IMG/VR virus record: IMGVR_UViG_3300046163_000090
Location: 32,001 to 96,000 of that record
Source: a virus
Reading direction: 5' to 3' (one strand)
DNA: 64,000 nucleotides
Below, piece after piece: positions 1 to 64,000 of the stretch; within the stretch, counting starts at the first letter, position 1, and the number at the start of each line of letters is the position of its first letter. The notes under the pieces were generated by a model, which was not told where the DNA came from, ran no database searches, and was given only the letters and a program-made list of their open reading frames with translations. The translations under genes and the position numbers were made by a program.

Positions 1-1
1 T

Positions 2-3000
2 ACGGCTATAGAAGAAATAAAAGAGAGGGCTGGAGCAAGGCAAGGCGGTTATATAGCTGGCCCAATTGCGACTATGTCAATTCCAACAGTAGGCAGAGTT
101 GTTTACAATAAAAACGAAACAATAAAGCAATTTGATGGAATGTCTCAACCAGCCATAATGCCCCCTGAAAAAAGTAAAGCTGGGAAAGAGTATAAAAACG
201 ACTTTTCTACACATCATGGCTTTGACCCTTATTCTCATAATTCATTTAGTGCAGGGGGATTTATTCCGAATTACTCTTTCTCGACAATGAATCAAAATAG
301 GCTACGCGATAGTAAATCAAGAAATAGGGGCGTCAAAAACCTTAACTTAGAATACTTTTATCCTGCAGCTGGACAAGGTGGTGGCACTATATTTAAAATG
401 TATAAAGATATAGTTCGCTCTGCAGACTCTGGTCAACCTTATACCAATATACTGGCTGGAGAAATTATTGGGCCGAGGATACCAAAAATGATCGTCGAGG
501 GTAAAAAGATGTTAGATAAAGCTAGATTATCTGGCAAAAAAATTCCCAAAATGTCAATTCAAGGAACAATCTTTCCGTCTATGTTGACTCGCAAAATTGA
601 TAAATTTGCTTCTGACAGAAAAGATGGCTATATTCATCCACCTGTTGATTATATCCCTGGAGAAGAATCTGAAGTCAGAAAATACCTTAAGAGCTTAGGT
701 GCTGACCCAGAATCTCATGATACTGTTAAATTACAGAATGTATATAAAGGTGGTTATGATACTGGCTTCATTCCTAGCTTTGCTTTGAAAGCTGGACTTA
801 TTCCTGGGACAAACATTCTAAGATTACCTACAGCTAAGATGATTAATGAAACTACAGCTTCTGATTTCAAGGGTAATAAAATTAAAGGCTGGCAAACTTT
901 AGAGGCTACAGTTGATAATGTGCAAAAGCATGCACAAACATATAGAAATGAATTAAGCGAACTCAAGAAAGTTGGAGTGGATTTGTTGCAAAGAAAAATG
1001 TATTTCTCAAATCAATCTCAACATATACCAGTTAAAGATAGAAAAAAGATAGCTCGCCAACAAAAGAAGATGACGTCCATGAAGGGTTTTGCTGGCCGCA
1101 ACCAACACAAGATTACTGGCAACTCTCAAGAAGACGCTTTATTTAAATCTTCTCTCGAAAATAAAGGTTATTATCCAACTTGGACTGGAGCTTATACGGC
1201 GGAGGGCAGACAAAAAGGTAAAGGCGATGAAAACTTTAAGGTTGACTTCTTTGCTCCTGGTCGTAAGCCAATAGAATCAAAATACGGAAAGTATACTGCC
1301 CCTAATCTTATAGCTAAAAGCATACGCCTTTATAGTGATAGTTATATTGAGGAATTTTTATCTAGATCAGGCAGATCAGATTTATCCGAAAATATGCGAA
1401 AAGGCAAGTTGAAGGACTCGACTAATATGTTAACTTCCTTAGGCTATAAAGATGTTAATGCGGATATGGTGTTAAGAGCAGGGTTGTTCAACGGTTATTT
1501 ACCTGACAGAAAGAACAACGTTAATCAAAACCTGAGAACCGTTAAAGAGTTAGAAGGTCGCGAAACTGTGTCAGGTTATTCAGCTATGAGTTCAAGCGAG
1601 ATGTTTGATGAATTTTCTTCTAATTCTGACAGAAATTTTCCAGGATTAGAAAAAATGTCTAAAGATGGAATATGGAATAATAAAAACAAAAAATCCAGAA
1701 AAAAAGAGAGCTTTTACCACAGGGGAATCGTACCTAATTTTTCCAAAAACTGGGCACAAGGCAAATCAAAATCTTCAGACAAAAATCAAGGCAGAAAAAG
1801 AAGCCCTCAGGCAGAAATAATAAAAGCTATCAGGGCTACTCTTAGCAAAAGGGGTATAAAAAGAAGTGCCATGGCTGAAGATAAAATTTTATTTGCTGCA
1901 GAAAAATATATATCGGCCACAAAAAGCAGAGACTACCCTGGTGGATATGTTAATGTAAATGGAAATAAAATTAATTTAAACGAAATAACTTTAGCTCTAA
2001 AAAAACATGGCGACTACCACCCATCATTTGATGATACAGTAGAATTTGATGGAAGTAAAAACCATAAGGACAATTTAATGTTTGAAGAGTTGGAGCAAAA
2101 ACGACTTCCAAATTTTGCAAGATACGGCATGTCATCTTTGAGAAGCCCTATTATGTTTAAGAATGGAAACGAAGGTAGTTTTGGTAGATCTTATTTAGCA
2201 ACAACTTCAAAGTCGGGTAAATTATTTTTACTAAAAGACGGCCATAAACCTTTCTCTGATTATATGAAAAAGATGGGTAAACCCGAACCTAAATTAAAAG
2301 AAGGTGCAGTCGGGGGAAGAGAAGGTTATTGGGTGAATTCGGGAGCTGACGATGTTAAAACTTGGGCAGAGCTTCCAAATACTAAATTATTAGCTTCTCA
2401 GGAAAAAAGGAGAGCCGAAGCGCAGGCTATAGAAAACGACAGAAAGGCTAGATTAAATCCTGGAGTATTTGATCCAGTTTTATCTAATGGTAAAATTTTC
2501 TTCAGCGATGGTTCTAGCGGTTCTGTTAACCCCGATTCCCTTTCTAAAAAAATGGGCAAAGAATATAAACATGTCGAAGTTGATAAGAGAGCCCTGCATA
2601 ACTATGCAAAAGAAAACAAGATAACTAAAAAAAGCGGCGGCACAGAAAGTACTCATTTAGGTAATGCTTTTAATAAAATCTTAAACCTACCTAGAAGCGA
2701 GTTTCTTAAAATGAAGCATATTGTTCGCCCGAGAATGCAAACTGATGGAGAGAAAGATTTAGAAAGAAAAATGAATGCTCCTAGCAAACCTATTAAATGG
2801 GATGTTAGAGATAACCAAAAAGGTAAAAAACAATATAATTTAAAAGCGGATGATACAACATTCAGACAGTTCTCTACATTCTTGCTAGACCAAGGAGTCC
2901 CCAAGAGAAGTGTAGATAATATACACAAAGCTCTCGCAAATAAACAAGCTCATTTAGATAAAATAGTTAAAGAAGCTAGAGACAAGAGGAGTATGGGCAG

Positions 3001-6000
3001 AGGCAGAGGCGTGTTTTTTGACGCAGCCAAGAAACAAGAAAGCTTTGAAAAAGGTTTTTCTATACCTACTGATGGATTATTTATCAAAAATCTAAATCAA
3101 ATGGTTAGGGATTTTAATAAAACTGTTTATAACTCTGATGGATTTATTCCTAATTTTATGTTTGGAAATGAAGCTCCAGAACAAAGTACCCTGTATCCTA
3201 CGAAAAAAGATTTAAAAATAAAACAATACAATAATGCATTAAAAGACTTCCTGGAGCATCAGGACAATATAAAAAACAAAGCCTGGTCTATGGCAGATTT
3301 TGCAGGCTATATAAATAACGATGAACTATCATACCCTAATCTCGGAGACACTGCCGCTGGACACTCGGTCAATATTCTAAAAGGCAAAAGCCTCATATAT
3401 CATAGTTTAGCGAAATCAAGCAAACCTCTTCTTGAGGAATTTGTTACAGGCTTAGGTAGAAAAACAAACGCTCAATCCATAGGAGCAGCATACGAAAAAT
3501 TAATTGAAGATAATTTTGGGGTTCAGTCACTAGGACACAATGCTCCAATAGATTACAAAAACCTTGGTCAAAAAGTAAACGACTTTAAAGAAGTAAGAGA
3601 TCCTTCTGGAAATGCTATCAATGAGCCTAAATATACTTTACTTAACAGCACAAAACCTAATTCTCCCGTAGAAGCTGCTGGTGGTACGGGACACACAAAA
3701 CAACATATGGGTCGAAAAGGTCCACGTTTTGCAGCTCAAAATCCAACTGGACTAAATGACATAAAAGCGACGATTTTAAGTACTCTTAAAGGTGGACCAA
3801 CCAAAACAAAGGAACCATTAACAATAGGGACTGAACGAATAGTAGAATTAACTCAAAAAGGCCAGAGCGATGAACAGAACTTATCAGGCTATGATCCAAA
3901 GTTTAAGGCCTTTCAAATAATTTCAGAACCTTCAGATACAGCATTCAAGAAAACAAAAAATATTCTTAGATCTATGAAGGGAACAAAGCAAGTGAAAGAT
4001 AAATCTGCAATCAGCAGCAGGGTAAAAGCTCAAAAAGGTAATAATTTTAATATTAACCTTTTTGGTGGGTATGGAAAATCTGCACATCTAGTAGGTTCTC
4101 AAAATATGATAAAGCTAGAACAAGAGATTGAACAAGAAATAAATAAACAATATAAAAATCAAAGTTCAAAAAATAAAGCAAATTTCAGCAAACAAGTAAA
4201 GAATGCTTCTCAAAATACTTTCGAAATAAAATACGATAAAGATATACTGGATCTCGCGACCCATCCAATAACAAAATCACACGGACACATTCCCAACTTT
4301 TCCGCATGGAACCCTCTGACTAAAAATACTCAAAGCATTGCAAAGCAAGGCGGCTTAGCTACTAATAAGTTTGATCTTGCAAAAATAATTCAAAACTCTC
4401 CGTTCAAAGACTTGCTACGCAGACATTACCATTGGAATAACTTTCCCGAAAAACATAAAAAGCGCCTCAACGAATGGCTTAGGTCTCAAGGCTACACAAA
4501 TAGGACACTGCAAGGATGGGGTGTACTTTCGAGAAATAGTGGATCCATAGCGAAAGGAGCTACAGAAATACTAACGTCTTCTGGGCACATTCCAAATTTT
4601 GCAAACCCACTAGGAGATGCTATATCCAGAGAGAAAGAAGCCCTGAGAGAGCGAGGCTCTGCCGCCGACATTTACATAGATCAAGATAATAGACTCAAGA
4701 ATCCAAAGAATCCAGCAGGTTTATTGGTTGCTAATACTCGAGACGAACCTAAGTCTGGCTCGCAAGGCGTTAATCGAGCAATATCGATGGGTATGGATCC
4801 AAAAACTCATGGTGCGAGCAGTGGGGTTGTTCCGAATTTCGCATCAAGCACAAAGGGTAGTAGCAGTAGTAATAAATCCGCTAACGAAATAAAAGACACA
4901 GGCAAGGCAATGAAAGAAGCTGGTGATGCTAGCGGTGACCTTATGATGAAAATGATGGGCCTAACCACTCTTACTTATGCTTTAGATGGAGCCATGGGTG
5001 AAGCTTCAGAAACAGCTTCTGGCTTTCAAAAAGCAATGGGGGTAGTAAATGCTGCCATAATGGGGGCTAGTCAAGCAGCCATGCTTGCAATGGTAGTGCC
5101 TAAAGGTACATCTGCGAAAGGTAGAAGAAAATTGAACGATGGATTCGAAAAGGCTAAAAACGCCTATGGTTCCAAAAATCAAAGTACGGGATCAAGACTC
5201 AAAGCTGGGCTAGGTGGAGCTGGAATGATGGCAAAAGGAGCTGGAGGAATGTTGATGGGTGCGCTTGGACCTCTAGGCATGGCTGCAGCAGCATTAATTC
5301 CAATCTTTTCAGCTCTAAAAGAACAATTTGGTTTATTTAAAAGCAATATAGAAAACATTGGCGATTCACTAAATGCTGCCAGAAAACAACAAGACTTACT
5401 TAACCAAGCTACATCAAGTTTATCTTCCGAGCAACAAAATGCAAAAAGTATTATAGAATTAGAATCCAAAGGTAGAAATCTAAGTTCTGAACAAATGAAT
5501 GAATTGCATAAATTAAGGATTCAAGAAATTCAAAATCAAGGTAAGTTGCAAGGAAGCTTGGAATCGGTTTCAGCTAATTTTGATTTATCAGAAAAACAAC
5601 TTAAACTTTTAAGTGGCTCATATGCTGATCAACAAAAACTATTAAAACAATTAGAATCAGCTCAAGTCAGATACATTGCATCTTTAGAACTAAGAAAAAC
5701 TCGGGCAGAAAACAGAGAAAAACTAGGTGATACAGACGCTGGGCTTGCTGATTTTTTAAATATTTTTCAGCTGGGTGACTTCCAAAAAACTCTTGCATTG
5801 GGTAAAGAATCTGCCGATAATATAGCTAGGGGTGAAGCTGATACTTTTTACGAGACTTATATGTCTGGAAAAATCAATGAAGGTAATGCTCAAGAAGTTA
5901 ATAAGCAAATAAGTGGAATTGTTTCCCTAAATCTTAGTAAATTAAGAGGTGGTGATGCTTTTGATTACGAAGATTTTGCAAGAGACGATGAATTTCAAAG

Positions 6001-9000
6001 TCAATTTTCTAACTTAGCTAAAACCTTAGGTTATGAAAATAATCCAGAAGAAGGTCCAGATTTAAATGAATTTAAACGAAGAATGTCTGAATCAATAGCT
6101 TCCGTAAATGCTCAAAGTTATTACTCTGGAATATTCGGGACTAACTTAAATCCGTTTAACAGTGGACAATTCACACAAGACGAACGAGAAACATCAAAAA
6201 CTTTCAAACAACAACTTCAACGTAGAGTTTCTGGAGCGAAAGAAGATGATGCAGCAAAAATTGCCAAAAAAAGCGAACAAGTAAATTTAATTGACATTGC
6301 CAATGAATCTAATAAAATGGCAAAACAAATATCCTTTGAGCAAGATAGAGCTTTGTCTTTAGCTAAACAACGATTAAAAATTGAGCAGAAAATTTTTGAA
6401 CAAGATCAAGCTAGATTAGGGTTGACTGATGAAATAGAAGATTTTCTTGGAGTGTTAAATGTTGATCAAAAAGTAGATAGGCAGTTTGATCGAAAAGAAA
6501 CAGCTATTGATCAAAAAGCAGAACAAGATATTAAATCCCTAAGAATTGATGCCAGGGCAGAATCTAAAAAATTCCTCGAAGATAAAATAAAAACAGATAG
6601 ACTTAATAATTCAATGTTTGACCCCATGACTGGAATCAATCAAGATAAAGTTGAAAAACTTCTACGAGAGATTGCAGATAATACAGATCCCAATTCAAAA
6701 GCAACATCAAAAGAAGAGATAGACTTTGCTAACAAATTCGAAAGGTCAGCTATAGAAGCAATGAAGGGCAAGGGCATCGATCCTTCGTCGTTTAATAAGG
6801 AGAAAGAATTAACCGAACAATTGAATAAGGCTATTGCGAAACGAAACGAAATAAATGCTAATTATAAAGATGATCAGTATATGAGGAAAAGGATGACTGA
6901 GCAAAACCCCGAAGCAAGTGAGGAAAATATTCAGCAGCTTTTTAATGAAAGGATACAAGCTAGAGCAGACAACCCAATCCTTAACAAAGTAACTCGGGCT
7001 CAAGAAGATTTTACCTCCCGATATACAAAAGGGTTCAATCAGGTTATGGCAGATTTCAGAGAAAGAAAACAAGTTTTGGCAAGGCCAGATGCTATCAGAA
7101 TATATGAACAGTCTAGTGACTACAAGGCTTTAGAGAAAGATATGCAGAACAAAATTCAGTCACTTGTAGAAATGTCAATATCTGGAAGCAATAACCAGAA
7201 TAATGAAGGCAAAGAGCAGACTAAGCGTCTTAGTTTTAGCAACACATTATACAATGAAGCTGAGAGAACGATATCAAGAGCTAATAAATCATTACTCAGT
7301 AAAACAGAGCTCGAGCTACAAAAAAGCCTAAAGATTCAAGAGAGAATAACTAAAGAAGCTCAAAGTCCAGCTCATTTAAATCAGCTTTACTCAGAAAATC
7401 CTAGAGCAAATCCTAAACATATTTCTAGTTTAGAAGAACAAATAAAAGATCTCTCGAAACCTCCTGCGGATACAACCTTGAGTAATAAGCCTGAAGGATA
7501 TAAAATATCGTCAACATATGATATTAAGGAGATGGACGAATACATACTCAAAACAAAAGAAAGATTAAAAAACTTGAACTTTAGTAATGGCAGCACTTTA
7601 TCTGGATCCACAAATCCTGATGCTGCCACTGATAACATTAATTCAATAAAGAACCAGGAAACAGAGGAAGCTATAGCTAGCATTCCGCCCGTTTCACCTA
7701 GTGAAAAAGCTTTAATGAATAATGCAAGCTCGCCAGAACGAATAGATATTCAAGCCAGAGCTAAAGAACAAGATACTGCTGACCGCATAAAGCTAGTAGG
7801 AGCGAATGCTCAAGCAAAAGGAGTTAAGGATGGCACTAGAATAGCCGAAAGTAAGCTAAAAGATAAAGCTAATTCCTTAACTAATAGAGAGCAAACTATA
7901 CTTCCAGATTTATTTCAACAGCAACAAATACAAGGAATTAAGTATGACTCTAGTCCATCAGTTTCCAATCCTGGAGTATTCGGCCAAACAGGTGACATGC
8001 CTTTAGTAAATCCGAACGATCCTATTTATCCAATTAATCAAGCAAGAATGGGTAAAGATTTAGCTCTGCCAGTTTCTACTCCAGATAAAATTGACGGAAA
8101 ATCTACTGAAGCTCGAGCGAAAAGTGAAGCTGAAATTAATAAGATTATGAGTGAAATTTTTATCCAGCTTAGAGATCACAAAAAGATAGCTGGTGGTGTT
8201 GTTGATAAAACTAAAGCTAGAAGTATGATTATTGATGGTCTACTTCAACTTGATGATGATATTGAAAGAGCAAAAGCTATTGAACTTATTAACACTTCAA
8301 ATGTAACAACTTATACTGATCATGAAATTGATTTAATAAAACAAGGATTGAATCAAAAACAAGCTACATTATCTGATCAAGAGCAAGCCGCTCGACAGGA
8401 AAAGAAAGCGAATAAAGATGATCTAGATCTCCAGAAACTCAGTGAATCATTCCGAAATAGAACAAACGCAGGCCTCCAAGAAACTCTCAGAATAAGAGGC
8501 GATATTAATAATTACGAAGAAAGAGTATCAGATGCCGTTCAACATAATCTTGGAGTTCAAAGCGGATTTGCGAAACTTTCATCCGAAATGCTTAATGTGC
8601 AAATAGGGAAACTCAGAAGCATGGAACGGGATGGCTCTCTAGCAAAACATTCCGAGAGTTTAGCAAATGAAGAGCTTGGCAGAGAAGAGAAGCAGCGAAT
8701 ATTGAGCACTGCTATGCTTAAAGCAAAAAATAATTTACTAGATGGCACGGAAAGAGGTGTCCAGATTGCTGGAGATAATTTTGATGCTCAAGAAGAAGAA
8801 CGCAGATTGACCTTAATCGCCGCTCAAAATAAATTAAAACTTTCAAATTTATCTGAAAAACTATACAAGCAGGCAGAAACTGAAAGCTCCATAAAAGTAG
8901 CTCAATTAGCTATTGAGAATAAACTACTAGCTCAAAAAACAAAATTATATGAGACTACAGAAGCTTTAACAAAAGAAGTTGAGGGCGAGTTAGAGCAGCA

Positions 9001-11080
9001 AAGGCGAGCAACTTATAATACAGGATTGCGCAATCAAGAAACTAATAGATTAAACGATCAAATGATTACAAATCCTAATGATCCATATTTTGGGATGACT
9101 GGCTTTCAAGCAAATGCTCAACAAAGAGCCCAAGATTTAAATACTGCCCAGACATCTCAAGTAAAAAATGCCAGAGCAGATTTCCAGCTTTACACAGGAA
9201 GAGGTAATGAATTAAGAGCTTCTGAAACTAGACTCCAGCTTTTGCAATTTCAAAAACAACAAAATATAGAAAACGGAAAAGGGAGAATGTTTTCTGATAC
9301 TATAGCAGTTAGAATCGCTGAAGTTAATGTTGAACTTGATCGATTTAATGAAACCTTAGCTAATACAGCATTTGATAGTGTAAAGCAAGGGTTCAGGGAT
9401 ATGATGGACACTATGGCCTCTGGCACAGCTGAAATGAGCGATGTATTCGGAGCTTTCTTGGGTTCAATCGTTTCAGCTATAAGTGATAAGTTAATAGATA
9501 GAGCCACAGCTCAAATTACCTCAGGTCTTTTTGATATAATTGGCATTGGAGAGCACAATAAAGGTGGGATAGTAGGATATAATCGTGGAGGTTATGCTAT
9601 GGGGGGTAAGTCGTCTCAGACTCCAGCAATGTTAACTGCTGGAGAATATGTTGTAAGAAAGAAAGTTGTAGATAGATTAGGCTCTGGAACTTTAGATAAA
9701 ATGAATAAAACTGGCTCATTAGATTCTTTATACCAAGAGCCTAGCACTAATAATTTTGATATCTCTACATCAAGTGGTGCTCCAGGTATGGCTTTCATGA
9801 ATGAAGGAGGATGGCTTAGTAGGCAATGGGATACAGCTAAGTCAACTTTCTCTCCCTTTACATCTTCCTCAAGTGATTCCAGTTGGGGTAGAGTTGCTAA
9901 AGGTAGCGGTATGCTTTTAGGCTCGTCCTATGGTGCCTATGAAGAGGCTCAGAAAAATGCTGCAGATAATGCTCCAGAAGCTCCACAAGCCCCTTCAACA
10001 GCAGTATTAAATACGACTTCAGATTTAAGTTTAGATCCATCTAGCAGCTCAATGTCTCCTTCGATGCGACAAGGTGGCAATAGTTATGCCCAACAATACG
10101 GAGATTATTTATTGAAAAAGTATGATTATGATGTTCAACAAAATAATCAAGCTGTTGAGGCAAAAGCTGGATTCTGGCAAGGCATGGCAAACCAATTCGG
10201 AGTTGCCCTCGGAGGTGCAGCAGTAGGTAAATTTACATCTTCCCTTGGAGCCGCCTGGGATACTAGGTGGGGAAGCGAAGCAACTGTAGAAAGATGGAAT
10301 AAACAAGGTATTCACAGTGCCGCAGATTTAGCTGAAAAAAAACCCAATAGTTTCGGTTACTACAAAAATGCGATGAATGACTACAGGGATAGAATGGGTT
10401 TTGATTCAATGTCAACCGATGATATAACCTCGGGCAAACCTGTTACTGGAGCCGACATGCTTAGGGCGAGCAATTCATCTCCATCTTGTTCAGGCGGAGT
10501 ATGCTCGACTTCTGATAATCTTGGTATGACAAAAAATAATGACTATAGGAGCACTTTTCACTCACCAGAGCAAATTGCTTTTTCTGATGCTTTATACGGT
10601 AGGGCAAACCTGGCTCCTGGCTTAGATATGAAAAACAGTAATTTTTTAAATAATGGCTATTTGAAGAAAAATAATGGTGGTATTATCGATTCTCCCATTC
10701 AGGGTTACAGCTCTGGCGGAAAAGTTTATGGTCCAGGAGGCATAGATAAAGTTGGCCCAGTTATGCTTGATAAAGGAGAATATGTGGTAAGAGCATCAAG
10801 CGTTAACAGTATCGAAAAACAATTTCCAGGATTTTTTGATCAACTTAATGCAATGAGGTTTAATCAAGGCGGTTCAGTCGGAGGCACTCAATCTAAGTCA
10901 GAGTCCTCCTCTCAGCAATCAGGTAATGTAACTGTTAATATCAATGTTGCCTCTGATGGTAGTTCTTCGAGCTCCTCAAGCGGTGGTGGTTCAGAACAGC
11001 AAATGGCTTCCAAGATTAAAGATGCTGTTGTTGGTATTATTGCTCAAGAAAAGAGGGTTGGAGGAATGCTGAGTGGCTAA
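2..11080 (+). CDS. Giant tape measure protein with N-terminal cargo-like domains (5' truncated by window edge)
   Basis: The frame is open from nt 2 (TAIEEIKERAGARQGGYIAGPIAT-M), so the true start is probably upstream of the window. It has Ala/Gly-rich hydrophobic segments (~4920-5340) and long Q/E/K coiled-coil stretches. C-terminal xxxGG motifs, PAMLTAGEYVV/PVMLDKGEYVV and the terminal VNINV...QEKRVGGMLSG are typical of lambda-H-like TMP ends. It lies directly upstream of the tail-tip genes. Confidence 0.88.
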   Translation, partial: TAIEEIKERAGARQGGYIAGPIATMSIPTVGRVVYNKNETIKQFDGMSQPAIMPPEKSKAGKEYKNDFSTHHGFDPYSHNSFSAGGFIPNYSFSTMNQNRLRDSKSRNRGVKNLNLEYFYPAAGQGGGTIFKMYKDIVRSADSGQPYTNILAGEIIGPRIPKMIVEGKKMLDKARLSGKKIPKMSIQGTIFPSMLTRKIDKFASDRKDGYIHPPVDYIPGEESEVRKYLKSLGADPESHDTVKLQNVYKGGYDTGFIPSFALKAGLIPGTNILRLPTAKMINETTASDFKGNKIKGWQTLEATVDNVQKHAQTYRNELSELKKVGVDLLQRKMYFSNQSQHIPVKDRKKIARQQKKMTSMKGFAGRNQHKITGNSQEDALFKSSLENKGYYPTWTGAYTAEGRQKGKGDENFKVDFFAPGRKPIESKYGKYTAPNLIAKSIRLYSDSYIEEFLSRSGRSDLSENMRKGKLKDSTNMLTSLGYKDVNADMVLRAGLFNGYLPDRKNNVNQNLRTVKELEGRETVSGYSAMSSSEMFDEFSSNSDRNFPGLEKMSKDGIWNNKNKKSRKKESFYHRGIVPNFSKNWAQGKSKSSDKNQGRKRSPQAEIIKAIRATLSKRGIKRSAMAEDKILFAAEKYISATKSRDYPGGYVNVNGNKINLNEITLALKKHGDYHPSFDDTVEFDGSKNHKDNLMFEELEQKRLPNFARYGMSSLRSPIMFKNGNEGSFGRSYLATTSKSGKLFLLKDGHKPFSDYMKKMGKPEPKLKEGAVGGREGYWVNSGADDVKTWAELPNTKLLASQEKRRAEAQAIENDRKARLNPGVFDPVLSNGKIFFSDGSSGSVNPDSLSKKMGKEYKHVEVDKRALHNYAKENKITKKSGGTESTHLGNAFNKILNLPRSEFLKMKHIVRPRMQTDGEKDLERKMNAPSKPIKWDVRDNQKGKKQYNLKADDTTFRQFSTFLLDQGVPKRSVDNIHKALANKQAHLDKIVKEARDKRSMGRGRGVFFDAAKKQESFEKGFSIPTDGLFIKNLNQMVRDFNKTVYNSDGFIPNFMFGNEAPEQSTLYPTKKDLKIKQYNNALKDFLEHQDNIKNKAWSMADFAGYINNDELSYPNLGDTAAGHSVNILKGKSLIYHSLAKSSKPLLEEFVTGLGRKTNAQSIGAAYEKLIEDNFGVQSLGHNAPIDYKNLGQKVNDFKEVRDPSGNAINEPKYTLLNSTKPNSPVEAAGGTGHTKQHMGRKGPRFAAQNPTGLNDIKATILSTLKGGPTKTKEPLTIGTERIVELTQKGQSDEQNLSGYDPKFKAFQIISEPSDTAFKKTKNILRSMKGTKQVKDKSAISSRVKAQKGNNFNINLFGGYGKSAHLVGSQNMIKLEQEIEQEINKQYKNQSSKNKANFSKQVKNASQNTFEIKYDKDILDLATHPITKSHGHIPNFSAWNPLTKNTQSIAKQGGLATNKFDLAKIIQNSPFKDLLRRHYHWNNFPEKHKKRLNEWLRSQGYTNRTLQGWGVLSRNSGSIAKGATEILTSSGHIPNFANPLGDAISREKEALRERGSAADIYIDQDNRLKNPKNPAGLLVANTRDEPKSGSQGVNRAISMGMDPKTHGASSGVVPNFASSTKGSSSSNKSANEIKDTGKAMKEAGDASGDLMMKMMGLTTLTYALDGAMGEASETASGFQKAMGVVNAAIMGASQAAMLAMVVPKGTSAKGRRKLNDGFEKAKNAYGSKNQSTGSRLKAGLGGAGMMAKGAGGMLMGALGPLGMAAAALIPIFSALKEQFGLFKSNIENIGDSLNAARKQQDLLNQATSSLSSEQQNAKSIIELESKGRNLSSEQMNELHKLRIQEIQNQGKLQGSLESVSANFDLSEKQLKLLSGSYADQQKLLKQLESAQVRYIASLELRKTRAENREKLGDTDAGLADFLNIFQLGDFQKTLALGKESADNIARGEADTFYETYMSGKINEGNAQEVNKQISGIVSLNLSKLRGGDAFDYEDFARDDEFQSQFSNLAKTLGYENNPEEGPDLNEFKRRMSESIASVNAQSYYSGIFGTNLNPFNSGQFTQDERETSKTFKQQLQRRVSGAKEDDAAKIAKKSEQVNLIDIANESNKMAKQISFEQDRALSLAKQRLKIEQKIFEQDQARLGLTDEIEDFLGVLNVDQKVDRQFDRKETAIDQKAEQDIKSLRIDARAESKKFLEDKIKTDRLNNSMFDPMTGINQDKVEKLLREIADNTDPNSKATSKEEIDFANKFERSAIEAMKGKGIDPSSFNKEKELTEQLNKAIAKRNEINANYKDDQYMRKRMTEQNPEASEENIQQLFNERIQARADNPILNKVTRAQEDFTSRYTKGFNQVMADFRERKQVLARPDAIRIYEQSSDYKALEKDMQNKIQSLVEMSISGSNNQNNEGKEQTKRLSFSNTLYNEAERTISRANKSLLSKTELELQKSLKIQERITKEAQSPAHLNQLYSENPRANPKHISSLEEQIKDLSKPPADTTLSNKPEGYKISSTYDIKEMDEYILKTKERLKNLNFSNGSTLSGSTNPDAATDNINSIKNQETEEAIASIPPVSPSEKALMNNASSPERIDIQARAKEQDTADRIKLVGANAQAKGVKDGTRIAESKLKDKANSLTNREQTILPDLFQQQQIQGIKYDSSPSVSNPGVFGQTGDMPLVNPNDPIYPINQARMGKDLALPVSTPDKIDGKSTEARAKSEAEINKIMSEIFIQLRDHKKIAGGVVDKTKARSMIIDGLLQLDDDIERAKAIELINTSNVTTYTDHEIDLIKQGLNQKQATLSDQEQAARQEKKANKDDLDLQKLSESFRNRTNAGLQETLRIRGDINNYEERVSDAVQHNLGVQSGFAKLSSEMLNVQIGKLRSMERDGSLAKHSESLANEELGREEKQRILSTAMLKAKNNLLDGTERGVQIAGDNFDAQEEERRLTLIAAQNKLKLSNLSEKLYKQAETESSIKVAQLAIENKLLAQKTKLYETTEALTKEVEGELEQQRRATYNTGLRNQETNRLNDQMITNPNDPYFGMTGFQANAQQRAQDLNTAQTSQVKNARADFQLYTGRGNELRASETRLQLLQFQKQQNIENGKGRMFSDTIAVRIAEVNVELDRFNETLANTAFDSVKQGFRDMMDTMASGTAEMSDVFGAFLGSIVSAISDKLIDRATAQITSGLFDIIGIGEHNKGGIVGYNRGGYAMGGKSSQTPAMLTAGEYVVRKKVVDRLGSGTLDKMNKTGSLDSLYQEPSTNNFDISTSSGAPGMAFMNEGGWLSRQWDTAKSTFSPFTSSSSDSSWGRVAKGSGMLLGSSYGAYEEAQKNAADNAPEAPQAPSTAVLNTTSDLSLDPSSSSMSPSMRQGGNSYAQQYGDYLLKKYDYDVQQNNQAVEAKAGFWQGMANQFGVALGGAAVGKFTSSLGAAWDTRWGSEATVERWNKQGIHSAADLAEKKPNSFGYYKNAMNDYRDRMGFDSMSTDDITSGKPVTGADMLRASNSSPSCSGGVCSTSDNLGMTKNNDYRSTFHSPEQIAFSDALYGRANLAPGLDMKNSNFLNNGYLKKNNGGIIDSPIQGYSSGGKVYGPGGIDKVGPVMLDKGEYVVRASSVNSIEKQFPGFFDQLNAMRFNQGGSVGGTQSKSESSSQQSGNVTVNINVASDGSSSSSSSGGGSEQQMASKIKDAVVGIIAQEKRVGGMLSG

Positions 11081-11876
11081 CAAAAATTCAGTTTCAAATT
11101 ACGAACAACAATTTTACTTGTCAGGAATTCTGCTGTCTGGAGTCACATCTATTAATGGCAGTTATTCAATTGAAGAATCTCCAATTAATATCATTGGGCA
11201 TGGTTATACCTACCCTGTTGCTCAAGGACCAATGGTTGGAAATTTTTCTTTACAGAAATATTTTATTGGTGAAGATCCAATATTAAACTATACTGGCGAT
11301 AGCCCTATTAGCGGAAGTGTTAATTATGGGGATAAAAGTTTTGGATTTGAAGAAGGTTATTTAACTGAATATTCATTTAGTGCGGGCATAGGCTCGATAC
11401 CTCAATCGAGTGCTAGTATAGTTGTTTATGGCGACATTGGCGAAGGTATTGATGCCTCAGGTTCTAACCCTCATCCAGAAATACAAATAGCTAATCAAGG
11501 CTCAATTTCATTAAATGCAAATGGATATCAAACAAACAGAATCACTAATTTTGAATATAGTTTAAGAATTAACAGAACTCCTTTATATAAAATAGGCTCA
11601 CCATTTCCAGTGCAAGTTGATACATCATTTCCAATCATGGAAGAAGTTAATGTTGTATTTGATGTCTCTGATTATGAAATTAGAAAAATGAACGATAATC
11701 TAATTAGACCGAATCAACAAGATGTAGAAATTTCTGTAAAAAATCCATTAAACAATAATAATATAGAAACATTTGAAATTAAAAAAGCTAGATTATTAAA
11801 TCATAATATAAGTTCTTCAAGCGAGGATATAATGTCTGTTAGCTTGAGGTATATGGGATATAGAAATAAAAGATGA
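11073..11876 (+). CDS. Putative tail/baseplate hub-like structural protein
   Basis: GTG start overlaps the TMP end. Beta-rich, resembles the next ORF (YLTEYSFSAG vs YLKSFSFSIA), and sits in the tail operon. Confidence 0.55.
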   Translation: MANKNSVSNYEQQFYLSGILLSGVTSINGSYSIEESPINIIGHGYTYPVAQGPMVGNFSLQKYFIGEDPILNYTGDSPISGSVNYGDKSFGFEEGYLTEYSFSAGIGSIPQSSASIVVYGDIGEGIDASGSNPHPEIQIANQGSISLNANGYQTNRITNFEYSLRINRTPLYKIGSPFPVQVDTSFPIMEEVNVVFDVSDYEIRKMNDNLIRPNQQDVEISVKNPLNNNNIETFEIKKARLLNHNISSSSEDIMSVSLRYMGYRNKR

Positions 11877-13039
11877 AATTCCTACCATATGAAGACGTAC
11901 CCCTTTATCTTGCCGTCAATGGTCAAGATGGTGAATATATTTTTGCAGAACAAGCTACAATTTCAGTGAATCAAGGTGTTGACGGATGCAGGCAGATTGA
12001 TGATAACTTAATACAAATATGTGAATACGGGTTTGGTTCTTCAATGAATTATTCATCGACGACTTTTCAAACTAACAATCATAAATTTTGTACACTAGGC
12101 CCGCCAAAAGGTCCGCCTAGACCCTTAGCTACATCAATTTTCAAAATACCAAAAGACACTAAAATCACTTTCCCTAACGGCAAAAATTTATACTTTAGTG
12201 ATGATATATATCCTGATGGAAAAGACTATGTAGTTCGATTACATTCTAAAGATGGAAATGTTTCATTGACTGAAGATGAGGCTCAAAACGGTTACTTTGA
12301 GCCTATATATAATTACGCATCACAAGGCCCAGTAGCTGGTAGCATGCAAGTTAATTTCTATACGGATAAAGGTAATTTGCAAAACTTTTTTAATATTACT
12401 GGAGCTTCAAATCCACTACTGTACCCACCCGTTGACGAAGAGAGAATTACGGGTCATCTTGGCGAATTTGCATTTGATCATGCGTACTTAAAGAGTTTTT
12501 CATTTTCTATTGCGCCAAATTCTATTATTCAAGCTTCTGCATCTTTTGATGTCTTTGGAACATTAGAAAAGAATAGTGAGTTAATTAACAACTATCATTC
12601 ATCTAGTGAGTACAGTCAATCTTCGATACCTCACGGAAAGCATAGTGAAATTGTTGGTCACAGTGCCCTAGGAGTTAATCATCCAGTTAGCTTTACTTAC
12701 CAAATATCTGTTGAAAGGCTAGCCAACTATACTGCTCCGACTGGATCTGAAACTAATGTAGGTTTAGTTCCTAATAGAAACTCAAAGAGCTCCACTACTG
12801 TTAGCATGTCACTAGGTGGAGATAACCTAGATCCAGATATCTTATCAGACGGCTTTAATGGCAAAAGGGCGAATCTCAATGTTATTCTAAGCGATTTAGA
12901 TTATGAAAATTTTGAAGATAATTCTGAAGGTGAATTGAATACTTTTAGCTGTAACGGAGTTATAACCTCTCAAAACCTTTCTGTTTCGTCTCAAGGACAT
13001 CTTAATGGATCTATTTCAGTAGTGCAAAATATATCATAA
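11873..13039 (+). CDS. Putative tail/baseplate structural protein (paralogue of the preceding gene, with an insertion)
   Basis: ATGA overlap, shared motifs with 11073-11876, tail operon context. Confidence 0.55.
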   Translation: MKFLPYEDVPLYLAVNGQDGEYIFAEQATISVNQGVDGCRQIDDNLIQICEYGFGSSMNYSSTTFQTNNHKFCTLGPPKGPPRPLATSIFKIPKDTKITFPNGKNLYFSDDIYPDGKDYVVRLHSKDGNVSLTEDEAQNGYFEPIYNYASQGPVAGSMQVNFYTDKGNLQNFFNITGASNPLLYPPVDEERITGHLGEFAFDHAYLKSFSFSIAPNSIIQASASFDVFGTLEKNSELINNYHSSSEYSQSSIPHGKHSEIVGHSALGVNHPVSFTYQISVERLANYTAPTGSETNVGLVPNRNSKSSTTVSMSLGGDNLDPDILSDGFNGKRANLNVILSDLDYENFEDNSEGELNTFSCNGVITSQNLSVSSQGHLNGSISVVQNIS

Positions 13040-14175
13040 TGGACATTCAGCATATAGATTTCGACATAAATAGTATCAGGGCTGACTTTGGTGCTTCAGC
13101 TCAATTTCAATCATCAATTGACAAAATGCAATACAACGATAATTATTCTCAAATTGTATCAAGAGGCATTAACTTTCTTAACATGCAGTACTCTTTAACT
13201 TTCAGTAATTTAACTGACGAAGATACAAAAAAAGTAATTTCATTTTTTCAATCTCAATTTTATTACGATGTTCAAGATTATGATATTAAAGGTAATTTTA
13301 CAAATAAAAGATTAGAGCCTTTTGATTATCAACCTAGTTTTCCATATAAAAAATTAAAATTTCATTGCTTAAACTTTAATCATTCAAAAGTTAATTATAA
13401 TATTAATAATGTTAGTGCTACATTGACATGCGTAACTCCAAGCATATTGGATAGTGTTGAATCTTCTCATTCGTATAATCCCGTTATTGATTCAGCTATT
13501 AATATTCATTCAGCAGTAGGCGCATCAACTAATAATCAATCTATTAATTTAATTAACGCTAATAATAATTCACATAGCTTACAAGAAGGTAATTATATAT
13601 TTTCTTCAGGAGATTACAGGAATGCTAAAATTACATCTTCTGGCTCTAGTACTGAAGTAAAGACTAGCACTGGCTTGCCCGCATTAACAACTAAAACTCA
13701 AAATAATGCATTACGAAGTTCAATTTTTATACATGAGCCCAACGAATGCTCTTTCTATCCGCATGAACCTATATACGACGACTCTAGTTTAAACGTTAGG
13801 TTCTTTGATTTTCGGCCAACTCAATCAATTGAAGTTTCTCATTCGCCTAAATTTAAGCAGAGCTCGGCACATGACATTTATAAAAAAACTAATAAGTATG
13901 GCTACAATCCAAATCTAAAAACTTTATCGCTTACTTTTGATAAGAGATCCAATAATGAAGCTAAGAGTATATTGTTATTCCTGGAGAGTCATTTAGGGTA
14001 TAAAAAGTTTGGTTTTCATTTGCAGAAAGATTATAATAATAAAACTCACGAAGAGGCAACTACCCCCATTAATTCAGACTTAAGCTTTTTTTATTGCTCT
14101 GATTGGAGTCATAGTTTTGTTTACCATGACAATCATACGATATCAGCTACTTTTGTGGAATGTCCGAACGTTTAA
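13039..14175 (+). CDS. Minor tail protein, lambda gpM-like (two tandem gpM-like domains)
   Basis: Two segments resemble gpM: YNDNYSQ..SRGIN....YSLTF...ISFF and YGYNPNLKTLSLTF...ILLFLESHLGYKKF...ISATFVE. It lies directly upstream of gpL. Confidence 0.7.
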   Translation: MDIQHIDFDINSIRADFGASAQFQSSIDKMQYNDNYSQIVSRGINFLNMQYSLTFSNLTDEDTKKVISFFQSQFYYDVQDYDIKGNFTNKRLEPFDYQPSFPYKKLKFHCLNFNHSKVNYNINNVSATLTCVTPSILDSVESSHSYNPVIDSAINIHSAVGASTNNQSINLINANNNSHSLQEGNYIFSSGDYRNAKITSSGSSTEVKTSTGLPALTTKTQNNALRSSIFIHEPNECSFYPHEPIYDDSSLNVRFFDFRPTQSIEVSHSPKFKQSSAHDIYKKTNKYGYNPNLKTLSLTFDKRSNNEAKSILLFLESHLGYKKFGFHLQKDYNNKTHEEATTPINSDLSFFYCSDWSHSFVYHDNHTISATFVECPNV

Positions 14176-14188
14176 TTTAATATAATAT

Positions 14189-15085
14189 ATGAATGAACAT
14201 GTGCATAAAGAGATGTTTGAGATGGAGCCATCCACTCTTATTATTCTTTATGAATTAATTCTTAAAGATTTATCAGATGGACAAACAGAAAAAAGATATC
14301 GATTTCATGGTGGTGAAAATGGATATAATAAATCAATAAAATATGGTTACCCAACACTGGGAAGTCAGGGTAATTTTGAATACTTTTATGTGCCTTGTCG
14401 GGCAGAAGGCTTCGATTACAGTGCTGACGGCTTACCCAGGCCAACCATCACTTTTGATAATACAGACTCATTCTTTAGTTTAAAAACTAGATATTTTAAA
14501 GATTTTATTGGTTATGAATTGATCAGAATCAAAACTTTTGTTAAATTTTTGCACGGAAGTAATTTCCCTAATGACGTCAATCCTTTTGGCTCTCCCACAG
14601 AAGCATCTTTTCCTTACGAAGAATATGTTATCAATACTAAAGTAGTAGAGAATGCAGAAATAATTTCTTTTGAACTTAATTCCAAGCTAGAGAAAGAAGG
14701 AGGTATTGTTCCTGCTAGAAAAATTGTATACAATGTATGCCAGTGGAAATACAGAAGCGAATACGGTTGCGGGTATCAAGGTGGACCAAAGACAGACAAA
14801 GACGGCAATCCATTAACTCACACAAACTCATTCTCGAGTATATCTGAGTGGTCTAGTGAAGCAACTTATTCAAAAGGAACGGCAGTTAAAATCGGTAGTT
14901 CGGCGGCTAAATATCAATATTATGTATGCCAACAAAATGGCACGACAACTCACCCAGAGGATGATAAAGTTAGATGGACTCAAGATATTTGCCCAAAAAA
15001 TATAGCTGGCTGTAGAGCGAGGTTTCAGGAAGGAGATGACAATGGATTACCTTTCGGAGGTTTCCCAGGATCTTGGCCAAAGTAA
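14189..15085 (+). CDS. Minor tail protein L (lambda gpL-like, 4-Cys Fe-S motif)
   Basis: AEGFDY...LPRPTITFDN, CQWKYRSEYGCGY, DICPKNIAGCRARF and terminal LPFGGFPG are gpL hallmarks. Confidence 0.92.
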   Translation: MNEHVHKEMFEMEPSTLIILYELILKDLSDGQTEKRYRFHGGENGYNKSIKYGYPTLGSQGNFEYFYVPCRAEGFDYSADGLPRPTITFDNTDSFFSLKTRYFKDFIGYELIRIKTFVKFLHGSNFPNDVNPFGSPTEASFPYEEYVINTKVVENAEIISFELNSKLEKEGGIVPARKIVYNVCQWKYRSEYGCGYQGGPKTDKDGNPLTHTNSFSSISEWSSEATYSKGTAVKIGSSAAKYQYYVCQQNGTTTHPEDDKVRWTQDICPKNIAGCRARFQEGDDNGLPFGGFPGSWPK

Positions 15086-15791
15086 GCCTTTAAGTTCTTG
15101 CTTAAGGTATTCTTTATCTTCTCCAAATCAAGAAGTCGGTGGTGTATTCTATTTTAATGAGTCTTTCTCTGATTACCGCTTTCTCAATATTCAAAGTAAA
15201 AATTTAATTGAAAAAAATTTCTTTTCTTGTTCTGACCCAACCTTCTATAAACTTTTTAAAGAAAATAGAGTAATCTCTTTGTTTCATACTCATATTGAAT
15301 CGGGCCCTGAACCAAGTGATTTTGATATAGAAATTGCAAATTCATTTATTCTACCTTCGTGTGTTTTTTCTGTAAAAACTAAAGAATTTAATTTATATTA
15401 TCCTGAAAATTTTAAACCTAGACCTCTTTCAAAAAGAATATTTATACCGATGTTTCAAGATTGCATTACCTTTGTTAAGGACTTTTATTTAAAGCACATG
15501 CAAATAAATTTACATGCAATCACCAATAACTGGGCTAGAGATAGAAAAAATTCAAATGAAATATTGATCAATGTATTAAATGATAATTTTTTTGAAGTGA
15601 ATAAAAAAGATTTAAAGTATGGAGATATTATTGTTATGAGCCCGTTGGACTCTCAGTATTTCCATTTAGTTGTTTATCTTGGCTCAAATGAAGTTTTTCA
15701 TCATCCAATGTTTATGCTTCCAAGAAAGGAATTTATTAAACCAGAAGCCCTTAATAAAGTGTATAAAGTATATAGGTATAAGGAAGGATGA
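15036..15791 (+). CDS. Tail assembly protein K-like (JAB/MPN plus NlpC/P60)
   Basis: FHTH...PSDFD JAB motif, then QDCITFVKDFY, GDIIV and HLVVYLG...HH NlpC/P60 motifs. It lies between the gpL and gpI/J genes. Confidence 0.88.
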   Translation: MTMDYLSEVSQDLGQSKPLSSCLRYSLSSPNQEVGGVFYFNESFSDYRFLNIQSKNLIEKNFFSCSDPTFYKLFKENRVISLFHTHIESGPEPSDFDIEIANSFILPSCVFSVKTKEFNLYYPENFKPRPLSKRIFIPMFQDCITFVKDFYLKHMQINLHAITNNWARDRKNSNEILINVLNDNFFEVNKKDLKYGDIIVMSPLDSQYFHLVVYLGSNEVFHHPMFMLPRKEFIKPEALNKVYKVYRYKEG

Positions 15792-18700
15792 AGACGTTTT
15801 TATTTAAAGGGGATATGGCTCAGAAATTTGGCTCAAGTGTCAGCTTGGACGTTCAAACTATGAGAGAGGCTTTAGTTGCATTTTTCTATACTCAAAAAGG
15901 TTTCAAGAAATATTATTTAGATAAAATGTCATCTGGAGTCACCTATGTATTTATTGACTCCAAGGACAATGTACTTGAAAACTTTTGCTCAGATTTAGTT
16001 CTTCAAGATGATGTATACGAGATTGTGCCTAATTTTGAGGCTTCGGGTGGACTTTTAGGTATGGCTGGCAATTTTGGCATGAATGCTTTACTGGGTTATG
16101 GGCTGCAGAAGTTGATAGGAGATTTGACTCCAGTAGAAAGTACTGGCGAGGAGTATGAAATTATAACTACAAATTCTTTCATATATACTTCTAACGAAAA
16201 TAGAGCAGAGCAAGGATTGCCAATTCCAGTTATTTATGGTCAACTTAGAGTAGGTAGTTTAGTTATTAATTCTAACATACAAAACTACGATTTTGATCAT
16301 GAAAGTTTAACTATTTACAGAGGAGCACAGGAAGTTTCCAGTTTGCCTAATATCGGTCAATTTAACTTCAATGAAAAAGCCTACGAGTTTTCTACTTCTA
16401 AAAATTTAAGGGGTACGCCTACTCATGGTAATTTATATCAAAGTGACGATAGTGATTCTTTTCCTAGAGCCAAAGGTCGTTACGATGGAGATCCAACTAA
16501 AAAACCTCCTCATGTATACAATAATAAGGATGGATCAAAACTGCCCAGCGCAGATCACGGAAATCAATCATTTAATAATGACTACGCTCATGAGCCTAAT
16601 CAAGGTGGACACAGAGAAACCTATGGGCCTTCCCTAAAAACTCCTAGATACCTCGAAGATACAAAATCTGCAAGTAAATTTGACGGAGGTACTACTGCCA
16701 AACCTTATCTATTCCCCCCCGAAGGAGCTCCAGAACTCGATGGTACATTTAGACCAAACGATTCTTCAGATGTTTGCATATCTATTAAAGGTAGAACTCC
16801 TTTATCTTCTCAAGAGCAACATTATGTTCTGGGCTATAAAACTAGAACTAAACCTATGACAGTAGGTAAAAGAGGAAATTACCAAAAGTTAGAATCCATA
16901 GGAGTCTTTAGATCTGTAGATGTTTTATCAGAAGGTCCTATAGCAGGTTTTGCTGTACCCGAAACTGGCCGATCATCTTACAATAATTTAGGTTACTTTG
17001 AAAACGATAATGGCTCAATATCTTTAGGGTACCAATCTTCTAGCGAAGCCGTCTTTATTAATAATACCGCTCAAGCTGGCAGTGTTACATTTGACGATGG
17101 TCTGCCAAATAATTTAAGTCATTTCATAGATACAACTAAATTTAGATCAAATGGAACAAGAACTAATGCCTTAACTTTAGAAAACGCAGGCTCTGGTTAT
17201 GCCCCAAATTTAGATGTAAATATTGTCGCCGATGGTACACAGCAAAACGGAATTTCTATTTTAATAGATCGTCCATCTACATCGGAATCGGCTGAATTTG
17301 GTGATTCAGAACTTGCGGATGAACCAATAATTGCTCCTGATGGAGAAACTTATTTTATATCAAGCAACAACCTTTACAACTTAAAATCAAATCTCGCGAG
17401 AGGCAGTCAGGGAGAATTTAATTTAAATTTTCTTGAAGTTAATAATTATCAAAACCCCTTATCTTCTTTTATTATTGAAGAAACCATAGATCATCCTGAC
17501 ACTGGCAATCCTCTTACCGCAAAAGGCTTCAATCTTTCCAGTATGTCTGAGTCAGATTTAGATGGCACTTTCGTAAGTACGGGAGGAGGTTATAGCAACA
17601 GGGAAGATAAAGAGATCATCATTGATCCTCCTAATAGCCCAGTTATTTTTCAGCCAAAGTTAGACAAAAACCTACCTTTTGATCGCAGAGCAAATGCTCT
17701 TGTTTTTGACATGGGCACTCTGTCTAATTTAAATGACATACAAAATAAAATTGATTTTGATGATGAATTTCAAGAATCATATCTAAATGTAGATACATCA
17801 CAAAAAGGACCCTGGAGCCAATTCATAAGACCTTATGCGGATCTCAGAAAATCATTTGGTTTTAGGCCTCAATCCTACACAGTAAATGATGGTATCGTAG
17901 AATACACGGAAACTCCAAAAGAATCTTATGAAAATTGTGTTGCTAGTGATAAACATGAAGAAGTTATAGGTTATTATGGAGTAAAGGCAGGCGAGGTATT
18001 TAAAGCAGGTAAGTTTCCATGGGATGATTTAATCGATAACGGAGATAAAATAGAGTATTATGCAATAACTTTAAGGGTAACTATAGACCAGTATCTTTTC
18101 CTAAAACCTGCAACTATAAAAGTTGTACATGTAGCTACCGCCAATGAAGGTAATAATGGTGGAGTACCTACATGGGGAGCTTCGGCTGTTCAGTCTTGGG
18201 CTCGATCAGGAACATTTTATAAAGATGATGTAAACCCTCTTGAAGAAGAGTCTGGCCAAGACATAGAGCAAGATTTTGACGACGATGGCTCAAAAGATAC
18301 AAAACGATACTATCGCTCAAAATATGACTATTTTATTAGAGCATCTTCAGCTTTACCAGCTGGGAGCTATAATCATAATATACATCTTTGTTCGCATATA
18401 CATGAATTCGCTCTTAAAAATGGCTACTTCACGGGTTCTCAAAGTAATGCAAACGATTGGAATGGAGTGGAAGTAGCAGTTCCATTGGGAATACTCTTAC
18501 AAGTTCCAGACTTAAGTCAGTCAATATTTAATGCATTTCATGCGAAAAAAAGCTCAGCATTTAAACCTATAACTTTACCAACTGGAAAAGATTCCAAAGG
18601 TATATCCAGAACATCTAGGTATTTTAAAATTACTCCTGCCGCAGGATCAACACAACCTAATACAAGTCCAACTTATTTCACATCGATATCCAATCCTAAC

Positions 18701-21700
18701 CTTTATTCACAAACAGTAATCGGAAATAATCTAATAACCCATAACCTTTGCCGAATTTTAGATAAAGGAGTTATTCCAGATCAAACTGGCCCAGAAGCTC
18801 ATAGAAAGGGTTATTATATACCAGATTTAGTTTACAGGATTGAAGTTTTTGTTATTAGGAAATTAAAAGTTGGTAATACTGAAAACTTTTTATACAAGAC
18901 TCTGTTGACTAACATTGATGCCTTTGCCGCAATTAGTTCTTATGGTACGGTAAGAGGGCTTTTTGTTAAAAATGTTCCAGACAATTGCGTATACGATTCA
19001 ATTAGTGAGAACTTTACCCCTTTACTATTCGGAGGAAACACTCAGCAACCAGGATTAAATCCTTTTCCAAGTTTAAGTTTTTCTGATAATGCTTATGTTG
19101 ATTGTGGTTTCTTTTTTAAAATTGATTCCAGCCAAAACTTTAAAAAACTAACAGTCGATATTGTTAATGGTGCTGTTGCTGAATTTAACTCTAAAACTTC
19201 CAGCGCTATAGGCTTTACTGATTGGACTAATTATGTATCTAACTCCCCATTTGCATTTCCTCAAGATACTCCTGGCTTGTCGTGTCATGGTGTAGCTCCG
19301 ACTCATACAACTTCACTCGGCGAGGCTTATAGAATAATAAATATTGACTCTTACGCTGAAACAACCGTAAGTCGAACATTAAGAAATGGCGGAAATTACG
19401 GCAAAATTAAAGTTCATTTAGAGACTATTTCTGGGCAAAATCCATTTAGCGCCAATAAATTCCAACAATCTCGATTCTGTACGGGCAGAGTTAAAAAAAT
19501 AACTCGATATAGTTCGGGTAACGGTTACTTAGGTTTAGATGGAAATACAGCAAGCGGTGAAACTGTATCGATTAATGTATTTAATGATTCTGTAGGGCTG
19601 AGGTTAGTTACAATTATAAATTTATTAAATAAAAATGTGGGCTACAAACCAAATTCGGATATTATTATCTATTTTGGTATATCTTCAAATAATGTTTTAA
19701 AGATTCCCAGCTCAGTCTTACACCCTAGCTTTACTCAGTATGGAGACGCAGATGGACAATTTAATTACTGGAATAGGTTATTCCCTGGAAAACTAAAACT
19801 GCGAACAGATGAAAATGGCAAAGTTTCCTTTGAGGGCACAAAAGTGATTGATCCAGGTTATACTTACACAAGTGATGTGACACCAGGTAATGCAAAAATG
19901 ATTATACCTAGTTTTTTATTTGCCTCCCAAACTCCTGCTGGCACTCAAATAAATTCCGCATTTTTTCTTGAATCAATAGCTTATTTCTCAAGTCAGGGAG
20001 CCGCGTCAACAATTCTGCCTACCAATCTAGATTTGTCAAATTATGCAAGCGATGTCGATGGAACCTCACCTTATCGCAATGATTATCTTCTTTTTAGTTC
20101 TCAACAACAAAACCACAAACAAAATGCTTTAGATCCAGAAGATCATTTTCCTAAAAGTAGCCTAAGATTAATCGTGCCTAAAGAAAATATTGTTGGAGGA
20201 AAGATTCAAAAATTATTTCAAGTATCTCCTGGACAAGGATTTAATAAAGATTTTATCGGAGTTGATCCATTTGAAGACACGTCTCAAATAAATTTCCCGA
20301 CCTTCAATGTAAAAACTGATAGCTTAGGCCGCTTTACTCAAATGTCAGTAGTTCATTCAGAAAATATAGACGGGTATTCACTCGATGACACAGATTTAAC
20401 TCCTTTAATATCTAGCCCTCCATCTTCAGAGATTGATCTCGAAACTCCAATTTCAGATGACCCTCATAACTGGGCTCGCTCTATTTACCTAAACTCAACA
20501 CCGATTAGGGATAAATTCGGTTTCTTTAATTTTTCAAAATTTGAGTTTGACTTTATGGGTGGATATACAAAAAATGGAGCCGACTCAAAGTTTTCAAATG
20601 TTTTTGACAAAAGTCAAATATCAGCAAGTGCCAAGAAAAATATCATGGAAAAAGAGTTTAGGCTGCCTGCTCAAACTCACTTTATAAATTACCCATTATA
20701 CGGCCCCCGCAACGACGGCGAGAAAGATTATTACTATACTCATACAGTAAAAAATCCAGAAGTTTCTGCAATATCTTTAAGCTTTAAAATCAATGAGCTA
20801 CATTATATTTATGAAGGGGACGAATCAATTGTTTATTTAAACCTAAGGCCTTTAGTTGGTGGCATTATTGGTTATATTGCTATGCAACAACTTTTTCGAA
20901 AGATCATTTCAATAGCTATACCAGATCCTCAAATAGCAGCCACTAGTACAGCTGTTCAGGTTATCCCTTGTACTGGTACTGGAGGAGGTAGTGGAGCTAG
21001 TGTTGGAGCAAACCCTCCTTCCTTATCTGGCATTGCAGACGTAGTAGCCATAGAGGCTCTCAAGGAGTTAGCCGCCAGTGCAATAGGTATTCTAGGTGCA
21101 GTTCTTGGTGTTGCACTTGCTAAAGAATTTCCCTGCAGTAAATCTAGTGGCGGCTTTCTCTGTATTAAAATGGGAGAAATAATTAAAAATAGTGGAGAAA
21201 TATGGCCAGCTAAAATGTTCTTCAAGATAGAATATGGCATTGAGGGTGAGAGGTTTTACGATTACGAGCTTGTGATTCAAGGATGTGCTACAAACCCATA
21301 TATAAAAGATATTTATATACCTGGGTTCTCACAATTAGTTCCAGATCAAGATCATGCTAAATTTAAAAAGAATAGAATTATAAAAATATCAAGAATGACA
21401 AGAGCTATGGACCCTGTAGCAAATGGTATATCTGATGCTCGATTTAAAATGCAAGCAGAACTTCAATCTATTACTGAGTACGTTGCTGGGTTTTTTAGCT
21501 ATCCAAATACAGCTATGGTAGCAACAAGAATAAACTCAAAAGATATGCCTCAAGCACCAAGGCGTGAATACTTTGTCAAGGGTAAGATGGTTAAAGTTCC
21601 TAATGGGTATGCCCCAACTAATGGAAGTTTTTCTCAGGCTATTAATTCTCAATCTGAAACATTCTTTGGTGAAGAAGTTAAGTGGACTAGTAATCCAGCA

Positions 21701-22831
21701 TGGGTTATTTTTGACTTATTAACTAATCCTATTTACGGTTTAGGTAAATACGGAATAACTGAAGATCAAGTCGATAAATGGTCTTTTCTTGATTTTGCTA
21801 AAAGGGCAGATGAACCTGTAACTGTTTATATAGATGGGGTAGAGGCTCAAGAAAGAAGATATATGTGTAACCTGTATCTTGATACAGAAAAAGAAGCCTT
21901 TAGGTACATAAAAGAGTTAATGAATATATATGATGCTGATATTAATTTTAGTGGTGGAAAAATATACATTAGCACAGATAAACCCAGCGATCCCGTGATG
22001 CTGTTTAATAATGCTAATGTTAGTGAATCTGGCTTTTCTTACTCAACAATCCCTAAAACAAATAGAATTACTGCAGTCACAGTTGATTATCTTGACGAAA
22101 GAGATAATTATATGCAAAAAACAGAGTACCTCGAAGAAGAGTCAGCTATAAGAGAGCACGGTTATTCCCATGCCAAAATAGCTGGTATAGGCATTACTAG
22201 AAAAGGTGAGGCTAATAGATTAGCTATGAGTAAACTTATGCAAAGTAAAATGGCTACAGAAGTAATTCAATTTACAGTTGGATTGCACGGCGGATATCTC
22301 AGAATAGGTGATGTCGTAGAAGTGATGGATAACAATAAGATCTCGCAGCATTCTGGAGGTAGAATAATCTCAAGGATAAACAATCAGACTATCGAAATCG
22401 ATGTTCCTACTGACGCAATTGCTGGTGCCCAAAAAATACAAATACAACAATACGCAGAATCGACAGAATCAACAACCACAAGCGAAGGAGAAGAGGAAGA
22501 GGCAAGGCCAGCCCAATATCAAGAGTATAATATTTCACAAATGAATGGTTTCGAGATTACTATTCAGGGATCATTACACTCTTCCATTAAAAGTTCATAC
22601 ATATGGGTTGTTAAAGATTATAATGATTCCAATAACGACCCAATTCAGAGCAAGTTTTACAGAATTAAAGAAATTAAAGAATCTGAAGACTCGCAGTACT
22701 CTATAACCGCCTTACTTTATGACCCCCGCAAGTACGATTATGTTGATCAGGCTTCAGGAAGCTTAGATAATGAAGACGAGTATATCGGACATCAAATAGG
22801 AACATCTCACCTCAAGGGAACAGCTCCGTGA
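15788..22831 (+). CDS. Fused gpI-gpJ-like tail tip / central fibre (host specificity) protein
   Basis: N-terminal gpI features (FKGDMAQKFG...REAL; EQGLPIPVIYGQLRVGS) are followed in the same frame by gpJ motifs (DVLSEGPIAG, YPNTAMV, WTSNPAWVIFDLLTNPIYGLG, IGDVVEVMD, SITALLYDPRKY). Confidence 0.88.
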   Translation: MKTFLFKGDMAQKFGSSVSLDVQTMREALVAFFYTQKGFKKYYLDKMSSGVTYVFIDSKDNVLENFCSDLVLQDDVYEIVPNFEASGGLLGMAGNFGMNALLGYGLQKLIGDLTPVESTGEEYEIITTNSFIYTSNENRAEQGLPIPVIYGQLRVGSLVINSNIQNYDFDHESLTIYRGAQEVSSLPNIGQFNFNEKAYEFSTSKNLRGTPTHGNLYQSDDSDSFPRAKGRYDGDPTKKPPHVYNNKDGSKLPSADHGNQSFNNDYAHEPNQGGHRETYGPSLKTPRYLEDTKSASKFDGGTTAKPYLFPPEGAPELDGTFRPNDSSDVCISIKGRTPLSSQEQHYVLGYKTRTKPMTVGKRGNYQKLESIGVFRSVDVLSEGPIAGFAVPETGRSSYNNLGYFENDNGSISLGYQSSSEAVFINNTAQAGSVTFDDGLPNNLSHFIDTTKFRSNGTRTNALTLENAGSGYAPNLDVNIVADGTQQNGISILIDRPSTSESAEFGDSELADEPIIAPDGETYFISSNNLYNLKSNLARGSQGEFNLNFLEVNNYQNPLSSFIIEETIDHPDTGNPLTAKGFNLSSMSESDLDGTFVSTGGGYSNREDKEIIIDPPNSPVIFQPKLDKNLPFDRRANALVFDMGTLSNLNDIQNKIDFDDEFQESYLNVDTSQKGPWSQFIRPYADLRKSFGFRPQSYTVNDGIVEYTETPKESYENCVASDKHEEVIGYYGVKAGEVFKAGKFPWDDLIDNGDKIEYYAITLRVTIDQYLFLKPATIKVVHVATANEGNNGGVPTWGASAVQSWARSGTFYKDDVNPLEEESGQDIEQDFDDDGSKDTKRYYRSKYDYFIRASSALPAGSYNHNIHLCSHIHEFALKNGYFTGSQSNANDWNGVEVAVPLGILLQVPDLSQSIFNAFHAKKSSAFKPITLPTGKDSKGISRTSRYFKITPAAGSTQPNTSPTYFTSISNPNLYSQTVIGNNLITHNLCRILDKGVIPDQTGPEAHRKGYYIPDLVYRIEVFVIRKLKVGNTENFLYKTLLTNIDAFAAISSYGTVRGLFVKNVPDNCVYDSISENFTPLLFGGNTQQPGLNPFPSLSFSDNAYVDCGFFFKIDSSQNFKKLTVDIVNGAVAEFNSKTSSAIGFTDWTNYVSNSPFAFPQDTPGLSCHGVAPTHTTSLGEAYRIINIDSYAETTVSRTLRNGGNYGKIKVHLETISGQNPFSANKFQQSRFCTGRVKKITRYSSGNGYLGLDGNTASGETVSINVFNDSVGLRLVTIINLLNKNVGYKPNSDIIIYFGISSNNVLKIPSSVLHPSFTQYGDADGQFNYWNRLFPGKLKLRTDENGKVSFEGTKVIDPGYTYTSDVTPGNAKMIIPSFLFASQTPAGTQINSAFFLESIAYFSSQGAASTILPTNLDLSNYASDVDGTSPYRNDYLLFSSQQQNHKQNALDPEDHFPKSSLRLIVPKENIVGGKIQKLFQVSPGQGFNKDFIGVDPFEDTSQINFPTFNVKTDSLGRFTQMSVVHSENIDGYSLDDTDLTPLISSPPSSEIDLETPISDDPHNWARSIYLNSTPIRDKFGFFNFSKFEFDFMGGYTKNGADSKFSNVFDKSQISASAKKNIMEKEFRLPAQTHFINYPLYGPRNDGEKDYYYTHTVKNPEVSAISLSFKINELHYIYEGDESIVYLNLRPLVGGIIGYIAMQQLFRKIISIAIPDPQIAATSTAVQVIPCTGTGGGSGASVGANPPSLSGIADVVAIEALKELAASAIGILGAVLGVALAKEFPCSKSSGGFLCIKMGEIIKNSGEIWPAKMFFKIEYGIEGERFYDYELVIQGCATNPYIKDIYIPGFSQLVPDQDHAKFKKNRIIKISRMTRAMDPVANGISDARFKMQAELQSITEYVAGFFSYPNTAMVATRINSKDMPQAPRREYFVKGKMVKVPNGYAPTNGSFSQAINSQSETFFGEEVKWTSNPAWVIFDLLTNPIYGLGKYGITEDQVDKWSFLDFAKRADEPVTVYIDGVEAQERRYMCNLYLDTEKEAFRYIKELMNIYDADINFSGGKIYISTDKPSDPVMLFNNANVSESGFSYSTIPKTNRITAVTVDYLDERDNYMQKTEYLEEESAIREHGYSHAKIAGIGITRKGEANRLAMSKLMQSKMATEVIQFTVGLHGGYLRIGDVVEVMDNNKISQHSGGRIISRINNQTIEIDVPTDAIAGAQKIQIQQYAESTESTTTSEGEEEEARPAQYQEYNISQMNGFEITIQGSLHSSIKSSYIWVVKDYNDSNNDPIQSKFYRIKEIKESEDSQYSITALLYDPRKYDYVDQASGSLDNEDEYIGHQIGTSHLKGTAP

Positions 22832-25113
22832 CAGACATTCTTCCAAATACAGGACAAGTGAACCTTACCTGGCCTTCTGCTTCAAACATTGAAGGTTACT
22901 CTGTTGATATAATTAGTAATAATTTTTTGCTAGATACAATTAGGACCACGGGAACCAATTATGTAGCTTCTGGTTTGTTCGAAGGGGATATTGTAATAGG
23001 TGAAATTCACACTGTTCTTGGTGGTAGAGTTTCTAATGTACTATATCACAGAACTTCAGGGCAAACAGTTGACCGCTATAATTTTAACGACGATAATACT
23101 GGTTTGTTTTTTGATTCTCTTCTTTTAAATGAATCTACTTTCCCGATATATAATAGCTCTATTGATTCTGACATAATTTATGCAAATGAATTTAACAGAG
23201 TTCGCTTAAATGTCAAATCTCCAAGAGATAACGAAATTATTAATACTTTTACCGATGAACCTTTTTTCAGTGGACTAACTTATGAATTGTATAATAATTC
23301 AGGAACCTTTGCTTCTGGGTCACTTGATTCTTTTTCTTTTGTTTTTAATGATAGTTTTCATCAACCCTCTTTAACTGGCAAGTTTATAGCCTACGATTTT
23401 CACGGGGGTTCTGCAACTGGATTATCTTCTTTCAAAGTTCAGCCTACAGAAATATCTTCAGTTTCGATCATTTCTAATTCAGGCAATTCAGTTAATGTTC
23501 AACCTGTCTATAAAAGATCTCCGTTTGCAGTTAATTATTATTTGTATAGCGGCCTTAATGATGTTGATGCTTTTTTTAGTGGAAGTAGCAGTAGTCCAAA
23601 TAATTTTTCTTTCTCAGCTCCTTCGGGAACCTCTGGGTACTTAGGTATTGATTTTATTGATTGGAATGAATCTACCCCAGAGTATAGAAGTTCTCAAATT
23701 TTAAATCCAAACTTTATTCAGTCTCCAGATCTAGAGCCTCAAAATTCAATTTTATACTTTGCTGTAAGTAGTACGGATAGTGGTATTTTTAATATAGAAT
23801 CTAGTAGAAGTAATTTAAACTCATCTGGATCTTTTTTTAAATTATCGATTGATAGCGATAGCGGTTCAAGTTTTGACTCTAATTCGTACTATACTGGTCA
23901 GTTTAATGAAGACTTTACTTTAGACTTTGATTATTTTAATAACAGAACTGGCAACCATGAAGACTTTTATTTCAATCTAGAATTATATAAAAGTGGCTCA
24001 TTAATTCAAGAAGACAGCTCTTTATTTATTGAGAGACTGCCTCAGAATCAATTTAATGATATTCAGTTTAAATATAATTATGCTTCTGGTTATGCTTATT
24101 TTGATATTAATTCAACACCAAATTATTCCTTTAGCGGTATAGATATTTTATACTCAGGTAATAATTATACTGGTTATAAATTTTATTCTGGAGAAGAGAT
24201 TCATTGTGAATACCCCAATCCAGAGTTTAATATTAAAATGGTTTCTGCGGCTAGTAGTGCAACTATATATGAAAAATCTTTTACTGGCCTAGCTGCTACA
24301 CCTCAAGTTAAATTCAAAGATGTTCCTTTCCAAGTTCCTGAAGGTACTGTTAATTTTGGTATATCTAATGCAACTGCTACAAATAATATTAATCATATTA
24401 GGGTATACAGAAAGCCTGCCGTAGTTTTACTTGGAGGAGATTTAGGTCCACATGTTTCGTCAGGTCTTAATTTTAATGACTATGAAGAATACCCGTATAC
24501 TGAAGAACCTGTTGACTTCTATTCCTCATTTCCACCTCTAGATATTACTGAGACAGCTAATTATCAGACTACTGGAGTAGGTTACACTGGTACATATGCA
24601 AGTGGTCGATTTTATCTTTATAAAATTGTTCCAGAAAATGGTTTTGGTACAGGTATTGCAGCTGAAGGTTCTTATGACTTTCCATCTAATACTTTAACTT
24701 TACTGGAGCACACAAAGCAGGTGGGATCAGCTATACAACTTGATCAAACAGTAAGTGATGTAGGCACAATAGAATCAAATGTAAACAGCATTGAATATGC
24801 TGTATCTGGATTATTGGAAGACTCTGTTTATATTACAGGCACTCAATTTATATCTGGAGAAAAGCATTTTCAAAGCTCAATATTTATTACTGGCAATGGA
24901 GAGAATATTTATTGCAATGAGCCCACCACTGGACTGCATGCTGTAAATAAAGATTACCTAGAGTCGACCATCTCTGGCCTGCAAAGCGAAATTAATTATT
25001 TGCAATCTGAATTATTACTCCTGAAATCAATAGTTATCCCAACTCCAACCACCACAATAACTCCATCTATTACGGTAACTCCAACTGTCACCATTACACC
25101 TAGCCAACCATGA
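22828..25113 (+). CDS. Putative tail-associated beta-rich protein with C-terminal coiled coil and Thr/Pro-rich tail
   Basis: FN3-like start (VNLTWPSASNIEGYSV), S/G/F/Y-rich body, fibre-like HAVNKDY motif, ending IPTPTTTITPSITVTPTVTITPSQP. GTGA overlap with gpJ. Confidence 0.6.
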   Translation: MTDILPNTGQVNLTWPSASNIEGYSVDIISNNFLLDTIRTTGTNYVASGLFEGDIVIGEIHTVLGGRVSNVLYHRTSGQTVDRYNFNDDNTGLFFDSLLLNESTFPIYNSSIDSDIIYANEFNRVRLNVKSPRDNEIINTFTDEPFFSGLTYELYNNSGTFASGSLDSFSFVFNDSFHQPSLTGKFIAYDFHGGSATGLSSFKVQPTEISSVSIISNSGNSVNVQPVYKRSPFAVNYYLYSGLNDVDAFFSGSSSSPNNFSFSAPSGTSGYLGIDFIDWNESTPEYRSSQILNPNFIQSPDLEPQNSILYFAVSSTDSGIFNIESSRSNLNSSGSFFKLSIDSDSGSSFDSNSYYTGQFNEDFTLDFDYFNNRTGNHEDFYFNLELYKSGSLIQEDSSLFIERLPQNQFNDIQFKYNYASGYAYFDINSTPNYSFSGIDILYSGNNYTGYKFYSGEEIHCEYPNPEFNIKMVSAASSATIYEKSFTGLAATPQVKFKDVPFQVPEGTVNFGISNATATNNINHIRVYRKPAVVLLGGDLGPHVSSGLNFNDYEEYPYTEEPVDFYSSFPPLDITETANYQTTGVGYTGTYASGRFYLYKIVPENGFGTGIAAEGSYDFPSNTLTLLEHTKQVGSAIQLDQTVSDVGTIESNVNSIEYAVSGLLEDSVYITGTQFISGEKHFQSSIFITGNGENIYCNEPTTGLHAVNKDYLESTISGLQSEINYLQSELLLLKSIVIPTPTTTITPSITVTPTVTITPSQP

Positions 25114-25472
25114 AACAATTAGACACAGAACAAGATCGCCGATTTTTTAAGAGGTTATGCAAAATTTTTACAGAAGTTGATACCGAAGCTCAAAAAAAAG
25201 CTGAAGAATCTAGAGATGAATTTGCGAAAGGAATTAATGGCATGCTTAAAGATGTTGATCTTGGTAACCTACCTAAAATTAGCGAATCTTATGATCACCT
25301 TATAAAAGTTGAAGAGGAGACAGGTTTACATATTCCAGCCGTAACATTTTTAGAAAATTTTTTAGAGGAATCCGCTAATGATGAAGAAAGCATAAAGCTT
25401 AAAAATTTTTATTTTAAGGTTAAAAAGAAATACATTGAGCACGAAGAATCTGAAGATATAAACAATTTCTAG
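25110..25472 (+). CDS. Hypothetical protein
   Basis: 120-aa ORF with ATGA coupling to the upstream gene. Confidence 0.65.
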   Translation: MKQLDTEQDRRFFKRLCKIFTEVDTEAQKKAEESRDEFAKGINGMLKDVDLGNLPKISESYDHLIKVEEETGLHIPAVTFLENFLEESANDEESIKLKNFYFKVKKKYIEHEESEDINNF

Positions 25473-25492
25473 AGCCCTCACCCTAATCATAA

Positions 25493-25497
25493 GTGTA
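25493..25497 (+). promoter_or_regulatory. GTGTA putative late-promoter motif (representative of ~15 copies)
   Basis: GTGTA 9 nt before the ATG. The same arrangement recurs at 29464 (+) and at 34917, 36985, 42503, 47990, 51751, 55466 and 58298 (-), among others. Confidence 0.7.
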
Positions 25498-25506
25498 TAC
25501 TTATGT

Positions 25507-26544
25507 ATGGATATATTGCTTACTGCAACACTGAACCGCAGCCTTTTTGTAAATGGGCTAAATCAAAATATAATATTCTTATCTGAAATGCTTAAGGATA
25601 TGGGTCACAATGTTTCTATTTGCGTCAATCATAAAGTTGAGGATTGTATAGATCCTCCTTTAGGTATATTGATTATGGAGGAGCAAGAAATGAAAGAGTA
25701 TGCTTTTGATTTCATACTTCAAGCGGGGTTTCAACTTAAAGGTGAAACGATTACTCATGCTAAATTAAGGAATCGCAAAGTCAAAAATATTCATGTTCAT
25801 TATGGAAATAGATTAATGGCAGATATTGAAAATTGTAATTCAAGTAAAACTGTTTCTCCATCTTCTCATATGGTAGACGAATGTTGGATTTCGCCTCACT
25901 ATGCATTCTCAATACCATATCTTGAAATTTACTACAACACAGACCAAGTAAAGGTTATCCCATATATATGGGAGCCTAAATACATACTTGATGTTAGATC
26001 TTATAGCCCTGAAGATAAAAAAAACATAGGTATTACCGAACCTAATATCAGCTTTACTAAAAACTGCTTGCTCCCTATTTTTTTAACTGAGAGAACTTTT
26101 AGAAAAGATCCCAAATCATTTAATCAATTACAGGTACATTGCTCTCTTCAGTTCACTGATAAGGCAATGTTTATAAGTTTAATGAAAAAACTTTCAATGG
26201 ATCTTGCTGGCAAGATAGTATTCGGTCCACGTCAACCTATAAAAGATGTATTAAATAACTGCAATGTAATTGTGTCTCATCAACTATACAATGGATTAAA
26301 TTACACATATCTCGAAGCTTTTTATTTAGGTATTCCTGTCATTCATAACTCTTCTTATATGAAAGACGTAGGTTATTATTATAATGATTTTGAAATCGAT
26401 GAGGGTTCTGAGCAACTATATAAAGCTCTTTTAACTCACGATGATTATCTGGATGAGTACAAAATCAAATCATCTAAAGCTCTCGAAAGATTTTCTCCTA
26501 ATAATCCCAGTGTTAGAAATAGATACCAAAGCATACTGTCATGA
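25507..26544 (+). CDS. DUF2827-like GT-B glycosyltransferase-like protein
   Basis: NGLNQN, WISPH, PYIWEP and SHQ..N.LNYTYLEA.Y.GIP.IHNS motifs, characteristic of this family. Confidence 0.72.
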   Translation: MDILLTATLNRSLFVNGLNQNIIFLSEMLKDMGHNVSICVNHKVEDCIDPPLGILIMEEQEMKEYAFDFILQAGFQLKGETITHAKLRNRKVKNIHVHYGNRLMADIENCNSSKTVSPSSHMVDECWISPHYAFSIPYLEIYYNTDQVKVIPYIWEPKYILDVRSYSPEDKKNIGITEPNISFTKNCLLPIFLTERTFRKDPKSFNQLQVHCSLQFTDKAMFISLMKKLSMDLAGKIVFGPRQPIKDVLNNCNVIVSHQLYNGLNYTYLEAFYLGIPVIHNSSYMKDVGYYYNDFEIDEGSEQLYKALLTHDDYLDEYKIKSSKALERFSPNNPSVRNRYQSILS

Positions 26545-27653
26545 AAATCGGAATTACTTTAAATATGTCGCAGAGTTTTTGGTCTAATGGCTTAAATCAA
26601 AATGTTAAAATGCTCGTAGATTTACTGAAAAGGCTTGGTCATACAGTATACTATATCACAAATAGCGAAATAAATAAAAAACAATTTAATTTTAAATTTA
26701 ATTCAATTGATTTAAAAACCCTTCAGCATGGCAAAGGTCCAAACTTGGATATTTTGATTTCTGCTGGCTTTGAGTTTCATGTTAATACTCTAGAGTTACT
26801 AAAAAATAAAAACAACAATCTAAAAATAATTCTTCTTCAATTAGGTAATAAGGTTATGTTTGATATGAGTTATTTACTTTTTGAAAAAAGAGAGCAAAAC
26901 TTTGAACTCAATACCGTTGAATCAATGAGTCGCTTTATTGATGCTGTATGGATCTCGCCGCATCACTCTTTTGGTGCCGAATATGTAAAAATAGCTTACG
27001 GTTGCGAGAATCTAAAGGTTGCTCCTTTTATATGGGATCCTTGTTTTATTCAGAGTAAAATTGCAGATCTAAAAAAGAAAGGTAGAAGTCCATTTTTTGA
27101 CCCCGCTAAAGTGAATACAGTGCAGATATTTGAGTCCAATAGCATTATTAATAAGCACATGCTTATTCCCTTTTCGATTTCTCAGAAGTTTGAGTTAGAT
27201 TTTCCAAACACATTAAGTAAAATTAATATTTTTTGTTGTACAAAAATAAGACACCAAACATACTTTAAAACCTGGATGAGTGCATTTGAAATAGTTCGCA
27301 GGAAAAACTTTGTATTTTTTAATGACAGATGGAACTCTCTTGATGCTTTAGCTAATTTCGGTGGAGTAGTAGTTTCTCATCACTACGACAATGATTTAAA
27401 TTATGCTCATTTAGAAGCTTTATATATGGGCATACCTTTAGTTCATAATTCAGAAACCCTTTGTGATCATGGGTATTTCTATCCAAAATTTGATATTTCC
27501 ATGGGTTCAAATCAACTGTATTCAGCAATTAATAATCATGAACAAGTTCACGATGAATATATGTCTACCGCTAGAGAATTTATTAAAAATACTTTTAGCC
27601 CTTATAATGATCATATAATGAATACATATCAAAAAATGATAGAAGATGTCTAA
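26541..27653 (+). CDS. DUF2827-like GT-B glycosyltransferase-like protein (tandem paralogue)
   Basis: WSNGLNQN, WISPH, PFIWDP and LNYAHLEALYMGIPLVHNS; clearly paralogous to the upstream gene. Confidence 0.72.
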   Translation: MKIGITLNMSQSFWSNGLNQNVKMLVDLLKRLGHTVYYITNSEINKKQFNFKFNSIDLKTLQHGKGPNLDILISAGFEFHVNTLELLKNKNNNLKIILLQLGNKVMFDMSYLLFEKREQNFELNTVESMSRFIDAVWISPHHSFGAEYVKIAYGCENLKVAPFIWDPCFIQSKIADLKKKGRSPFFDPAKVNTVQIFESNSIINKHMLIPFSISQKFELDFPNTLSKINIFCCTKIRHQTYFKTWMSAFEIVRRKNFVFFNDRWNSLDALANFGGVVVSHHYDNDLNYAHLEALYMGIPLVHNSETLCDHGYFYPKFDISMGSNQLYSAINNHEQVHDEYMSTAREFIKNTFSPYNDHIMNTYQKMIEDV

Positions 27654-28470
27654 AAACTTCAAAGCTAGCTATGTAGATCAAAATTTTAAAAATAAACAGC
27701 AATCGTTTATTCGACTTTCTATTCTTTGGAACCATTTTCTATATAGACCAGAAGATCATACTGAAAAAACTGTTCCTGCGGTTGATTGGTTGAGTTACTG
27801 TGATAAACACATCCATCACCCAAAGCCAGACGAAAGTATATTTACTTGCTATAATGGATGCAAGGATATTGCTATTGTGATGATGTATACTCCAGAAATA
27901 TATGACTTCGCCGTGCATTCAGAAAAGAGCATTCAACAGTATGCTGAATATCAGGGTTATACTCTCTATGTATACAGAGATAACTTAGATAAATCTCAAC
28001 ACCCAAATTGGTCTAAACCTCAAGCTTTATTAAATCATATGAGCCACCATAGCCACATTATATGGATGGATTCAGATACTTTAATATTTAATCCAGAAAA
28101 AAAACTAGAGTCAATTATAGAAAAAGCTCCAAAGAAATTCATACTTGCAACAAAAGATATCGGCGATCATTGCATGCTAAATAGCGGGGTATTAATATTT
28201 AAGTCCCATAATTATACTAAAAACTTAATCACAAAATGGCGCGATTTTAATGGAGACAAATCCTCGCTATACGCAAGCGGCGGAGATCAAGAGATATTTT
28301 GCGAGATTTTAAGAAAAAGCGATAGTTTTGGTTTTAATAGGAAAATATTTGAAATGAACGAATTTAATACCGATCCTAGATTAGTAAATAAAGACACATT
28401 TATATTACACTTTATGGCCTACCCAGATCCTCTTAAAAAAATCTTTATGTCATACTGGCATTCAAAATAA
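27646..28470 (+). CDS. GT34 (GMA12/MNN10-like) glycosyltransferase
   Basis: YAEYQGY, PNWSK, IWMDSD (DxD), LNSGV, DQ and FILHF motifs of the GT34 GT-A fold. Confidence 0.8.
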   Translation: MSKNFKASYVDQNFKNKQQSFIRLSILWNHFLYRPEDHTEKTVPAVDWLSYCDKHIHHPKPDESIFTCYNGCKDIAIVMMYTPEIYDFAVHSEKSIQQYAEYQGYTLYVYRDNLDKSQHPNWSKPQALLNHMSHHSHIIWMDSDTLIFNPEKKLESIIEKAPKKFILATKDIGDHCMLNSGVLIFKSHNYTKNLITKWRDFNGDKSSLYASGGDQEIFCEILRKSDSFGFNRKIFEMNEFNTDPRLVNKDTFILHFMAYPDPLKKIFMSYWHSK

Positions 28471-28516
28471 TTAAAAAAAAATTTCACAAAATTAAATTTT
28501 TGTTGTAACATAAGGT

Positions 28517-29407
28517 ATGGCAAAGATATTCTCTGTTGAGAAATTATCTATTAATGGCGATAATATTCGCCTTAAATCGTCAGGCGCTGACAAGTTTGAA
28601 ATTACAGACTCGAATGACAGCGTCCTTATGAGTAAAGCTTCCATTGAAACCGATGTTGACAGCCTTAACTCTCAAGACTCCACAAACCTCGCCTCAGTTA
28701 ACTCTTCGATTGAAAGTTTGTCTACTCTTGAAGCTGCTGACGTATCCGCATTAGATGCTGACGTTCTTAGCCTTAACGCTCAAGACTCCACAAACCTCGC
28801 CGCAGTTAACTCTTCGATTGAAAGTTTGTCTACTCTTGAAGCTAATGACGTATCCGCATTAGATGCTGACGTTCTTAGCCTTAACGCTCAAGACTCCACA
28901 AACCTCGCCGCAGTTAACTCTTCGATTGAAAGTTTGTCTACTCTTGAAGCTAATGACGTATCCGCATTAGATGCTGACGTTCTTAGCCTTAACGCTCAAG
29001 ACTCCACAAACCTCGCCGCAGTTAACTCTTCGATTGAAAGTTTGTCTACTCTTGAAGCTAATGACGTATCCGCATTAGATGCTGACGTTCTTAGCCTTAA
29101 CACTCAAGACTCCGCAAACCTCGCCACAGTTAACTCTTCGATTGCAAGCATAGCTAGTTTGGTTGGTGATAATGATGTGGTTGCGATATCTACGGATCTT
29201 CTTACATCAGACAACGATTCTAAAACAATTAGTTTTGGTCGTACTTTTGATTCTGCTCCTACAGTTACAGCATCTATGCAAGCTGGAGCAACAGATCCAA
29301 TTATTGGAGTTCAAATCAGTGCTATCAGCACAACTGAATGTACTCTTCAGTTCTCCGATGATATTCCTAACGGAAATTATAAAGTTAAAATCTTAGCTTC
29401 CATATAA
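28517..29407 (+). CDS. Fibre-like protein: 36-aa coiled-coil repeats plus C-terminal H-type-lectin-like beta domain
   Basis: About 4.5 copies of SLNAQDSTNLAAVNSSIESLSTLEANDVSALDADVL, then ISFGRTFDSAPTVTAS. It has its own upstream motif and a downstream terminator. Confidence 0.65.
   Translation: MAKIFSVEKLSINGDNIRLKSSGADKFEITDSNDSVLMSKASIETDVDSLNSQDSTNLASVNSSIESLSTLEAADVSALDADVLSLNAQDSTNLAAVNSSIESLSTLEANDVSALDADVLSLNAQDSTNLAAVNSSIESLSTLEANDVSALDADVLSLNAQDSTNLAAVNSSIESLSTLEANDVSALDADVLSLNTQDSANLATVNSSIASIASLVGDNDVVAISTDLLTSDNDSKTISFGRTFDSAPTVTASMQAGATDPIIGVQISAISTTECTLQFSDDIPNGNYKVKILASI
28661..29144 (+). repeat. 108-bp coding tandem repeat (~4.5 copies)
   Basis: Units start at 28661, 28769, 28877, 28985 and 29093 and are near-identical. 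Confidence 0.95.
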
Positions 29408-29432
29408 TTCGAAAGGAATTAATTCTTAACCT

Positions 29433-29461
29433 AGGTAGCCCTTTCGGGGGCTACCTTTTTT
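29433..29461 (+). terminator. Rho-independent terminator
   Basis: AGGTAGCCCT-TTCG-GGGGCTACCT followed by a T-run. Confidence 0.9.
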
Positions 29462-29477
29462 ATGTGTAAAATATATT

Positions 29478-30155
29478 ATGGACGACTGGACCGATCTTTT
29501 TAAAAAAAGACAAAAAGATGAACTCGGGGCTTATATTCCTGAAAATGCTCGATTTAAAGAATCTAGTGAAATTTCAAGTGAAGTAAACGAAGAGGCTCAC
29601 AAAAAAGCTTTAGATAAAAAATTTAAAAAACTTAAACATCAAATATCTTATTTGGATATAGAGTTAGAGGATGTTACTGTAAATTTCAAACACGCACAAA
29701 AGACTTTTATACAAACAATGTTTGAATACTGTTCTCGAAAAAAAATACATTCTCCGTTTGAATCTTGTGAATCTAAAGTAGAAAAAAATAATGATAGCCC
29801 TGAACAAATAAAAGATTTATATAGAGAAATTGCAAAAATTACTCACCCAGATAAAAATCGTGATTTATCTGATGAAGAATCAGAGTATATGGCGAACCTA
29901 TATTACGAAGCTAGCGAGGGCAAAACTTCTGGAGATTTTCACAAAATCTTAAGTGTTGCAATGGATTTAAATATAGAAATCCAAAACATTAATCCAGAGA
30001 TACTAGATACTATGCATTCTGAAATTAAAAAGATGAAGAAAAAAATATCAAAAATGAAAAATGATATTATGTATAAATGGTTTTATGCAGATGAAAATCA
30101 ACAACAAAAGATATTTGAAACTATTACTAAAGACTGTAAACTTATTAATCAATAA
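29478..30155 (+). CDS. J-domain (DnaJ-like) co-chaperone
   Basis: IKDLYREIAKITHPDKN J-domain motif flanked by coiled coils. Confidence 0.8.
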   Translation: MDDWTDLFKKRQKDELGAYIPENARFKESSEISSEVNEEAHKKALDKKFKKLKHQISYLDIELEDVTVNFKHAQKTFIQTMFEYCSRKKIHSPFESCESKVEKNNDSPEQIKDLYREIAKITHPDKNRDLSDEESEYMANLYYEASEGKTSGDFHKILSVAMDLNIEIQNINPEILDTMHSEIKKMKKKISKMKNDIMYKWFYADENQQQKIFETITKDCKLINQ

Positions 30156-31041
30156 TAAATGCCGCAACTTCTAAAGCGTAGTTGTTTGATGGTAATCTAG
30201 ATGAAAATACAAATTTAGCTCCATTTAATCCAACTGCACCTTCAAGCCTATAAGCCACAATCGGATCTTCTTCATTCCTACTTCTAAGAGTAGCTAATAC
30301 GGTTGGAGTAGTTTCTGGATTGTAAGAGTTGGACCAATCTACGAATAGTTCGTCTTGTCCTTGAGGTATAATAATAGTCTCAGCGAATCCGTTTATTTTG
30401 CTTGCCGATATATCTAGCTTTACTGCATCAATTTGTTCTTGAATTGAATCTAATTGAGTTAATACTTCCTTGAGATCTTCAACCTCTTGAGCTAAATCTT
30501 TGCTTTCCTGCATTTGATAGTTTGCATCTTCTACGCCGCCATCTACACCAGCCACTTGTAAAGGTAATGATCCATACATGTTATATGAATGCACCATTTT
30601 TTCAAGTAAAGCCATTGCGTCCCTAGATGAATCTTGGAATATTTTAGCTGAAGTATTTTTAGATGTAGATGTTGCTATAGATCTTCTAATTGAGGTGTCA
30701 CCCTCTCTAAGCTCTACCCAGTCTGTGACCCCATCTGTTGTAGTTGTTGTTGATGAAGTGGTTGTCGCATTTCTGAGAACATTCCTGGCTTGCTTTTGCA
30801 TATAATCCTTAAGATACAGCTGTGTGAAGATCGCTTTTTCTTCATACTGCAATGCGGGTTGAACTTCGTCCTTTATTTTATTTAAATGAAAATCTGTATT
30901 CAATAAAGTATTAATTTGCCCAAGATTAACATCAAGGTAACCTGAGATCAGGAGAGCATTCCTTTCTCTTTCTAGAGATGAAGAATGATCCCCGAACTCA
31001 ATGTCCCATATATGATATGCTAGCTCGCCGAGCTGATTCAT
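30145..31041 (-). CDS. Putative head-tail connector/neck protein with C-terminal lectin-like domain
   Basis: Downstream of the capsid gene. Helical N-terminus with ELREGDTSI, and a C-terminal domain similar to that of 28517-29407. Confidence 0.5.
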   Translation of the reverse strand: MNQLGELAYHIWDIEFGDHSSSLERERNALLISGYLDVNLGQINTLLNTDFHLNKIKDEVQPALQYEEKAIFTQLYLKDYMQKQARNVLRNATTTSSTTTTTDGVTDWVELREGDTSIRRSIATSTSKNTSAKIFQDSSRDAMALLEKMVHSYNMYGSLPLQVAGVDGGVEDANYQMQESKDLAQEVEDLKEVLTQLDSIQEQIDAVKLDISASKINGFAETIIIPQGQDELFVDWSNSYNPETTPTVLATLRSRNEEDPIVAYRLEGAVGLNGAKFVFSSRLPSNNYALEVAAFIID

Positions 31042-31427
31042 TATTCGTTAATAATTCTTAGTATTTCTTCAGCTTTTTTTGATTTTGGATCAACAATAGG
31101 CTTAGATGATGTGCTTGCGCCGTACCTACCATTAGTCCTATTTTCGTACTCTTTAATTAATTTGTTTTTTAGAGTTGTTTTTGTTCCAGAAGGAAATACT
31201 CCAGCTTGCACTGCAATTTCCTGAAGCTGCGAGAGTCCCATAGTGGAAACTGCATCCTCAAAGCTCTCTCCGCTAGCCAATTGAAATGGATCCCTCTTGC
31301 TAACTGACATTAATTCTTCTACTGTTTTTGCAACATCTTTACGATTATCTGCTTTTTTACCATCTGCATACTGCATTGGCTTCTTTGTAGAAGTTTTTTT
31401 AGTTGTTTTCTTTTTACTTGTTGCCAT
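31041..31427 (-). CDS. Hypothetical basic protein (head region)
   Basis: K/T-rich N-terminus, upstream GTGTA motif, coupled to the next gene. Confidence 0.65.
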   Translation of the reverse strand: MATSKKKTTKKTSTKKPMQYADGKKADNRKDVAKTVEELMSVSKRDPFQLASGESFEDAVSTMGLSQLQEIAVQAGVFPSGTKTTLKNKLIKEYENRTNGRYGASTSSKPIVDPKSKKAEEILRIINE

Positions 31428-31478
31428 AATAAACCTTACATTTTAAAGTTGTATACACATATAATATGCTTAATAAAC

Positions 31479-31507
31479 AAAAAATCCACCGAAAAGGTGG
31501 ATTTTTT
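31479..31507 (-). terminator. Rho-independent terminator after the major capsid gene (possibly bidirectional)
   Basis: AAAAAATCCACC-GAAAA-GGTGGATTTTTT hairpin with A/T runs on both sides. Confidence 0.85.
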
Positions 31508-31532
31508 GATAAAGAATATTGATTGCAATATC

Positions 31533-32642
31533 TTACACTACGATACCGAAAAGAGCTCGGTTGTCAAGAATCATACGACCTTCTTCAACAGATCCATAGT
31601 ATCCGATCTTGGACTGGCGAACACTGTATTGATCGTCAGCAACCAAGGAGAACTCGGAACCTGTTTCAGAATCGGTAGCAACTGCACGAAGCATAGATTC
31701 AACACGTTTGTCAAGACCAATAACGATTTCGTGATCAGCATCAGCAAATCCTACACCAGTCGAAACACGGTTAGCATCGCTGTCAAGAGCTTCGAAAAGC
31801 TTATTGAAGCGTTGACCTTTACCCATTTCTTGAAGCTCCATGATGTTAATACCATAGAATTCAGGAATACCACCGTTAGAGTAAACAGCTTCACGCATGC
31901 TATCAGTAGCAGTGATGTCTGTGTTATTTCCACGAGTGTTAATTGGGTTATAAGCCATTTCACGAAGGCCTTGTACAACTTCAGGAGAAACGATCAAGTC
32001 AGTTACTCCACGACCACCGATACCGCCTTCAGGTGTTCCACCTGTCCACGCAGTGTTGATACGTTTACCAAGAGTAAGAAGCTTGTTAAAGTCGTCAAGG
32101 ATTAGACGAGATTGCCCAACGTTAGCAGCAACATTGATGTGTGACCTGCCTTTGGTTGAAGCTTCTGCGAGAGCACCAAGCATAAGAGTTGCAGAGTTGC
32201 GCTCTTGCTTAAGTAAAACTTCTTGCGCTACGCGAGTAAAAGATTTACTGATAACATCCATACGGGAGCGTTGAGCATAACGCTTATCGAAATCAACAGC
32301 ACTATCAAGGCGATAGGTTGTGAATTTCATTTCACCACCGATAGGTGTTACAGTGTTTGTAGGAAGACCTCCAGGCACTGCTTGACTCCATACTGTGACA
32401 TAATCTTCGTCAGTAATGTCATAGTAAAGATCCATGGGAATGCTTGGGCTTTCATCCGCACTAAATTGAAAGTTTGAGAAAAGATTACTCAAGGTTGGAG
32501 CTTGATTAATAACCTTTGCGAGAACTGGTCCAATAAATTCTGCTAGAGCAACTTGAGCTTCGTATGCGACATCACGATTTTTGGATGCCATGGCTTTTAC
32601 TAGCTCGACTTGTTCTTCTGTTCTTTTTAATGTAATTTTCAT
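31533..32642 (-). CDS. Major capsid protein (HK97 fold)
   Basis: 369 aa, at the end of the portal-protease/scaffold-decoration order, with biased codon usage, DLIVSPE and FYGINIME motifs and a strong terminator. Confidence 0.85.
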   Translation of the reverse strand: MKITLKRTEEQVELVKAMASKNRDVAYEAQVALAEFIGPVLAKVINQAPTLSNLFSNFQFSADESPSIPMDLYYDITDEDYVTVWSQAVPGGLPTNTVTPIGGEMKFTTYRLDSAVDFDKRYAQRSRMDVISKSFTRVAQEVLLKQERNSATLMLGALAEASTKGRSHINVAANVGQSRLILDDFNKLLTLGKRINTAWTGGTPEGGIGGRGVTDLIVSPEVVQGLREMAYNPINTRGNNTDITATDSMREAVYSNGGIPEFYGINIMELQEMGKGQRFNKLFEALDSDANRVSTGVGFADADHEIVIGLDKRVESMLRAVATDSETGSEFSLVADDQYSVRQSKIGYYGSVEEGRMILDNRALFGIVV

Positions 32643-32672
32643 TTTTTAAATTTTACCTTTCTTTATTAAAAA

Positions 32673-33356
32673 TTATGCACAGTCGATTTTGACAATGTAA
32701 TATGCTCCTTTTTGAAATCCAGCTTTTCCGAAAACATTAGTTCCACCTTGAGAACCAGCTTCGTCATCACGATCTCCGACAGCAAGAATTTGACCAACAA
32801 TTTGGTTGGTTGCACTACCACGATCAACAGGCTCAACCTGACCATCTGCAGCGGTTTGCAATACTTGTCCAACTGTACCAGCTCCTGTAAGAGCATCAGC
32901 TGAAAGAGTAACTAAACCTTTAGATAGAACAGGTACTGCTTCGCCAGGAAGAACTCCGAAAAGTTCGTCTTTCTTTACTGGGTTGTAAAGCAAGTTCTCG
33001 CCGTTTTCGTCGCGAGTAACGGTTTGACGAAGCGTGATTCCAATGCAGCTTTCGGTTGCAGTTCCAGCAGTTGGGGAAACACTAAGAGCTGCTTGAGGGT
33101 AAGTGTTGCGTCCAACATGTGGATAGTCAGTTTTTCCAAGCAAACTTGCTGGATTCGATGTTACATCTACTGGATCCCAGTCACCCGTAAGATCTCCTGC
33201 GGATACGGTTACGAATACTCCAGCATCTCCTTGAGCTGTTGACCTTTTAGAAGAGTCAGACAGATCGATAAAGTCACTAAGATTTCCAGCACTTTTGAAT
33301 AAGTTTACGACATCATGTTCATCGTAATCTCTAAACGGTAATAGTCTAATAGCCAT
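32673..33356 (-). CDS. Capsid decoration/cement protein
   Basis: Between scaffold and MCP. GEAVPVLSKGLV...VGQILA...IVKIDC is a beta-tulip-like pattern. Confidence 0.65.
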   Translation of the reverse strand: MAIRLLPFRDYDEHDVVNLFKSAGNLSDFIDLSDSSKRSTAQGDAGVFVTVSAGDLTGDWDPVDVTSNPASLLGKTDYPHVGRNTYPQAALSVSPTAGTATESCIGITLRQTVTRDENGENLLYNPVKKDELFGVLPGEAVPVLSKGLVTLSADALTGAGTVGQVLQTAADGQVEPVDRGSATNQIVGQILAVGDRDDEAGSQGGTNVFGKAGFQKGAYYIVKIDCA

Positions 33357-33375
33357 TTTTAATTATTCCTTTATT

Positions 33376-34905
33376 TTAGTAGTTAATTGTTAAATTGTCT
33401 TCAGAAAAAGCTTTCTGAAACTTATCCTTTAAAGATAACTCTTTTTCAGAAGATTCAGCATTGTTATTAGCGACAACTTCTTCTTCTGCTTCTACAGAAT
33501 CAATAGCTTCTTCAACTACTTCTTCTTCAGTTTCTTTGCCAGACTTAAGTTCTTCAAGTCTTTTTTCTACAGCCTCAGCAAGCTTTGAATTAAATTCTTC
33601 TTGCTGTTGAGCGATAAATTCTTTGTTCTGATGCTTAAGTACGACTTGAAGTTTTTCTTGGAAAGCTGCAAAAGCTTCTTCAGATTCATCAAGGTTCTTA
33701 AGTTCACTAGCTACAACCTTACGACTTTCGTCATCAAGCTCATAGATGTCTTCTACCACAGACATTCTCGAATCAAAACGAGCGACTGCCTCTTGTTGTT
33801 TTTGGCTTTGCTCTAATTCAGAAACGCGCTCTTTTGCAGTTTCGAGTTCTTCGCGAAGCTGCTTAACCTCTTCTGCATTTTCTTCTGCAGCCTTGGCCAG
33901 TTCAGCTTTTTCAGTCTCAAGCTTATCTTTCTCTTGCACAAAAGAATCATTGCGCTCAAGAATAGCGTCGTTAATAATTTTAGAAACAGTTGCCACAGCC
34001 TCTTCAGAAAACTTCTTACTGGAAGTCTGCTCTTCGAGGGCTGACACTAAGTTATTTAAAATTTCGTTATTGTCCATAATAGTACTTTTTTTGTTAATTA
34101 CATTAGAATTGTTGTTTTGTGAAATATTTTTTTTAGTTTTTTCGTGCTTTTCCTCTATTTCATGTTTTGCACTAACAGTCAAACCTTTAACATCTGCTGC
34201 TGGATTAGATGTAAAACCAATACCCAGGGGAAGGATTTGCCCTTTAATTAAGCGGTGTATAGGTGAGCCGTCTTTCATTTTGCCCTCTCCCCCAAAACTT
34301 TTTAAGTTACCTTTAAGTTCATCAATTATTTTTTCATCCTCAATAATCTCTGCTTCACTCAAATTATCGCTTCCGACAGCCAATACAAAATCATTAAATC
34401 CGATTTCCCAGCTAGCTGAAACTTGATGATAAAATTCACTTTCAGGATCGACTGACTGTTCAACAAGATTTGCAAATTGAGGATTTACAGTTTTATATAT
34501 TAACGAAGCGAGCGCGATATTAAATGGTTGATCCATTTCGGCAGCCTCTTCAGCTGTTATAATTTCATTGTCAAGAAAACTAGCAAAAGAAGCTGATACA
34601 ATATGACCAACGACTTTTTGTTTTTGATGCTCAATGTTTGTAGGTTTATGTTTAAATTGATTTAATATCTCTACAGCTGACTGAGAATTAATGCCATCTC
34701 CGTTTTTATTAAACTTATTAACAAGAGCTCCATTAAATGCTACAGCCAAAAGGTCTAAATTTTTATCAAGATCAACATCGTCAGGTATAATCTCTTTTAA
34801 TGAATCAAGTGAAGCTTTACTGATACCAATTTCAGGAGAGTCAATTCCTCCAGAAGCTAAAATAGTATTAGAAAATTTTGTTTTATATTTAAATTTAGAG
34901 CTCAT
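33376..34905 (-). CDS. Prohead protease / scaffold fusion
   Basis: NKNGDG, KPTNIEH, VGHI, ASWE and NPAAD protease-type motifs, followed by a long acidic coiled-coil scaffold. Confidence 0.82.
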   Translation of the reverse strand: MSSKFKYKTKFSNTILASGGIDSPEIGISKASLDSLKEIIPDDVDLDKNLDLLAVAFNGALVNKFNKNGDGINSQSAVEILNQFKHKPTNIEHQKQKVVGHIVSASFASFLDNEIITAEEAAEMDQPFNIALASLIYKTVNPQFANLVEQSVDPESEFYHQVSASWEIGFNDFVLAVGSDNLSEAEIIEDEKIIDELKGNLKSFGGEGKMKDGSPIHRLIKGQILPLGIGFTSNPAADVKGLTVSAKHEIEEKHEKTKKNISQNNNSNVINKKSTIMDNNEILNNLVSALEEQTSSKKFSEEAVATVSKIINDAILERNDSFVQEKDKLETEKAELAKAAEENAEEVKQLREELETAKERVSELEQSQKQQEAVARFDSRMSVVEDIYELDDESRKVVASELKNLDESEEAFAAFQEKLQVVLKHQNKEFIAQQQEEFNSKLAEAVEKRLEELKSGKETEEEVVEEAIDSVEAEEEVVANNNAESSEKELSLKDKFQKAFSEDNLTINY

Positions 34906-34920
34906 AAATATGTTTATACA

Positions 34921-36975
34921 CTAATTTTGCTGTTTTTGGCTATGATATAATATAGCAGAAGGATATTGTGTCAACTCATTCTTTGCACTAATGTCTAAAA
35001 TATCATTAATTGTTGAAAGTTCTGCGATCTTGTTTGTATTCTTAATGCAAGATAACATTGTGCGTTTCCATTGGTTTTTTTCTTTCGAACAAACTATTGA
35101 TTCGCAAAGCTGCCCAATAAGTTGCTTTTGAGAATCGTCTATGCTTTTAAGTTTTTTATGTTTTTTAAAATTTTCCAAAGCATAAGATTCTAAATCTTGT
35201 ATTTTATATATAACTTCCTGAACATTATCCCTGCCATATTCTTCAGCGGCTTGTAATGGTATTTGATTTGTTCCACCAGGTCTACCTGGACTCTGTTGTG
35301 TCTTGTTTACAGTTTCGTCCGTTTTAGTGATTTGCTCTTGCTGTTGCTCTATCTGTTCCTCCTGAAGCTCTCTATCTTTCTCTGACTGTACGCTTTCAAT
35401 CATTGGTATCCCACCAACCAGCGGATTGTAATAGCCTTTTTCTCTCTCCTCTACATAGCCTTCCTGAGATACGCTTAAATCTTTTGGATTTGGGTACAGT
35501 CCAGTTTGCATGGATTTAATACCTTGCTCTGGAGTAAGTATTCCAATTTCTAGCAGTCTTGTGATAACTCTATGGAATTGCACTTCGTCTTTAATATCGA
35601 TTTCTTCAAATTTTGCGGTTGGATAACTTTTTAACCCCATGTTTCTGCAAACTTCTTTAATTTGGGGTTGAAGAAAGTCATTTAAGAATGCATTCCTGGA
35701 CTCTTTTAATCTCTCCAAGAAAATCTCTGCTTTGACTTGGGTGTTGGAAAACTTTTCGCTACCAACAATAATATTCTGCAATCCTTCTTTAATATCTTCG
35801 TTGACAATCTTATACTTCTCTGCACCTAAAACTTTATTTAAATCTGGTATAACAAACTGAGCTTTAGTAGTATAGTCTGCAATTAAAGCTCGACCTACAC
35901 TTTCGTTCTTAAATAGCTCTTGCATAGCCTTAAGATTGTTTGGATTTACTCCACCCTTATCAGGCTCAGCCCCCATTGTAATCAATAGAATAACATTTTC
36001 AACAGTTCGACAAATAGCTTGATCAATCTTTTTTAGTTCTATTTTCCAGTTTAAGTCATCTAATACGGGAAATCCAAAGGGCACCGCAAATGGCTCATAG
36101 TCCTGTTTTTTGTAAAATGAGTAGATTAGTTTTTGTGAATCAAGCTCAACCTTAATACCCTCTCTATTAAAAGATCCCTCTTTAACTTTTTTCTTCATCT
36201 CAGGGGTCAGTGACTCAAACACTTTTTTATCTTCTTCAGTCTTAGGGTCTCTTAATTTCTCTAACTCATAATCTGATAATACTTTTTTATATATGCCATC
36301 CTGGAACGACGTAGCTTTCTCTATGACAATATCATAGGGATTAAGAAGCATATATTTAACTGGCAGCTGCCCAGACTTAAGGGTTTGTGATGCGTATACA
36401 TAGTTTAATTTCAGCAAATCTTCCGAGCTAAATTTACCATCTACTCTATACAGAAATATATTTCCAGACCTATAATACTCGCGAAAATACTGATCTTTTA
36501 TTTTCCATATATTAATTTTCTTAAGCCAGCCATCAATAAACTTTTTTGACTTTTCATTATCTCCCTCTAAATAGATTGGTGAATTTGAAAATTCAGCCAT
36601 AATGTCTATTGCATTTCTGAAAATTGAAATATTAGCATAAGCTTTTTGACACAACTCAATTGCATCCCTGACATTCACTCCGTCAGCAGAATAATCATAA
36701 GGAAGTAATCCGTTTCTTATATTAGTATACTTGTCGGACTTTGGTTTTTTTGAGATTATGTTTCTCCTGCTTGTGGTAGTTCCATCATAACCAACTCTTC
36801 TATTTGTTGAAACAGTAGCTGAATTAGCTATCGCTTCTTGGGTATAAAAACTTTCGCCAGCTGTTTCAGGTAATGTATCGAGAAGGCTCGGCATCTCTTT
36901 TGATTGTGCACCCTGTACTTGCTTGAATTTATTCCAGTATTCCGATTTTTTATTGTATTTTCTTTTATTACTCAC
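34921..36975 (-). CDS. Portal protein
   Basis: 684 aa between terminase and protease. FRNAIDIMAEF, REYYRSGNIF, KKQDYEPFAVPF and C-terminal PGRP are typical of large-phage portals. Confidence 0.85.
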   Translation of the reverse strand: MSNKRKYNKKSEYWNKFKQVQGAQSKEMPSLLDTLPETAGESFYTQEAIANSATVSTNRRVGYDGTTTSRRNIISKKPKSDKYTNIRNGLLPYDYSADGVNVRDAIELCQKAYANISIFRNAIDIMAEFSNSPIYLEGDNEKSKKFIDGWLKKINIWKIKDQYFREYYRSGNIFLYRVDGKFSSEDLLKLNYVYASQTLKSGQLPVKYMLLNPYDIVIEKATSFQDGIYKKVLSDYELEKLRDPKTEEDKKVFESLTPEMKKKVKEGSFNREGIKVELDSQKLIYSFYKKQDYEPFAVPFGFPVLDDLNWKIELKKIDQAICRTVENVILLITMGAEPDKGGVNPNNLKAMQELFKNESVGRALIADYTTKAQFVIPDLNKVLGAEKYKIVNEDIKEGLQNIIVGSEKFSNTQVKAEIFLERLKESRNAFLNDFLQPQIKEVCRNMGLKSYPTAKFEEIDIKDEVQFHRVITRLLEIGILTPEQGIKSMQTGLYPNPKDLSVSQEGYVEEREKGYYNPLVGGIPMIESVQSEKDRELQEEQIEQQQEQITKTDETVNKTQQSPGRPGGTNQIPLQAAEEYGRDNVQEVIYKIQDLESYALENFKKHKKLKSIDDSQKQLIGQLCESIVCSKEKNQWKRTMLSCIKNTNKIAELSTINDILDISAKNELTQYPSAILYHSQKQQN

Positions 36976-37022
36976 AAGCTATTATACACAAAGTTAAAGT
37001 AAAAGTCTATAAAAGTTAAAAG

Positions 37023-38882
37023 TTAACTTATAAACATTGGCTGAAATGTGCTTGCTACATTATCGGCCTTAATGTTCTGCATGTCATGTAATACTTTCAC
37101 CATCCAGGTTCCAAGCACTAAAGCTGAATAGGAATCTTTCCTCGCCTTATCTGGACCAGTCTGCCTTCTTAACTCCGTAGGTAGACCAAAAGTTTGAGTT
37201 CCTTGCGGTGAGGTTGTAATTTGAATTAAAGCACATTGATTTTTAGTCATATTTATCATATCGTACTGGTGCTCTATGAAGTCGATCATTTTTGCTGCGC
37301 CAGCTTGCTTTTGCTCATCATCAGAAAGTCTTAAAAATTTAAGCTTATCTATGGGTATTTTTTTAGCTCTCTGCTTGTGGTATGCGTCATCTACGGCTCT
37401 AGCTCCAAACCAAATTTTTTTATGATCAAAGTTGGCTTGCAGTAACTCGTTAGCTCTCCGTATCCAGTCTGATGTAGGCTTGCGCAATATTAAATACTTA
37501 TAATTTTTTTTATCGTATTGAATTTTAGCTGCCCTTAACTCATCTTTATATGTATCCATTTTATCAAATTCTCCATCGATACTCTTAATTTTAATATTTT
37601 GAGATTTAAATAATTGCGATTCATTTACGGCATTAATAAATTGTACCCCTCCATTGTAATCTCCTACTATGGCTATAATATTAAAATTCTTAATTAAATA
37701 ATGAAAGTAGAAGATGTGATCCCTCAAAGGAGTTCCAGACATGGCATAGGAATGAACTAAGGTTGAAGTACCCCTGTCCTTATGGTACTTTAATATATGC
37801 ATTGCAAAGTCATCACTACTTTCACTTTCAGACCAAGAAGGGTCAAAGGCCAGTATGTATTCATCCTCTGGATTACCCTTAATTTCTACATGAGGCTCTT
37901 CCCCATCCCTAACAGTGCAAGCTGCCATCCTAGAAGTCTTAAAGTATCCAGAGCTATCATCTGTAAATAAAGCTCCAAACTCGCGCTCAAACTGGGATTG
38001 ACTCATTGTAGCTTTAGCTTGAGTAATGAGATTTTGATCGTATAATTGCTTGGGAGCACAATCATAAGAAAACTGCATTATACATCTAGTAGCTTTATCT
38101 GTTTGATTTTCTATTAAATCTTCAAATTGACTATACAGCTTATACATATATTCAAATTTATAACTAGCAGAAGATAGCATTATTAATTTATTGTTTGGCC
38201 AAACATACCTTTCATCTTCTTTCATTTTGCCTTGATCTATTAATTTTGTTTCTAGATTGTACAAATCTTCTCTCTGAGTTGGATTTTCAACAACGGAAAG
38301 GAAGGGAACAATAACCTCATTGTAAATTCTTTCTGGCATCAATAAAAACTCATCAATAATAATTCGATGAAACCTAAAACCACGAAGCTTAGATCCGTCA
38401 CCAAGAGGTAGAGCTCTGATTCTACTCCTGCCTATCTCCATTAGCCACTCGTCATTACTTTTTGATTTCTTAGTAATGCAATCGGCCAGCATTTTAGCTT
38501 CAGGCTTGCTGGCGATATCTTCTATTTTTTTGAAAATCTGCTTAGACTGCCTAAATGATGCAGCTAATATACCAATTTCAACACCCTGATTTAATATCGC
38601 ATCAAGAAAAGCATATATGCCTGTCGTGAAAGATTTAGACATACCACGAGACCACACACCCATAAAGTAGTCAGTCTCAAACATCGCCTTAATTGCCATA
38701 TGCTGAAAAGGGAATAAATCTACCCCAGCAACAAGATTAGTTGTGAATGTAATATTATCTTTTAAGAATTTATATAAATTTTCTTTAGCTTCATCTTCTT
38801 CAAGTAAGCCTTCTATATTAAAAATCTCCCTATTAATATCTTCCTTTTTTCTTCTGTTTTGATTACCTTGATTCCAAGCCAT
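37023..38882 (-). CDS. terL: Terminase large subunit
   Basis: LFPFQ Q-motif, SRGMSKS Walker A variant, LRGFR..IIIDE Walker B, SSA coupling motif, and LAFDPS and KDSYSA RNaseH-like nuclease motifs. Confidence 0.93.
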   Translation of the reverse strand: MAWNQGNQNRRKKEDINREIFNIEGLLEEDEAKENLYKFLKDNITFTTNLVAGVDLFPFQHMAIKAMFETDYFMGVWSRGMSKSFTTGIYAFLDAILNQGVEIGILAASFRQSKQIFKKIEDIASKPEAKMLADCITKKSKSNDEWLMEIGRSRIRALPLGDGSKLRGFRFHRIIIDEFLLMPERIYNEVIVPFLSVVENPTQREDLYNLETKLIDQGKMKEDERYVWPNNKLIMLSSASYKFEYMYKLYSQFEDLIENQTDKATRCIMQFSYDCAPKQLYDQNLITQAKATMSQSQFEREFGALFTDDSSGYFKTSRMAACTVRDGEEPHVEIKGNPEDEYILAFDPSWSESESSDDFAMHILKYHKDRGTSTLVHSYAMSGTPLRDHIFYFHYLIKNFNIIAIVGDYNGGVQFINAVNESQLFKSQNIKIKSIDGEFDKMDTYKDELRAAKIQYDKKNYKYLILRKPTSDWIRRANELLQANFDHKKIWFGARAVDDAYHKQRAKKIPIDKLKFLRLSDDEQKQAGAAKMIDFIEHQYDMINMTKNQCALIQITTSPQGTQTFGLPTELRRQTGPDKARKDSYSALVLGTWMVKVLHDMQNIKADNVASTFQPMFIS

Positions 38883-38883
38883 G

Positions 38884-39810
38884 TTAAATTTCTCCTCTAT
38901 CTATATAGTATTGTAAGTCAACATTCCATAAACTTTTTCCTAATGTTAATATTTTAGGTATTATGGATTGTGAATTAGCTCTATTGCCAGTGAACACAAA
39001 TTGACAATAACCCTTATATTCATGAGTTAATACTCTCATATTATGATATATAAATTTTAAATTTGATTTATGAGGTCCAAACATATTATTTTTATAAATT
39101 TTATTTAAATCACTCTCTACAACAATAAATAAATAAGACTCAAATTGTTTTACTCTATCTAGTTCACGCTTAAACCTTTCAAATCCTCCAGACAATGTAC
39201 CCTTAAAGTCTTGCTCAGCCTTCCTGTCTACATATGTATAATTATAATCTTCTCCAGCGACAGTATAATCGCCAAAGTCTAATTTTAAATCTTGTGACGA
39301 ATTAAATATTAGGGGCTTCTGCTCTCTAGTGTCAATCATAATTTCTAGATCTTCGAACTCTGCATCATCATTAAAGAATCTAGGGATTATAGGTTTCGAG
39401 AATAAAGGTTTTACTCCCGCTTTACTACAAGCTTTTGAATAAGACCCAAAGACATTTTTATATGTATCTATGTCGGGTAATTGAGATATTTTAAGCTCCA
39501 GATGATTGGGTGCATATTTAAGATTTTTATTCTCAATCCTGTCTTTTAGTTTTTTAATTATATATTCTCCAACTTTATCTTTAGACTCGTTCTGACACCA
39601 TTTTAACATTTGTTTACGAGTTGTAAAGTCGTGATTAAAATAATCTTCTTTATTCTTGAATGGCAGAGGCTCTCCAGTTAGTAAATTGTTCCTTGGGTAG
39701 TAAGTTGTATAATATGTAGCTAAATCAATCTTATGTTTCTTTAGATGAATATGCAAACCCTTTTCAGTTTCATATTCTTCTCCGCATACTTTACATTTAA
39801 ATGACATCAC
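38884..39810 (-). CDS. C2H2 zinc finger plus ERCC4/XPF-family nuclease
   Basis: N-terminal CKVC...H...H, then IDTREQKP, GDY, VDRK...DF, RFKREL and FIVVES ERCC4 motifs. Confidence 0.85.
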   Translation of the reverse strand: MMSFKCKVCGEEYETEKGLHIHLKKHKIDLATYYTTYYPRNNLLTGEPLPFKNKEDYFNHDFTTRKQMLKWCQNESKDKVGEYIIKKLKDRIENKNLKYAPNHLELKISQLPDIDTYKNVFGSYSKACSKAGVKPLFSKPIIPRFFNDDAEFEDLEIMIDTREQKPLIFNSSQDLKLDFGDYTVAGEDYNYTYVDRKAEQDFKGTLSGGFERFKRELDRVKQFESYLFIVVESDLNKIYKNNMFGPHKSNLKFIYHNMRVLTHEYKGYCQFVFTGNRANSQSIIPKILTLGKSLWNVDLQYYIDRGEI

Positions 39811-40843
39811 CCTTAGATATACCTAATATTCGAGACTTCCATTCATTCATTGACTCAAGATGGTCTGCCTCTTCCTTGATGGCTTTCTTTTGCATATCTG
39901 CCATCTTTACCATAAGCTTTCTCTCTTCTTCGTTTTGAAAGCTTTCAACCAAGGATAAGATTGAAGCATTTTTGTCTTGCCTTTGCGAAATACGTTTCGC
40001 TCTGTCCCCAGCAAGCCTTTGAATTAATGACTCTTGTCTTTTTTCGCACTGATTGTACTCCTCACTTTTAGTCTTTAATAGCTCCGACAATCTGACTGTT
40101 AACTCCTGTTGCTCGTCAGCATCATCAAACATGCGGTTTAATTTCTCCATGTGAGAAGATATATTTTTTAAATTAATATAATCTACACATACATTAACAT
40201 ATAAATTAACCTCGTCAGCACTTAAGTCTGGCTTATCCCATGTTGCGCGTATAAACTCTGCTTCAAATAAATGTTGATCCTCTTTCTTTTGGTAGTTGTT
40301 AATGATTTGAGTAAACCTAGGAGACTTTAAAAACTTCAATAAAGATTCTATTGATTTTCTCTCTAAGGTTTTAAGCTGTTTAGCTTCAAATTCGTTGTTT
40401 GTATATAAGTTAACTAAATACAGGCAATCATCAAATGTTTTTGGCGATTGGTAACTTGGTTTCTCCTGCCGCTTTTCTTCTTTTTTTCTTTGCTTAAAGA
40501 CATCTAAATATTGATTAACAGCCCTTTGATGTCGATCTAAATTTTTGACTTCGCTATCAGGAAACAGTAATTGCGCAATTTGAAAGCTAGACATGCCGTC
40601 TTGAGAATATTGCTCTATAAACTGTTTCTGCTCTTCTTTTAATACTATAGGTGTAACTTCCTTTTTTTTGGTAGTCTTATATTTCATATCCTGTGAGGCT
40701 AAATAAGCTCTTACCGCCCTGCCTTGCTTGGATCGACCATCTATCGTCCCATCCTTGAATGTAGCTCTAGTTAATTCAATGAGATCAGGTATCTTATGAA
40801 AATGCTCGTCAATAAACTTTTTATTCTCTTCTGTAAGCCTCAT
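39797..40843 (-). CDS. Hypothetical helical protein (terminase small subunit candidate)
   Basis: HTH-like segment (GMSSFQIAQLLF) plus coiled coil, two genes upstream of terL. Function is inferred from position only. Confidence 0.45.
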   Translation of the reverse strand: MRLTEENKKFIDEHFHKIPDLIELTRATFKDGTIDGRSKQGRAVRAYLASQDMKYKTTKKKEVTPIVLKEEQKQFIEQYSQDGMSSFQIAQLLFPDSEVKNLDRHQRAVNQYLDVFKQRKKEEKRQEKPSYQSPKTFDDCLYLVNLYTNNEFEAKQLKTLERKSIESLLKFLKSPRFTQIINNYQKKEDQHLFEAEFIRATWDKPDLSADEVNLYVNVCVDYINLKNISSHMEKLNRMFDDADEQQELTVRLSELLKTKSEEYNQCEKRQESLIQRLAGDRAKRISQRQDKNASILSLVESFQNEEERKLMVKMADMQKKAIKEEADHLESMNEWKSRILGISKGDVI

Positions 40844-41595
40844 GTTATGATGTCTTTATCTTTAATTATTTTTAAAACTTTTTCCTTGAAGAATTTGCGC
40901 ATATTTTTTATCTGTTTATACCCTGCGCTTCTCCCTTTTTCGGTGGTTTTATAACCCAGCTTCTTAGCAACTTCGTCTTCACTCATATTTTCAATAAAAA
41001 GCATATTGTATATTTCATAATGCTTACTTGACAATTGTTCTCTGAGGTAATTATCTATTCGTTCAACAGCTTTATCGACTTGAAATGATTCTCCTTTAAA
41101 TGCATTAGATTCATACTCTTGAGCGTCCAGCCTTAACGGAATTTTTACATCGTGAGCACTTTTTTTGCTTTTTGTCCACTTTTTATATAAGGGGCAAGTG
41201 GAATCCTGCATTCCAGATCTAGTAAAAGAGCAGAAGTTTTCGCCAGATACAGAAGTGTCAAAAGGGCAACTCGAACAAGGCTTGGCAAAGTTTAAATAAT
41301 AATTTCTTAATATATTCTTAAATTGATTAGTTATAATTTTATTTATCCAAGGCTTGAGCTCTCTTTTTTGATCCCACTGATCCCATTTTTGATAAATATG
41401 TACTCTAATTATTTGCTCTACATCCTCGAAAGATATCCATGGAATAGAGTCTAGAAACCATTTGTTTTTGCGTTTTTTTATTTCGGAATTAATTACATCA
41501 ATTTTTTCCTCATAAGTTATCTTTTTATTTTTTGGCATTTTTTCTAGGTCTGCCTCGCCTCTTTGGAGGGCTATCTTCAACACTGCCAAGATCAA
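40840..41595 (-). CDS. Phage-encoded RNA polymerase sigma factor (ECF/sigma70-like); true start probably at MPKNKK
   Basis: Region 2-like FEDVEQ...KWDQWD....LKPWINKII.NQFKN.LR, region 4-like LSSKHYEIY......MSEDEVAKKLG, and a Cys-rich insert between them. Confidence 0.8.
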   Translation of the reverse strand: MILAVLKIALQRGEADLEKMPKNKKITYEEKIDVINSEIKKRKNKWFLDSIPWISFEDVEQIIRVHIYQKWDQWDQKRELKPWINKIITNQFKNILRNYYLNFAKPCSSCPFDTSVSGENFCSFTRSGMQDSTCPLYKKWTKSKKSAHDVKIPLRLDAQEYESNAFKGESFQVDKAVERIDNYLREQLSSKHYEIYNMLFIENMSEDEVAKKLGYKTTEKGRSAGYKQIKNMRKFFKEKVLKIIKDKDIIT

Positions 41596-41872
41596 TGTTT
41601 TTAAATAGAGAACCTAGACTAAAAGAACTGTCTGTAGAAGATTCAATTTCGTATTCTAATCTTGATAAATCTGGCACTTCATAAATCTCTGTACCTTCTT
41701 CATCTAAATCAGATTCTATTCTCCGTGCCTGAGTCTTTCTAGGTGGGACCTTTTGCTTCGATTTTACGCTCTCTTCTCCAGATAGTGGATGTCCACAGTT
41801 AGAGCAAAACTTAGGCTTAGAAAATCTGTATTCGTTTTTACTACCGCATTCTTGACAATATGTTGATAACAT
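41525..41872 (-). CDS. Zinc-ribbon protein with C-terminal AT-hook-like motif
   Basis: YCQECG...KFCSNCG and terminal KRRGRPRK. Confidence 0.75.
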   Translation of the reverse strand: MLSTYCQECGSKNEYRFSKPKFCSNCGHPLSGEESVKSKQKVPPRKTQARRIESDLDEEGTEIYEVPDLSRLEYEIESSTDSSFSLGSLFKNIDLGSVEDSPPKRRGRPRKNAKK

Positions 41873-41908
41873 AATTAATTATAAATAATTATATACACAA
41901 ATTCTATT

Positions 41909-42493
41909 TTAAATTAAATACCCACATATTATTTTAGATTGTTCAATTAAAAATTTAATTTCTTTCTCTGTTAATGTTTTATTACTTGTGGTAGATTCAA
42001 CTGATATCATTCCGATTATATTTTTATTTAATGTGATAATAGGAATAGCGACAATAGACTTTACTCCTTTATCCTCAAACCAGTTTTTAAGTAGAGAATC
42101 ATCTAAATTCTGAGTGTTAGAATATTTAAATATTTTTTCGTTAATTATTTGCGAAACGAATTGATTAAATGTACTAACTCGTAAACCTTGTTGACCTAAA
42201 GCTTCTGAGCTAACTCCAGCTTTAAAATATTCATAAGTGCAACTAAATTTCTGCTGGTGACTTCCACTATAGAATGACTCTCCATTATGAAACTCATATA
42301 CAGAAACTCTGTCTGCATTTAAGACATCTAAAGTATACCTTATAGCTTTTTCAACATTAGTGTTTTGTATTGTACATTTTTCGACAGATAAACTTGCTTG
42401 GTTTTTTTTCTTCTGCAAGAAATCTTTTAAGAATAGACTAATTATAGTTGTTGCGGCAACTATACACGATGATAGTATAACTGACCAATCCAT
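41909..42493 (-). CDS. Membrane-anchored GAF-domain protein (T4 gpT-like holin candidate)
   Basis: Single N-terminal TM helix, then LNADRVSVYEFHNG and GVKSIVAIPI...IIGMISV GAF motifs. Confidence 0.65.
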   Translation of the reverse strand: MDWSVILSSCIVAATTIISLFLKDFLQKKKNQASLSVEKCTIQNTNVEKAIRYTLDVLNADRVSVYEFHNGESFYSGSHQQKFSCTYEYFKAGVSSEALGQQGLRVSTFNQFVSQIINEKIFKYSNTQNLDDSLLKNWFEDKGVKSIVAIPIITLNKNIIGMISVESTTSNKTLTEKEIKFLIEQSKIICGYLI

Positions 42494-42523
42494 ACAGTAT
42501 AATACACTATAATTAAAATGTGA

Positions 42524-44833
42524 TTAGATTTTTTCTGCCCAAATTTTCAAAAATGCATTTTTAATGTCTGCATATGAATGATTGCTCGAGAGTGTAGTCT
42601 GAAATTGAATGTGATAAGCTCCGTCACCGACTGGACTAATTGTAGTATTACCAATAGGTATATCACCAATGTCAAGCCTATCTTGCTGTTCAACTTGGGT
42701 GCTAGTTACGGTTTCAAAGAAAGTAGTTTGACTATTGATGTCTGTACTATCAACAATAGCAAATCTTAGTTTATGATAGTCTATAGCAGATAATGTAATG
42801 CCTCTGACCGTAATTCCCATTGAAGTTACATCGAAACTGCCTTCTGGGTTAGCGAGAGTAGCATTAGTTCCGCTAAGTTTTACATATAAAGCATTAGCAT
42901 GTCCTTCTGCATTGATTTGAGCTCTGCTGTTAAGATCTTGATCAATAATGTTTGCCTCGTTATCCCATGCATTTGCAGGGTCTTGAACTTCTGTGCTTGG
43001 GTTTGCTTTAGCATTTGCTAATGGATCGTAAGAGTAGCCTTCTCCGCCGAAAAAGAATTGAGTGCTCGAAGACGATCTATAAGTATCTTTCATTAGACTG
43101 TCTCCACCGATAACTTCTGGAATGTCATCGTTGGTATAATTTGCGTATGATATTTTCTCTACTTGCATTTCATCCTCGAATGTCGGACGCAAAGCTAATG
43201 CGTAAGGCCCTTTGCTTGTGTATTGGATGGGCCGATAAACATAACTGCTATAATTTGCGCGAAATCTATAGTAGTCATTCCACATTTGACCAGGTACATC
43301 TCTGAAATTAAAGTTTAATATTTTTCCAGTATATAGTATTTGTCTGGCTGGTCCGTGCCTATCACTAGTTCCGCTAGCTTGATTATTATAGCTTTGTATA
43401 CCAAGATATCTATGATAATTTTTACCCTCAACACCAATAGTATTTGCATTGATTAAAATTTCTTCTGAATTTTCTAACGCCGCATTGCTTCCTGCATCGC
43501 CAAATGCTACGATCTGAAAAGGAGTATAATTGAATGCTCCGAAATACTGACTGTTAGGAAGACTGGTGTTATCGACATTACCAGTAGCCCATTGATTTGC
43601 AGTTCGAACGTGTGTATGATAACTTCCAGCCGCATAACCGTGAGAGCTTATTGTGCCGTTTCCGTCTAGAACACTGTTAGCATAGCCACCGATAGCACTA
43701 TCGTTCATGTCCCTCCAGTGTCGATACATATGACGAATTGACGAACCTTTTCTGAGATCATCATCACTAAAACCCTCTCGGCCTGCTCCGCCCACACCCC
43801 AAAAATTCCATAAGTCTTCGAGTGTCTGTGGGTTTGATCCATTTAACCAATCTTCTAGGTAGTGCGGTTGTTTAAAGTTTAAATATCCATCTTTGCTTCC
43901 AAAATATCCATTGTGTGGTCTGTATCGATTGTATCCATTTAATCGAGATGATTCAAAGTGCTCGCTGGTAGCTGCTTCGCCAGCAGTCATAACAATCATA
44001 CCTTTTCCGTTTCCGTCGTGAGCATATAAAAACCAAACAGTCGTATTTCTGCTATAATCAAACCAATTTTGATAAGCATTACTCATCACATTAGACCATT
44101 CATCTAAATTATTAGTTGAAGCTGAAATAGCATTTGGTATTGCCCCGTCTAATCTGTAAGTATTTTGAGTAGTATCAGTTCCATCATAATCGGCTCCATT
44201 AGTTTTATATCTAAATACCGTATTACTTCTGTATGCCGTACCAGAACTGTTTGTTATTGTTTGTGGTTGCCCAGCGCATGAGTAAGTATATCCAAACAGA
44301 GGAACAAACTTGTTTGCTGGTATGCCGCCAGTTTTATTGCTTTTGATTTTTAATCTAATAGACTCAAAGTTAGCATCGCCCCAGTATCGGTGGCTACCAG
44401 GCGTAAAATTTGCATAAGGACTGGGTATCAACATCATACCATCTGTAGGTGTGCCGTCAATAGTTGAATGAGTAAATACAGTACCTCCGTCACTTGCTGC
44501 TTTTTTCTGGAATTGTCCAGCCCAAGCATATCTATCAAAAGGTCCTCTATCTGAATTTGTATTTAATGTATATCTCTCGTCCCAAGCTAAATATAATTGC
44601 TGCGAATCTCCACCAGCATCTAGATGGGTTGCATTTCTGGTGGCATACATCTTGGTTAAATCCATATTTAATCGATCATAATTTTGAACTGCAGCGTGGT
44701 CTTCCCCCAGAGGTCCCATTCTGGACATAATTTTTACGGTGTCGTTTGTTGTTGATGTTGTTTCAAGGTTACGGCCCAAGCCTATCATTCCCTCAAAATC
44801 ATCATTAGTTGCTCTATTAAATGTTGTTGCCAT
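42524..44833 (-). CDS. Large hypothetical protein, probably virion-associated
   Basis: 769 aa, G/N/Y/W-rich beta-type composition, within a cluster of appendage genes. Confidence 0.55.
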   Translation of the reverse strand: MATTFNRATNDDFEGMIGLGRNLETTSTTNDTVKIMSRMGPLGEDHAAVQNYDRLNMDLTKMYATRNATHLDAGGDSQQLYLAWDERYTLNTNSDRGPFDRYAWAGQFQKKAASDGGTVFTHSTIDGTPTDGMMLIPSPYANFTPGSHRYWGDANFESIRLKIKSNKTGGIPANKFVPLFGYTYSCAGQPQTITNSSGTAYRSNTVFRYKTNGADYDGTDTTQNTYRLDGAIPNAISASTNNLDEWSNVMSNAYQNWFDYSRNTTVWFLYAHDGNGKGMIVMTAGEAATSEHFESSRLNGYNRYRPHNGYFGSKDGYLNFKQPHYLEDWLNGSNPQTLEDLWNFWGVGGAGREGFSDDDLRKGSSIRHMYRHWRDMNDSAIGGYANSVLDGNGTISSHGYAAGSYHTHVRTANQWATGNVDNTSLPNSQYFGAFNYTPFQIVAFGDAGSNAALENSEEILINANTIGVEGKNYHRYLGIQSYNNQASGTSDRHGPARQILYTGKILNFNFRDVPGQMWNDYYRFRANYSSYVYRPIQYTSKGPYALALRPTFEDEMQVEKISYANYTNDDIPEVIGGDSLMKDTYRSSSSTQFFFGGEGYSYDPLANAKANPSTEVQDPANAWDNEANIIDQDLNSRAQINAEGHANALYVKLSGTNATLANPEGSFDVTSMGITVRGITLSAIDYHKLRFAIVDSTDINSQTTFFETVTSTQVEQQDRLDIGDIPIGNTTISPVGDGAYHIQFQTTLSSNHSYADIKNAFLKIWAEKI

Positions 44834-44841
44834 ATTAAATA

Positions 44842-47800
44842 TTAGTTGATTCCTGTCCAGGAAAAAGAGTGATCGTGCGAAGTGTACGGATCTGTAGCCA
44901 TAGCTGAATCCGTTCCCGTGGAGTATATTTTTGTGTTTATGATCATGTCTGCAAAACTAAGTACACCAAAAGAGGTTAAACTGGAGTCGAAATCTTCAAA
45001 GGTTCTTGAGTGTCCCGTGTAATCAATTTGAGTAATTACTCTGATATCAGCCAGATCAAGTTTATCGATAGATGTCAACCTGGAATCTAAATCTTCAAAA
45101 GTCTTTTGATCGCCAGTATTATCTATTTTCGATATCAATCGTATGTCGCTAACGTCTATAATATTGCCACCAAATGCATTCGAGTCAATATTAGAGAATG
45201 TGTTTGAGGAATCTTGGTAGTCTATAATGCCAGCATGCATCTTGACATCGTTGACACTAAATATCCCCCCACCTGGAGGAGCAACTGGGGCGACTGGAAT
45301 ATCTTCTATTTCAACTACCACGGAAGGCGGTAGTTCAAGCTGCACAAAACTTAATTCAGGCAAACCGTGAATAAAATTGTTTGATGTTAAACCGTTTCCA
45401 GAAACCAATATAGAGCTATCGGATGCCACAAAAAGCATAGAGTTACTAACGGTAGATGTTAAACCTTTATTATATAAAGAAACTATTCGTTGAGTTCCAT
45501 TATAAAAATCTGCTCTACTTAGAGCTGATGCATCGTTAGATTCAAAACATATTGTAGATGAAATTCTGTAAGTTCTACCAACAACTAAATTGCCAAACTC
45601 TAAGTCGGTTATAAATCCATCAGATGTTTGATCTTGGGTAACATAAGCTGTACTAAATTCGTTTGTCGTGGATGAACCTACTGAAATTTCAACGAACTCA
45701 ACTCCGTCTTCTCCATCTTTAACTTTGACATATTTACCGCCAGCATTAGAGTAGTTGACGGGAGTATCTCGCAGCATTTTAAAATCAATGTTACTTTTTC
45801 CAGCACTTGGGTCGCATGTTGCATTAAGTAAAGATGTCGGCGGCAATAAGTCTGATCTAAAAGCTATTTTATCAACCCTTATATCCTGCATGTTACCATT
45901 GAAAAATACCATTGCCTGCCCAGCCCCCATTGGCCCAGCTCCAATACTGAGGCCAAAGTTAGGAGTAATAGTTGATGCGTCAGATGTCCAAGCAAGACTC
46001 TGCTCTTGATTTCCGTCAAGATACAAAGACATCGTGTTGTTTTCATTAACAATTGCAACATGGTGCCATGTTTGAGCTGATACGGTTGAGGAGCTAGCTA
46101 GCGAAAGTCCTGTTGCATTGCTTAGACCCTTCATGACATCAAACTTTACTTTGTTGTCTGAATCTACAATTAATCTAATGCCATGTTCATTGTTGTTTGC
46201 CGCAGTTAATAATAAAGGCTCTCTGGTATTAAGGGCATCTTTGAATATCCATAATTGTATAGTATAGTTTTTTATTATTTTTGTATGGAAAAACTTGAAC
46301 GCAGAACCATCGGCAACTAGCAGCTGTCCGTTACCGTTAAATTGTATAGAGCTAGAACCAAAACCAGCCTTAGGGTTACTGGTGCTATGTGTTACATTTG
46401 ATCCAAGTATTGAATAATTATTAACAGAGGAATCTTCGAATGCAGAGCTGTTTGTTGTTTTATCGCTTTGTAAATGAAATTCAGAACAATTATCTTCGCC
46501 GTCAACTTCTTGAAGACCTAGGGCATCATTAACATTGAAAGTTGTAAACTCGAGAGCATCTTCTGTATCGTTAACTTTTACAAATTTTCCACTTTCGCCA
46601 ATAAAAGAGCTTGGGGTGTCAGTTAAGTCTTCAAAAGTAGAGGATCCTCCGCCTCCACCGCCTCCACCGCCATTACTTGAACCTCCACCCAGTTCTGTGA
46701 TGGTCATTATTTGCTGACTTAGGTTGGCTGAAGCGTTTGCTCCCTGAACCATTACGGTGTTAAAAACTTTATCACCAGCTTTGAGCTCAATAACTGCTGA
46801 TAAATTTACACTACTATGATTATTATTGGTTGAGTTTTTTATTGATCCTTGTTCAGCTTTTATATTACTAGTAGCAACACTGTTTAAGAAAATAAAACCG
46901 AAAAGATGTTGGTGAGCGTTTGGGGATTTATTAGTGCAGTTTACTATTACCGTCATGTCTCTTGGCGCAACCCAGACATTATCACTTGAATCCCATGCAG
47001 AATAAGTGTCAGTTGTTGGAACATACGGTACATTTGTATGAGAATTTACAACTGTTACCATCGAGGTTATATCAGATTCAAATACGATATCAGTACTGCT
47101 AGAGCTTCCTCCGCCAGCATAATAAATCGCACGATTATTTTCAATAAACCATTTTAATGAATTTGTGGCGCTTGGTACATCTTGAAAGTTTGTATGGCTA
47201 CTGTACAATTGTGAGTAATCACCATTTGAGTTGTTGTTGAATGCAAATCCTAAAAATACACCTCCTTGATTTATATCTCTACATTCATAAAATATATCAT
47301 TGTCAACACCATTTGTTGAATGCGGTTCATGTACAAATTTTAAATGCAATATTGCTTCTGATCTGTCAGCTGCTTCTGTGCTTATTGGAGAATGCGGCCA
47401 TACAATTGCATCAGGTAAATCCGTGTAAAAATTAGATTTATCTTGAATAACTCGCAAAGAACTTGAAGAAGAACCACCACCAGCAGTAGACCCTCCTCCG
47501 CCTCCGCCACCTCCACCAAAATATAATGCTCGGTCATTGGATATGTATTCTTGTATTGAATTGAATTCTTTTTTGACATGTTGATCATTTGAATTTGAGT
47601 TGTAAGATCCATCTGTAGAGTCAAATCTTATATACCACCTTTTGCTTACGTAGTTATTTGTTTCATAACTAAACTTTTGACTAGTTACATCTCCGTTGGA
47701 ATCGTAACTGTTTACCCACCCCCCAAAATCTAGCTGTATTAAATCGTCGTTTCCGTTGGTGGTTGTAGCGTTTGTATCTTTTACTAAAATTGCATCAGGT

Positions 47801-47979
47801 ATTTGTACTCCACTACCAATAAGTGGTATATTATCGATGTTTTCTTGAATTTGATTGATAGCGCTTATGGCTCCGCCGCCGCCTCCACCAGTACCCCCGC
47901 CATTTTGATCTATATATTCACGAACGGATTTACCCATTTCGTAAATTCCTGAAAGCATTGATTTAGTTGAGTCTGACAT
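44842..47979 (-). CDS. Modular fibre/appendage protein with C1q/TNF-like and LamG (ConA-like) domains
   Basis: Poly-Gly linkers, repeated PDAI...RA[LI]Y and F..L.DTP....GK.VKV modules, WVAP...VIELKAGDKV (C1q-like) and YTIQLW...WHHVAIV...LYLDG (LamG). Confidence 0.72.
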   Translation of the reverse strand: MSDSTKSMLSGIYEMGKSVREYIDQNGGGTGGGGGGAISAINQIQENIDNIPLIGSGVQIPDAILVKDTNATTTNGNDDLIQLDFGGWVNSYDSNGDVTSQKFSYETNNYVSKRWYIRFDSTDGSYNSNSNDQHVKKEFNSIQEYISNDRALYFGGGGGGGGGSTAGGGSSSSSLRVIQDKSNFYTDLPDAIVWPHSPISTEAADRSEAILHLKFVHEPHSTNGVDNDIFYECRDINQGGVFLGFAFNNNSNGDYSQLYSSHTNFQDVPSATNSLKWFIENNRAIYYAGGGSSSSTDIVFESDITSMVTVVNSHTNVPYVPTTDTYSAWDSSDNVWVAPRDMTVIVNCTNKSPNAHQHLFGFIFLNSVATSNIKAEQGSIKNSTNNNHSSVNLSAVIELKAGDKVFNTVMVQGANASANLSQQIMTITELGGGSSNGGGGGGGGGSSTFEDLTDTPSSFIGESGKFVKVNDTEDALEFTTFNVNDALGLQEVDGEDNCSEFHLQSDKTTNSSAFEDSSVNNYSILGSNVTHSTSNPKAGFGSSSIQFNGNGQLLVADGSAFKFFHTKIIKNYTIQLWIFKDALNTREPLLLTAANNNEHGIRLIVDSDNKVKFDVMKGLSNATGLSLASSSTVSAQTWHHVAIVNENNTMSLYLDGNQEQSLAWTSDASTITPNFGLSIGAGPMGAGQAMVFFNGNMQDIRVDKIAFRSDLLPPTSLLNATCDPSAGKSNIDFKMLRDTPVNYSNAGGKYVKVKDGEDGVEFVEISVGSSTTNEFSTAYVTQDQTSDGFITDLEFGNLVVGRTYRISSTICFESNDASALSRADFYNGTQRIVSLYNKGLTSTVSNSMLFVASDSSILVSGNGLTSNNFIHGLPELSFVQLELPPSVVVEIEDIPVAPVAPPGGGIFSVNDVKMHAGIIDYQDSSNTFSNIDSNAFGGNIIDVSDIRLISKIDNTGDQKTFEDLDSRLTSIDKLDLADIRVITQIDYTGHSRTFEDFDSSLTSFGVLSFADMIINTKIYSTGTDSAMATDPYTSHDHSFSWTGIN

Positions 47980-47998
47980 AATTATGTTTTACACTTGT

Positions 47999-50986
47999 TC
48001 AGCATGGGTTATCTAATAAAGCGGCTGCTGGGACGAAATTACTTGTGTATACTGCCTTTTTGCTGATGCGGAAATCTTGAATGTGCTTTGGATTACTTGT
48101 CCATCCAGAGGCAGTCTGATCTCCAATTTCTGCCTGTCGAACTGAAGAGACCACCGATCCATTCATAGTATCATCAACTTCTCGCTGACCATTTACATAC
48201 AGATGAAAAGAGTTACCAATTCTGACCGCTGCAATATGAGTCCAATTATTGACCACGCTTGCTATTCCTGTACTAGTAAAATAAACTCCTAAGCTATTTA
48301 CAAACATAATTCTGTCCTGATTAAGAGAGATTGAATATTCTGTCCCTGAATTAGCGCTAAGTCCCCTTTTTGTTATGATATTTTTTGTTGATGCTGTGAC
48401 AGCTGTATCATATTTTATCCATAGTTCAATTGTAAAATCATCTGATCCAAAATTAGGTGGAGTAAACTCGAGCAACTTATTATTATCGAAAAAGAAAGTA
48501 CTTTCGCCGAACAAGGTTTCAGAATTATCAATAAATGATTGATTGTTTACGTTGTTTGAGTTAGTGATTGATAAGTTATTATCGCTTTTATCTTCAACTG
48601 TTCCTCCAGAAGATGCTTGTAGATGAAAATCAACTTCGCTGCAAGTTGGTTGATCTCCTGGAAAATCACATGGGTTACCTAGTAAACTTGTTGGCGGGGT
48701 GAAGTTGCCTGTATATACCGCTTTTTTGCTGATGCGGAAATCTTGAGCATGCATGTTTGCATGGTATGGTTGATTTATGTCGGTTCGCGGCATGGCTCTT
48801 GTGCCTATGTGCATAGGATGCAGCTGTGTGTATGTCACATCGCTCCAACCAGTTGCAGAATTTTGAAGTTTTCCGTTGATGTACATGCTTATCACATCAC
48901 CACTAGCCACAATTGCCACATGATGCCATGCGTTTAGTTGCATGAGGTCATTACTTGATATATTGATCGATCCTGTATTTGAGAAAGATTGAAATTTGAT
49001 TTTTTGACGATCAGCAAGAGTATTATTCTGAGAATTTATTCTGACTACTTGCCATTTTTCGCTACCAATATCAGTACTAATATCTGGCCAAGATGCAATC
49101 AACATTTCGCCTTTATTTGTCCATTGTTCAGCATTCAGCTTAAACCAGCATTCCATGGTGAAATTGCCGCCCAGATTTAATAAGTTAGTTTGATTGATCT
49201 GCAAATAATCACCCGCTCCATCAAAATTCATTGTGCCACGGCCAAATAGTATAGCTGTGGTATCCACAACTGTATCGCCAACAGTTGTTACTGTGTGTTG
49301 ATTGTCGCTCTTATCAGCGATAGTTTCTCCAGCAGCTGGCTGAAGATGTAAGGCTACTTGATTACAGTTTGGTTGATCGGGAGCAAATGTACATTCAAAA
49401 TACCCAGTAATAGAAGAGTCTCTGTCAATAAATACAGTTTCCTGAGCATTTGTTTTTGGGAAGTTCGGTAAATCAGACCTCCATTCTTTAAAAGTGCAAG
49501 ATCCGATATTCGAACTGCTAAACCCTTGAGCTCTTATATTTATGTTTTGATCTCCAGCGAACATACCCCATTTGAATGTGGTCTCATCTATTACAACAGT
49601 ATTTCGCTCTTGATTTAAGTTTGAGTCGGCAAACAAACATACATCATGCACAAAATCGTGAATATTTGTTTGATTATTTAATCCAGCGCTAAATGAAGTA
49701 CTGGTGTTGTCCGCTAAAAATTGATCTTTATATTCTGTGTATTGATTGAATTCCTCGAGATTTGAAACGCAAGCAGGTGCTTCTGAGGGCGGAGCAACCG
49801 CACCTGCTCCAACTTTAACCCATTCTCCGTTACAACCAATATGTAAATCACACCCAACGGTAACCAATTGACCGTCAGCGGGATTATCTGGCAAATCAGT
49901 TATATCGTCGACAGAGTCTACTCCACCCCCAGCGGGCATATCAACCCACTTTAAGCCTGTAGTTGTTGATTGTAGAATTTTACCATCATCGTAATTCGTC
50001 GGTGTATCACTTAAGCCAGTAAAACTAAGACCTGTAGATAATTGTCCTGTTATTTGCTGTATTAATAGAAAATTTTGAGCAACACCAGTAGTTAAATTCG
50101 TAGTATTAGTTAATGCTTTATATTCATTCCAAAAAGTTGGACTGTTAAAAACATTCCCAAAGAAATTGGTGGTTCGATCTATTTGTGTCTGAACAAAGCC
50201 TTTAACCGTAGAAAAGTCTTTTAATGAAGTGGGATCATTTACTAGGTCTTTCTGTATAGATGTGTTGGGTCCATAGAAATTATTTAGAGCTTCAATTACA
50301 TTAGAGGAAGAAGTATCTACAAATTTAAAATTAGAACCAGGTTGAAAAGTAAAACTTTTTCCTCCTATAATTTGATCTAACACTGTAATAATGTGGCTTG
50401 CTTTTGATGCTGAAGTCAAATCGGGAATGGAGCTTTTTAATAGATTTTTTATTTGGGATCCGTATGTTGCCCACATAACACCTGGAGTTAAACCGAAAGC
50501 GGTATTTCCATCTGTATAAGTAAATAGATCAGCCGCTACAAATCCTACGGTTGGAAAAGTTGAAGACTCTACATTTAAACCTTCATATGCTGTTTTAATT
50601 GCTAAGGCTGCATTTAATTCTGTATCTGCATCTGTTGCTCCAGCAGTCCATGTAGCCTCCAATTTTGGCATCATAATGCCTCCTCCCAGTGGAGACTCTG
50701 GAACTAATAAAGAGAGGCCGTTTAAACCTCCCCAAGAACCGTCACCATTAACCCATTTATCGTTAACTTGTCCAGGTATTTCAATAAACTCATCAGCATT
50801 AAAATCTTGAAGTAAAGCGGTAGACTGTATAACCCCAATGTCGTCTATATCAAAAAATTCTTTAACTGAGCCATCTGGATCTCGATTTCCTATCTCTCCC
50901 CTTTCAGTGATTTTTAATAAATAGAACAAAGAATCTGCATCGGGTGAAGCAGACACTGCATCGGTTCCTTTGATTTCGTCTGGCAT
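47999..50986 (-). CDS. Fibre/appendage protein with two LamG domains
   Basis: FTMECW/FTIELW, WHHVAIV/WTHIAAV, MYING/LYVNG and two copies of QDFRISKKAVYT.NF.P. Confidence 0.78.
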   Translation of the reverse strand: MPDEIKGTDAVSASPDADSLFYLLKITERGEIGNRDPDGSVKEFFDIDDIGVIQSTALLQDFNADEFIEIPGQVNDKWVNGDGSWGGLNGLSLLVPESPLGGGIMMPKLEATWTAGATDADTELNAALAIKTAYEGLNVESSTFPTVGFVAADLFTYTDGNTAFGLTPGVMWATYGSQIKNLLKSSIPDLTSASKASHIITVLDQIIGGKSFTFQPGSNFKFVDTSSSNVIEALNNFYGPNTSIQKDLVNDPTSLKDFSTVKGFVQTQIDRTTNFFGNVFNSPTFWNEYKALTNTTNLTTGVAQNFLLIQQITGQLSTGLSFTGLSDTPTNYDDGKILQSTTTGLKWVDMPAGGGVDSVDDITDLPDNPADGQLVTVGCDLHIGCNGEWVKVGAGAVAPPSEAPACVSNLEEFNQYTEYKDQFLADNTSTSFSAGLNNQTNIHDFVHDVCLFADSNLNQERNTVVIDETTFKWGMFAGDQNINIRAQGFSSSNIGSCTFKEWRSDLPNFPKTNAQETVFIDRDSSITGYFECTFAPDQPNCNQVALHLQPAAGETIADKSDNQHTVTTVGDTVVDTTAILFGRGTMNFDGAGDYLQINQTNLLNLGGNFTMECWFKLNAEQWTNKGEMLIASWPDISTDIGSEKWQVVRINSQNNTLADRQKIKFQSFSNTGSINISSNDLMQLNAWHHVAIVASGDVISMYINGKLQNSATGWSDVTYTQLHPMHIGTRAMPRTDINQPYHANMHAQDFRISKKAVYTGNFTPPTSLLGNPCDFPGDQPTCSEVDFHLQASSGGTVEDKSDNNLSITNSNNVNNQSFIDNSETLFGESTFFFDNNKLLEFTPPNFGSDDFTIELWIKYDTAVTASTKNIITKRGLSANSGTEYSISLNQDRIMFVNSLGVYFTSTGIASVVNNWTHIAAVRIGNSFHLYVNGQREVDDTMNGSVVSSVRQAEIGDQTASGWTSNPKHIQDFRISKKAVYTSNFVPAAALLDNPC

Positions 50987-50987
50987 A

Positions 50988-51740
50988 TTATGAATATTTT
51001 AAAGTTATAGTTAATGAACTTCCTTGTATTAGTCCGCCTTGACTGGTTTCTGCAGCCACTATCTGACCAAAAACTGTTTGATTACTTATGATAGCCGTAT
51101 CGACAAGCAAGGCATTTTCATCATTTAATCTTTCTAGAGTGAACAGAGCTTCACCTAAGCCGCTTGACTGAAAATTATCTGGAAATATTCCTTGGAAATT
51201 TGGAGCTAAGTTAGATGTAAATTGCCCAGGTTTTATTTCCCAATTTGAATATCCTCTATTCGAAGGTAGTAGATCATTTGGTATTGAAACTCTTGTTGTC
51301 GACGGCCCATCAATAGTTAATTCAACTATGGGGGAAGGTCTACTAGCTGAAGGGGTTGGGGTTTGAGATAGCGGAATATTTGGAGTTAAACTTGGCGTAG
51401 GGGTTAATGGTGGAGTCTTGCTGGGAGTAGGGGTCACGAATTCAGATTCTTGCTCTTTCGTAGAGCTTTGAAATTCTTCATATGGAGTAATTACTGCTGC
51501 TGGATTTTCCGCAATTTTTTGCATTTGCTCGACCATCCATTCAAATTTAGACTGAAAACCTACAATAGCAGTAGACCCTACATTCTCTGGATCAAATTGA
51601 TTCGCCGAAGACATAAAGTCTCTGATCGTGCTTTTTAGTAGTTTTCTTGCATTTGAATCTGGATTTTTTTCGATAATTACGATATCATCTAGATTAAAAT
51701 CGTCTCCATCTGGCAATTGATCTGGTCTTTTTGTCGGCAT
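50988..51740 (-). CDS. Putative virion protein with central Thr/Pro-rich linker
   Basis: VTPTPSKTPPLTPTPSLTPN...TPTPSAS linker, upstream GTGTA motif. Confidence 0.6.
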   Translation of the reverse strand: MPTKRPDQLPDGDDFNLDDIVIIEKNPDSNARKLLKSTIRDFMSSANQFDPENVGSTAIVGFQSKFEWMVEQMQKIAENPAAVITPYEEFQSSTKEQESEFVTPTPSKTPPLTPTPSLTPNIPLSQTPTPSASRPSPIVELTIDGPSTTRVSIPNDLLPSNRGYSNWEIKPGQFTSNLAPNFQGIFPDNFQSSGLGEALFTLERLNDENALLVDTAIISNQTVFGQIVAAETSQGGLIQGSSLTITLKYS

Positions 51741-51773
51741 TTTAGTTTATTACACTTTTTTTAATGTTTTTGG

Positions 51774-54365
51774 TTAACATAATTCTATAGGAAAGATTGC
51801 TGGCAAGCTGTCGCAGTTAGTACTTACAACGGGTTCTGTAGGTGATGGAGTTAAGCTCATCGACGTGCTGGGGGTAATTTGTGGGGTTTTTGTTGGAGTG
51901 CATGTGATAGAGGGGGTAAGGGTCATTGACATGGTTAATGAAGGGGTAGCTGTTTGGGTATGAGTTGAGCTTGGAGTTATTGATTTTGTTGGGGTAGGAG
52001 AAGGTGTTTCTGTAGGTGTTGTAGAAGTTGAATTCGTTGGGGTTTGGGTGACTGATGGTGTTACGGTTTTAGTTTGAGTTTGAGTTTGTGTCGGGGTTGA
52101 GGTAATTGACACTATAACACTAATAGCTTTTATTGTTGCATTAGCATCATGGTTATGTTGCAAGGAATTTTTTAGATCAATTATTCCTGGATTATCTAAT
52201 GAGCTAATAACATTGACTTCTTCTACAGGTAAACCTTCGTCTATTATTACTTCTTGGTTGATGTTAAATTTAGCTTGACTTTCAGTAGATACAGTTAGGA
52301 AAGTTTCCCCTTGATTTGCTGGAGATATTATGTGAGAAACTAATCCAAAATTAGAATCCTCAGGGTTATAAGGTTCAGCCTCATCATAATTAACTTCATA
52401 ACCCATGTCTTCTAGGAAGCCTATACTGATCTTACTTAATGGGTTGTAGTTTCCATTTTCAGACCATCCAGCCATAAGCTCATGCTCCAGACCTGGATGA
52501 AATACTCCACCAATTAATCTATCGTTAACAGATATTCCATTCAAGAATCCTTCTTCTGGGTGAGAATGTGCCGTGCCTTGTCCCCCGTCATCTTCTGTAG
52601 GTATTCCAGATAACTCTGCGACATTGTGGCCTAATGGCTCTAAATAATCTTTATATGCTTGAAAAGCATGTTGTCCAGTATAATAAAATTTATCTACCCC
52701 ATCTTCGACATATTTAACTACAGGTTCTCCAGCAATAGTGCTATTTTCGCTTAACGTAAATCTACCTATCCCAAGTAAATGTCCAACTTCGTGTAGAGAT
52801 ACATAGTATAATTCACTAAAACCAGCATCCCCTACATTATCTCTCTTGCTTTCAAGGTGTACTGTGTTTAATATTAACCTACCACTGATTGGGAAAAATG
52901 ATCCAAAATTTAGAGATCCCATAAAATGAGATATAGATGCGCCACCTAAAATATTAGGTGCCATAGTGTCATATTCAACGCCAACCTCTAGTTTCCAGTT
53001 TGAAAATGGTTTACTTACAAGAACTCTATCCCATTTATCAACTGCAGCCTGAATGGTTTCTCTGTAAGAAGGATCATTAAAGCTTGGATCCTGAGAAATG
53101 TTATCGATAGAAAATTCTATATCTTGATCTGGATTTGAGAAAAAAGTTAGCCTTGTTGCAGATGGAGTAATAGTTGGGGTTTGAGTATTTGTTTGAGTAA
53201 TCGAAGGGGTAACAGTAGGTGTTAAAGTATTTGTGTGTGTTGGGGTCGCTGTAAGACTTGGGCTTGAGCTTTGAGTATTTGTTTGGGTAATCGAAGGGGT
53301 TGCTGTGGGTGTTTGAGATATACTTTGAGTAAAAGAAGGGGTAACAGTAGGTGTTAAAGTATTAGTCTGCGTTGGAGTTATTGTAGCTCCCACTGTCGAA
53401 CTTTGAGTATTCGTTTGGGTAATTGAAGGAGTTGCTGTGGCTGTGAGAGTATTTGTGTGTGTTGGGGTCGCTGTAAGACTTGGGCTTGCGCTTTGAGTAT
53501 TTGTTTGGGTAATCGAAGGGGTTGCTGTGGATGTTTGAGATGTGCTTTGAGTAAAAGAAGGGGTAACCGTAGGCGTTAAAGTATTAGTCTGCGTTGGAGT
53601 TATCGTAGCTCCCACTGTCGAACTCTGAGTATTTGTTTGAGTGATTGAAAAAGTTGGGGTAGTTGATGGGGTAAAAGAGCTAGTTATCGTTGCCGTTACT
53701 TGTGGCGATTTTGATGGGGTTACTGAAATTAATGGAGTACTACTAGATGGAGTTACAGAAGGTAAAATTAAACTGCTTGTAGGGGTCGGCGAAGGATTCG
53801 GAATACCTCTAACTTGTTTCACTATTGCTCCAGCTTTATGGGTATAATTTAGTGGACTATCTAGAATTAAAGAGCCTATATCCACTACTGTTCGATGTTC
53901 TTCTATACTAGTCCCTGGATCAATAACTATAAAATTTCCTACATTAAATTCAATTTGATTTGTTACTTCAATAGCTGAGCCTCCAGAATCGACATCTAAA
54001 GTAAGATTGCCATCAGCAAAGAATTTATGAGCAGATTGTAAATCTATCGTTGAGCAATTTATTTCAGCTCGATAAACAGATTGCGAAAATGTTGCACTAA
54101 AGACTCCTTCATCTAAAATAGACTCATTTACTATGTCAGACAAAGGTTTGATTGTAGCATGATATTTTGATTTTTCATCAATATCACATATAGGATCTTC
54201 AGTATCTACTATATAATTTAATTCAAAAGGGCTTTGAAAGTTATGTTCTAAAGCTTCATCAACATACCATACAATTTTTTCTTCAGCTTCATTAACTATA
54301 AAATGATAATCACATGATATCGTTTGAATTTTGTTTATTGTGGCTCGGTAATTGCATTTGCTCAT
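51774..54365 (-). CDS. Leishmanolysin-like (M8) zinc metalloprotease flanked by mucin-like Thr/Pro/Ser repeats
   Basis: LHEVGHLLGIG, EDDGGQGTAHSHPEE, HELMAG (Met-turn) and PLSKISIGFLEDMGYEVNY, with two long T/P/S tracts. Confidence 0.85.
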   Translation of the reverse strand: MSKCNYRATINKIQTISCDYHFIVNEAEEKIVWYVDEALEHNFQSPFELNYIVDTEDPICDIDEKSKYHATIKPLSDIVNESILDEGVFSATFSQSVYRAEINCSTIDLQSAHKFFADGNLTLDVDSGGSAIEVTNQIEFNVGNFIVIDPGTSIEEHRTVVDIGSLILDSPLNYTHKAGAIVKQVRGIPNPSPTPTSSLILPSVTPSSSTPLISVTPSKSPQVTATITSSFTPSTTPTFSITQTNTQSSTVGATITPTQTNTLTPTVTPSFTQSTSQTSTATPSITQTNTQSASPSLTATPTHTNTLTATATPSITQTNTQSSTVGATITPTQTNTLTPTVTPSFTQSISQTPTATPSITQTNTQSSSPSLTATPTHTNTLTPTVTPSITQTNTQTPTITPSATRLTFFSNPDQDIEFSIDNISQDPSFNDPSYRETIQAAVDKWDRVLVSKPFSNWKLEVGVEYDTMAPNILGGASISHFMGSLNFGSFFPISGRLILNTVHLESKRDNVGDAGFSELYYVSLHEVGHLLGIGRFTLSENSTIAGEPVVKYVEDGVDKFYYTGQHAFQAYKDYLEPLGHNVAELSGIPTEDDGGQGTAHSHPEEGFLNGISVNDRLIGGVFHPGLEHELMAGWSENGNYNPLSKISIGFLEDMGYEVNYDEAEPYNPEDSNFGLVSHIISPANQGETFLTVSTESQAKFNINQEVIIDEGLPVEEVNVISSLDNPGIIDLKNSLQHNHDANATIKAISVIVSITSTPTQTQTQTKTVTPSVTQTPTNSTSTTPTETPSPTPTKSITPSSTHTQTATPSLTMSMTLTPSITCTPTKTPQITPSTSMSLTPSPTEPVVSTNCDSLPAIFPIELC
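53160..53660 (-). repeat. Coding repeats of the Thr/Pro/Ser tract (includes a 222-bp duplication)
   Basis: Matching blocks at 53227/53449 and 53361/53583. Confidence 0.8.
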
Positions 54366-54745
54366 AATGGAACAGTTCTACGAGTAATTTCTTTCGAGAA
54401 AATAATATTTCCAGAATCGACAGTAATTACTGTATCTTGTTCGCCAGGTAAAGATATTTGCAAATCATACTCATAGGATCCATCGACTAAGTCTTTTGAG
54501 TCATTGCTTCCTATCGTAATTCTAACATTGCCCGTGCCAAATTTTTCTATTCCGCCAGATTCTTCACTATTTTTTGTAATTACAGCTTTAGTATCATCTG
54601 GATTATTTGCGCCAATTACTCCAAAAAAAGGTTTTTTAACTGTAAATAATACCAAGTAGTTTGCCAGATCAAGTAAGTTATCATCCTTATAAACGCTAAC
54701 ATCCAATACTGATGTATCTCCAATTGTTAATTTAATTTCCGACAT
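54362..54745 (-). CDS. Small beta-sandwich protein (BppU N-terminal-like)
   Basis: IGDT...LDLANY..LFTVK...G.Y.YDLQI pattern common in phage baseplate upper proteins. Confidence 0.6.
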   Translation of the reverse strand: MSEIKLTIGDTSVLDVSVYKDDNLLDLANYLVLFTVKKPFFGVIGANNPDDTKAVITKNSEESGGIEKFGTGNVRITIGSNDSKDLVDGSYEYDLQISLPGEQDTVITVDSGNIIFSKEITRRTVPL

Positions 54746-55025
54746 CTTTTTTCCTATTTTTTGTATTTAATAAACTTGATATTGTAATAAGTACACCTAC
54801 GATAGCCATTATGGCAGCAAAAGCTATTGCGGGATCAATATAATTTGTTTTTTTTATTTTAGAAGCTATTTCAAATTCTAACTTAGTTATATTTCCGTCT
54901 CTATTTATGTCTACATGCTCAAACGATACATTACTTACTGAACTTTTAGGGGTAATTTTTTTTACTGATTGAAAACAACCAGATAAAAATAAACCAATAA
55001 ACATAAATATTATAAATTTTTTCAT
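54732..55025 (-). CDS. Lipoprotein with EF-hand-like loop and C-terminal TM helix (unimolecular spanin candidate)
   Basis: Start re-called at MKKFIIF (ATGA overlap with the upstream gene). Lipobox LSGC, DINRDGNITKLE and C-terminal AIAFAAIMAIVGVLITISSLL. Confidence 0.6.
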   Translation of the reverse strand: MKKFIIFMFIGLFLSGCFQSVKKITPKSSVSNVSFEHVDINRDGNITKLEFEIASKIKKTNYIDPAIAFAAIMAIVGVLITISSLLNTKNRKKDVGN

Positions 55026-55456
55026 TTTTTTGACGGAATTGCATAAAAGCCTATAACCATAAAACATAAATCCATGAAAGAGGCTAACATTAAGCCTCCA
55101 GTAAGTTGCACCTGCACCCAATCAGTGCCCCCGAATATCCAAGAAAATATACTCCATCTAGCATTTTCGCCTTTTGGCATTAAAACATCGTATGTAATAT
55201 AAGGGTTCATTGCATAATATATCATCAAGAAACACATAGTAAAGGTTATAGACATAAATAATATCCTGCGAGTTGTTTTGACGAATGGGTCATCTGCTCT
55301 TTTATTCTGATTATCAATTAATGCTTTTAACATTTCTGCATCTCTTGCAGCAAGAATCATTTGATCTTGTCTCTTTTGCTCTAACCAATAATTGATTAAA
55401 TTAGCACCGACTTTAATGCCAGCACCAATCACGGTATTCATAATACTGCCCAACAT
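55022..55456 (-). CDS. Membrane protein, holin-like
   Basis: DPFVKTTRRIL followed by hydrophobic helices and terminal IGFY, resembling 3TM holin families. Confidence 0.55.
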   Translation of the reverse strand: MLGSIMNTVIGAGIKVGANLINYWLEQKRQDQMILAARDAEMLKALIDNQNKRADDPFVKTTRRILFMSITFTMCFLMIYYAMNPYITYDVLMPKGENARWSIFSWIFGGTDWVQVQLTGGLMLASFMDLCFMVIGFYAIPSKK

Positions 55457-55480
55457 ACAATTTAGTACACTAAAATGAAT

Positions 55481-56440
55481 TTATGATGATGGAAAGTCTA
55501 AATTCTGATTAGAAAAATTCTGAACACTATTAACAAATGAAACCCAAGAGCCTGAGTGATACATTAATCTTACATCAATAATATTAATAGAGTCTCTTAG
55601 ATTAGTTACCCGATAGTTCGCTTCCAACGGTATCAGCCAGCTAGGATCTTCTGGCGATTGAGCAAAAACTTTTATACCCCAAGTATCAAGCATATATGAT
55701 GCAATATTATAAACATATAATGAAGTTTGAAAAGTGTAATTTGAGATTTTTGGTAATTGATTAAAAATTATTTTTAATTCATTATTGGTTCCGCCATTGT
55801 TAATAACAATTCTATCACTAAATGGTGGATTTATAATGATTGGCTCTACAGCTCCCGCGTTTGTTATAATTTCTCCTTGTGTATCTTCTGGACCAAGAAG
55901 TGTTTCATCTCTCTGCTTGAAGATAGCTTGATAGTCCGTAGCCTGGTAGTTTATGGAACTTTCAGTTGGAAAAATATCAGCAATAGTAGCTTCTGAATTT
56001 AATGATTGCGCATAGGCTTCTAAATCTTGTAGAGTTAATTCGCTGACCGAAGATTTTCCTGCAAAAGCTAAAGCATTTTCTTCTGTGCCGCCTAAAGTGT
56101 TTTCTATGTAATGCGGTAGCTTGCTGGAATCTCTAGTTTTTGATTGTACTGTACCGCTAGATGCATCAATTTTATTGACATCCCCAATCCAAAGAGAGTT
56201 ATCGGATAGAAAAAGATGTCTAACCTTATACTCTGCTGAGCCAAGATCGTAATTAGCATTTGATTGAGGTATAAAATGCATATTATACCTAAGGTTATCA
56301 TTGGAGTCTAAAAAACCACTAACATTTGAGTTTCCTATAAACCCTTCATTATCATTTATGGCATTTTTTAATTGATTAACATCTCCTGTTGTAAGAGTGT
56401 TATTATTGGAATCTTTGTCGTTAAAATTTACTTGAGTCAT
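55481..56440 (-). CDS. Putative virion structural protein
   Basis: FIPQSNANYDLGSAEYKVRHLFLSDNSL motif seen in phage fibre proteins, upstream GTGTA. Confidence 0.55.
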   Translation of the reverse strand: MTQVNFNDKDSNNNTLTTGDVNQLKNAINDNEGFIGNSNVSGFLDSNDNLRYNMHFIPQSNANYDLGSAEYKVRHLFLSDNSLWIGDVNKIDASSGTVQSKTRDSSKLPHYIENTLGGTEENALAFAGKSSVSELTLQDLEAYAQSLNSEATIADIFPTESSINYQATDYQAIFKQRDETLLGPEDTQGEIITNAGAVEPIIINPPFSDRIVINNGGTNNELKIIFNQLPKISNYTFQTSLYVYNIASYMLDTWGIKVFAQSPEDPSWLIPLEANYRVTNLRDSINIIDVRLMYHSGSWVSFVNSVQNFSNQNLDFPSS

Positions 56441-56461
56441 AGTAACTAAAATTTAGTTACA

Positions 56462-57166
56462 CTATTTTTGTTCAATTTTCTTTATGATGTAAGATAGTAT
56501 TTCACTGCGTAGTATATCCTCGAAACCAAATGAAAAGCATTGAATACCGTTGTCTTTGCTTTGATCGTCATTAAATAGGTCAAACATCTGCTTAAATCCA
56601 CTCTTGCCATTAATGTCGCTTTGCATATAATCTCCACAAATAAATAACTGTGAATCTCTACCAATTCTAGTTAATAAAGTTGTTAATTCTTTAAAAGTAA
56701 AATTTTGAGCTTCATCCGCGACAACTACTTTATTTATCCAGTTTGCGCCCCTGAGGAAGTTGACTGGCATTGCTTGAACTCTTTCTTTTCGTATTAATTC
56801 GTCAACTAATCCCGTGTTTGACGGTATTAGCTCTCTTAATTTTTCATCTAATGGAGCCATATATGGATTAAGTTTTTCGTGTAGATCTCCAGGTAGAAAA
56901 CCTAAACCTTTGTCCGCGCTTTCAATTACAGTTCTAACATAAAGCAAGTCTAAATCGTCGTTTTTCTTTAGTTGCTTGAGTGCGCAGTACACTGCCATGA
57001 ATGTTTTCGTTGATCCTGCAGGTCCAGAAATAAAAATAACTTTATTTCTCTCATCCAAAGAAAGCCTTACTAATGATTTTTGTTTCTCCGTTAGTCCTAA
57101 ATTCTTAACGGTAATCTTTGAAGGTTTCAATTGGCCGATTTCTAGGTCGTTTTTTCTTTTTGACAT
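56462..57166 (-). CDS. phoH: PhoH-family ATPase
   Basis: GPAGSTKT, LGFLPGDL.EK..PY, FLRG, ADEAQN, LLTRIG, GD..QSD and DILRS. Confidence 0.95.
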   Translation of the reverse strand: MSKRKNDLEIGQLKPSKITVKNLGLTEKQKSLVRLSLDERNKVIFISGPAGSTKTFMAVYCALKQLKKNDDLDLLYVRTVIESADKGLGFLPGDLHEKLNPYMAPLDEKLRELIPSNTGLVDELIRKERVQAMPVNFLRGANWINKVVVADEAQNFTFKELTTLLTRIGRDSQLFICGDYMQSDINGKSGFKQMFDLFNDDQSKDNGIQCFSFGFEDILRSEILSYIIKKIEQK

Positions 57167-57262
57167 ATTATCTTAAATGTAATACACAACAATTCTTAAT
57201 TAAGTGAAAACTTCAACACGAAATTCTTAAATTGCAATTTCGTATTATTTATTAAATTATTA

Positions 57263-57805
57263 TTATTGTGAATGAAGTTGAATAAAATCATAAAAAATTT
57301 CATTTCTTTTTCTGGGATTAGAATAAAACCAATTCCAAGCATAACTATTTTGTATTTTTGATATTTTATCTTTTAATTCATTTATATTGCTCTGTAATAT
57401 ATCGAGCTCTTCTATAGTTATTTGAGAAATGTCGGGGGCAATAGATGCTTGTCTGCCAGCATCAAGCAGTTGCTGAAGGTTGCCACTTTTTTTTGCTTCG
57501 GCAGCTTGGGTATAAATTTTTGTGTTTTGTTTTTTATTATCGACTCTATCAGGATGAGTATTAACCATTATCTTTCTAAATAGCTTTTTAGAAGAAGAAG
57601 TTGATAAATCCGCGCGGACATTTTGAGTCTCAGATTCAGTTTTTGAAAATGGATCGCCAAGATCGTTTTCGGTACAAAATTTAGAAATACTATTTACAAA
57701 TTCAATTCCAATTTGATTAAATGTTTTTTTTATTTCTTTATATTCTGTATTCAATTCTTTCCATTCTCTTCTTAATTTATAATACTTTGTCTTCTTATAT
57801 GACAT
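57263..57805 (-). CDS. Second J-domain protein
   Basis: KKLFRKIMVNTHPDR, with the same architecture as 29478-30155. Confidence 0.75.
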   Translation of the reverse strand: MSYKKTKYYKLRREWKELNTEYKEIKKTFNQIGIEFVNSISKFCTENDLGDPFSKTESETQNVRADLSTSSSKKLFRKIMVNTHPDRVDNKKQNTKIYTQAAEAKKSGNLQQLLDAGRQASIAPDISQITIEELDILQSNINELKDKISKIQNSYAWNWFYSNPRKRNEIFYDFIQLHSQ

Positions 57806-57851
57806 TGATGATTAAAGATACATATTATCATAATTAGCCGCCGACATATTT

Positions 57852-58049
57852 TCAATTTATATATTCTATATCTTGTTTTTTAAATTTTTGTGTTTTATTT
57901 TCTTTTGTAAATTGATTATCTATCATTTCTACTATTATATATACTTCTTTATCTACTGTAGTTTCAAGTACTATTTCTGCTTTAAAACGCCCAAACTTAG
58001 TATTTACCCAGCATAAAGAGCGACTTTCGCCGCTTTCTTCCGCATTCAT
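57852..58049 (-). CDS. Hypothetical protein
   Basis: 65-aa ORF co-oriented within the operon. Confidence 0.55.
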   Translation of the reverse strand: MNAEESGESRSLCWVNTKFGRFKAEIVLETTVDKEVYIIVEMIDNQFTKENKTQKFKKQDIEYIN

Positions 58050-58057
58050 ACATCAAT

Positions 58058-58285
58058 TTACTGTTCCGACTCGGTATTTTTAACTAAAGTAATAACAATT
58101 TGATTATTATCTGTTATTCTTTCTGAGTCTAATATGTATCCATGGTTGAATACGGCTTTTAATAATTGAATTTTATATTGTTTCTCTAATTCAAGCGCAA
58201 CTTTTTCTGGGGCTTCGCTATTGCCGCAGTTAGAATACCATACATTGTCACTGTATTCTTCGCAAATTGATAAGATTGTGTTCAT
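58058..58285 (-). CDS. Hypothetical protein
   Basis: 75-aa ORF with a GTGTA motif 12 nt upstream. Confidence 0.6.
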   Translation of the reverse strand: MNTILSICEEYSDNVWYSNCGNSEAPEKVALELEKQYKIQLLKAVFNHGYILDSERITDNNQIVITLVKNTESEQ

Positions 58286-58467
58286 TTACTGTATATTTAC
58301 ACTGATTTTAGGCCGCCGATTTTTTTTGATTAAGCAATAATTTGTATATTTTGAATTGTCAGGGGATATTGAGAAATACCACCCCCCGCCACTATGTCAA
58401 GCTCTAATGATGATTTTTTTTTGAGAAATGGGTGGGTTAATTATATAAAACTTTTTTTCTTTTTTGC

Positions 58468-58496
58468 TTGCAATTAGCTTTCTAATATGCTACCTT
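58468..58496 (+). promoter_or_regulatory. Sigma70-like early promoter
   Basis: TTGCAA-17nt-TACCTT, ATG 5 nt downstream. Confidence 0.75.
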
Positions 58497-58501
58497 TAGG
58501 T

Positions 58502-58687
58502 ATGTTTAAATTAAATGATATAGTACGTGTCAAATATGGCACACACAAGGGTAAAACCTTTCAAGTCGTGGGCTTCGCTCGCAAAGATAGCCTCGGCAAG
58601 TTAATTACTTGCAAGTTGTATCGTTCTCAGTATCGCTTTAACTTCATGCCTTGGCAAATCGAAGTTAACCCTTTACTTGCAAAATAA
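58502..58687 (+). CDS. Small KOW/SH3-like hypothetical protein (start re-called)
   Basis: MFKLNDIVRVKYGTHKGKTFQV, with the ATG directly after the -10 box. Confidence 0.65.
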   Translation: MFKLNDIVRVKYGTHKGKTFQVVGFARKDSLGKLITCKLYRSQYRFNFMPWQIEVNPLLAK

Positions 58688-58699
58688 ATCACTTTGTGC

Positions 58700-58728
58700 T
58701 TGCAATTCACTAAAAAATTTCTTAGAGT
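58700..58728 (+). promoter_or_regulatory. Sigma70-like early promoter
   Basis: TTGCAA-17nt-TAGAGT, ATG 8 nt downstream. Confidence 0.75.
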
Positions 58729-58736
58729 ATACTTAT

Positions 58737-58925
58737 ATGACAAAGACAACAAAATTCAAAAAGGGTGATGTCCTAATCTCACGAGACAAAAAAGTCTTCC
58801 AATTTATCCAAGCTATCGAACATGAAGATCTCGGTACTATCGCAATGGTTCGCCCGTATCGCACCAATCGCAAGGTTGGCATCCGTTTTGAGGATGTAAG
58901 AATTCATCCACTTTTTACAAAATAA
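58737..58925 (+). CDS. Small SH3-like hypothetical protein (start re-called)
   Basis: MTKTTKFKKGDVL...; resembles the previous gene (LG..I, PL..K end). Confidence 0.65.
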   Translation: MTKTTKFKKGDVLISRDKKVFQFIQAIEHEDLGTIAMVRPYRTNRKVGIRFEDVRIHPLFTK

Positions 58926-58937
58926 TTATCTTTTTTC

Positions 58938-58966
58938 TTGCAATTAACTAAAAAATTTCTTAAAGT
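58938..58966 (+). promoter_or_regulatory. Sigma70-like early promoter
   Basis: TTGCAA-17nt-TAAAGT, ATG 6 nt downstream. Confidence 0.75.
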
Positions 58967-58972
58967 AATACT

Positions 58973-59215
58973 ATGATAAACAACAATAACACACTCACAC
59001 AAGTCAGGAAACAATTAGACTCCAAGCTCGATCTTGGGCTCGCACTCTCTAAGGCAGAAGGCAATCTAAACTTTTTGGCTCAGCAATCAAATTCTAATGA
59101 TTCAGAAATTGGAATCACTGAAGGCATGGCAATCATGGACTCTTTGCACGCAGTACAACAAGCACGCAAGGCATGGCAAGACATTCTGCACAATGAAGTT
59201 GCAGATAGAAAATAA
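58973..59215 (+). CDS. Hypothetical protein
   Basis: 80-aa helical ORF directly after its promoter. Confidence 0.7.
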   Translation: MINNNNTLTQVRKQLDSKLDLGLALSKAEGNLNFLAQQSNSNDSEIGITEGMAIMDSLHAVQQARKAWQDILHNEVADRK

Positions 59216-59218
59216 AGC

Positions 59219-59246
59219 TTGACATCATTTTAGTATTAGCCATAAT
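59219..59246 (+). promoter_or_regulatory. Sigma70-like promoter
   Basis: TTGACA-16nt-CATAAT, ATG 6 nt downstream. Confidence 0.7.
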
Positions 59247-59252
59247 AGAGAC

Positions 59253-59312
59253 ATGACATTCATAATAATAGGACTGATAGCATTCACAATAGGAGCATTA
59301 CAAGGAATATGA
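59253..59312 (+). CDS. 19-aa hydrophobic microprotein (not in ORF track)
   Basis: MTFIIIGLIAFTIGALQGI*. The ATG is at the leaderless position and the TGA overlaps the next ATG (ATGA). Confidence 0.55.
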   Translation: MTFIIIGLIAFTIGALQGI

Positions 59313-59617
59313 GAAAAGTAACACAACAAATAAAACAAGCCTTTGACAATGGGCAAAAGCTAAAAGTAAACAACACCAAGACAGACGGAAAGACCGTTTG
59401 GCTACATGGTAACGCGATTGTCAAACGCGATCCTGACGGGTTAGTGCGTTGGTCGCTCGCAGGTTGGAATACATCAACCACACGCGAACGCGTCAATGGT
59501 ATAGCAAACGCGGGCGTTTGTCAAGTAGATTTTGAACCCGTCTTAAATGGTGAAATAATTGACTCATCCGATTGGTTTGCTAGCAACCAAAAGTTGCCCG
59601 ATCCTCTCGTGTGGTAA
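59309..59617 (+). CDS. Phage hypothetical protein
   Basis: MRK.......AF...LHGN.I...GW...TT.ER.N pattern, recalled from phage early regions but not searched. Confidence 0.72.
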   Translation: MRKVTQQIKQAFDNGQKLKVNNTKTDGKTVWLHGNAIVKRDPDGLVRWSLAGWNTSTTRERVNGIANAGVCQVDFEPVLNGEIIDSSDWFASNQKLPDPLVW

Positions 59618-59646
59618 GTTGGCACGAAACCTGTCCCTAACTTCCC

Positions 59647-59713
59647 TAAGTTGCTACCTATCAGCGACTTAGGGAAGCCTGGCTGCCATAAGTACTTGGT
59701 AATCAATGAGTTG
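59647..59713 (+). repeat. 67-bp tripartite palindromic element, copy 1
   Basis: TAAGTTGCTACCTATCAGCGACTTA + GGGAAGCCTGGCTGCCA + TAAGTACTTGGTAATCAATGAGTTG. Confidence 0.9.
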
Positions 59714-59725
59714 TACAACAACTGA

Positions 59726-59914
59726 GGCCCGCCCGTAGTAGAACGATTCTATTTGTCGACTACGGTACCAGGCCCGCCCGTAGTAGAACGATTCTATTTG
59801 TCGACTACGGTACCAGGCCCGCCCGTAGTAGAACGATTCTATTTGTCGACTACGGTACCAGGCCCGCCCGTAGTAGAACGATTCTATTTGTCGACTACGG
59901 TACCAGGCCCGCCC
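59726..59914 (+). repeat. 45-bp tandem array A (4 perfect copies plus a partial)
   Basis: Unit GGCCCGCCCGTAGTAGAACGATTCTATTTGTCGACTACGGTACCA. Confidence 0.97.
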
Positions 59915-59984
59915 TGGGTATGGTATTGTTATTTGAGGCCCGCAAAAAAACTTTGTTTTTGTGAATAACTTAAGTGCTTTTTTC

Positions 59985-60013
59985 TTGCAATTAGCTTATG
60001 CCTATGCTAGGTT
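59985..60013 (+). promoter_or_regulatory. Sigma70-like early promoter
   Basis: TTGCAA-17nt-TAGGTT (TG extended), ATG 8 nt downstream. Confidence 0.75.
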
Positions 60014-60021
60014 ATACTTAT

Positions 60022-60195
60022 ATGACAAACGAAATTCAAACACATCTCACAAAATTAGGAATCGACAAGTTCATCGAAGACAATGAACTTCAGCTTGTGG
60101 TCTGCCTTCATGCTGATCATATGCTTTGGGAATGCCCAGGTGGTCACCTGTGGAATATTCAAATGATAAAAGATGCCGCAGATAAAAGTTTATAA
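60022..60195 (+). CDS. Hypothetical protein (start re-called)
   Basis: MTNEIQTHL..., with the ATG following the promoter. Confidence 0.6.
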   Translation: MTNEIQTHLTKLGIDKFIEDNELQLVVCLHADHMLWECPGGHLWNIQMIKDAADKSL

Positions 60196-60210
60196 TTAGC
60201 CTTTTTTTGC

Positions 60211-60239
60211 TTGCAATAAAACCATTAAACTGCTAACTT
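60211..60239 (+). promoter_or_regulatory. Sigma70-like early promoter
   Basis: TTGCAA-17nt-TAACTT, ATG 8 nt downstream. Confidence 0.75.
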
Positions 60240-60247
60240 ATACTTAT

Positions 60248-60448
60248 ATGACAGATAATGACTCACTCGCCCGTACTGCTCACGCCTTCGGTATCACTGA
60301 TGTTGAATTCCAAGCTCAACAAAAAGAGCTTGCGCGCCTCGCTCGCCTCGAAAAGATAATCGCTGACATCAGGAATAGTGACGAATCTGCCGAGATGCCC
60401 GAAGTGCATCGCAATCATGAAGAACCAAGCTTTGACTTATTCAACTAA
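60248..60448 (+). CDS. Hypothetical protein
   Basis: 66-aa ORF after its promoter. Confidence 0.7.
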   Translation: MTDNDSLARTAHAFGITDVEFQAQQKELARLARLEKIIADIRNSDESAEMPEVHRNHEEPSFDLFN

Positions 60449-60470
60449 TAACAATAAACATTATAACACT

Positions 60471-60656
60471 ATGAAAGACACCCAACACAAAGGAACACTA
60501 GCAAAAGTTAATATTGTCGATGCAAAGACAGGCGAAACCGTTCAAGAGAATGTGATGATGCAGGTTGAAGAATGCAAAACAATAGACCAAATAAATAAAG
60601 AGTTGGCAATGTTTTTCTTGCCAAGACGCTTTGAATTGGTAGAATGGGTAAAATAG
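60471..60656 (+). CDS. Hypothetical protein (start re-called at MKDTQ)
   Basis: The re-called start removes the overlap with the preceding gene. Confidence 0.6.
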   Translation: MKDTQHKGTLAKVNIVDAKTGETVQENVMMQVEECKTIDQINKELAMFFLPRRFELVEWVK

Positions 60657-60668
60657 AAAGGAATTAAA

Positions 60669-60896
60669 ATGTCAGATAACACATACAATGGATGGGCAAA
60701 TTGGGCAACTTGGAACGTCGCCCTTTGGTTAGGAAACGATGAAGGCTTGTATAGGCTTTCCCGCAGGTTCGTGAGTTACAAGGATCTTGCTGACGCTCTT
60801 GAGGAAGTGGGCACCCTCAGCACTCCTGACGGAGCAAGCTACAAGGATGAAGATCTTGACACCTATGCGCTTGATGAATGGCTTATGGACGAATAA
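60669..60896 (+). CDS. Phage hypothetical protein (YNGW.N..TW.V.LW type)
   Basis: YNGWANWATWNVALWLGNDEGLY motif, with AAAGGA SD upstream. Confidence 0.75.
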   Translation: MSDNTYNGWANWATWNVALWLGNDEGLYRLSRRFVSYKDLADALEEVGTLSTPDGASYKDEDLDTYALDEWLMDE

Positions 60897-60900
60897 TCCA

Positions 60901-60967
60901 TAAGTCGTTGATTATTAGGGGTTTAGGCGAGCCAGGCTGCCATAAGTACTTGGTAATCAGTGAATTA
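60901..60967 (+). repeat. 67-bp tripartite palindromic element, copy 2
   Basis: TAAGTCGTTGATTATTAGGGGTTTA + GGCGAGCCAGGCTGCCA + TAAGTACTTGGTAATCAGTGAATTA. Confidence 0.9.
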
Positions 60968-60979
60968 TAAAACTCATAA

Positions 60980-61144
60980 GGCCCGCCCGTAGTATAACTG
61001 CGCTATTTGTCGACTACGGCACCAGGCCCGCCCGTAGTATAACTGCGCTATTTGTCGACTACGGCACCAGGCCCGCCCGTAGTATAACTGCGCTATTTGT
61101 CGACTACGGCACCAGGCCCGCCCGTAGTATAACTGCGCTATTTG
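60980..61144 (+). repeat. 45-bp tandem array B (3 perfect copies plus 30 bp)
   Basis: Unit GGCCCGCCCGTAGTATAACTGCGCTATTTGTCGACTACGGCACCA. Confidence 0.97.
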
Positions 61145-61171
61145 AGGTCTATAAAAAAAACGAAAAAAAGC

Positions 61172-61200
61172 TTGCAATTAGTTTCTGACTTTGCTAGATT
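61172..61200 (+). promoter_or_regulatory. Sigma70-like early promoter
   Basis: TTGCAA-17nt-TAGATT, ATG 6 nt downstream. Confidence 0.75.
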
Positions 61201-61206
61201 ACTTAT

Positions 61207-61398
61207 ATGACTAAAAAAGAAATGCTCACCGAAATTACAACACTTCGCAAAGCTCTTCAAAGCTCTGCTGATTTCACCCCTACTGATCGCATAGTAATCC
61301 GTAACGCGATTGGCGATCTTCAAGACAAGATTGATCTCCTCGACTTTCAAGAGTACGAGGATATTGATTATGGATACCATGCCCAGTACGACTTATAA
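61207..61398 (+). CDS. Hypothetical protein
   Basis: 63-aa helical ORF after its promoter. Confidence 0.7.
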   Translation: MTKKEMLTEITTLRKALQSSADFTPTDRIVIRNAIGDLQDKIDLLDFQEYEDIDYGYHAQYDL

Positions 61399-61403
61399 TA
61401 AAC

Positions 61404-61607
61404 ATGAAATACCTACTTACTAAATCAGACGACGCACATATAATCATTGCACAAGTCGATCACTCATTCAAGAAAAGATCGCCACATGAGTTCTTCGTTA
61501 GTCGAGACTTTTTAAATGTCAATGTTAAAAATGGAAATTTTACTGACATTACCGACAGGGTAGATTGGGATGGCAAAGTTTGGATACTAACAGAAGATAT
61601 GACATAA
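61404..61607 (+). CDS. Hypothetical protein
   Basis: 67 aa; its stop codon is the first TAA of repeat element 3. Confidence 0.65.
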   Translation: MKYLLTKSDDAHIIIAQVDHSFKKRSPHEFFVSRDFLNVNVKNGNFTDITDRVDWDGKVWILTEDMT

Positions 61608-61671
61608 GTCTTTGATAATCAAGGGCTTAGGCCCGCCAGGCCGCCCTAAGTCGTTGACATTCAGCTACTTA
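61605..61671 (+). repeat. 67-bp tripartite palindromic element, copy 3
   Basis: TAAGTCTTTGATAATCAAGGGCTTA + GGCCCGCCAGGCCGCCC + TAAGTCGTTGACATTCAGCTACTTA. Confidence 0.9.
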
Positions 61672-61726
61672 CAACAAAAATACATAGAGACACCATATGT
61701 CTCTGGGTATGTGTTATACTGTAGGT

Positions 61727-62053
61727 ATGATTACAATAGAACACATTGACGACCAAACTTTCAACGCCACCGTAGAGTGGGACATGTACCTCATCGAGGT
61801 CGAGGGTACAGTATGGACTGAGCAGGAAGATAACCTGTGGGGTGACCAGGTCGAATCAGTTTCGACCATCGCCCATTTTGACGCAGTGACCGATATGAAG
61901 GTGTCAAGCAAAATGACTGGTGATGAAGTTGAGGTGCTAAACCTAGACTTCGCCGAGCTAGTCGTTCACCAGCTCAAGGAAGCTATCTGTGAGGAGGTCT
62001 ACTCAGAGGAGTGTCAAGTAGATTATTCGCCATACTATCATGATATGGCGTAA
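61727..62053 (+). CDS. Acidic hypothetical protein (start re-called at MITIEH)
   Basis: Extended -10 TGTTATACT (61712-61720) 6 nt upstream; the stop is the first TAA of element 4. Confidence 0.7.
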   Translation: MITIEHIDDQTFNATVEWDMYLIEVEGTVWTEQEDNLWGDQVESVSTIAHFDAVTDMKVSSKMTGDEVEVLNLDFAELVVHQLKEAICEEVYSEECQVDYSPYYHDMA

Positions 62054-62117
62054 GTCGTTGGCTGCCAGTAACTTAGGGCAGCCAGGCTGCCATAAGCCAC
62101 TAATAATAAGCAACTTA
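62051..62117 (+). repeat. 67-bp tripartite palindromic element, copy 4
   Basis: TAAGTCGTTGGCTGCCAGTAACTTA + GGGCAGCCAGGCTGCCA + TAAGCCACTAATAATAAGCAACTTA. Confidence 0.9.
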
Positions 62118-62170
62118 TGACATTTCCTTCTTGGCTCGCGGAGCTGATCCCTTTTAGGTTTGGCTATTTG

Positions 62171-62356
62171 CTATTTGACCTTTTCGAGCTTAATTGGGCG
62201 ATCAACAAAATATATGTAATCCTGTTTTACTCTTCTGCCCGCGAGCTTAGCTAATTGTAAAGCCTCGCTTTCTCTTCTAACTTCGTCAACCATTTTGCCA
62301 AAAGCAAACACTTGAAACCATTCTTTGAAATTTGGATTTTTTCTTACACTTATCAT
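62171..62356 (-). CDS. Hypothetical protein
   Basis: 61-aa ORF, last of a minus-strand run. Confidence 0.65.
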   Translation of the reverse strand: MISVRKNPNFKEWFQVFAFGKMVDEVRRESEALQLAKLAGRRVKQDYIYFVDRPIKLEKVK

Positions 62357-62357
62357 T

Positions 62358-62408
62358 TTATTCTGCCTCCCATATCATATAAAATACAAACAACCAATTC
62401 ATAAACAT
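62358..62408 (-). CDS. Possible 16-aa hydrophobic microprotein (not in ORF track)
   Basis: MFMNWLFVFYMIWEAE* fills the gap between two co-oriented genes. Confidence 0.35.
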   Translation of the reverse strand: MFMNWLFVFYMIWEAE

Positions 62409-62415
62409 TAATAAT

Positions 62416-62679
62416 TCAACTATCATCGTAGACTCCTTTCATTTCATCAGATAGACCAATCTCTTTATCTTCTTCGTCTATCTCTTCGGCTCTGTCTTTG
62501 AGTAAATACTGAGCTTCGTCTGATACATCTTCCTTTTCCACTTTTCTCAAGCCATTGTTGAGTACAAAAGTCTCAGCTTGTAACTCTCCGACTAATTCCA
62601 TAATCTCAGAGTTGGGTCGAAAGTTTTTGGACTCACGATGGGCGTTTGCGATGATTGCGATTCTTTCTTGTTCTGTCAT
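62416..62679 (-). CDS. Acidic hypothetical protein
   Basis: -10-like TACATT 6 nt before the ATG. Confidence 0.68.
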   Translation of the reverse strand: MTEQERIAIIANAHRESKNFRPNSEIMELVGELQAETFVLNNGLRKVEKEDVSDEAQYLLKDRAEEIDEEDKEIGLSDEMKGVYDDS

Positions 62680-62693
62680 AATAGTAATGTAGT

Positions 62694-62891
62694 TTAGTTT
62701 GAGTATAATGTCAAGTCTTCGTTTTCTAATTGTATACGAACATACGGCTCAGAGTATTCATCCACTTCCATGTCTGCATAACTACAATCAATAAACTCAC
62801 CAATATCTTGCAAGCCATTGTTGTTTGCAAAAGTGTTAACCTTAAACGAGCAAATATCATTGCCGTAGTAATCTTCAATAACTATCTTCAT
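62694..62891 (-). CDS. Acidic hypothetical protein
   Basis: -10-like TATATT 6 nt before the ATG. Confidence 0.65.
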   Translation of the reverse strand: MKIVIEDYYGNDICSFKVNTFANNNGLQDIGEFIDCSYADMEVDEYSEPYVRIQLENEDLTLYSN

Positions 62892-62915
62892 GTTTTTAAT
62901 ATAGTTTAGTTGTGG

Positions 62916-63287
62916 TTAGTAGTCAAGCCCTAAATCTCTTTTAAATTCTGCTTTGTCTTCGATTAGCTCATCAACCCAAACACTTCCTTCGACTTGAGCT
63001 TTTGCCATTAAGATAGATACTTGAGCAGGAGATTGCCAACCGACAACATCGTCAGAAGGAGAAAGTGGAATCATTCCATTTTTGTCGAAAATTGCAACTT
63101 CGTATAAATCTTCTTCCACGCTTCCATATAATCCTCTTCTGCCGTCTTTACCTGCAACAACAGAAATTTCTAGTCCGTTACCAAAGTCAAGCCTTGCTTG
63201 GACTGCGTCATCAGAACCACGATGTGGCTTAAAATCAAGATTGTCAAAGTTTAATAATTCGTTCATTGGTATATTGTTGTTAATCAT
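62916..63287 (-). CDS. Phage hypothetical protein
   Basis: F.NG..ISVV.G....YG.....YEVA......DDV.GW pattern, preceded by its own promoter. Confidence 0.75.
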   Translation of the reverse strand: MINNNIPMNELLNFDNLDFKPHRGSDDAVQARLDFGNGLEISVVAGKDGRRGLYGSVEEDLYEVAIFDKNGMIPLSPSDDVVGWQSPAQVSILMAKAQVEGSVWVDELIEDKAEFKRDLGLDY

Positions 63288-63293
63288 ATAAAC

Positions 63294-63322
63294 ACATTAA
63301 AACTTTTTGCCAATTAATGCAA
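63294..63322 (-). promoter_or_regulatory. Sigma70-like early promoter
   Basis: On the - strand, TTGCAT-17nt-TAATGT with ATG 6 nt downstream. Confidence 0.72.
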
Positions 63323-63352
63323 GAAAAAAGTGAAGTTTTTTACGTTTTGTTG

Positions 63353-63419
63353 TAAGTTGTTGGTTGTTAAGCATTTGTGGCAGCCTGGCTGCCGTAAGTC
63401 GTTGAGGCCCAGCGACTTA
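63353..63419 (-). repeat. 67-bp tripartite palindromic element, copy 5 (inverted)
   Basis: Reverse complement: TAAGTCGCTGGGCCTCAACGACTTA + CGGCAGCCAGGCTGCCA + CAAATGCTTAACAACCAACAACTTA. Confidence 0.9.
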
Positions 63420-63421
63420 GG

Positions 63422-63601
63422 TTAATATCCGAGCCATTCCAAAACTTTCTGTGCTGAGTATCCGTCCTTGTCGCCCATGTCCTCGAAAAATTCGCAAATC
63501 TCTTCATTAGAAGTGATTCCGTGCCTTGCTAATTCTCGCAAAGCACGATCTTGCGAGATATCAATTCCTTGGGCTGAGTCGTAATAAGTTTCTTCGTTCA
63601 T
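63422..63601 (-). CDS. 59-aa hypothetical protein (below ORF-track cut-off)
   Basis: MNEETYYDSAQGIDISQDRALRELARHGITSNEEICEFFEDMGDKDGYSAQKVLEWLGY*. TGcTACATT lies 6 nt upstream and the stop abuts element 5. Confidence 0.7.
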   Translation of the reverse strand: MNEETYYDSAQGIDISQDRALRELARHGITSNEEICEFFEDMGDKDGYSAQKVLEWLGY

Positions 63602-63616
63602 GGTAGTAATGTAGCA

Positions 63617-64000
63617 TTAATGGGCTAAATATGCAATACCTTTTTTGCATCCCTTGATGAAGCATAAGTTGCAATTATGAGCTTGGCAAGTTGCAAGAAT
63701 CTTGCCGTCCTCGCCCTTAACATAAGTTGCAGGGCAAACAAAATGTCCGTCTTGCTCTGCTTTTGTCTTGCTAGTGTAAACTGAAGTGCCCGCGTCGAGT
63801 CCGTCAACTTGTGGAGCTGGCTCATCTACATAAATAGCGCTTGGCTTAATGTTTACATTTTTAAGGCTTGCCAACTTCTGCAAGTGTGGAAGCTGAGAGT
63901 CGCGTTTCCATTCACGAGTTGGAAACCAAAAGCGAATTGTTGGGAATTGTTCGCAAATGCGAATCCACGCGGCAATGTAGCGAGGGGAAAACAAATCGCC
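63617..64000 (-). CDS. GP88-like phage protein, C-terminal part (truncated by window edge)
   Basis: GDLFSPRYIAAW..I....P.IRFWFPTRE, CPA and C..CNLC pattern of the gene-product-88 family; the frame continues beyond the window. Confidence 0.65.
   Translation of the reverse strand, partial: GDLFSPRYIAAWIRICEQFPTIRFWFPTREWKRDSQLPHLQKLASLKNVNIKPSAIYVDEPAPQVDGLDAGTSVYTSKTKAEQDGHFVCPATYVKGEDGKILATCQAHNCNLCFIKGCKKGIAYLAH

Follow-up and report, generated by a model that had tools for sequence, protein, structure and literature searches.

The tape-measure protein (TMP) of an uncultured marine phage with a 117-kb genome contains a string of mutually dissimilar modules, bounded by a short conserved peptide: this peptide is the junction at which related TMPs gain, lose, reorder and exchange modules. 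In the window, the stretch of 64,000 nucleotides analysed here, positions 2-4860 probably constitute the cassette array of a giant TP901-type TMP, lying between its N-terminal domain and its C-terminal ruler (Table 1).

The initial annotation had placed this region at the N-terminus of the TMP. It is in fact internal: the reading frame is open at the window edge, and the true start lies 1,679 nt upstream, at position 30322 of the genome (window position -1678). Within the N-terminal 562 aa lies a TP901-type TMP domain of the ordinary kind, PF10145 PhageMin_Tail, matched at aa 123-314 (84.2 bits; cut-off, 33.2). At the opposite end, the last 126 aa match phrog_24 (TMP), and lambda-like M/L/K/J tail-tip genes follow downstream. 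Hydrophobic stretches rich in Gly, Ala and Met (aa 2240-2260 and 2307-2333) open the C-terminal part; a long Q/E/A-rich middle follows, and a Gly-rich end bearing GEYVV motifs closes it. From aa 561 onward, no Pfam domain is matched in the window TMP. Among genomes, the only hits are four contigs, drawn from three metagenome-assembled genomes that each belong to a different phylum.

Table 1 Features of the window TMP. Positions are nucleotides of the window unless marked aa; junction peptides include decayed copies.
Feature	Position	Strand	Basis or remark
TMP gene	2..11080, 5' end beyond window edge	+	protein of 4,252 aa (P0003)
Decayed junction peptide GHIPTA	aa 557-562, nt -10..7 (1..7 in window)	+	aligns with canonical motif in 37 relatives
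Unit 2, ~84-91 aa, contains VVYNKNE	8..256	+	64 members in 64 TMPs
Junction peptide GFIPNY	257..274	+	translation
Module 4, 169 aa with motif	275..763	+	27 members spread over 21 TMPs, some of which have two
Junction peptide GFIPSF	764..781	+	translation
Module 5, predicted alpha/beta domain with PD-(D/E)XK-like signature	782..1492	+	alignment and AlphaFold
Decayed junction peptide GYLPDR	1493..1510	+	module-5 alignment
77-aa segment with motif, basic, serine-rich	1511..1723 (with motif 1511-1741)	+	placed in no family
Junction peptide GIVPNF	1724..1741	+	translation
Module 18a, ~120 aa	1742..2098	+	within cluster 18, only in the four closest relatives
Decayed junction peptide KRLPNF (RLPNF from 2102)	2099..2116	+	comparison with relatives
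Module 18b, ~346 aa	2117..3139	+	clustering, comparison with relatives
Junction peptide GFIPNF	3140..3157	+	translation
Module 23, 381 aa with motif	3158..4282	+	6 members
Junction peptide GHIPNF, first	4283..4300	+	left DNA identity step against L009 inside
Unit 10, 100 aa with motif	4301..4582	+	99.3% DNA identity to L009
Junction peptide GHIPNF, second	4583..4600	+	second identity step against L009
Unit 0, ~77 aa, contains LLVANTRDEP	4601..4822	+	most widespread small unit
Junction peptide GVVPNF	4823..4840	+	third identity step against L009
C-terminal TMP part, 2,079 aa	4841..11080	+	lacks the junction peptide

A conserved peptide at the module borders

All nine peptide sites listed in the initial annotation are true junctions at the positions of Table 1. 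Seven are canonical (G-x-[IV]-P-[NS]-[FY]), and the two decayed ones were validated by homology: in 15 of 15 other module-5 sequences, G.[IV]PNF stands opposite GYLPD in the alignment, with G254 and P257 invariant, and the RLPNF site marks the start of module 18b, which in three relatives (L018, L020 and P0016) begins just past a canonical motif. A tenth, decayed copy straddles the first bases of the window. As three of the ten junctions in the window TMP are decayed, a single peptide is dispensable.

The strict pattern G.[IV]PN[FY] occurs six times in the 4,252-aa protein; in 20,000 shuffles its mean is 0.005 and its maximum 1. No strict copy lies in the C-terminal 2,079 aa or, elsewhere in the 117-kb genome, outside the TMP. 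With a loose pattern, all genome ORFs of at least 80 aa give eight matches, seven of them in the TMP and one poor (GGVPTW). Our literature search found no description of the peptide.

A first search among relatives returned 39 giant TMPs with 4-19 copies each, and a non-redundant set of 106 giant TMPs, drawn from metagenomes of marine and fresh waters, holds 666 strict copies. With the other positions fixed, conservation at each one is 92-99% (G, 666/719; I/V, 666/691; P, 666/695; N, 666/723; F/Y, 666/673), and the centre of the linker follows the consensus [AS]-x-G-[FLYH]-[IV]-P-N-[FY]-[AS]. The peptide also bounds long helical segments.

Relatives exchange modules at the peptide

The segments, 77-381 aa long, had been described as mutually dissimilar and lysine-rich, and both descriptions hold. 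With the motifs removed, BLASTP between pairs of segments never falls below E = 0.26; lysine accounts for 11.6% of residues in the region versus 7.9% downstream. The net charge of five motif-bounded pieces (aa 652-2093) ranges from +10 to +34 and totals +91; that of unit 0 is +1, and that of the 2,079-aa C-terminal part is -14.

Cut at the peptide, the TMPs yield 823 segments in 195 clusters, and the same clusters vary in number, order and combination among relatives. Alignment bears out the idea that segments are swapped at the motif: related TMPs are non-collinear, and their homology ends at the peptide. The median distance from the end of a homology block to a peptide is 2 aa, versus 48 aa for random positions. 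Among 34,721 internal HSP ends, which are non-independent observations, 65.7% fall no more than 5 aa from a peptide, versus 9.0% of random positions. Two relatives (P0004 and P0005) carry an extra 164-aa module inserted exactly at GFIPNF (nt 3140).

The same borders are visible in DNA, in one sequence pair formed by the window and the metagenome contig L009. Identity is ~55-70% up to nt 4289, the last dense mismatch, rises to 99.4% at nt 4290-4614 (2 mismatches) and is ~91% at nt 4615-4840; dense mismatches resume at nt 4841, with little or no identity beyond. These three steps sit at the codons of three successive peptides. Among identical residues, the codons are identical in 88 of 89 cases in unit 10, 55 of 71 in unit 0 and 191 of 410 in the N-terminal domain. 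The proposal that the motif is a recombination junction is upheld: module breakpoints and identity steps fall in the peptide codons. As a proposal of a DNA site it does not stand, since the codons vary among the copies, which indicates that the peptide is selected as protein and not as a DNA recombination site as such.

Conservation within the modules

Unit 0 has 118 members in 95 of the 106 TMPs, and hhalign relates it to unit 2 with 97.3% probability. In module 4, G.PY, G..GPR.P and L...R are invariant and I85 nearly so; a Pfam search of 12 members gave no match. A possible assignment to LPD38 gained no support: the Atlas score of 0.89 is below the tool's 0.9 line, and Pfam gave no confirmation. 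An Atlas search with module 23 gave no match.

Pfam and PHROGs assign a function to none of the modules, and no free-standing homologues were found, so the modules are not recognisable imported effectors. Together with a copy number that scales with TMP length (Spearman 0.83 in 80 complete TMPs), this would suit tolerated inserts that add length or fill the tube without any role in the host, the peptide being one tolerated linker. Such a spacer function is nonetheless unlikely: the catalytic-type constellation of module 5 is invariant, and its predicted fold compact, across sequences with 22-68% identity to the window's copy; in module 4, 23 positions stay invariant where identity is 34-45%; and neither residues of this kind nor basic charge would be expected to be kept in spacers.

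Module 5, a candidate nuclease

Structure predictions cover two of about ten segments, module 5 and unit 0. The AlphaFold model of module 5 has a pLDDT of 84.6 and a pTM of 0.82, with a core above 90 and peptide-bearing ends (residues 1-17 and 252-265) below 50. By this model the peptide is not a beta-repeat inside a single domain, an outcome that had been named as contrary to the modular reading: both peptide-bearing ends of the module are disordered, and its core is confident. Unit 0 is modelled at a pLDDT of 71.7, with its core at 80-87 and its peptides at 48-60; a search with this model found no known fold.

Seven residues of module 5 are invariant in 16 of 16 sequences: E133, D171, E181, K183, K195, S196 and D202. 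E133 lies on helix 124-141 (window codon at nt 1130-1132), D171 just before strand 172-173 (nt 1244-1246), and E181-x-K183 in strand 180-183 (nt 1274-1282); they follow the order of the PD-(D/E)XK core. In VIA-align, 9 of 25 rows are proteins of the restriction-endonuclease fold, all with Z ≤ 2.8. All VIA-align matches are weak (Z ≤ 3.5), and STING domains outrank the nucleases. Foldseek gave no match, nor did Pfam with the 16 members. Alignment and model together support module 5 as a predicted folded domain with an enzyme-like invariant signature.

Searched against 1.84 billion representatives, a module-5 profile matched 66 proteins, of which 46 have at least 1,000 aa and 20 are shorter; nine of the shorter ones were inspected, and the majority look like fragments. 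Judged by these searches, module 5 is private to the giant TMPs, and thus not a recognisable imported enzyme. All support for the effector function put forward in the initial annotation comes from module 5, with its weak fold match.

Possible roles of the junction peptide

The modules could be freed by a protease or an autocatalytic reaction that cuts at or beside each peptide, either while the tail matures or once the protein has been ejected. The motif is long (6-9 residues) and highly conserved, and it sits in short, exposed linkers wherever two domains meet, regardless of which modules adjoin, a pattern that resembles viral polyprotein cleavage sites. In distant relatives, the peptide marks off a last piece at the C-terminus, of 94-99 or 159-323 aa, which resembles the C-terminal pieces cut from lambda gpH and T5 pb2 (PMC12617516). 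The same paper gives the mode and site of gpH cleavage as unknown, a precedent for TMP processing by an unidentified activity. Against cleavage, HExxH, G[DT]SG[GAS] and GxSxG are all absent from the five neighbouring proteins inspected, HExxH is absent from the TMP, and the gpK-like protein, like its lambda counterpart, shows no more than a standard NlpC/P60 domain and a weak match to JAB. Lambda gpH lacks the peptide, as do all other ORFs of the genome that holds the window. No natural gene split at a peptide was found: the sole split relative (1,427 + 2,538 aa, versus 3,973 aa intact) breaks within unit 0, and other piecewise TMPs occur several per contig, as in frameshifted assemblies. Serine replaces asparagine in 37 of 723 copies, one of them in the window TMP, which argues against an obligatory Asn-based self-cleavage. 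We regard processing at the peptide as possible, though somewhat less likely than not.

Equally likely is an assembly role without cleavage, in which the peptide would bind the chaperones of tail assembly or dock in pockets of the tube's lumen, or would keep three to six TMP chains in register where modules meet; non-helical inserts could then be tolerated in a ruler protein. The peptide is hydrophobic and aromatic with small flanking residues, occurs in many copies, is confined to the TMP and is exposed in monomer models. Two conserved proteins lie directly upstream, at the chaperone position, in 64-65 of 86 loci, and one of them is very acidic, as opposed to the basic modules. In the unit-0 model, both peptides appear as short strands of low confidence, as expected if a pairing partner is missing. 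However, helical stretches of 800-2,400 aa are peptide-free, so that over most of the ruler neither chaperone coating nor tube contact can rely on the peptide, and the spacing of copies, from 13 to about 500 aa, bears no sign of the tube's period.

A third role is very unlikely: a periplasmic SurA- or FkpA-type chaperone or prolyl isomerase of the host would bind the peptides of the ejected, unfolded TMP and help the modules to stay soluble, fold or move on. Entry of the HK97 genome needs its TMP and the periplasmic chaperone FkpA, and the invariant hydrophobic-Pro bond of the peptide is of the type used by prolyl isomerases. According to PMC11401910, the phage-display peptide WEYIPNV is a ligand of E. 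coli SurA, bound by its P1 domain with a Kd of 1-14 µM, and SurA prefers Ar-X-Ar-X-Pro. The Y-I-P-N core of WEYIPNV matches the junction peptide, which has Tyr in second position in 49 of 347 copies and Ile in third position in 206 of 347, followed by Pro and Asn. Yet a likeness of four residues to one selected peptide is likely due to chance; the first aromatic of Ar-X-Ar is missing, with S, G, R or D standing two before the second, and the host may not be a diderm. The remaining probability goes to biochemical roles other than processing, docking and binding by host chaperones.

A proposed plug-in array carried by the tail

We propose that about nine separately evolving modules are joined by short flexible linkers centred on the peptide. 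The peptide would serve as a universal splice point for plugging new modules into the TMP, a protein that fills the tube and exits the tail ahead of the DNA. The reason would be that the 18 bases of its copies are almost alike, and that a join survives only if it is in frame and falls in a linker that is tolerated. Folded domains of 170-380 aa, times three to six chains, exceed a lumen of 3-4 nm, so the modules would be stored unfolded, or the region would be only length or spacer. We favour the former: basic modules would probably pass through the acidic lumen as unfolded or extended chains, fold once ejected and function at an early stage of infection, with module 5 as a PD-(D/E)XK-type nuclease or a DNA-binding domain. 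Since unrelated modules are fenced by a peptide that marks the swap site, the tail probably brings into the host a protein set that can change.

Comparison with known systems

In viral polyproteins, a conserved short protease-site peptide lies in flexible linkers at each domain border. The module order in the family of the window TMP, in contrast, is not fixed.

TMPs of the TP901-1 family (PF10145; Bacillus phages Staley and Slash, SPbeta YomI) have a homologous N-terminal domain and occupy the same place in the tail module, with 26-27% identity over 53-68% of a 593-aa query. The cassette region, on the other hand, has no tblastn match among 50,697 GenBank phage records.

Thermus phage P23-45 gp96 is, like the window TMP, a giant: according to the account of it in PMC10770324, this 5,002-aa TMP of a long-tailed siphovirus is fused to a virion RNA polymerase, and its N-terminal part is a working enzyme in the virion, used at the start of infection. 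It demonstrates that a TMP can carry cargo. However, gp96 lacks the junction peptide and even PN[FY], and the window TMP lacks both DxDxD and HExxH; the same account of gp96 describes no motif-delimited array of shuffled modules.

According to PMC12617516, TMPs occupy the tube and are the first to be ejected, and some embed enzymes, such as wall-degrading domains. Those of lambda and T5 are cleaved: gpH gives gpH* and gpHC, and in pb2, too, a part is cut from the ruler after tail assembly. This is one cleavage near the C-terminus, as opposed to the repeated peptide of the window TMP.

Polyvalent proteins of phages and conjugative elements are very large, associated with virions or transfer, and composed of many unrelated domains (Iyer et al. 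2017, PMC5512222). Pfam found none of these domains in the window TMP. The word "tape" occurs nowhere in that paper, and the portions of it drawn on here describe no conserved delimiting peptide. The same portions present the domains as thought to be active in the invaded cell, with some released autoproteolytically, and as rearranged between relatives: polyvalent proteins and the window TMP are both strings of unrelated domains whose arrangement changes from one relative to another.

A tape measure protein with an internal module array

The open reading frame that enters the window (bases 32001-96000 of the virus record) at its left edge belongs to a gene starting at genome base 30322 of the 117,477-base record, 1,679 nt upstream of the window, with a product of 4,252 amino acids. 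Its first 562 residues, mostly outside the window, hold an ordinary N-terminal tape measure domain: Pfam finds PF10145 (PhageMin_Tail) at aa 123-314 with 84.2 bits (gathering cut-off 33.2), and 14 PHROG tape-measure families match there as well. Downstream lie two unassigned genes, then gpM-like (PF05939), gpL-like (PF05100) and gpK-like (NlpC/P60) genes and, in the position of gpJ, an ORF of 2,347 aa. Together, these matches and neighbours point to the tape measure protein (TMP) of a lambda-style tail module, and by its sequence the ORF is a TP901-type TMP. The C-terminal part is rich in Q, E and A, low in proline and matched by phrog_24 at its end; its composition is that of a putative long helical ruler.

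The initial annotation had described motif-separated segments in an N-terminal region of this protein. The motif region is in fact internal (aa 563-2173), and the true N-terminus, upstream of the window, carries PF10145. Two hydrophobic regions bracket the array and are possible membrane segments; the second, Gly/Ala/Met-rich, directly follows it.

Two conserved genes precede the TMP at the chaperone position, in 64-65 of 86 loci. Far bigger than usual chaperones, they stand close together, the second starting one base past the stop of the first, in the +1 frame; the first opens with an acidic VEKEVDVEKE-type repeat, and neither falls into an assigned family. Neither Pfam nor PHROG matches the 388-aa gene that lies just behind the TMP. 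Its family, of about 389 aa, has members on either side of the TMP, 80 upstream and 53 downstream, spread over 65 of 86 loci, and may represent a paralogous pair of tube protein and distal tail protein. Two enormous minus-strand ORFs are also found upstream of the window.

Coordinates of the tape measure gene, its modules and neighbouring genes
Feature	Window (nt)	Genome (nt) or protein (aa)	Strand	Remark
TMP ORF within the window	2-11080		+	5' part beyond window edge
Unit 2	8-256
Module 4	275-763
Module 5	782-1492
Module 5, E133	1130-1132		+	invariant, 16/16
Module 5, D171	1244-1246		+	invariant, 16/16
Module 5, E181-x-K183	1274-1282		+	invariant, 16/16
Module 23	3158-4282
Unit 10	4301-4582
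Unit 0	4601-4822
Hydrophobic stretch, first		aa 424-452
Hydrophobic stretches, second region	given as 6500-7000 region	aa 2240-2333
Genes at chaperone position	-3595 to -1708 (both)	genome 28405-29286 and 29288-30292		293 and 334 aa
388-aa gene after the TMP	11873-13039
Entry listed with the 388-aa gene		genome ~20001-21271
Enormous upstream ORFs	-31682 to -10729 (both)	genome 318-16313 and 16310-21271	-	5,331 and 1,653 aa

A conserved peptide fences the modules

A search with aa 540-2200 returned 38 other giant TMPs of 2,369-6,389 aa, with 4-19 copies of the peptide each. Contig scans added 5 virus, 80 metagenome and 4 genome loci from marine and freshwater samples, and removal of 17 near-duplicates left 106 TMPs with 666 strict copies. 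Copy number climbs with TMP length (Spearman 0.83 over 80 complete TMPs).

In the window TMP, translation recovers all nine GxIPNF-like motifs of the initial annotation, each in its place. Six copies fit G.[IV]PN[FY], against a mean of 0.005 and a maximum of 1 in 20,000 protein shuffles, and a seventh reads GFIPSF. The two that deviate most are genuine junctions in decay: GYLPD aligns with the canonical peptide in all 15 other module-5 sequences, and at the point of RLPNF three relatives start the same module directly after a canonical peptide. A tenth copy, GHIPTA, likewise decayed, lies across the left edge of the window.

The segments between the peptides had been called mutually dissimilar and lysine-rich, and both descriptions hold. 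Eleven pieces of the TMP, with peptides removed, show no BLASTP similarity at E < 0.26, and lysine makes up 11.6% of the cassette region versus 7.9% downstream. The five motif-bounded pieces of aa 652-2093 carry net charges of +10 to +34 each (+91 summed); the C-terminal 2,079 residues carry -14. Cysteine is essentially absent (0.0%) from the variable modules of all 106 TMPs.

The consensus of 347 copies is [AS]-x-G-[FLYH]-[IV]-P-N-[FY]-[AS], and across the 666 strict copies each position is 92-99% conserved given the others. Within the TMP gene the codons of the peptide vary from copy to copy, which argues for selection on the protein level; for the same reason, a DNA-level repeat or recombination site was discarded as the chief explanation of its conservation. 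A scan of all ORFs confines the peptide to the TMP within the genome. The peptide-fenced architecture is real, non-random and family-wide.

Other explanations of the motif were set aside on its pattern. An N-glycosylation sequon was considered in view of glycosyltransferases in the window, and rejected: of the 347 copies, 176 have Ala and 70 have Ser at Asn+2. Sortase, prepilin-peptidase and OMP beta-signal patterns would not fit either (no TG, no following hydrophobic helix, Pro at a strand position).

Modules are exchanged at the peptide

The motif had also been proposed as a recombination junction, and comparison of relatives bears this out: module families differ in order, number and company, and homology ends at the peptide. 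Cutting the 106 TMPs at the peptide yields 823 segments in 195 clusters, with 128 singletons. The common plan runs from the N-domain through a small unit of 84-91 aa, 1-12 variable modules and a second small unit of about 77 aa to the long ruler part; distant relatives have extra peptide pairs inside the ruler part and towards its end. Two relatives, P0004 and P0005, differ from the window TMP by one additional module of 164 aa, placed precisely at the GFIPNF of nt 3140. Internal BLASTP match ends (n = 34,721) fall within 5 aa of a peptide in 65.7% of cases, compared with 9.0% of random positions, a figure that describes the pattern and not a probability, since match ends are not independent; their median distance to a peptide is 2 aa, against 48 aa at random. 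Taken together, the sequence comparisons give good support to the peptide as a junction between swappable modules. Tandem duplicates of whole cassettes occur in the relatives L073 and L083/L084, with unit 6 plus module 25 present twice and module 12 three times; the peptide fences each copy.

At the DNA level, the window gene was compared with metagenome contig L009, a single sequence pair. Identity runs at ~55-70% up to nt 4289, 99.4% over 4290-4614 and ~91% over 4615-4840, and collapses from 4841. Each of the three steps falls inside a peptide or at its edge (4283-4300, 4583-4600 and 4823-4840). Where residues agree, the codon agrees too in 88 of 89 cases in unit 10, 55 of 71 in unit 0 and 191 of 410 in the N-domain. 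In this pair, single cassettes have therefore moved recently between lineages, with breakpoints at the peptide codons. The block at 4290-4614 (L009:7268-7590 or so) has two mismatches in 325 nt, the rest of the L009 TMP being ~70% identical, and marks the very recent transfer of a single unit of 100 aa, unit 10.

Occurrence in public data

The cassette region has no tblastn match in 50,697 phage records and thus no cultured relative there; only the N-domain matches cultured phages, namely the TMPs of Bacillus and Lactococcus phages, at ~26% identity. The genome-contig scan returned four contigs belonging to three metagenome-assembled genomes, whose labels read Halobacteriovorax, Neomarinimicrobiota and Flavobacteriales. 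As these labels contradict each other and the contigs are probably binned phage contigs, we assign no host.

All or part of the stretch occurs in 20 public runs from 17 studies, three of them possible sources; all the runs are seawater or marine except one labelled freshwater. In four runs examined, the contigs among those listed are 150-970 nt long and mostly at least 99% identical, so the low word shares reflect thin coverage and not module variants; no gain or loss of a module was seen in them. The only joint is a 91-nt skip from 4838 to 4930, in one contig of depth 3.6. This joint and loose contig ends at 4590 and 4840 stem from relatives sharing unit 0, and offer weak support at best.

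Module 5 resembles a nuclease

The predicted structure of module 5 reaches pLDDT 84.6 and pTM 0.82, with a core above 90. Its terminal 17 and 14 residues, which hold the peptides, lie below pLDDT 50; with disordered ends beside an ordered core, only 2-6 residues separate the domain from the peptide at each end. The suggestion that the motif is a beta-repeat within a single domain was rejected on this model. Along with the shuffles and the match-end statistics, it shows a short, conserved motif sitting in exposed linkers where domains meet.

In an alignment of 16 module-5 sequences, 22-68% identical to the window copy, K195, S196 and D202 are invariant in addition to the residues listed in the table, which make up the E ... 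D ... (D/E)-x-K signature of the PD-(D/E)XK superfamily. The model puts the glutamate on helix 124-141, followed by strands 153-155 and 158-160, D171 just before strand 172-173, E-x-K in strand 180-183 and then helix 189-197, so that the predicted order of the invariant residues is that of the canonical alpha-beta-beta-beta-alpha core. VIA-align returned Bse634I (Z 2.8), FAN1 (2.7), Cfr10I (2.6), CdiA-CT (2.4), PspGI (2.4), Cas4 (2.3), SgrAI (2.3), 3ijm (2.2) and SduA (2.2), all far under the trust line. Restriction-endonuclease folds account for 9 of 25 rows (2.2-2.8), STING domains stand above them at 3.0-3.5, and none reaches Z 4. Foldseek found no match for the module, nor did Pfam in 16 members. 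We call module 5 nuclease-like and do not assign it to the PD-(D/E)XK superfamily.

Searched against 1.84 billion representatives, its profile retrieved 66 proteins, of which 46 have at least 1,000 aa and 20 are shorter. Nine of the shorter ones were looked up and are mostly apparent fragments, on tiny contigs or on contigs with several TMP pieces. On several long contigs (behind P0082, P0045 and P0041) gene calling breaks the TMP into many short ORFs, with six pieces on one 91-kb contig. Such many-ORF TMPs are probably frameshifted long-read assemblies, and their pieces could pass for modules that stand alone. Among 8,000 candidates scored in a search for shorter proteins with aa 640-2000, no free-standing module homologue was found.

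Module 4 has 23 invariant positions at 34-45% identity, but fits no assignable family. The ESM Atlas gave it a sub-threshold lead (0.89) to LPD38, a polyvalent-protein domain, which Pfam left unconfirmed in 12 module-4 members; for module 23 the Atlas gave no match. The model shows unit 0 as a small alpha/beta unit (pLDDT 71.7), and no known fold matches it: Foldseek has no hit at E <= 0.001, VIA-align stays at Z <= 3.1 and the PDB sequence profile yields one chance row (E = 1). A distant relationship joins unit 0 to unit 2 (hhalign 97.3%, partly owed to the shared peptides), and the VYNKNE and VANTRDEP strings of the initial annotation are the aligned cores of units 2 and 0. Pfam and PHROGs returned chance-level rows only for the cassette region. 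It is plausible that the modules are cargo, one of them nuclease-like.

Possible roles of the peptide

The array had been read as an injected polyprotein, the peptide being the site of cutting that frees the modules. We hold this reading as possible, short of probable. The pattern does resemble polyprotein sites, and lambda and T5 TMPs are cut by an unidentified activity (PMC12617516). However, Pfam matches no peptidase in TMP aa 561-4252, five neighbouring proteins contain no protease motif (the gpK-like protein has only NlpC/P60 and a weak JAB match), no split gene was found at a peptide, Asn is replaced by Ser in 5% of copies, and lambda gpH, itself cut, lacks the peptide.

In its full form, which we regard as doubtful, the cleavage reading would make the peptide a signal for maturation- or ejection-triggered cutting: each TMP chain would yield about ten pieces, fired into the cell before the DNA, with the tube as a loaded magazine. 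Those pieces would include the nuclease-like domain and several domains without known relatives, and marine phages would trade them like cassettes because the same 18-base-encoded peptide fences every piece. In a variant, the TMP would cleave itself at the conserved Asn, with the acidic lumen of the tube as catalyst; if true, this would hint at the way in which lambda gpH and similar TMPs are processed.

Alternatively, the peptide may dock or clamp during assembly, without any cleavage, an account we entertain tentatively. A hydrophobic, exposed and multi-copy motif would suit such a role, as would the conserved, acidic products of the genes at the chaperone position, yet up to 2,400 aa of ruler run without any copy. 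It is quite improbable that the peptide is a handle for a host periplasmic chaperone of the SurA type. Its Y-I-P-N core is shared with WEYIPNV, a ligand of E. coli SurA with micromolar affinity (PMC11401910), but this resemblance spans four residues and may be due to chance.

Significance and comparison with known systems

TMPs are usually viewed as rulers and channel formers. The sequences described here, at least 106 TMPs after removal of redundancy, show a general plug-in architecture across a family of uncultured marine and freshwater siphoviruses, with one conserved peptide fencing every module and exchange at its codons. Should the modules be delivered, they would form a large, fast-evolving and nearly uncharacterised reservoir of first-strike phage proteins, and the array would lend itself to loading a phage tail with proteins of choice. 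A cleavage site would provide a defined sequence for the old question of TMP processing; an assembly clamp would show how a ruler protein tolerates non-helical inserts. A literature search found no published description of the junction peptide.

The nearest proven case, and the only proven TMP cargo found, is that of Thermus phage P23-45, whose 5,002-aa TMP carries a virion RNA polymerase (PMC10770324). Its gp96 differs from the window TMP on two counts: it has no copy of the junction peptide, and the window TMP has no DxDxD (D.D.D) signature anywhere in its 4,252 aa. A link to lambda gpH or gp96 through the peptide was dropped, with zero copies in both. Polyvalent proteins likewise combine many shuffled domains within one injected protein (PMC5512222, a paper that nowhere mentions tape measures). 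Pfam detects none of their families in the window protein, in 12 module-4 members or in 16 module-5 members. The TMP may nonetheless work like a polyvalent protein.

What the first reader, a model, noticed from the sequence alone, without database searches (positions are those of the whole stretch)
59647..63419. Five 67-bp tripartite palindromic elements delimit self-contained gene cassettes (possible integron-like shuffling system in a phage)
Seen: five elements at 59647, 60901, 61605, 62051 and 63353 (inverted) share an exact 25+17+25 geometry. Two imperfect palindromic boxes (consensus TAAGTnnTTG-N5-CArnnACTTA) flank a GC-rich palindromic linker (GGCAGCCWGGCTGCC). Lengths are invariant while the sequence drifts. 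Each element lies just 3' of a small gene: in copies 3 and 4 the gene's TAA is the element's first three bases, copies 2 and 5 are 4 and 2 nt from the stop, and copy 1 is 29 nt away. The element flips with gene orientation. The 0.4-1.2 kb blocks between elements carry their own promoters. Established: paired inverted arms around a short core are the layout of tyrosine-recombinase sites (dif 11-6-11, loxP 13-8-13), integron attC sites abut cassette stop codons, and T4-type PeSL repeats mediate modular shuffling of early genes. Inference: these are recombination or protein-binding sites for gain, loss or inversion of host-takeover cassettes. No recombinase is visible in the window.
Basis: partly seen in the sequence, partly recalled or inferred. 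Interest (0 to 1): 0.88.

Follow-up and report, generated by a model that had tools for sequence, protein, structure and literature searches.

The report
Gene-shuffling boundary repeats in marine phage
A widespread group of uncultured marine phages separates its small early-gene units with a conserved 67-bp repeat made of two protein-binding-type palindromes around a GC-rich spacer, and related phages have reshuffled those units exactly at these repeats, most likely by ordinary recombination and not by an integron-like enzyme.

Summary
The five elements are real. They belong to ten 25+17+25 copies confined to 10 kb of a 117-kb viral contig. The family recurs 5-15 times per locus in 48 of 58 related sequences.

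The shuffling claim holds.
- Gene adjacency across an element is kept in 182 of 1191 comparisons, against 2932 of 4873 without one.
- One unit is duplicated element-to-element.
- Metagenome contigs show joints at elements.

The integron-like mechanism is not supported.
- Pfam models for tyrosine, serine and Y1 recombinases find nothing in this genome or in five relatives, three rated complete.
- Homology tracts end all over the element.
- The box halves do not covary.
- Units carry their own promoters.

New reading: each 25-bp box is a palindromic form of the IHF consensus WATCARNNNNTTR. 468 of 520 boxes are within one mismatch of it. The elements lie upstream of sigma-70-type early promoters.

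Best explanation: architectural or regulatory binding sites that also serve as crossover points, analogous to T4-type PeSLs. This is a new variant of a known kind.

Earlier notes of this scan cover this same genome only.

The parts
59647..59713 (.). Element e1: box 59647-59671, GC linker 59672-59688, box 59689-59713. It lies 29 nt after the stop of the 102-aa gene.
   Evidence: two exact WATCARNNNNTTR half-sites
60901..60967 (.). Element e2, 4 nt after the stop of the 75-aa DUF7249 gene
   Evidence: A metagenome contig replaces e2 plus the following array with 36 nt.
61605..61671 (.). Element e3. Its first TAA is the stop codon of the 67-aa gene.
62051..62117 (.). Element e4, at the convergence of + and - strand genes. 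Its first TAA is the stop codon of the duplicated gene.
63353..63419 (.). Element e5. It lies 2 nt from the stop of the 59-aa minus-strand gene and upstream of the minus-strand promoter at 63294-63322.
   Evidence: promoter read from the sequence
59725..59914 (.). 45-bp tandem array, 4.2 identical copies, 11 nt after e1. Each unit is a GC-rich stretch plus an imperfect palindrome.
   Evidence: No such array was found in the related loci.
60979..61144 (.). Second 45-bp tandem array, 3.7 identical copies, 11 nt after e2. Its units differ from those of array 1 in an internal stretch.
61667..62092 (+). Duplicated unit, copy A. It runs from the last 5 nt of e3 through the promoter, the gene, box 1 of e4 and the linker of e4. 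Copy B lies beyond the window at genome 96,703-97,128. The copies differ at 2 positions.
61697..62053 (+). 118-aa ORF, probably 108 aa from the ATG at 61727, with no Pfam family. In relatives it occurs as a single-gene unit between two elements, with 10 different neighbour pairs in 14 occurrences.
59985..60013 (+). Sigma-70-type promoter-like site: TTGCAA, 17 nt, TAGGTT. The ATG follows 8 nt later at 60022, so the leader is absent or nearly so.
   Evidence: read; inferred, not mapped
63294..63322 (-). Sigma-70-type promoter-like site: TTGCAT, 17 nt, TAATGT. The ATG follows 6 nt later. The -35 hexamer lies 30 nt from the edge of e5.
   Evidence: read. The same layout is seen at e6, e8, e9 and e10. 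110 of 260 elements in relatives have a T-run/-35/-10 pattern, most often 23 nt from an edge.

Best explanation
**What it is**
- The element is a double-stranded-DNA boundary element that works through protein binding, not through RNA folding.
- Each 25-bp box is a symmetrical version of the binding consensus of IHF-type (DNABII) DNA-bending proteins: YAA-N4-YTGAT-W-ATCAR-N4-TTR.
- Two such sites flank a GC-rich spacer. The spacer length is fixed within a phage and differs between phages.

**Where it sits**
- The elements lie between transcription units of the early region.
- They typically follow the stop codon or terminator of one unit.
- They lie about 20-30 bp upstream of the T-run and -35 box of the next sigma-70-type promoter.

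**How it works (inferred)**
1. A host or phage bending protein shapes or insulates the early promoters.
2. The elements are the only extended sequence shared by all unit boundaries. General (homologous) recombination between elements, within a genome or between co-infecting relatives, therefore swaps, duplicates, deletes and inverts whole units.
3. This is the way PeSL cassettes act in T4-type phages.

**Shown:** the repeat family, its positions, the consensus match, the lack of pairing covariation, and the shuffling at elements.

**Inferred:** the identity of the binding protein, the effect on transcription and the recombination pathway.
For: **Family and position**
- There are ten copies in one 10-kb stretch of the genome.
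- A profile finds 442 sites in 48 of 58 related sequences.
- Elements sit upstream of promoters. 110 of 260 have a T-run/-35/-10 pattern, with modal distance 23 nt.
- Canonical hairpin-plus-T-run terminators stand beside e7 and e8. None of the ten elements is terminator-like by the scan.

**Protein site, not a stem**
- A2, A3, T9, A17, T23 and T24 are 100% conserved in 260 elements, while positions 6, 7, 19 and 20 vary.
- Those variable positions do not covary in any pairing scheme. For example, pair 6-20 inside box 1 is paired in 0.45 of elements against 0.45 after shuffling.

**IHF-type consensus**
- The consensus is in print: listing; passages.
- There are 7 exact hits in the 670 bp of elements against 0.13 expected. 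The rest of the genome is at chance, 24 hits against about 23 expected.
- 291 of 520 boxes have a perfect half-site and 468 of 520 have at most 1 mismatch.
- The degenerate positions match too: W at position 13, R at positions 18 and 25.

**Shuffling at elements**
- Adjacency is kept in 182 of 1191 comparisons across elements against 2932 of 4873 without one. Per distinct family pair the means are 0.13 and 0.33, p = 0.001.
- Against element-free gaps of at least 100 nt, adjacency is kept in 0.15-0.19 of comparisons across elements and 0.44-0.53 across those gaps.
- 43 distinct element pairs share one flank and have an unlike other flank. Only 5 pairs share both flanks.
- A 426-bp unit is duplicated with both ends inside elements.
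- Linker length is homogenised within genomes: 205 of 243 elements.
- Metagenome contigs show joints at or in e2, e3, e5 and e6.

**General, not site-specific, recombination**
- Tract ends are spread: box 1, 17; linker, 9; box 2, 6; up to 10 nt past the element, 10; beyond that, 1 (n = 43).
- No recombinase was found.
Against: - No protein was shown to bind. No DNABII gene (PF00216) is present in this genome or in five relatives, so a host protein would be needed, and the host is unknown.
- A manA RNA and a Kyanoviridae-family gene hint at a cyanobacterial host. By recollection such a host would have HU but no classical IHF.
- G000's own boxes are rather degenerate: only 7 of 40 half-sites are perfect.
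- Positions 21-22 (A, C) are conserved beyond the IHF consensus. The A-tract that accompanies many IHF sites is absent.
- Centre-to-centre spacing of the boxes is 42, 47 or 53 bp in different phages. No single helical phasing is therefore kept.
- Only 110 of 260 elements have a recognisable promoter beside them.
- Gene-level indels also occur in this region without any element, for example joints 10324>10482 and 10123>10807.
- Contigs tend to break or misjoin at repeats. Several joints have short sides of 21-30 nt, so the read evidence is weak.
- The adjacency contrast is confounded by operon structure.
Confidence: 0.5

Rival explanations
1. Dedicated site-specific cassette exchange, integron- or attP-like. 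A recombinase cuts and rejoins in the GC-rich linker. It could be unrecognised, host-encoded, or encoded in a missing part of the genome. The flanking IHF-type sites would serve as accessory bending sites. By recollection, the lambda attP core is flanked by IHF sites in this way.
For: - Elements delimit units that are reordered, duplicated and inverted.
- The geometry is exact within a genome.
- The linker is an imperfect GC palindrome. Two of the three clear mosaic junctions inside G000 fall at or in the linker: e1/e2 at its centre and e4/e7 at its right end.
- A single-gene unit appears with 10 different neighbour pairs in 14 occurrences.
- G000 is only 84% complete.
Against: - No tyrosine, serine or Y1 recombinase model matches in G000 or in five relatives, three rated 100% complete. 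The only hit is an 11.9-bit, sub-threshold one with an internal stop.
- The ends of the duplicated tract lie at non-equivalent positions: box 2 position about 21 against the end of the linker.
- Only 9 of 43 tract ends fall in the linker.
- Linker sequence and length are not conserved across the clade.
- The 3-bp centre of the boxes is shorter than the 6-8 bp crossover regions of tyrosine-recombinase sites (recalled).
- Units carry promoters and often several genes.
Confidence: 0.13
2. Operator pairs for a phage-encoded dimeric regulator that is not a DNABII protein. For example, a repressor that shuts off early promoters or blocks read-through between units, in the manner of mycobacteriophage stoperators. 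Shuffling would be a by-product of sequence repetition.
For: - The boxes are 25-bp dyads with invariant positions and no covariation.
- The distance to promoters is fixed.
- Boxes overlap or abut stop codons.
- A conserved 141-aa protein with a sigma-70 region-4 helix-turn-helix is encoded 1.4 kb from e10.
- Stoperators are repressor sites spread over a phage genome that stop elongation (passages, and the abstract in the listing).
- In a subgroup of relatives only one half-box (TCAACGACTTA) survives, again upstream of promoters.
Against: - No helix-turn-helix family was found in 20 small proteins of the region.
- The sigma-like protein is more simply a late sigma factor.
- The same box pattern is frequent in bacterial genomes of several phyla. 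This argues for a widely shared host-type reader and against a clade-specific phage protein.
- The match to the IHF consensus covers all nine specified positions.
Confidence: 0.17
3. RNA-level element. The three hairpins, or one long hairpin, in the transcript would terminate transcription, serve as an RNase III-type processing site, or protect the 3' end of the upstream mRNA.
For: - Many copies directly follow stop codons.
- In G000 the GC linker folds well: -10 kcal/mol against -3 for shuffles for the perfect copies.
- G000 copies show more G-T wobble on the + strand, 31 against 13.
- On the ten copies 82.9% of cells pair, against 80.8% after shuffling; 21 of 500 shuffles reach the observed value.
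- In bacteria the same palindrome sits 3' of tRNA genes inside longer hairpins and covaries there.
Against: - No covariation in 260 phage elements for any pairing scheme, nor in 154 further viral boxes.
- Across the clade linkers fold hardly better than shuffles, -7.6 against -6.3 kcal/mol, with no strand bias.
- No T-run follows the elements, and 0 of 10 are called terminator-like. True terminators stand next to e7 and e8.
- e6, and 19 of 266 elements in relatives, lie between divergent genes where no transcript should cross.
- The wobble-favoured strand in G000 is the + strand even where genes run on the - strand.
Confidence: 0.1
4. Selfish REP/BIME- or MITE-like repeat that spreads by its own transposition, driven by an unknown enzyme, with no benefit to the phage.
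For: - The element itself shows presence/absence polymorphism. A contig lacks e2 and its array.
- Box-plus-linker units can form tandem arrays, with period 40 in L091.
- The architecture mirrors BIME-1, which is two palindromes plus a linker carrying an IHF site (passages).
- Similar boxes are repeated many times in single bacterial MAGs.
Against: - No Y1 (RAYT-type) transposase was found.
- Elements are confined to unit boundaries of one region at fixed distances from promoters. They are conserved at 100% at six positions across relatives whose large-terminase proteins are only 70-100% identical to this genome's.
- No target-site duplications were looked for or seen.
Confidence: 0.08

Closest known systems
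PeSL (promoter-early stem-loop) mobile regulatory cassettes of T4-type phages. Arbiol et al. 2010, PMC2839356: abstract and sections 13 and 16 read. Comeau et al. 2014, PMC4122927: abstract only.
   Same: - Dispersed intergenic repeats in a hyperplastic early region full of small orphan genes.
- A composite of upstream stop codon, GC-rich stem-loop-capable sequence, AT-rich stretch and strong sigma-70-type promoter.
- Indels and replacements between relatives have the repeats at their junctions.
- The proposed mechanism is homologous recombination between repeats, which moves genes together with their own regulatory signals.
   Different: - The phage here is unrelated: it is tape-measure-bearing and its large terminase is only about 25% identical to that of any isolate.
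- The conserved part is not the promoter plus a generic stem-loop. It is a rigid tripartite unit of two 25-bp dyads with an IHF-type consensus around a GC spacer, separate from the promoter.
- The stem-loop shows no evidence of terminator function here.
- PeSL mini-circles were shown physically. Here only contig joints exist.
- The PeSL papers' supplementary figures could not be seen.
BIME-1 / REP elements of enterobacteria with an IHF site in the linker (Ton-Hoang et al. 2012, PMC3333891: passages read)
   Same: - Mosaic intergenic repeats built of palindromes plus a linker.
- Located at ends of transcription units.
- Include an IHF-type site.
- Linker length is variable.
- Credited with insulation, termination and recombination roles.
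   Different: - The order is inverted. Here two IHF-type sites flank one GC palindrome. BIME-1 has two GC-rich REPs flanking one IHF site.
- The boxes carry no GTAG-type signature.
- No RAYT transposase was found.
- These elements are in a phage genome, ten copies in 10 kb.
IHF binding sites, consensus WATCARNNNNTTR (passages in PMC9820253 and bioRxiv 10.1101/382655)
   Same: - All nine specified consensus positions, the two R and one W degeneracies, and the free N4 block are reproduced in the box profile.
- The dyad centre falls on W. Kinks 9 bp apart would then fall at steps 8/9 and 17/18. This placement is inferred.
   Different: - Classical sites are asymmetric and often carry an A-tract in the other half. 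These are perfect dyads with two overlapping inverted half-sites.
- A dyad suits a homodimeric DNABII protein, or IHF bound in either orientation.
- Binding was not tested and the host is unknown.
Integron attC sites (features recalled, no paper read)
   Same: - Imperfect palindromes at the 3' ends of genes, some fused to stop codons.
- They delimit units found in different orders.
- Length varies while the architecture is kept.
   Different: - No integron integrase was found.
- There is no structure-preserving covariation.
- Units have their own promoters, mixed orientations and often several genes.
- Junctions are not at one position.
Mycobacteriophage stoperators (PMC9283540: abstract in the listing, passages)
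   Same: Many copies of a protein-binding site spread between genes of a phage, often at gene ends, and acting on transcription.
   Different: - Stoperators are 13-bp asymmetric sites. They are bound by a monomeric repressor, are orientation-dependent and are found across the whole genome of temperate phages.
- The elements here are dyads in pairs, confined to one region, and no repressor is known.

Membership tests
Integron attC / integron cassette array | An integron-type tyrosine recombinase encoded beside the array | tested here: not met
   PF00589 gives no match in G000 or in five related records, three rated 100% complete. Controls matched in 14 of 14 genomes.
Integron attC / integron cassette array | Folded single-strand site: pairing conserved while sequence varies (recalled definition) | tested here: not met
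   No covariation between paired positions in 260 elements, for intra-box or cross-box pairing.
Integron attC / integron cassette array | Cassettes are mostly single promoterless genes in one orientation (recalled definition) | tested here: not met
   Units hold 0-12 ORFs, with a mode of 3. Promoter-like sites lie beside 110 of 260 elements. Orientations are mixed.
Integron attC / integron cassette array | Exchange at one fixed position of the site | tested here: not met
   The ends of 43 shared tracts are spread over box 1 (17), linker (9), box 2 (6) and past the element (11). The resolution is limited by sequence divergence.
PeSL-type mobile regulatory cassette (by function, not by descent) | Repeat combines a sigma-70-type early promoter, with an AT-rich upstream region, and a stem-loop-capable GC sequence | tested here: inconclusive
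   The layout is seen at e1-e3, e5, e6 and e8-e10 by reading and at 110 of 260 elements by pattern. The remaining 150 of 260 have no recognisable promoter within 75 nt.
PeSL-type mobile regulatory cassette (by function, not by descent) | Concentrated in a hyperplastic region of small orphan genes | tested here: met
   All ten copies lie in 10 kb of 117 kb. Of 30 small proteins of the region scanned, most have no Pfam family.
PeSL-type mobile regulatory cassette (by function, not by descent) | Differences between relatives (indels, replacements) have the repeat at their junctions | tested here: met
PeSL-type mobile regulatory cassette (by function, not by descent) | Stem-loop acts as a terminator; excised mini-circles exist | not testable with these tools
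   Only assembled contigs were available. No element is terminator-like by the pattern scan.
IHF-type (DNABII) binding site | 13-bp consensus WATCARNNNNTTR | tested here: met
   7 exact hits in the 670 bp of elements against 0.13 expected. 291 of 520 boxes have a perfect half-site and 468 of 520 have at most 1 mismatch.
IHF-type (DNABII) binding site | A-tract in the other half of many sites | tested here: not met
   The other half is the inverted consensus, not an A-tract.
IHF-type (DNABII) binding site | Bound and bent by an IHF/HU-family protein available during infection | not testable with these tools
   No PF00216 gene in G000 or in five relatives. The host is unknown.
REP/BIME | Associated Y1 (RAYT) transposase and a GTAG-flanked GC-rich palindrome | tested here: not met
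   PF01797 is absent. The boxes are AT-rich dyads without GTAG.
Intrinsic (Rho-independent) terminator | GC-rich hairpin directly followed by a T-run | tested here: not met
   0 of 10 elements are called by the scan. Two canonical terminators lie next to e7 and e8.

The most novel reading that the evidence does not exclude
The early region of these lytic marine phages is a true cassette-exchange system, a phage 'integron'. The paired, IHF-bent dyads around the GC core would be cut and rejoined precisely, either by a host recombinase or by a phage enzyme of an unrecognised family. Whole promoter-gene units would then excise as circles and reinsert at any other element.
Probability: 0.1. Interest if true: 0.85.

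Novelty: new variant of a known kind. Interest (0 to 1): 0.6.

Why it matters
- Modular shuffling of phage early genes, which include host-takeover and anti-defence candidates, is usually inferred from mosaic genomes without a visible mechanism. Here a widespread marine phage clade has a sharply defined, easily recognised sequence at nearly every breakpoint. 577 contigs in IMG/VR hold a relative of its terminase, and near-identical DNA occurs in seawater metagenomes of many studies.
- Each transcription unit is thereby marked as an exchangeable part. Recombination rates can be measured in metagenomes.
- The finding extends the PeSL idea beyond T4-type phages.
- The reading of the boxes as symmetrical IHF-type sites gives a concrete biochemical test. 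It also links phage promoter architecture, nucleoid-protein binding and genome plasticity.
- The same dyad in bacterial genomes, notably 3' of tRNA-Gln genes, suggests a wider and undescribed motif.

Tried and rejected
**Searches that found nothing or little**
- Blastn of the 5-kb region against isolated phages gave no match.
- A 91-nt stretch of L091 holding an element gave only one 23-nt chance match at E = 10. No cultured phage in that collection carries the element.
- The large terminase against isolates matched at 26% identity or less, so no host could be assigned.
- The 3668-aa protein gave nothing against PDB sequences and Pfam.

**Structure tests**
- Three-hairpin structure on the ten copies: barely above shuffles.
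- Whole-element long hairpin: 17-22 Watson-Crick pairs of 32.
- Linker folding across the clade: -7.6 against -6.3 kcal/mol.
- I rejected an N4-type single-strand hairpin-promoter reading. Ordinary sigma-70-type promoters sit beside the elements, and no virion RNA polymerase was recognised.

**Polarity**
- G000 copies all favour the + strand.
- In relatives the profile's preferred strand is mixed, 213 against 182.
- When elements are oriented by their promoter, the two half-sites are nearly symmetric.
- I therefore draw no conclusion from polarity.

**Other lines**
- A phylogenetic profile to find a cognate protein was not informative. The 13 element-poor loci share most families with the element-rich loci. 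Six of them carry a derived single-box element that the profile missed.
- Literature: searches for the motif strings and for cyanophage/siphovirus intergenic repeats found no description of this element. On those two searches alone I say it is not in print in the held library.
- The taxon spread of bacterial hits cannot be used.
- Parts without contig cover, and the small-share RNA runs, were not interpreted. No RNA run was laid, so expression is untested.
- Structure prediction, complex prediction, the protein atlas and the large protein searches were not used.

Full report
**1. The observation**

- The GC palindrome GGCAGCCWGGCTGCC with up to 3 mismatches occurs 5 times in the 64-kb window, all at the stated sites. 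Shuffles give 0.31, and 0 of 100 reach 5.
- The window is part of a single 117,477-bp viral contig of 35.6% G+C.
- Scanning the whole contig gives nine cores, and reading gives a tenth with a degenerate core.
- All ten copies are exactly 25+17+25 nt. All lie between genome positions 91,647 and 101,349 (window 59,647 to about 5.3 kb past its end).
- They align without gaps at 79% mean column identity with 21 invariant columns.

- Copy 5 is not demonstrably inverted. All ten copies align and score best on the + strand. G-T wobble positions number 31 on + against 13 on -.
- Copy 6 is not 3' of any gene. It lies between two divergent promoters.

**2. Surroundings**

- The region is a run of small genes. 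Most have no Pfam family.
- Genes run on the + strand up to e4 and mostly on the - strand beyond it.
- Next to most elements I read sigma-70-type promoter-like sites with the start codon 6-8 nt after the -10 box. These are inferred, not mapped.
- On the - strand, e5, e6, e8 and e9 are followed by a shared spacer (CAACAAAATGCAATTTAA-like), a T-run and the -35 box.
- Canonical hairpin-plus-T-run terminators stand directly beside e7 and e8. None of the ten elements is terminator-like in the pattern scan.
- Two perfect 45-bp tandem arrays follow e1 and e2.

**3. Relatives**

- No isolated phage matches the region. The large terminase is at most 26% identical to that of any isolate.
- In IMG/VR, 577 of 579 candidate stretches encode a relative of the terminase.
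- 55 loci encode a relative of the DUF932 gene that lies between e7 and e8.
- A profile of the ten copies finds 442 sites in 48 of 58 sequences, 5-15 per locus. The 58 are G000, 55 DUF932 loci and 2 pattern hits, and a few are overlapping pieces of one contig.
- Near-identical DNA is held by 16 seawater or freshwater metagenome runs at half the sampled words or more. The 20 holding runs come from 17 studies, and one may be the source sample.
- The boxes are the conserved part. The GC-rich linker varies in sequence and is 15-17, 21-23, 25 or 28 nt long.
- Within a locus the linker length is nearly uniform: 205 of 243 elements have their locus's modal length. That is concerted evolution, a lineage-specific constraint, or both.

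**4. Structure or protein site?**

- I parsed 260 of 308 distinct elements; those with indels in a box were dropped.
- In these, A2, A3, T9, A17, T23 and T24 of both boxes are 100% conserved, while positions 6, 7, 19 and 20 vary freely.
- The variable positions do not covary, whether a box pairs with itself or box 1 pairs with box 2. Observed pairing equals shuffled pairing. The one weak exception is box 2 position 6 with box 1 position 20, paired in 0.55 against 0.45.
- On the ten G000 copies, 82.9% of cells pair against 80.8% in shuffles.
- Linkers fold hardly better than shuffled linkers, -7.6 against -6.3 kcal/mol, with no strand bias.
- I take this as evidence against a selected RNA or single-strand DNA stem. 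It favours half-site recognition on double-stranded DNA.

**5. What the boxes look like**

- The right half of a box, positions 13-25, reads W-A-T-C-A-R-N4-T-T-R. The left half is its reverse complement.
- This is the published consensus of integration host factor (IHF). I recalled it first, then confirmed it in a listing and in passages of PMC9820253 and bioRxiv 10.1101/382655.
- G000 has 31 exact matches on both strands against about 23 expected from composition. Seven of the 31 lie inside the 670 bp of elements, where 0.13 is expected.
- Across the clade, 337 of 1040 half-sites are perfect. 291 of 520 boxes have a perfect half, and 468 of 520 have a half with at most one mismatch.
- The degenerate positions agree too:
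  - position 13 is A or T in 0.83-0.90 of boxes;
  - position 18 is A (0.65) or G (0.35);
  - position 25 is A or G in 0.96-1.0 of boxes.
- The passages say IHF kinks DNA at two steps 9 bp apart, with WATCAR between the kinks and TTR in the flank.
- With the dyad on W, the kinks would fall at steps 8/9 and 17/18 of the box. This placement is my inference.
- A perfect dyad fits a homodimeric DNABII protein, or IHF bound in either orientation.
- Points against:
  - no A-tract is present;
  - positions 21-22 are conserved beyond the consensus;
  - G000's own boxes are degenerate;
  - no DNABII gene is found in G000 or in five relatives;
  - the host is unknown.
- A manA RNA and a Kyanoviridae-family domain hint at a cyanobacterial host, which by recollection would have HU and no classical IHF.

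**6. Shuffling**

I called ORFs in all loci and clustered them into families. The maps show recurrent units bounded by elements, standing in different orders in different phages.

- Examples are the unit holding the DUF932 gene, a three-gene unit holding the GP88-family gene, and single-gene units such as the 118-aa ORF.
- The analysis used 36 non-redundant loci of the 43 that have at least 4 elements.
- Adjacency of two families is kept in another locus in 262 of 1418 comparisons when an element lies between them, against 3870 of 6521 when none does.
- Against element-free gaps of at least 100 nt, the kept fractions are 0.15-0.19 across elements and 0.44-0.53 across those gaps.
- Inside the element-bearing region alone the counts are 182 of 1191 against 2932 of 4873. 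Per distinct family pair the means are 0.13 and 0.33, Mann-Whitney p = 0.001.
- The 118-aa gene unit has 10 different neighbour pairs in 14 occurrences.
- 6 of 40 common families occur in both orientations.
- The DUF7249 gene abuts the left edge of e2 on the + strand here, and the right edge of an element on the - strand in L005.
- Within G000 a 426-bp unit is present twice with 2 differences. It runs from the last 5 nt of e3 or e6 through the promoter, gene, box 1 and linker of e4 or e7.

**7. Reads**

Only assembled contigs were available, so depth, RNA ends and absence cannot be read. Coordinates below are L001 coordinates (genome minus 90,000).

- 5340>6628: from 13 nt before e5 to 13 nt before e6. 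Seen in two runs, but the short side is only 23 nt.
- 2896>3191, with 36 other letters: e2 and its array are replaced by a short promoter-bearing spacer.
- 2947>3164: starts in e2.
- 6650>3669: joins e6 to e3. It is ambiguous because of the duplication.
- 3184>2008: a promoter-to-promoter tandem-duplication joint, seen in two runs.
- A loose end at 6650 shows an e6 variant with a different box half and linker.
- Joints without any element also occur: 10324>10482, 10123>10807 and 9742>10559.
- The region is therefore plastic in nature. Elements and promoters are frequent breakpoints but not the only ones.

**8. Site-specific or general recombination?**

- Pfam models for tyrosine recombinases, serine recombinases and Y1 transposases find nothing in G000, which is 84% complete.
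- They also find nothing over threshold in five element-bearing relatives, three rated 100% complete. The only hit is 11.9 bits with an internal stop.
- I found 58 distinct pairs of elements that share a 50-nt flank at 85% identity or more.
  - In 43 pairs the other flank is unlike (under 50% identical).
  - In 5 pairs it is alike (80% or more).
  - In 10 pairs it is intermediate.
- In the 43 unlike pairs the shared tract ends as follows:

| Where the shared tract ends | Pairs |
|---|---|
| Box 1 | 17 |
| Linker | 9 |
| Box 2 | 6 |
| Within 10 nt past the element | 10 |
| Further on | 1 |

- The two ends of the internal duplication are not at equivalent positions of the element.
- This pattern fits homologous or homeologous exchange and gene conversion across the repeat. 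It does not fit one fixed crossover.
- Host recombinases and unknown enzyme families are not excluded.

**9. Variant and wider occurrences**

- Six closely related loci (L099-L103, L122) have the same gene families but no full element.
- In the three of them that I scanned (L099, L100, L122) there are eight copies each of a derived form. It keeps one half-box (TCAACGACTTA) behind a conserved ATTATATGA, again 10-30 nt upstream of promoters and all in one orientation.
- In L091, box-plus-linker units form a tandem array of period 40.
- It is repeated many times in single MAGs.
- 11 of 130 bacterial boxes lie within 60 nt 3' of a tRNA gene, 8 of them tRNA-Gln. About 0.4% of the sequence lies that close to a tRNA end.
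- Bacterial boxes covary at positions 6-20 (0.45 against 0.26). 154 further viral boxes do not (0.34 against 0.40).
- The same dyad may thus serve as a hairpin in some bacterial settings and as a pure protein site in the phages. I did not follow this up.

**10. Comparison with the known**

- The closest functional analogue is the PeSL of T4-type phages. PeSLs are conserved promoter-plus-stem-loop cassettes in hyperplastic regions that mediate modular shuffling by homologous recombination and form mini-circles. I read the abstract and sections 13 and 16 of PMC2839356 and the abstract of PMC4122927. Their supplements were not seen.
- The present element differs in three ways: an unrelated phage, a rigid tripartite unit with paired IHF-type dyads that is separate from the promoter, and no evidence that the GC part terminates transcription.
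- BIME-1 elements of enterobacteria are a structural mirror image: two REP palindromes around a linker with an IHF site (passages).
- Integron attC membership fails on all four features tested.
- Two literature searches found no description of this element.

**11. Verdict**

- The cassette-shuffling inference is supported. The integron-like mechanism is not.
- Best reading, confidence 0.5: paired IHF-type architectural sites at unit boundaries upstream of early promoters, which double as crossover points for general recombination.
- I class it as a new variant of a known kind, with interest 0.6.

Noticed in passing
L001 11910-12120 (-), genome about 101,910-102,120, 5.9 kb past the window's end; conserved in L005 about 7990-8230: A manA RNA (Rfam RF01745) scores 81.7 bits against a gathering score of 55.2, E = 1e-19, over the full-length model. 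A strong promoter-like site lies upstream and a terminator-like hairpin downstream. By recollection this motif is known from marine metagenomes, cyanophages and Photobacterium, so it may hint at the host.
   Followed up: partly
window 59985-60024, 61712-61729, 63285-63322; L001 6573-6612 and others: Promoter-proximal genes of the early region start 6-8 nt after the -10 box, so their mRNAs would have no leader or almost none. Downstream genes in the same units have Shine-Dalgarno-like sequences.
   Followed up: no
window 59725-59914 and 60979-61144: Two 45-bp tandem arrays are 100% identical within each array but differ between arrays in an internal stretch. Each unit is a GC-rich piece plus an imperfect palindrome. 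None of the related loci has such an array. One metagenome contig lacks array 2 together with e2.
   Followed up: partly
L001 11350-11480 (genome about 101,350-101,480), next to e10; similar in L005 7045-7200: A 130-150-bp very AT-rich non-coding stretch with short direct repeats lies at the outer end of the element region. It is a candidate replication origin or a genome-end-related sequence.
   Followed up: no
Genome-contig loci L261-L380, e.g. L266 4139, L273 594, L286 139: The 25-bp dyad TAAGTnnTTGAnnnTCAAnnACTTA is frequent in bacterial genomes. 11 of 130 instances sit within 60 nt 3' of a tRNA gene (8 tRNA-Gln), often inside a longer hairpin followed by T-rich sequence. One WOR-3 MAG and one Microscillaceae MAG carry it on many contigs.
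   Followed up: partly
L099, L100, L122 (scanned); sister loci L101-L103 (not scanned): A subgroup of relatives with the same gene families has a derived single-box element (ATTATATGA-N3-TCAACGACTTA). There are eight copies per scanned locus, all in one orientation, upstream of promoters. Gene order within this subgroup is conserved, but its members are close relatives of each other.
   Followed up: partly
paper PMC5349666, terminator table (passages): In the T4-like Stenotrophomonas phage DLP6, two predicted terminators are directly preceded by the same 11-mer as the conserved half-box (TCAACGACTTA), followed by a GC hairpin. This may be coincidence.
   Followed up: no
L001 12727-13152 (-), genome about 102,727-103,152: A 141-aa protein has a sigma-70 region-4 domain (E = 2.7e-10). 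It is encoded just outside the element region and conserved in most relatives. It is a candidate late sigma factor or DNA-binding regulator.
   Followed up: no
window 74-11080: A 3668-aa ORF has no Pfam family and no PDB sequence relative.
   Followed up: no

Follow-up and report, generated by a model that had tools for sequence, protein, structure and literature searches.

Tandem arrays of a 45-bp hairpin unit at putative PeSL-like cassette junctions of an uncultured marine phage

The promoter-early stem-loop (PeSL) regulatory cassettes of T4-type phages (Arbiol et al. 2010, PMC2839356; Comeau et al. 2014, PMC4122927) are the described systems with which the locus reported here is best compared. 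According to their authors, PeSL stem-loops terminate as strongly as rrnB T1 (PMC2839356), and junctions of this type are reported to be recombination hot spots (PMC2839356; PMC4122927). A second comparison is offered by type III antitoxins, described as 2 to 5.5 near-identical copies of a 34-45-nt repeat arranged in tandem, with a terminator downstream; units of CptI measure 45 nt, and the expansion of a short repeat into a pseudo-ToxI array is reported to have allowed a phage to escape ToxIN (PMC5086642, PMC4627078). RNA anti-CRISPRs, or solitary CRISPR-repeat units, have also been described as non-coding, hairpin-containing repeat units of phages (PMC10651486).

The arrays analysed in this work lie in a window of 64,000 nucleotides (positions 32,001 to 96,000 of the 117,477-base IMG/VR record IMGVR_UViG_3300046163_000090; coordinates below are those of the window). 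The source is an uncultured marine tailed phage, and the arrays are found in its early, hyperplastic region. The tail genes are siphovirus-like (J-like tail tip, minor tail proteins) and the large terminase is only about 25% identical to that of any isolate. Among the neighbouring products of 61-180 aa, 16 out of 18 have no Pfam family above the cut-off; the early region also encodes rIIA and rIIB homologues and a 102-aa protein whose homologues in T7-like phages are encoded at 1-2 kb from the left end. A virion RNA polymerase with hairpin promoters was considered and discarded, since the giant proteins carry Laminin_G, Calx-beta and RCC1 domains; a 4252-aa product gave no Pfam match. Junctions between genes follow a common plan: gene stop, double-palindrome element with a GC-rich linker, A-tract, sigma-70-like promoter and next small gene. 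Judging from the sequence, the two arrays (A and B, Table 1) appear to occupy the stem-loop slot of such a PeSL-like cassette junction.

Both arrays are internally perfect, as claimed in a sequence-only reading of this DNA: Tandem Repeats Finder reported a period of 45 with 4.2 copies for A (100% matches, no indels) and the same period with 3.7 copies for B (100% matches). That reading had placed the differences between the two units within an 8-nt segment, with one base outside it, and the consensus units indeed differ at columns 17, 21, 22, 23, 24 and 42, five of them inside the segment and one elsewhere. The 7-bp outer stem enclosing the segment was recovered by RNA folding in every unit. 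The description of the arrays as GC-rich islands is equally accurate (units of 53% and 58% G+C against 35.6% for the record), and modules A and B share, as stated, the same ending, namely a T-rich hexamer and three bases followed by an A-run. The unit core is matched 8 times in the forward and 0 times in the reverse orientation, with 0 matches in the backwards control, so that chance is excluded. One reading frame per strand runs uninterrupted through all unit variants. The arrays had also been said to pack restriction sites, which holds for SalI (7 of the 10 sites in the record) and KpnI (4 of 8) but not for HaeIII, with just 10 of 89. A role as restriction decoy was not borne out, as the site types of the arrays are not avoided elsewhere, bar one tetranucleotide that is missing from the arrays.

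Table 1. Features of the two array modules and of the neighbouring junctions (window coordinates).
Feature	Position	Strand	Basis
Junction element 1, first hairpin	59643..59675	+	12-14 bp stem (RNA fold); hairpin-scan match at 59646
Junction element 1, second box	59689..59705	+	one of two copies in the record; second arm decayed
Array A, 4.2 perfect copies of the 45-bp hairpin unit, A-type variable patch	59725..59914	+	Tandem Repeats Finder; seawater contigs
Module A tail, degenerate 31-nt unit head pairing with the last linker to form a hairpin	59897..59943	+	fold; hairpin scan at 59900
A-run, T-rich spacer and sigma-70-like promoter after A	59944..60024	+	likeness to six other gene starts
Junction element 2	60901..60959	+	box 1 pairs with box 2 as one long hairpin enclosing the GC-rich linker (fold)
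Array B, 3 full units and one truncated after the T-rich hexamer, B-type variable patch	60979..61144	+	Tandem Repeats Finder; seawater contigs
Module B tail, A-runs and sigma-70-like promoter	61145..61209	+	read from sequence
Junction element 3, two hairpins and GC-rich linker, without array	61603..61672	+	hairpin scan, 61605 and 61647
Junction element 4 and two-copy remnant of the T-rich hexamer cluster	62050..62177	+	hairpin scan; Tandem Repeats Finder row 62163-62177

The first hairpin of junction element 1 stands directly 3' of the 102-aa early gene (stop at 59617), and element 4 marks the convergent end of the rightward early block. The 17-nt second box has 2 copies in the whole 117,477-base record, at window positions 59689 and 60943, and the distance from its start to the start of the array is 36 nt in both A and B. 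Hence the equal spacing asserted for the two arrays stands, while the figure given for it, exactly 12 nt past a 67-bp element, depends on the element end that is chosen. In a self-BLAST, 59669-59879 aligns with 60923-61133 ungapped, at 85.8% over 211 bp, and because of this ungapped alignment we regard half an element plus its array as one duplicated module. The proposal of a composite of element and array thus gains support, both from this colinear duplication in the window and from the recurrence of the module in three related contigs, behind four upstream genes. A further cassette is duplicated from element to element at 61635-62096. In element 2, compared with the related contig L164, pairing is kept in 6 of 7 first-arm changes through G-U, A-U or G-C exchanges; by our own count, this excess of pairing-preserving changes on the sense strand has a p of about 0.05.

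A promoter had been predicted behind each array. An A-run and a -35-like/-10-like pair can be read there by eye (59985-59990 and 60008-60013 after A, with the start codon of a 65-aa gene at 60022; 61172-61177 and 61195-61200 after B, with the start codon of a 63-aa gene at 61207), whereas a consensus promoter scan flagged the promoters at 58706 and 59219 and neither of these two. The A-run with the conserved hexamer pair recurs upstream of seven gene starts in 58467-61209, the start codon following the -10-like hexamer by about 8 nt and without a Shine-Dalgarno site. The module B tail is 95% identical to that of L164, above the identity of the flanking genes. Two ideas on the T-rich hexamer were dropped: that it is a promoter element, since no position upstream of 120 ORFs is enriched for it, and that its clusters are tied to the 61-aa gene family, since homologues in relatives have no adjacent clusters.

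Perfect repeats exceeding a short read are prone to mis-assembly. Contigs from two independent seawater runs, belonging to two other studies, match the unit, and the two junctions of each array, letter for letter; the same contig sets hold unit-only pieces at 2 to 4.6 times the depth of the flanks. Since independent seawater assemblies carry identical units and both junctions, the arrays are not assembly artefacts, and three further assemblies bear such arrays. An artefact is refuted as to existence, the exact copy number being less certain. One contig joint in X3 runs from 60946 to 61667, the latter lying in the other copy of the duplicated cassette, and this copy explains the joint, which we had considered as a deletion variant. 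Protein-coding repeats would be suggested by the frame that stays open on each strand, but these frames have no preceding ATG start or ribosome site, and the listed ORFs spanning the arrays begin at TTG within the repeat or within a promoter and lie on different strands in A and B. Taken together, an artefact or a coding repeat is extremely improbable. Five read-length contigs from RNA libraries map to this region (at 59990-60140 and 60369-60519 in X15, and at 59300-59514 in X17); being contigs they are uninformative on transcription, and their positions, none of which is on an array, have no bearing either way on whether the arrays are transcribed.

Four further arrays, of 2-3.7 copies, were found in the three related metagenome contigs (L162, L163 and L164), giving an overall range of 2 to 4.2 copies across six arrays. 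All six have the same orientation and sit between a junction element and an A-tract with promoter, a slot that is observed directly in each case. As the arrays follow four different upstream genes, the module is a property of the junction rather than of a gene. L163, with flanks 98-99% identical, has 3 units instead of the 4 (4.2 copies) of our array A, as well as an additional cassette, about 590 bp long, that separates the element from array A, and L162 bears two arrays, of 3 and 2 copies. The arrays are heritable and vary in copy number, and A-type and B-type patches are each retained across genomes.

Comparison of the units reveals an uneven distribution of change. Of the 18 full units, 17 agree completely in stem, linker and half of the loop; the single change breaks a pair, so that the covariation proposed as a test of the stem was not seen. 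The other part of that test, independent variation of the 8-nt segment, was met with in L164, whose array, homologous to B, carries three different patches while the other 36 columns are identical between its units. Between A and B, differences fall in 5 of 9 segment columns against 1 of 36 others (p = 0.0006), and two units within the single L164 array differ in 4 of 9 segment columns against 0 of 36 (p = 0.0009). Our array B and that of L164 have 0 changes at 35 constant columns although the flanking genes are 10-19% divergent (P about 0.001-0.03); the constant columns are conserved beyond the flanks. The unit consists of 36 to 38 conserved columns and a hypervariable patch of six. This combination of near-total constraint with a small hypervariable patch usually marks a recognition surface with a specificity determinant, and it makes the arrays a defined, short and easily synthesised object.

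Tandem Repeats Finder detected no such unit in 35 more distant relatives, whose gene content and order differ widely, and a covariance model run over 554,685 bases found no diverged unit in any relative. Because of the latter result, only short likenesses in outer stem and linker suggest a descent of the unit from the junction element, a further point against the reading preferred below. A similarity search of 59300-61700 against 50,697 phage records gave no match, and two specific pattern scans of IMG/VR gave 0 matches; a third scan, with a 14-base core, gave 118 single chance matches and is uninformative. Such a narrow distribution (our record and 3 metagenome contigs, none in the 35 relatives or by the IMG/VR patterns) is what would be seen if the arrays were a functionless by-product, arising recently by slippage or unequal recombination between short GC-rich direct repeats and hitch-hiking with mobile junctions. 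The variation from 2 to 4.2 copies agrees with this idea, perfect internal identity fits a recent amplification, and PeSL-type junctions are, from what their authors report, recombination hot spots; moreover L147, the nearest relative without an array, passes from the element directly to the A-tract and promoter. On the other hand, the differences are clustered in six adjacent columns (p = 0.0006 for A versus B; p = 0.0009 within L164), patch types are kept across genomes with the constant part undiverged despite a 10-19% difference in flanking genes, and identical units recur in 14 seawater DNA runs from 11 studies. We consider a by-product unlikely.

Our preferred reading, which we hold tentatively, is that the arrays are an amplified stem-loop module that would stop read-through and protect the upstream mRNA. 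Mechanistically, each array would have arisen when a single GC-rich stem-loop unit of 45 bp was amplified in tandem to 2 to 4 copies. The upstream early mRNA would carry the array at its 3' end, where it would fold into a row of stable hairpins, the last of them followed by a U-rich tract. This row could halt or attenuate read-through into the next promoter and, in addition, shield the 3' end of the upstream mRNA. Identical units would be gained or lost by slippage or by unequal recombination among them, and recombination at the junction elements would carry the entire module from cassette to cassette.

Several observations are consistent with such a role, among them the common slot behind four different genes, the pairing kept in element 2, the unit number and extra cassette of L163 and the conservation of the constant columns. 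In 16 of the 35 relatives, a canonical GC hairpin with a T-run stands in the same slot behind the 102-aa gene, five of these being formed by the element's own linker; by the same strict rule, our own junction after this gene has none. Terminator-like sites number 11 in the region, compared to 3.6 +/- 2.2 in shuffles, and all three full B units were flagged as such. Single units fold at -16.0 to -20.5 kcal/mol. Module A as a whole folds better than its shuffles (z of -6.6, with 0 of 100 as good), and in its tail a terminator-like hairpin (-17.4 kcal/mol, several G-U pairs) precedes a U-rich stretch and the beginning of another unit. Module B, in turn, does not fold better than shuffles (z of -1.16, with 30 of 200 as good), and its terminator-like hairpin is small and weak, at about -5 kcal/mol. 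Against the preferred reading stands the fact that the promoters behind A and B went unflagged in the consensus scan. In addition, a plain terminator or stabiliser should tolerate compensatory change, and the observed invariance fits sequence-specific recognition better. Across the junction family, 159 hairpins, not deduplicated, hold 175 G-U against 136 A-C, so that wobble on the sense strand is not clearly favoured.

Recognition of this kind could take place on DNA. The constant 36 to 38 columns would then be double-stranded sites for a phage or host protein, or single-strand hairpins, multiplied by the array, and the signal may be tied to the genome axis, in replication priming or arrest, recombination at cassette junctions, or DNA packaging or entry. 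Strict sequence invariance, without covariation, in the stem, linker and half of the loop agrees with this, as does the attachment of the arrays to a junction box at a fixed offset of 36 nt. Furthermore, among 223 distinct boxes it is the first arm, more often than the second, that lies closer to the family consensus, whatever the gene context (50:15 between rightward genes, 38:6 between leftward ones, 38:13 convergent and 17:2 divergent), a polarity independent of gene direction that argues against a purely sense-RNA role of the junction element. In our record and three complete relatives of 194-214 kb, the exact box is confined to 5-8 kb, where it occurs 23 times forward versus 2 times reverse relative to the early genes, and within an element the spacing from box to box is 41-42 or 52-53 bp, close to four or five helical turns. 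The 45-bp period, however, is not a whole number of turns, and Pfam and PADLOC revealed no DNA-binding gene among the 18 neighbouring products. All six arrays lie between rightward genes, so that their polarity is inseparable from transcription. Finally, the perfect box palindrome has only 9 scattered single matches, in unrelated MAGs, among 185,579 prokaryote genomes, and hence no host site family emerges. With these points on both sides, a DNA-level signal seems rather unlikely to us. Whatever its role, the fixed polarity of the box gives a handle on how cassettes move and flip.

Alternatively, the array could be an RNA decoy transcribed from strong early promoters, cut or bound as units of about 45 nt, with the six variable columns setting its specificity; this we judge quite improbable. 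By analogy with the capture of a toxin by type III antitoxin repeats, and with equally little confidence, the units might capture a host defence protein, A-type, B-type and L164 arrays being directed at different variants. If true, it would represent a natural, genome-encoded, diversifying RNA counter-defence of an abundant marine phage, grafted onto mobile cassette junctions. The period of 45, the 2 to 4.2 near-identical copies and the terminator-like end agree with this idea, the arrays are in the early region together with the rIIA and rIIB homologues, and near-total constraint with a small variable patch and two types per genome would fit co-evolution with more than one target. Against it, the exact 23-base core has 0 matches in 185,579 species genomes, in a search limited to exact matches, and no CRISPR repeat containing the unit core was found there by exact search either. 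Rfam has nothing for the arrays: there were 0 matches at gathering score in the window, and in 59600-61200 two unrelated matches (E of 4.9 and 9.5), neither on an array. No toxin gene follows the arrays, the downstream genes encoding 65 and 63 aa, and PADLOC recognised 0 of 18 neighbours; a ToxN family search of the record gave 0 matches, although the control genomes were silent too. The GC-rich units are also devoid of the A-rich cleavage motifs reported for ToxN, ToxN-Bt and AbiQ. As for a small RNA directed at the phage's own genes, we rejected it after finding no complementary match of at least 12 nt to either loop elsewhere in the record.

The arrays had also been proposed to act in replication or DNA entry, either as origin iterons or as a T5-like injection-stop region. 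They consist of direct repeats and are non-coding DNA next to early genes, the homologues of the 102-aa protein map 1-2 kb from the left end of T7-like phages, and the junction boxes of the relatives lie within 2-14 kb of a record end; a preprint on two-step injection in T5, with 27 mentions of palindromes, describes the stop signal as a cis-acting site. Those record ends, however, near a repeat-rich and strain-variable region, may be mere assembly breaks. Within 59-63 kb and in the scanned larger products, no gene for an initiator, helicase or primase could be recognised. A period of 45 bp is long for iterons. The missing initiator and the atypical period both speak against iterons, and since the arrays are absent from 35 relatives sharing the region they are not an essential origin or entry signal of the group. 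We regard a role of this class as very unlikely.

The comparison with known systems helps to place these arrays. REP/BIME extragenic palindromes and the tandem terminators of bacterial operons form stable palindrome clusters after genes, with strain-variable copy number, and such clusters are generally credited with protein binding and with the protection of mRNA 3' ends. They are, however, host elements, usually in alternating orientation and imperfect, whereas the units described here are head-to-tail, perfect, phage-borne and provided with a hypervariable loop patch. In another register, the unit resembles the CRISPR-repeat units as they have been reported, with a constant part of 36-37 nt containing an internal palindrome and alternating with a short variable part, which here is only 8-9 nt. 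Type III arrays (ToxI, CptI, TenpI), as far as they are described in the sources cited above, share the tandem near-identical repeats, in a matching length and copy range, and the pseudo-ToxI of phage TE offers a precedent; they differ in that our arrays have no toxin gene downstream, no matching host repeat by exact search, and GC-rich units.

The PeSL cassettes share more features. In both cases a stem-loop is combined with an AT-rich upstream region carrying a sigma-70-like promoter, a putative one in our junctions, the GC-rich stem-loops are in terminator position, the composite borders small genes without known function within a hyperplastic region, and cassettes are gained or lost at the motifs between close relatives (here, the L163 insert and the duplication at 61635-62096). 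Unlike the PeSLs, the junctions analysed here come from a phage that is not T4-type (siphovirus-like tail genes, distant terminase), their stem-loop part consists of two palindromes, with an 11-nt arm that is conserved and polar, and their start codons lie within about 8 nt of the promoter without the Shine-Dalgarno site reported for PeSLs. Given the non-T4-type phage and the missing Shine-Dalgarno site, we would say that these junctions may work like a PeSL rather than that they are members of the described set. Promoter/stem-loop junctions, known from T4-type coliphages and vibriophages, would thereby extend to an unrelated, widespread group of marine phages, and the arrays allow tests of how phage early regions insulate their cassettes, or of whether phages use repeat RNAs against host defences. 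The 2010 account (PMC2839356), in whose text the word 'tandem' is absent, does not describe tandem amplification of the stem-loop; the arrays reported here would thus add a new state, in which the stem-loop part is amplified into perfect arrays whose copy number changes between near-identical genomes.

The two tandem arrays described in the sequence-only reading, A and B, were recovered as perfect repeats of a 45-bp hairpin unit. The stretch carrying them is present in 14 seawater DNA runs from 11 studies, and contigs from two DNA runs of two further studies reach both sides of both arrays with zero differing letters. Unit-only pieces in those two runs are about 2 to 4.6 times as deep as the flanks, as expected for a short repeat under k-mer assembly and roughly matching 3 to 4 copies. 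Together with three related contigs, these results confirm and extend the arrays as first observed. Units of A and B differ at columns 17, 21–24 and 42. Both arrays start 36 nt past the start of a 17-nt box, of which the record holds only two copies, and the A and B modules (half a junction element plus the array) are colinear, with 85.8% identity over 211 bp. This alignment, and the slot shared by all six arrays known here, support the composite element-plus-array module that had been proposed. Each unit is predicted to fold as RNA into a 7-bp outer stem with a 19-nt loop (-16.0 to -20.5 kcal/mol), and each array has two pairing registers because its arms alternate and are also able to pair over the intervening GC-rich linker. 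The unit loop holds one T-rich hexamer, and each module terminates in one.

The record itself (117,477 bases, rated 84% complete, 35.6% G+C) encodes siphovirus-type tail proteins, including a J-like tip within a 2347-aa product and minor tail proteins, a large terminase with at most ~25% identity to that of any isolate, homologues of PhoH, rIIA and rIIB, and giant adhesin-like proteins with Laminin_G, Calx-beta and RCC1 domains. The window contains no tRNA and no Rfam family. Two structural genes also contain in-frame coding repeats: a tail-fibre-like gene has 4.5 copies of 108 bp with 97% matches (window 28661–29148), and an 863-aa gene has 2.1 copies of 222 bp with 90% matches (window 53180–53656). 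At the record's left end, inside a 5331-aa adhesin-like gene, the 563 bp at record positions 1–563 recur at 1592–2150 with 96% identity. The HpaII/MspI tetranucleotide is absent from all 117,477 bases, against ~80 expected by a Markov estimate, which suggests that a host restriction system selects strongly against it; it is present in the element linkers of relatives, where the record's own linkers carry a one-base-longer variant instead.

The arrays lie in a block of small rightward genes (58467 to 62120), most of which have their own A-run and sigma-70-like promoter, as read by eye. The 102-aa product encoded immediately upstream of array A matches Pfam Kyano_Gp96; since its homologues in T7-like phages lie 1–2 kb from the left genome end, we take the surroundings to be an early region. 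Start codons here fall ~8 nt past the -10-like hexamer of the gene's own promoter, with no Shine-Dalgarno site (window 58467–61209, and downstream of the 102-aa gene in L127–L161, the IMG/VR relative loci), and the early-gene mRNAs would be leaderless or nearly so. Relatives conserve the motif that surrounds the start codon. Behind a promoter at 59219, a 19-codon open frame read by eye (59253–59312) encodes a hydrophobic peptide, its stop overlapping the start codon of the 102-aa gene.

Thirty-five IMG/VR loci with the 102-aa protein (75–85% identity) have PhoH in common, along with many small genes whose order and orientation are shuffled, and all of them lack a 45-bp array. A covariance model built on the unit was run over 554,685 bases, which comprised the whole record with the window, these 35 loci, three metagenome contigs and the ends of three complete relatives; it found nothing beyond the 18 full and 2 truncated units already known. 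The relatives do possess the junction element, in which a GC-rich linker separates two (sometimes three) imperfect 25-bp palindromes, or boxes; it follows a gene and is itself followed by an A-tract and promoter. Across 86–117 kb of the record, L127–L164 and L177–L179, the first palindrome arm is much better conserved than the second, with one genomic polarity whatever the direction of the flanking genes. Sixteen of the 35 have a canonical GC hairpin with a T-run no more than 220 nt past the 102-aa gene, and the element linker forms this hairpin in five of those 16. In three of the 35, palindrome and linker together are repeated in tandem as 52-bp arrays, an imperfect counterpart, in relatives without 45-bp arrays, of the record's own. 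Clusters of four to nine T-rich hexamers, one per locus and always on the early-gene strand, occur in 16 of the 35 where the rightward block reaches its convergent end, immediately after the 52-bp arrays where these are present. They adjoin the 3' end of a leftward gene, past the last junction element. The hexamer was ruled out as a promoter motif.

Coordinates of the arrays and T-rich clusters in the record and its relatives
Feature	Location	Properties	Source
Array A	window 59725–59914	45 bp, 4.2 copies, 100% matches	Tandem Repeats Finder
Array B	window 60979–61144	45 bp, 3.7 copies, 100% matches	Tandem Repeats Finder
52-bp arrays, terminator-like linker	L149 10219–10340; L136 8294–8427; L138 8877–9010	2.4–2.7 copies, 74–80% matches	
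T-rich clusters, relatives	L130 9240–9305; L139 10880–10970; L149 10376–10448; L136 8450–8516		
T-rich clusters, own record	L174 5900–5980; window 62163–62177		

One search of metagenome contigs for the unit's constant part returned three with arrays. L163, with flanks 98–99% identical to ours, has three A-type units against four in array A; at 1776–2366 it also carries an extra small-gene cassette (~590 bp), which separates the array A module from the element that follows the 102-aa gene. L162 holds two A-type arrays, one with 3 units and one with 2, which follow two other genes, with one variant of the patch (the variable loop columns) and one unit whose stem change breaks a pair. L164 aligns to module B, with flanking genes 90.3% and 81.3% identical and the array 92.8%; of its 12 differences from array B, 9 are in the patch and the other 3 in column 42, and its four units have three different patches.

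Over eight distinct units, only columns 12, 16, 17, 21–24 and 42 vary, and columns 18–20 within the patch are invariant. Differences cluster significantly in the patch, both between A and B (p = 0.0006) and between two units of one L164 array (p = 0.0009), while zero changes at the 35 constant columns are unlikely given the flank divergence (P ~0.03 to 0.0007). Judged from these alignments, the unit is either constrained or very recently spread, the patch is free or diversifying, and array copy number is labile. The unit combines strict constraint with a hypervariable patch.

A stem-loop module that stops read-through is the reading we tentatively prefer. Module A is predicted to end in a hairpin of -17.4 kcal/mol that includes several G-U pairs, with a U-rich tract after it, and the three full B units are predicted to be weak terminator-like sites. 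Module A folds better than its shuffles (z -6.6), whereas module B does not (z -1.16). A structural RNA should also permit compensated stem changes and free linkers, and the near-total invariance of the unit points instead to sequence-specific recognition. As counted over 223 distinct boxes, the first arm is closer to the consensus than the second in every gene context (38 vs 6 between leftward genes). In the record and three complete relatives of 194–214 kb, exact copies of the box are confined to 5–8 kb and point one way in 23 cases against 2. Boxes are spaced 41–42 or 52–53 bp apart. The polarity ignores the direction of transcription, and these box features speak for the junction element that carries the arrays acting at the level of DNA or of a single strand. 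On the other hand, between the record's element 2 and its L164 homologue a 15-bp sense-strand hairpin is kept through 6 of 7 substitutions by G-U exchanges, making the evidence mixed, and both DNA and RNA levels may be relevant. RNA libraries yielded few read-length contigs, located off the arrays. For this reason, and because of the module B fold, the unit invariance and the box polarity, we do not rate the terminator reading higher.

That the arrays are RNA decoys resembling type III antitoxin arrays seems improbable to us, although the two have period, range of copy number, repeat identity and early setting in common, as well as a predicted terminator-like end. Such antitoxins are described as tandem arrays of 2 to 5.5 near-identical repeats, each 34–45 nt long, with a terminator at their end, the CptI unit being 45 nt long, and phage TE as escaping ToxIN by expanding a short repeat into a pseudo-ToxI (PMC5086642, PMC4627078). 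However, no toxin gene was recognised downstream of the arrays, Rfam gives no match, an exact search of 185,579 prokaryote genomes with the unit core had 0 matches, and the units are GC-rich, without the A-rich cut sites that have been reported.

Returning to the terminator reading, all six arrays have a single orientation, with the junction element on one side and an A-tract and promoter on the other; four different genes lie upstream of them and at least two downstream. The promoter-early stem-loop (PeSL) cassettes of T4-type phages are described as combining a sigma-70-like early promoter, an AT-rich upstream region and a GC-rich stem-loop (PMC4122927, PMC2839356), the stem-loop being shown by the authors to terminate as strongly as rrnB T1 (PMC2839356); these cassettes border small genes without known function, and cassettes are gained and lost through them (PMC4122927, PMC2839356). 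Cassette change is also observed at the junctions here, in the L163 insertion and in a cassette duplicated within the record. The latter, 462 bp with a 118-aa gene, is repeated from element to element at 97% identity (window 61635–62096 and record 96671–97132, the second copy corresponding to window 64671–65132, past the window edge). The junction plan matches that of PeSLs, with the arrays in the position of the stem-loop, and by this analogy they would be a variant, not previously known, of a known type of phage regulatory junction.
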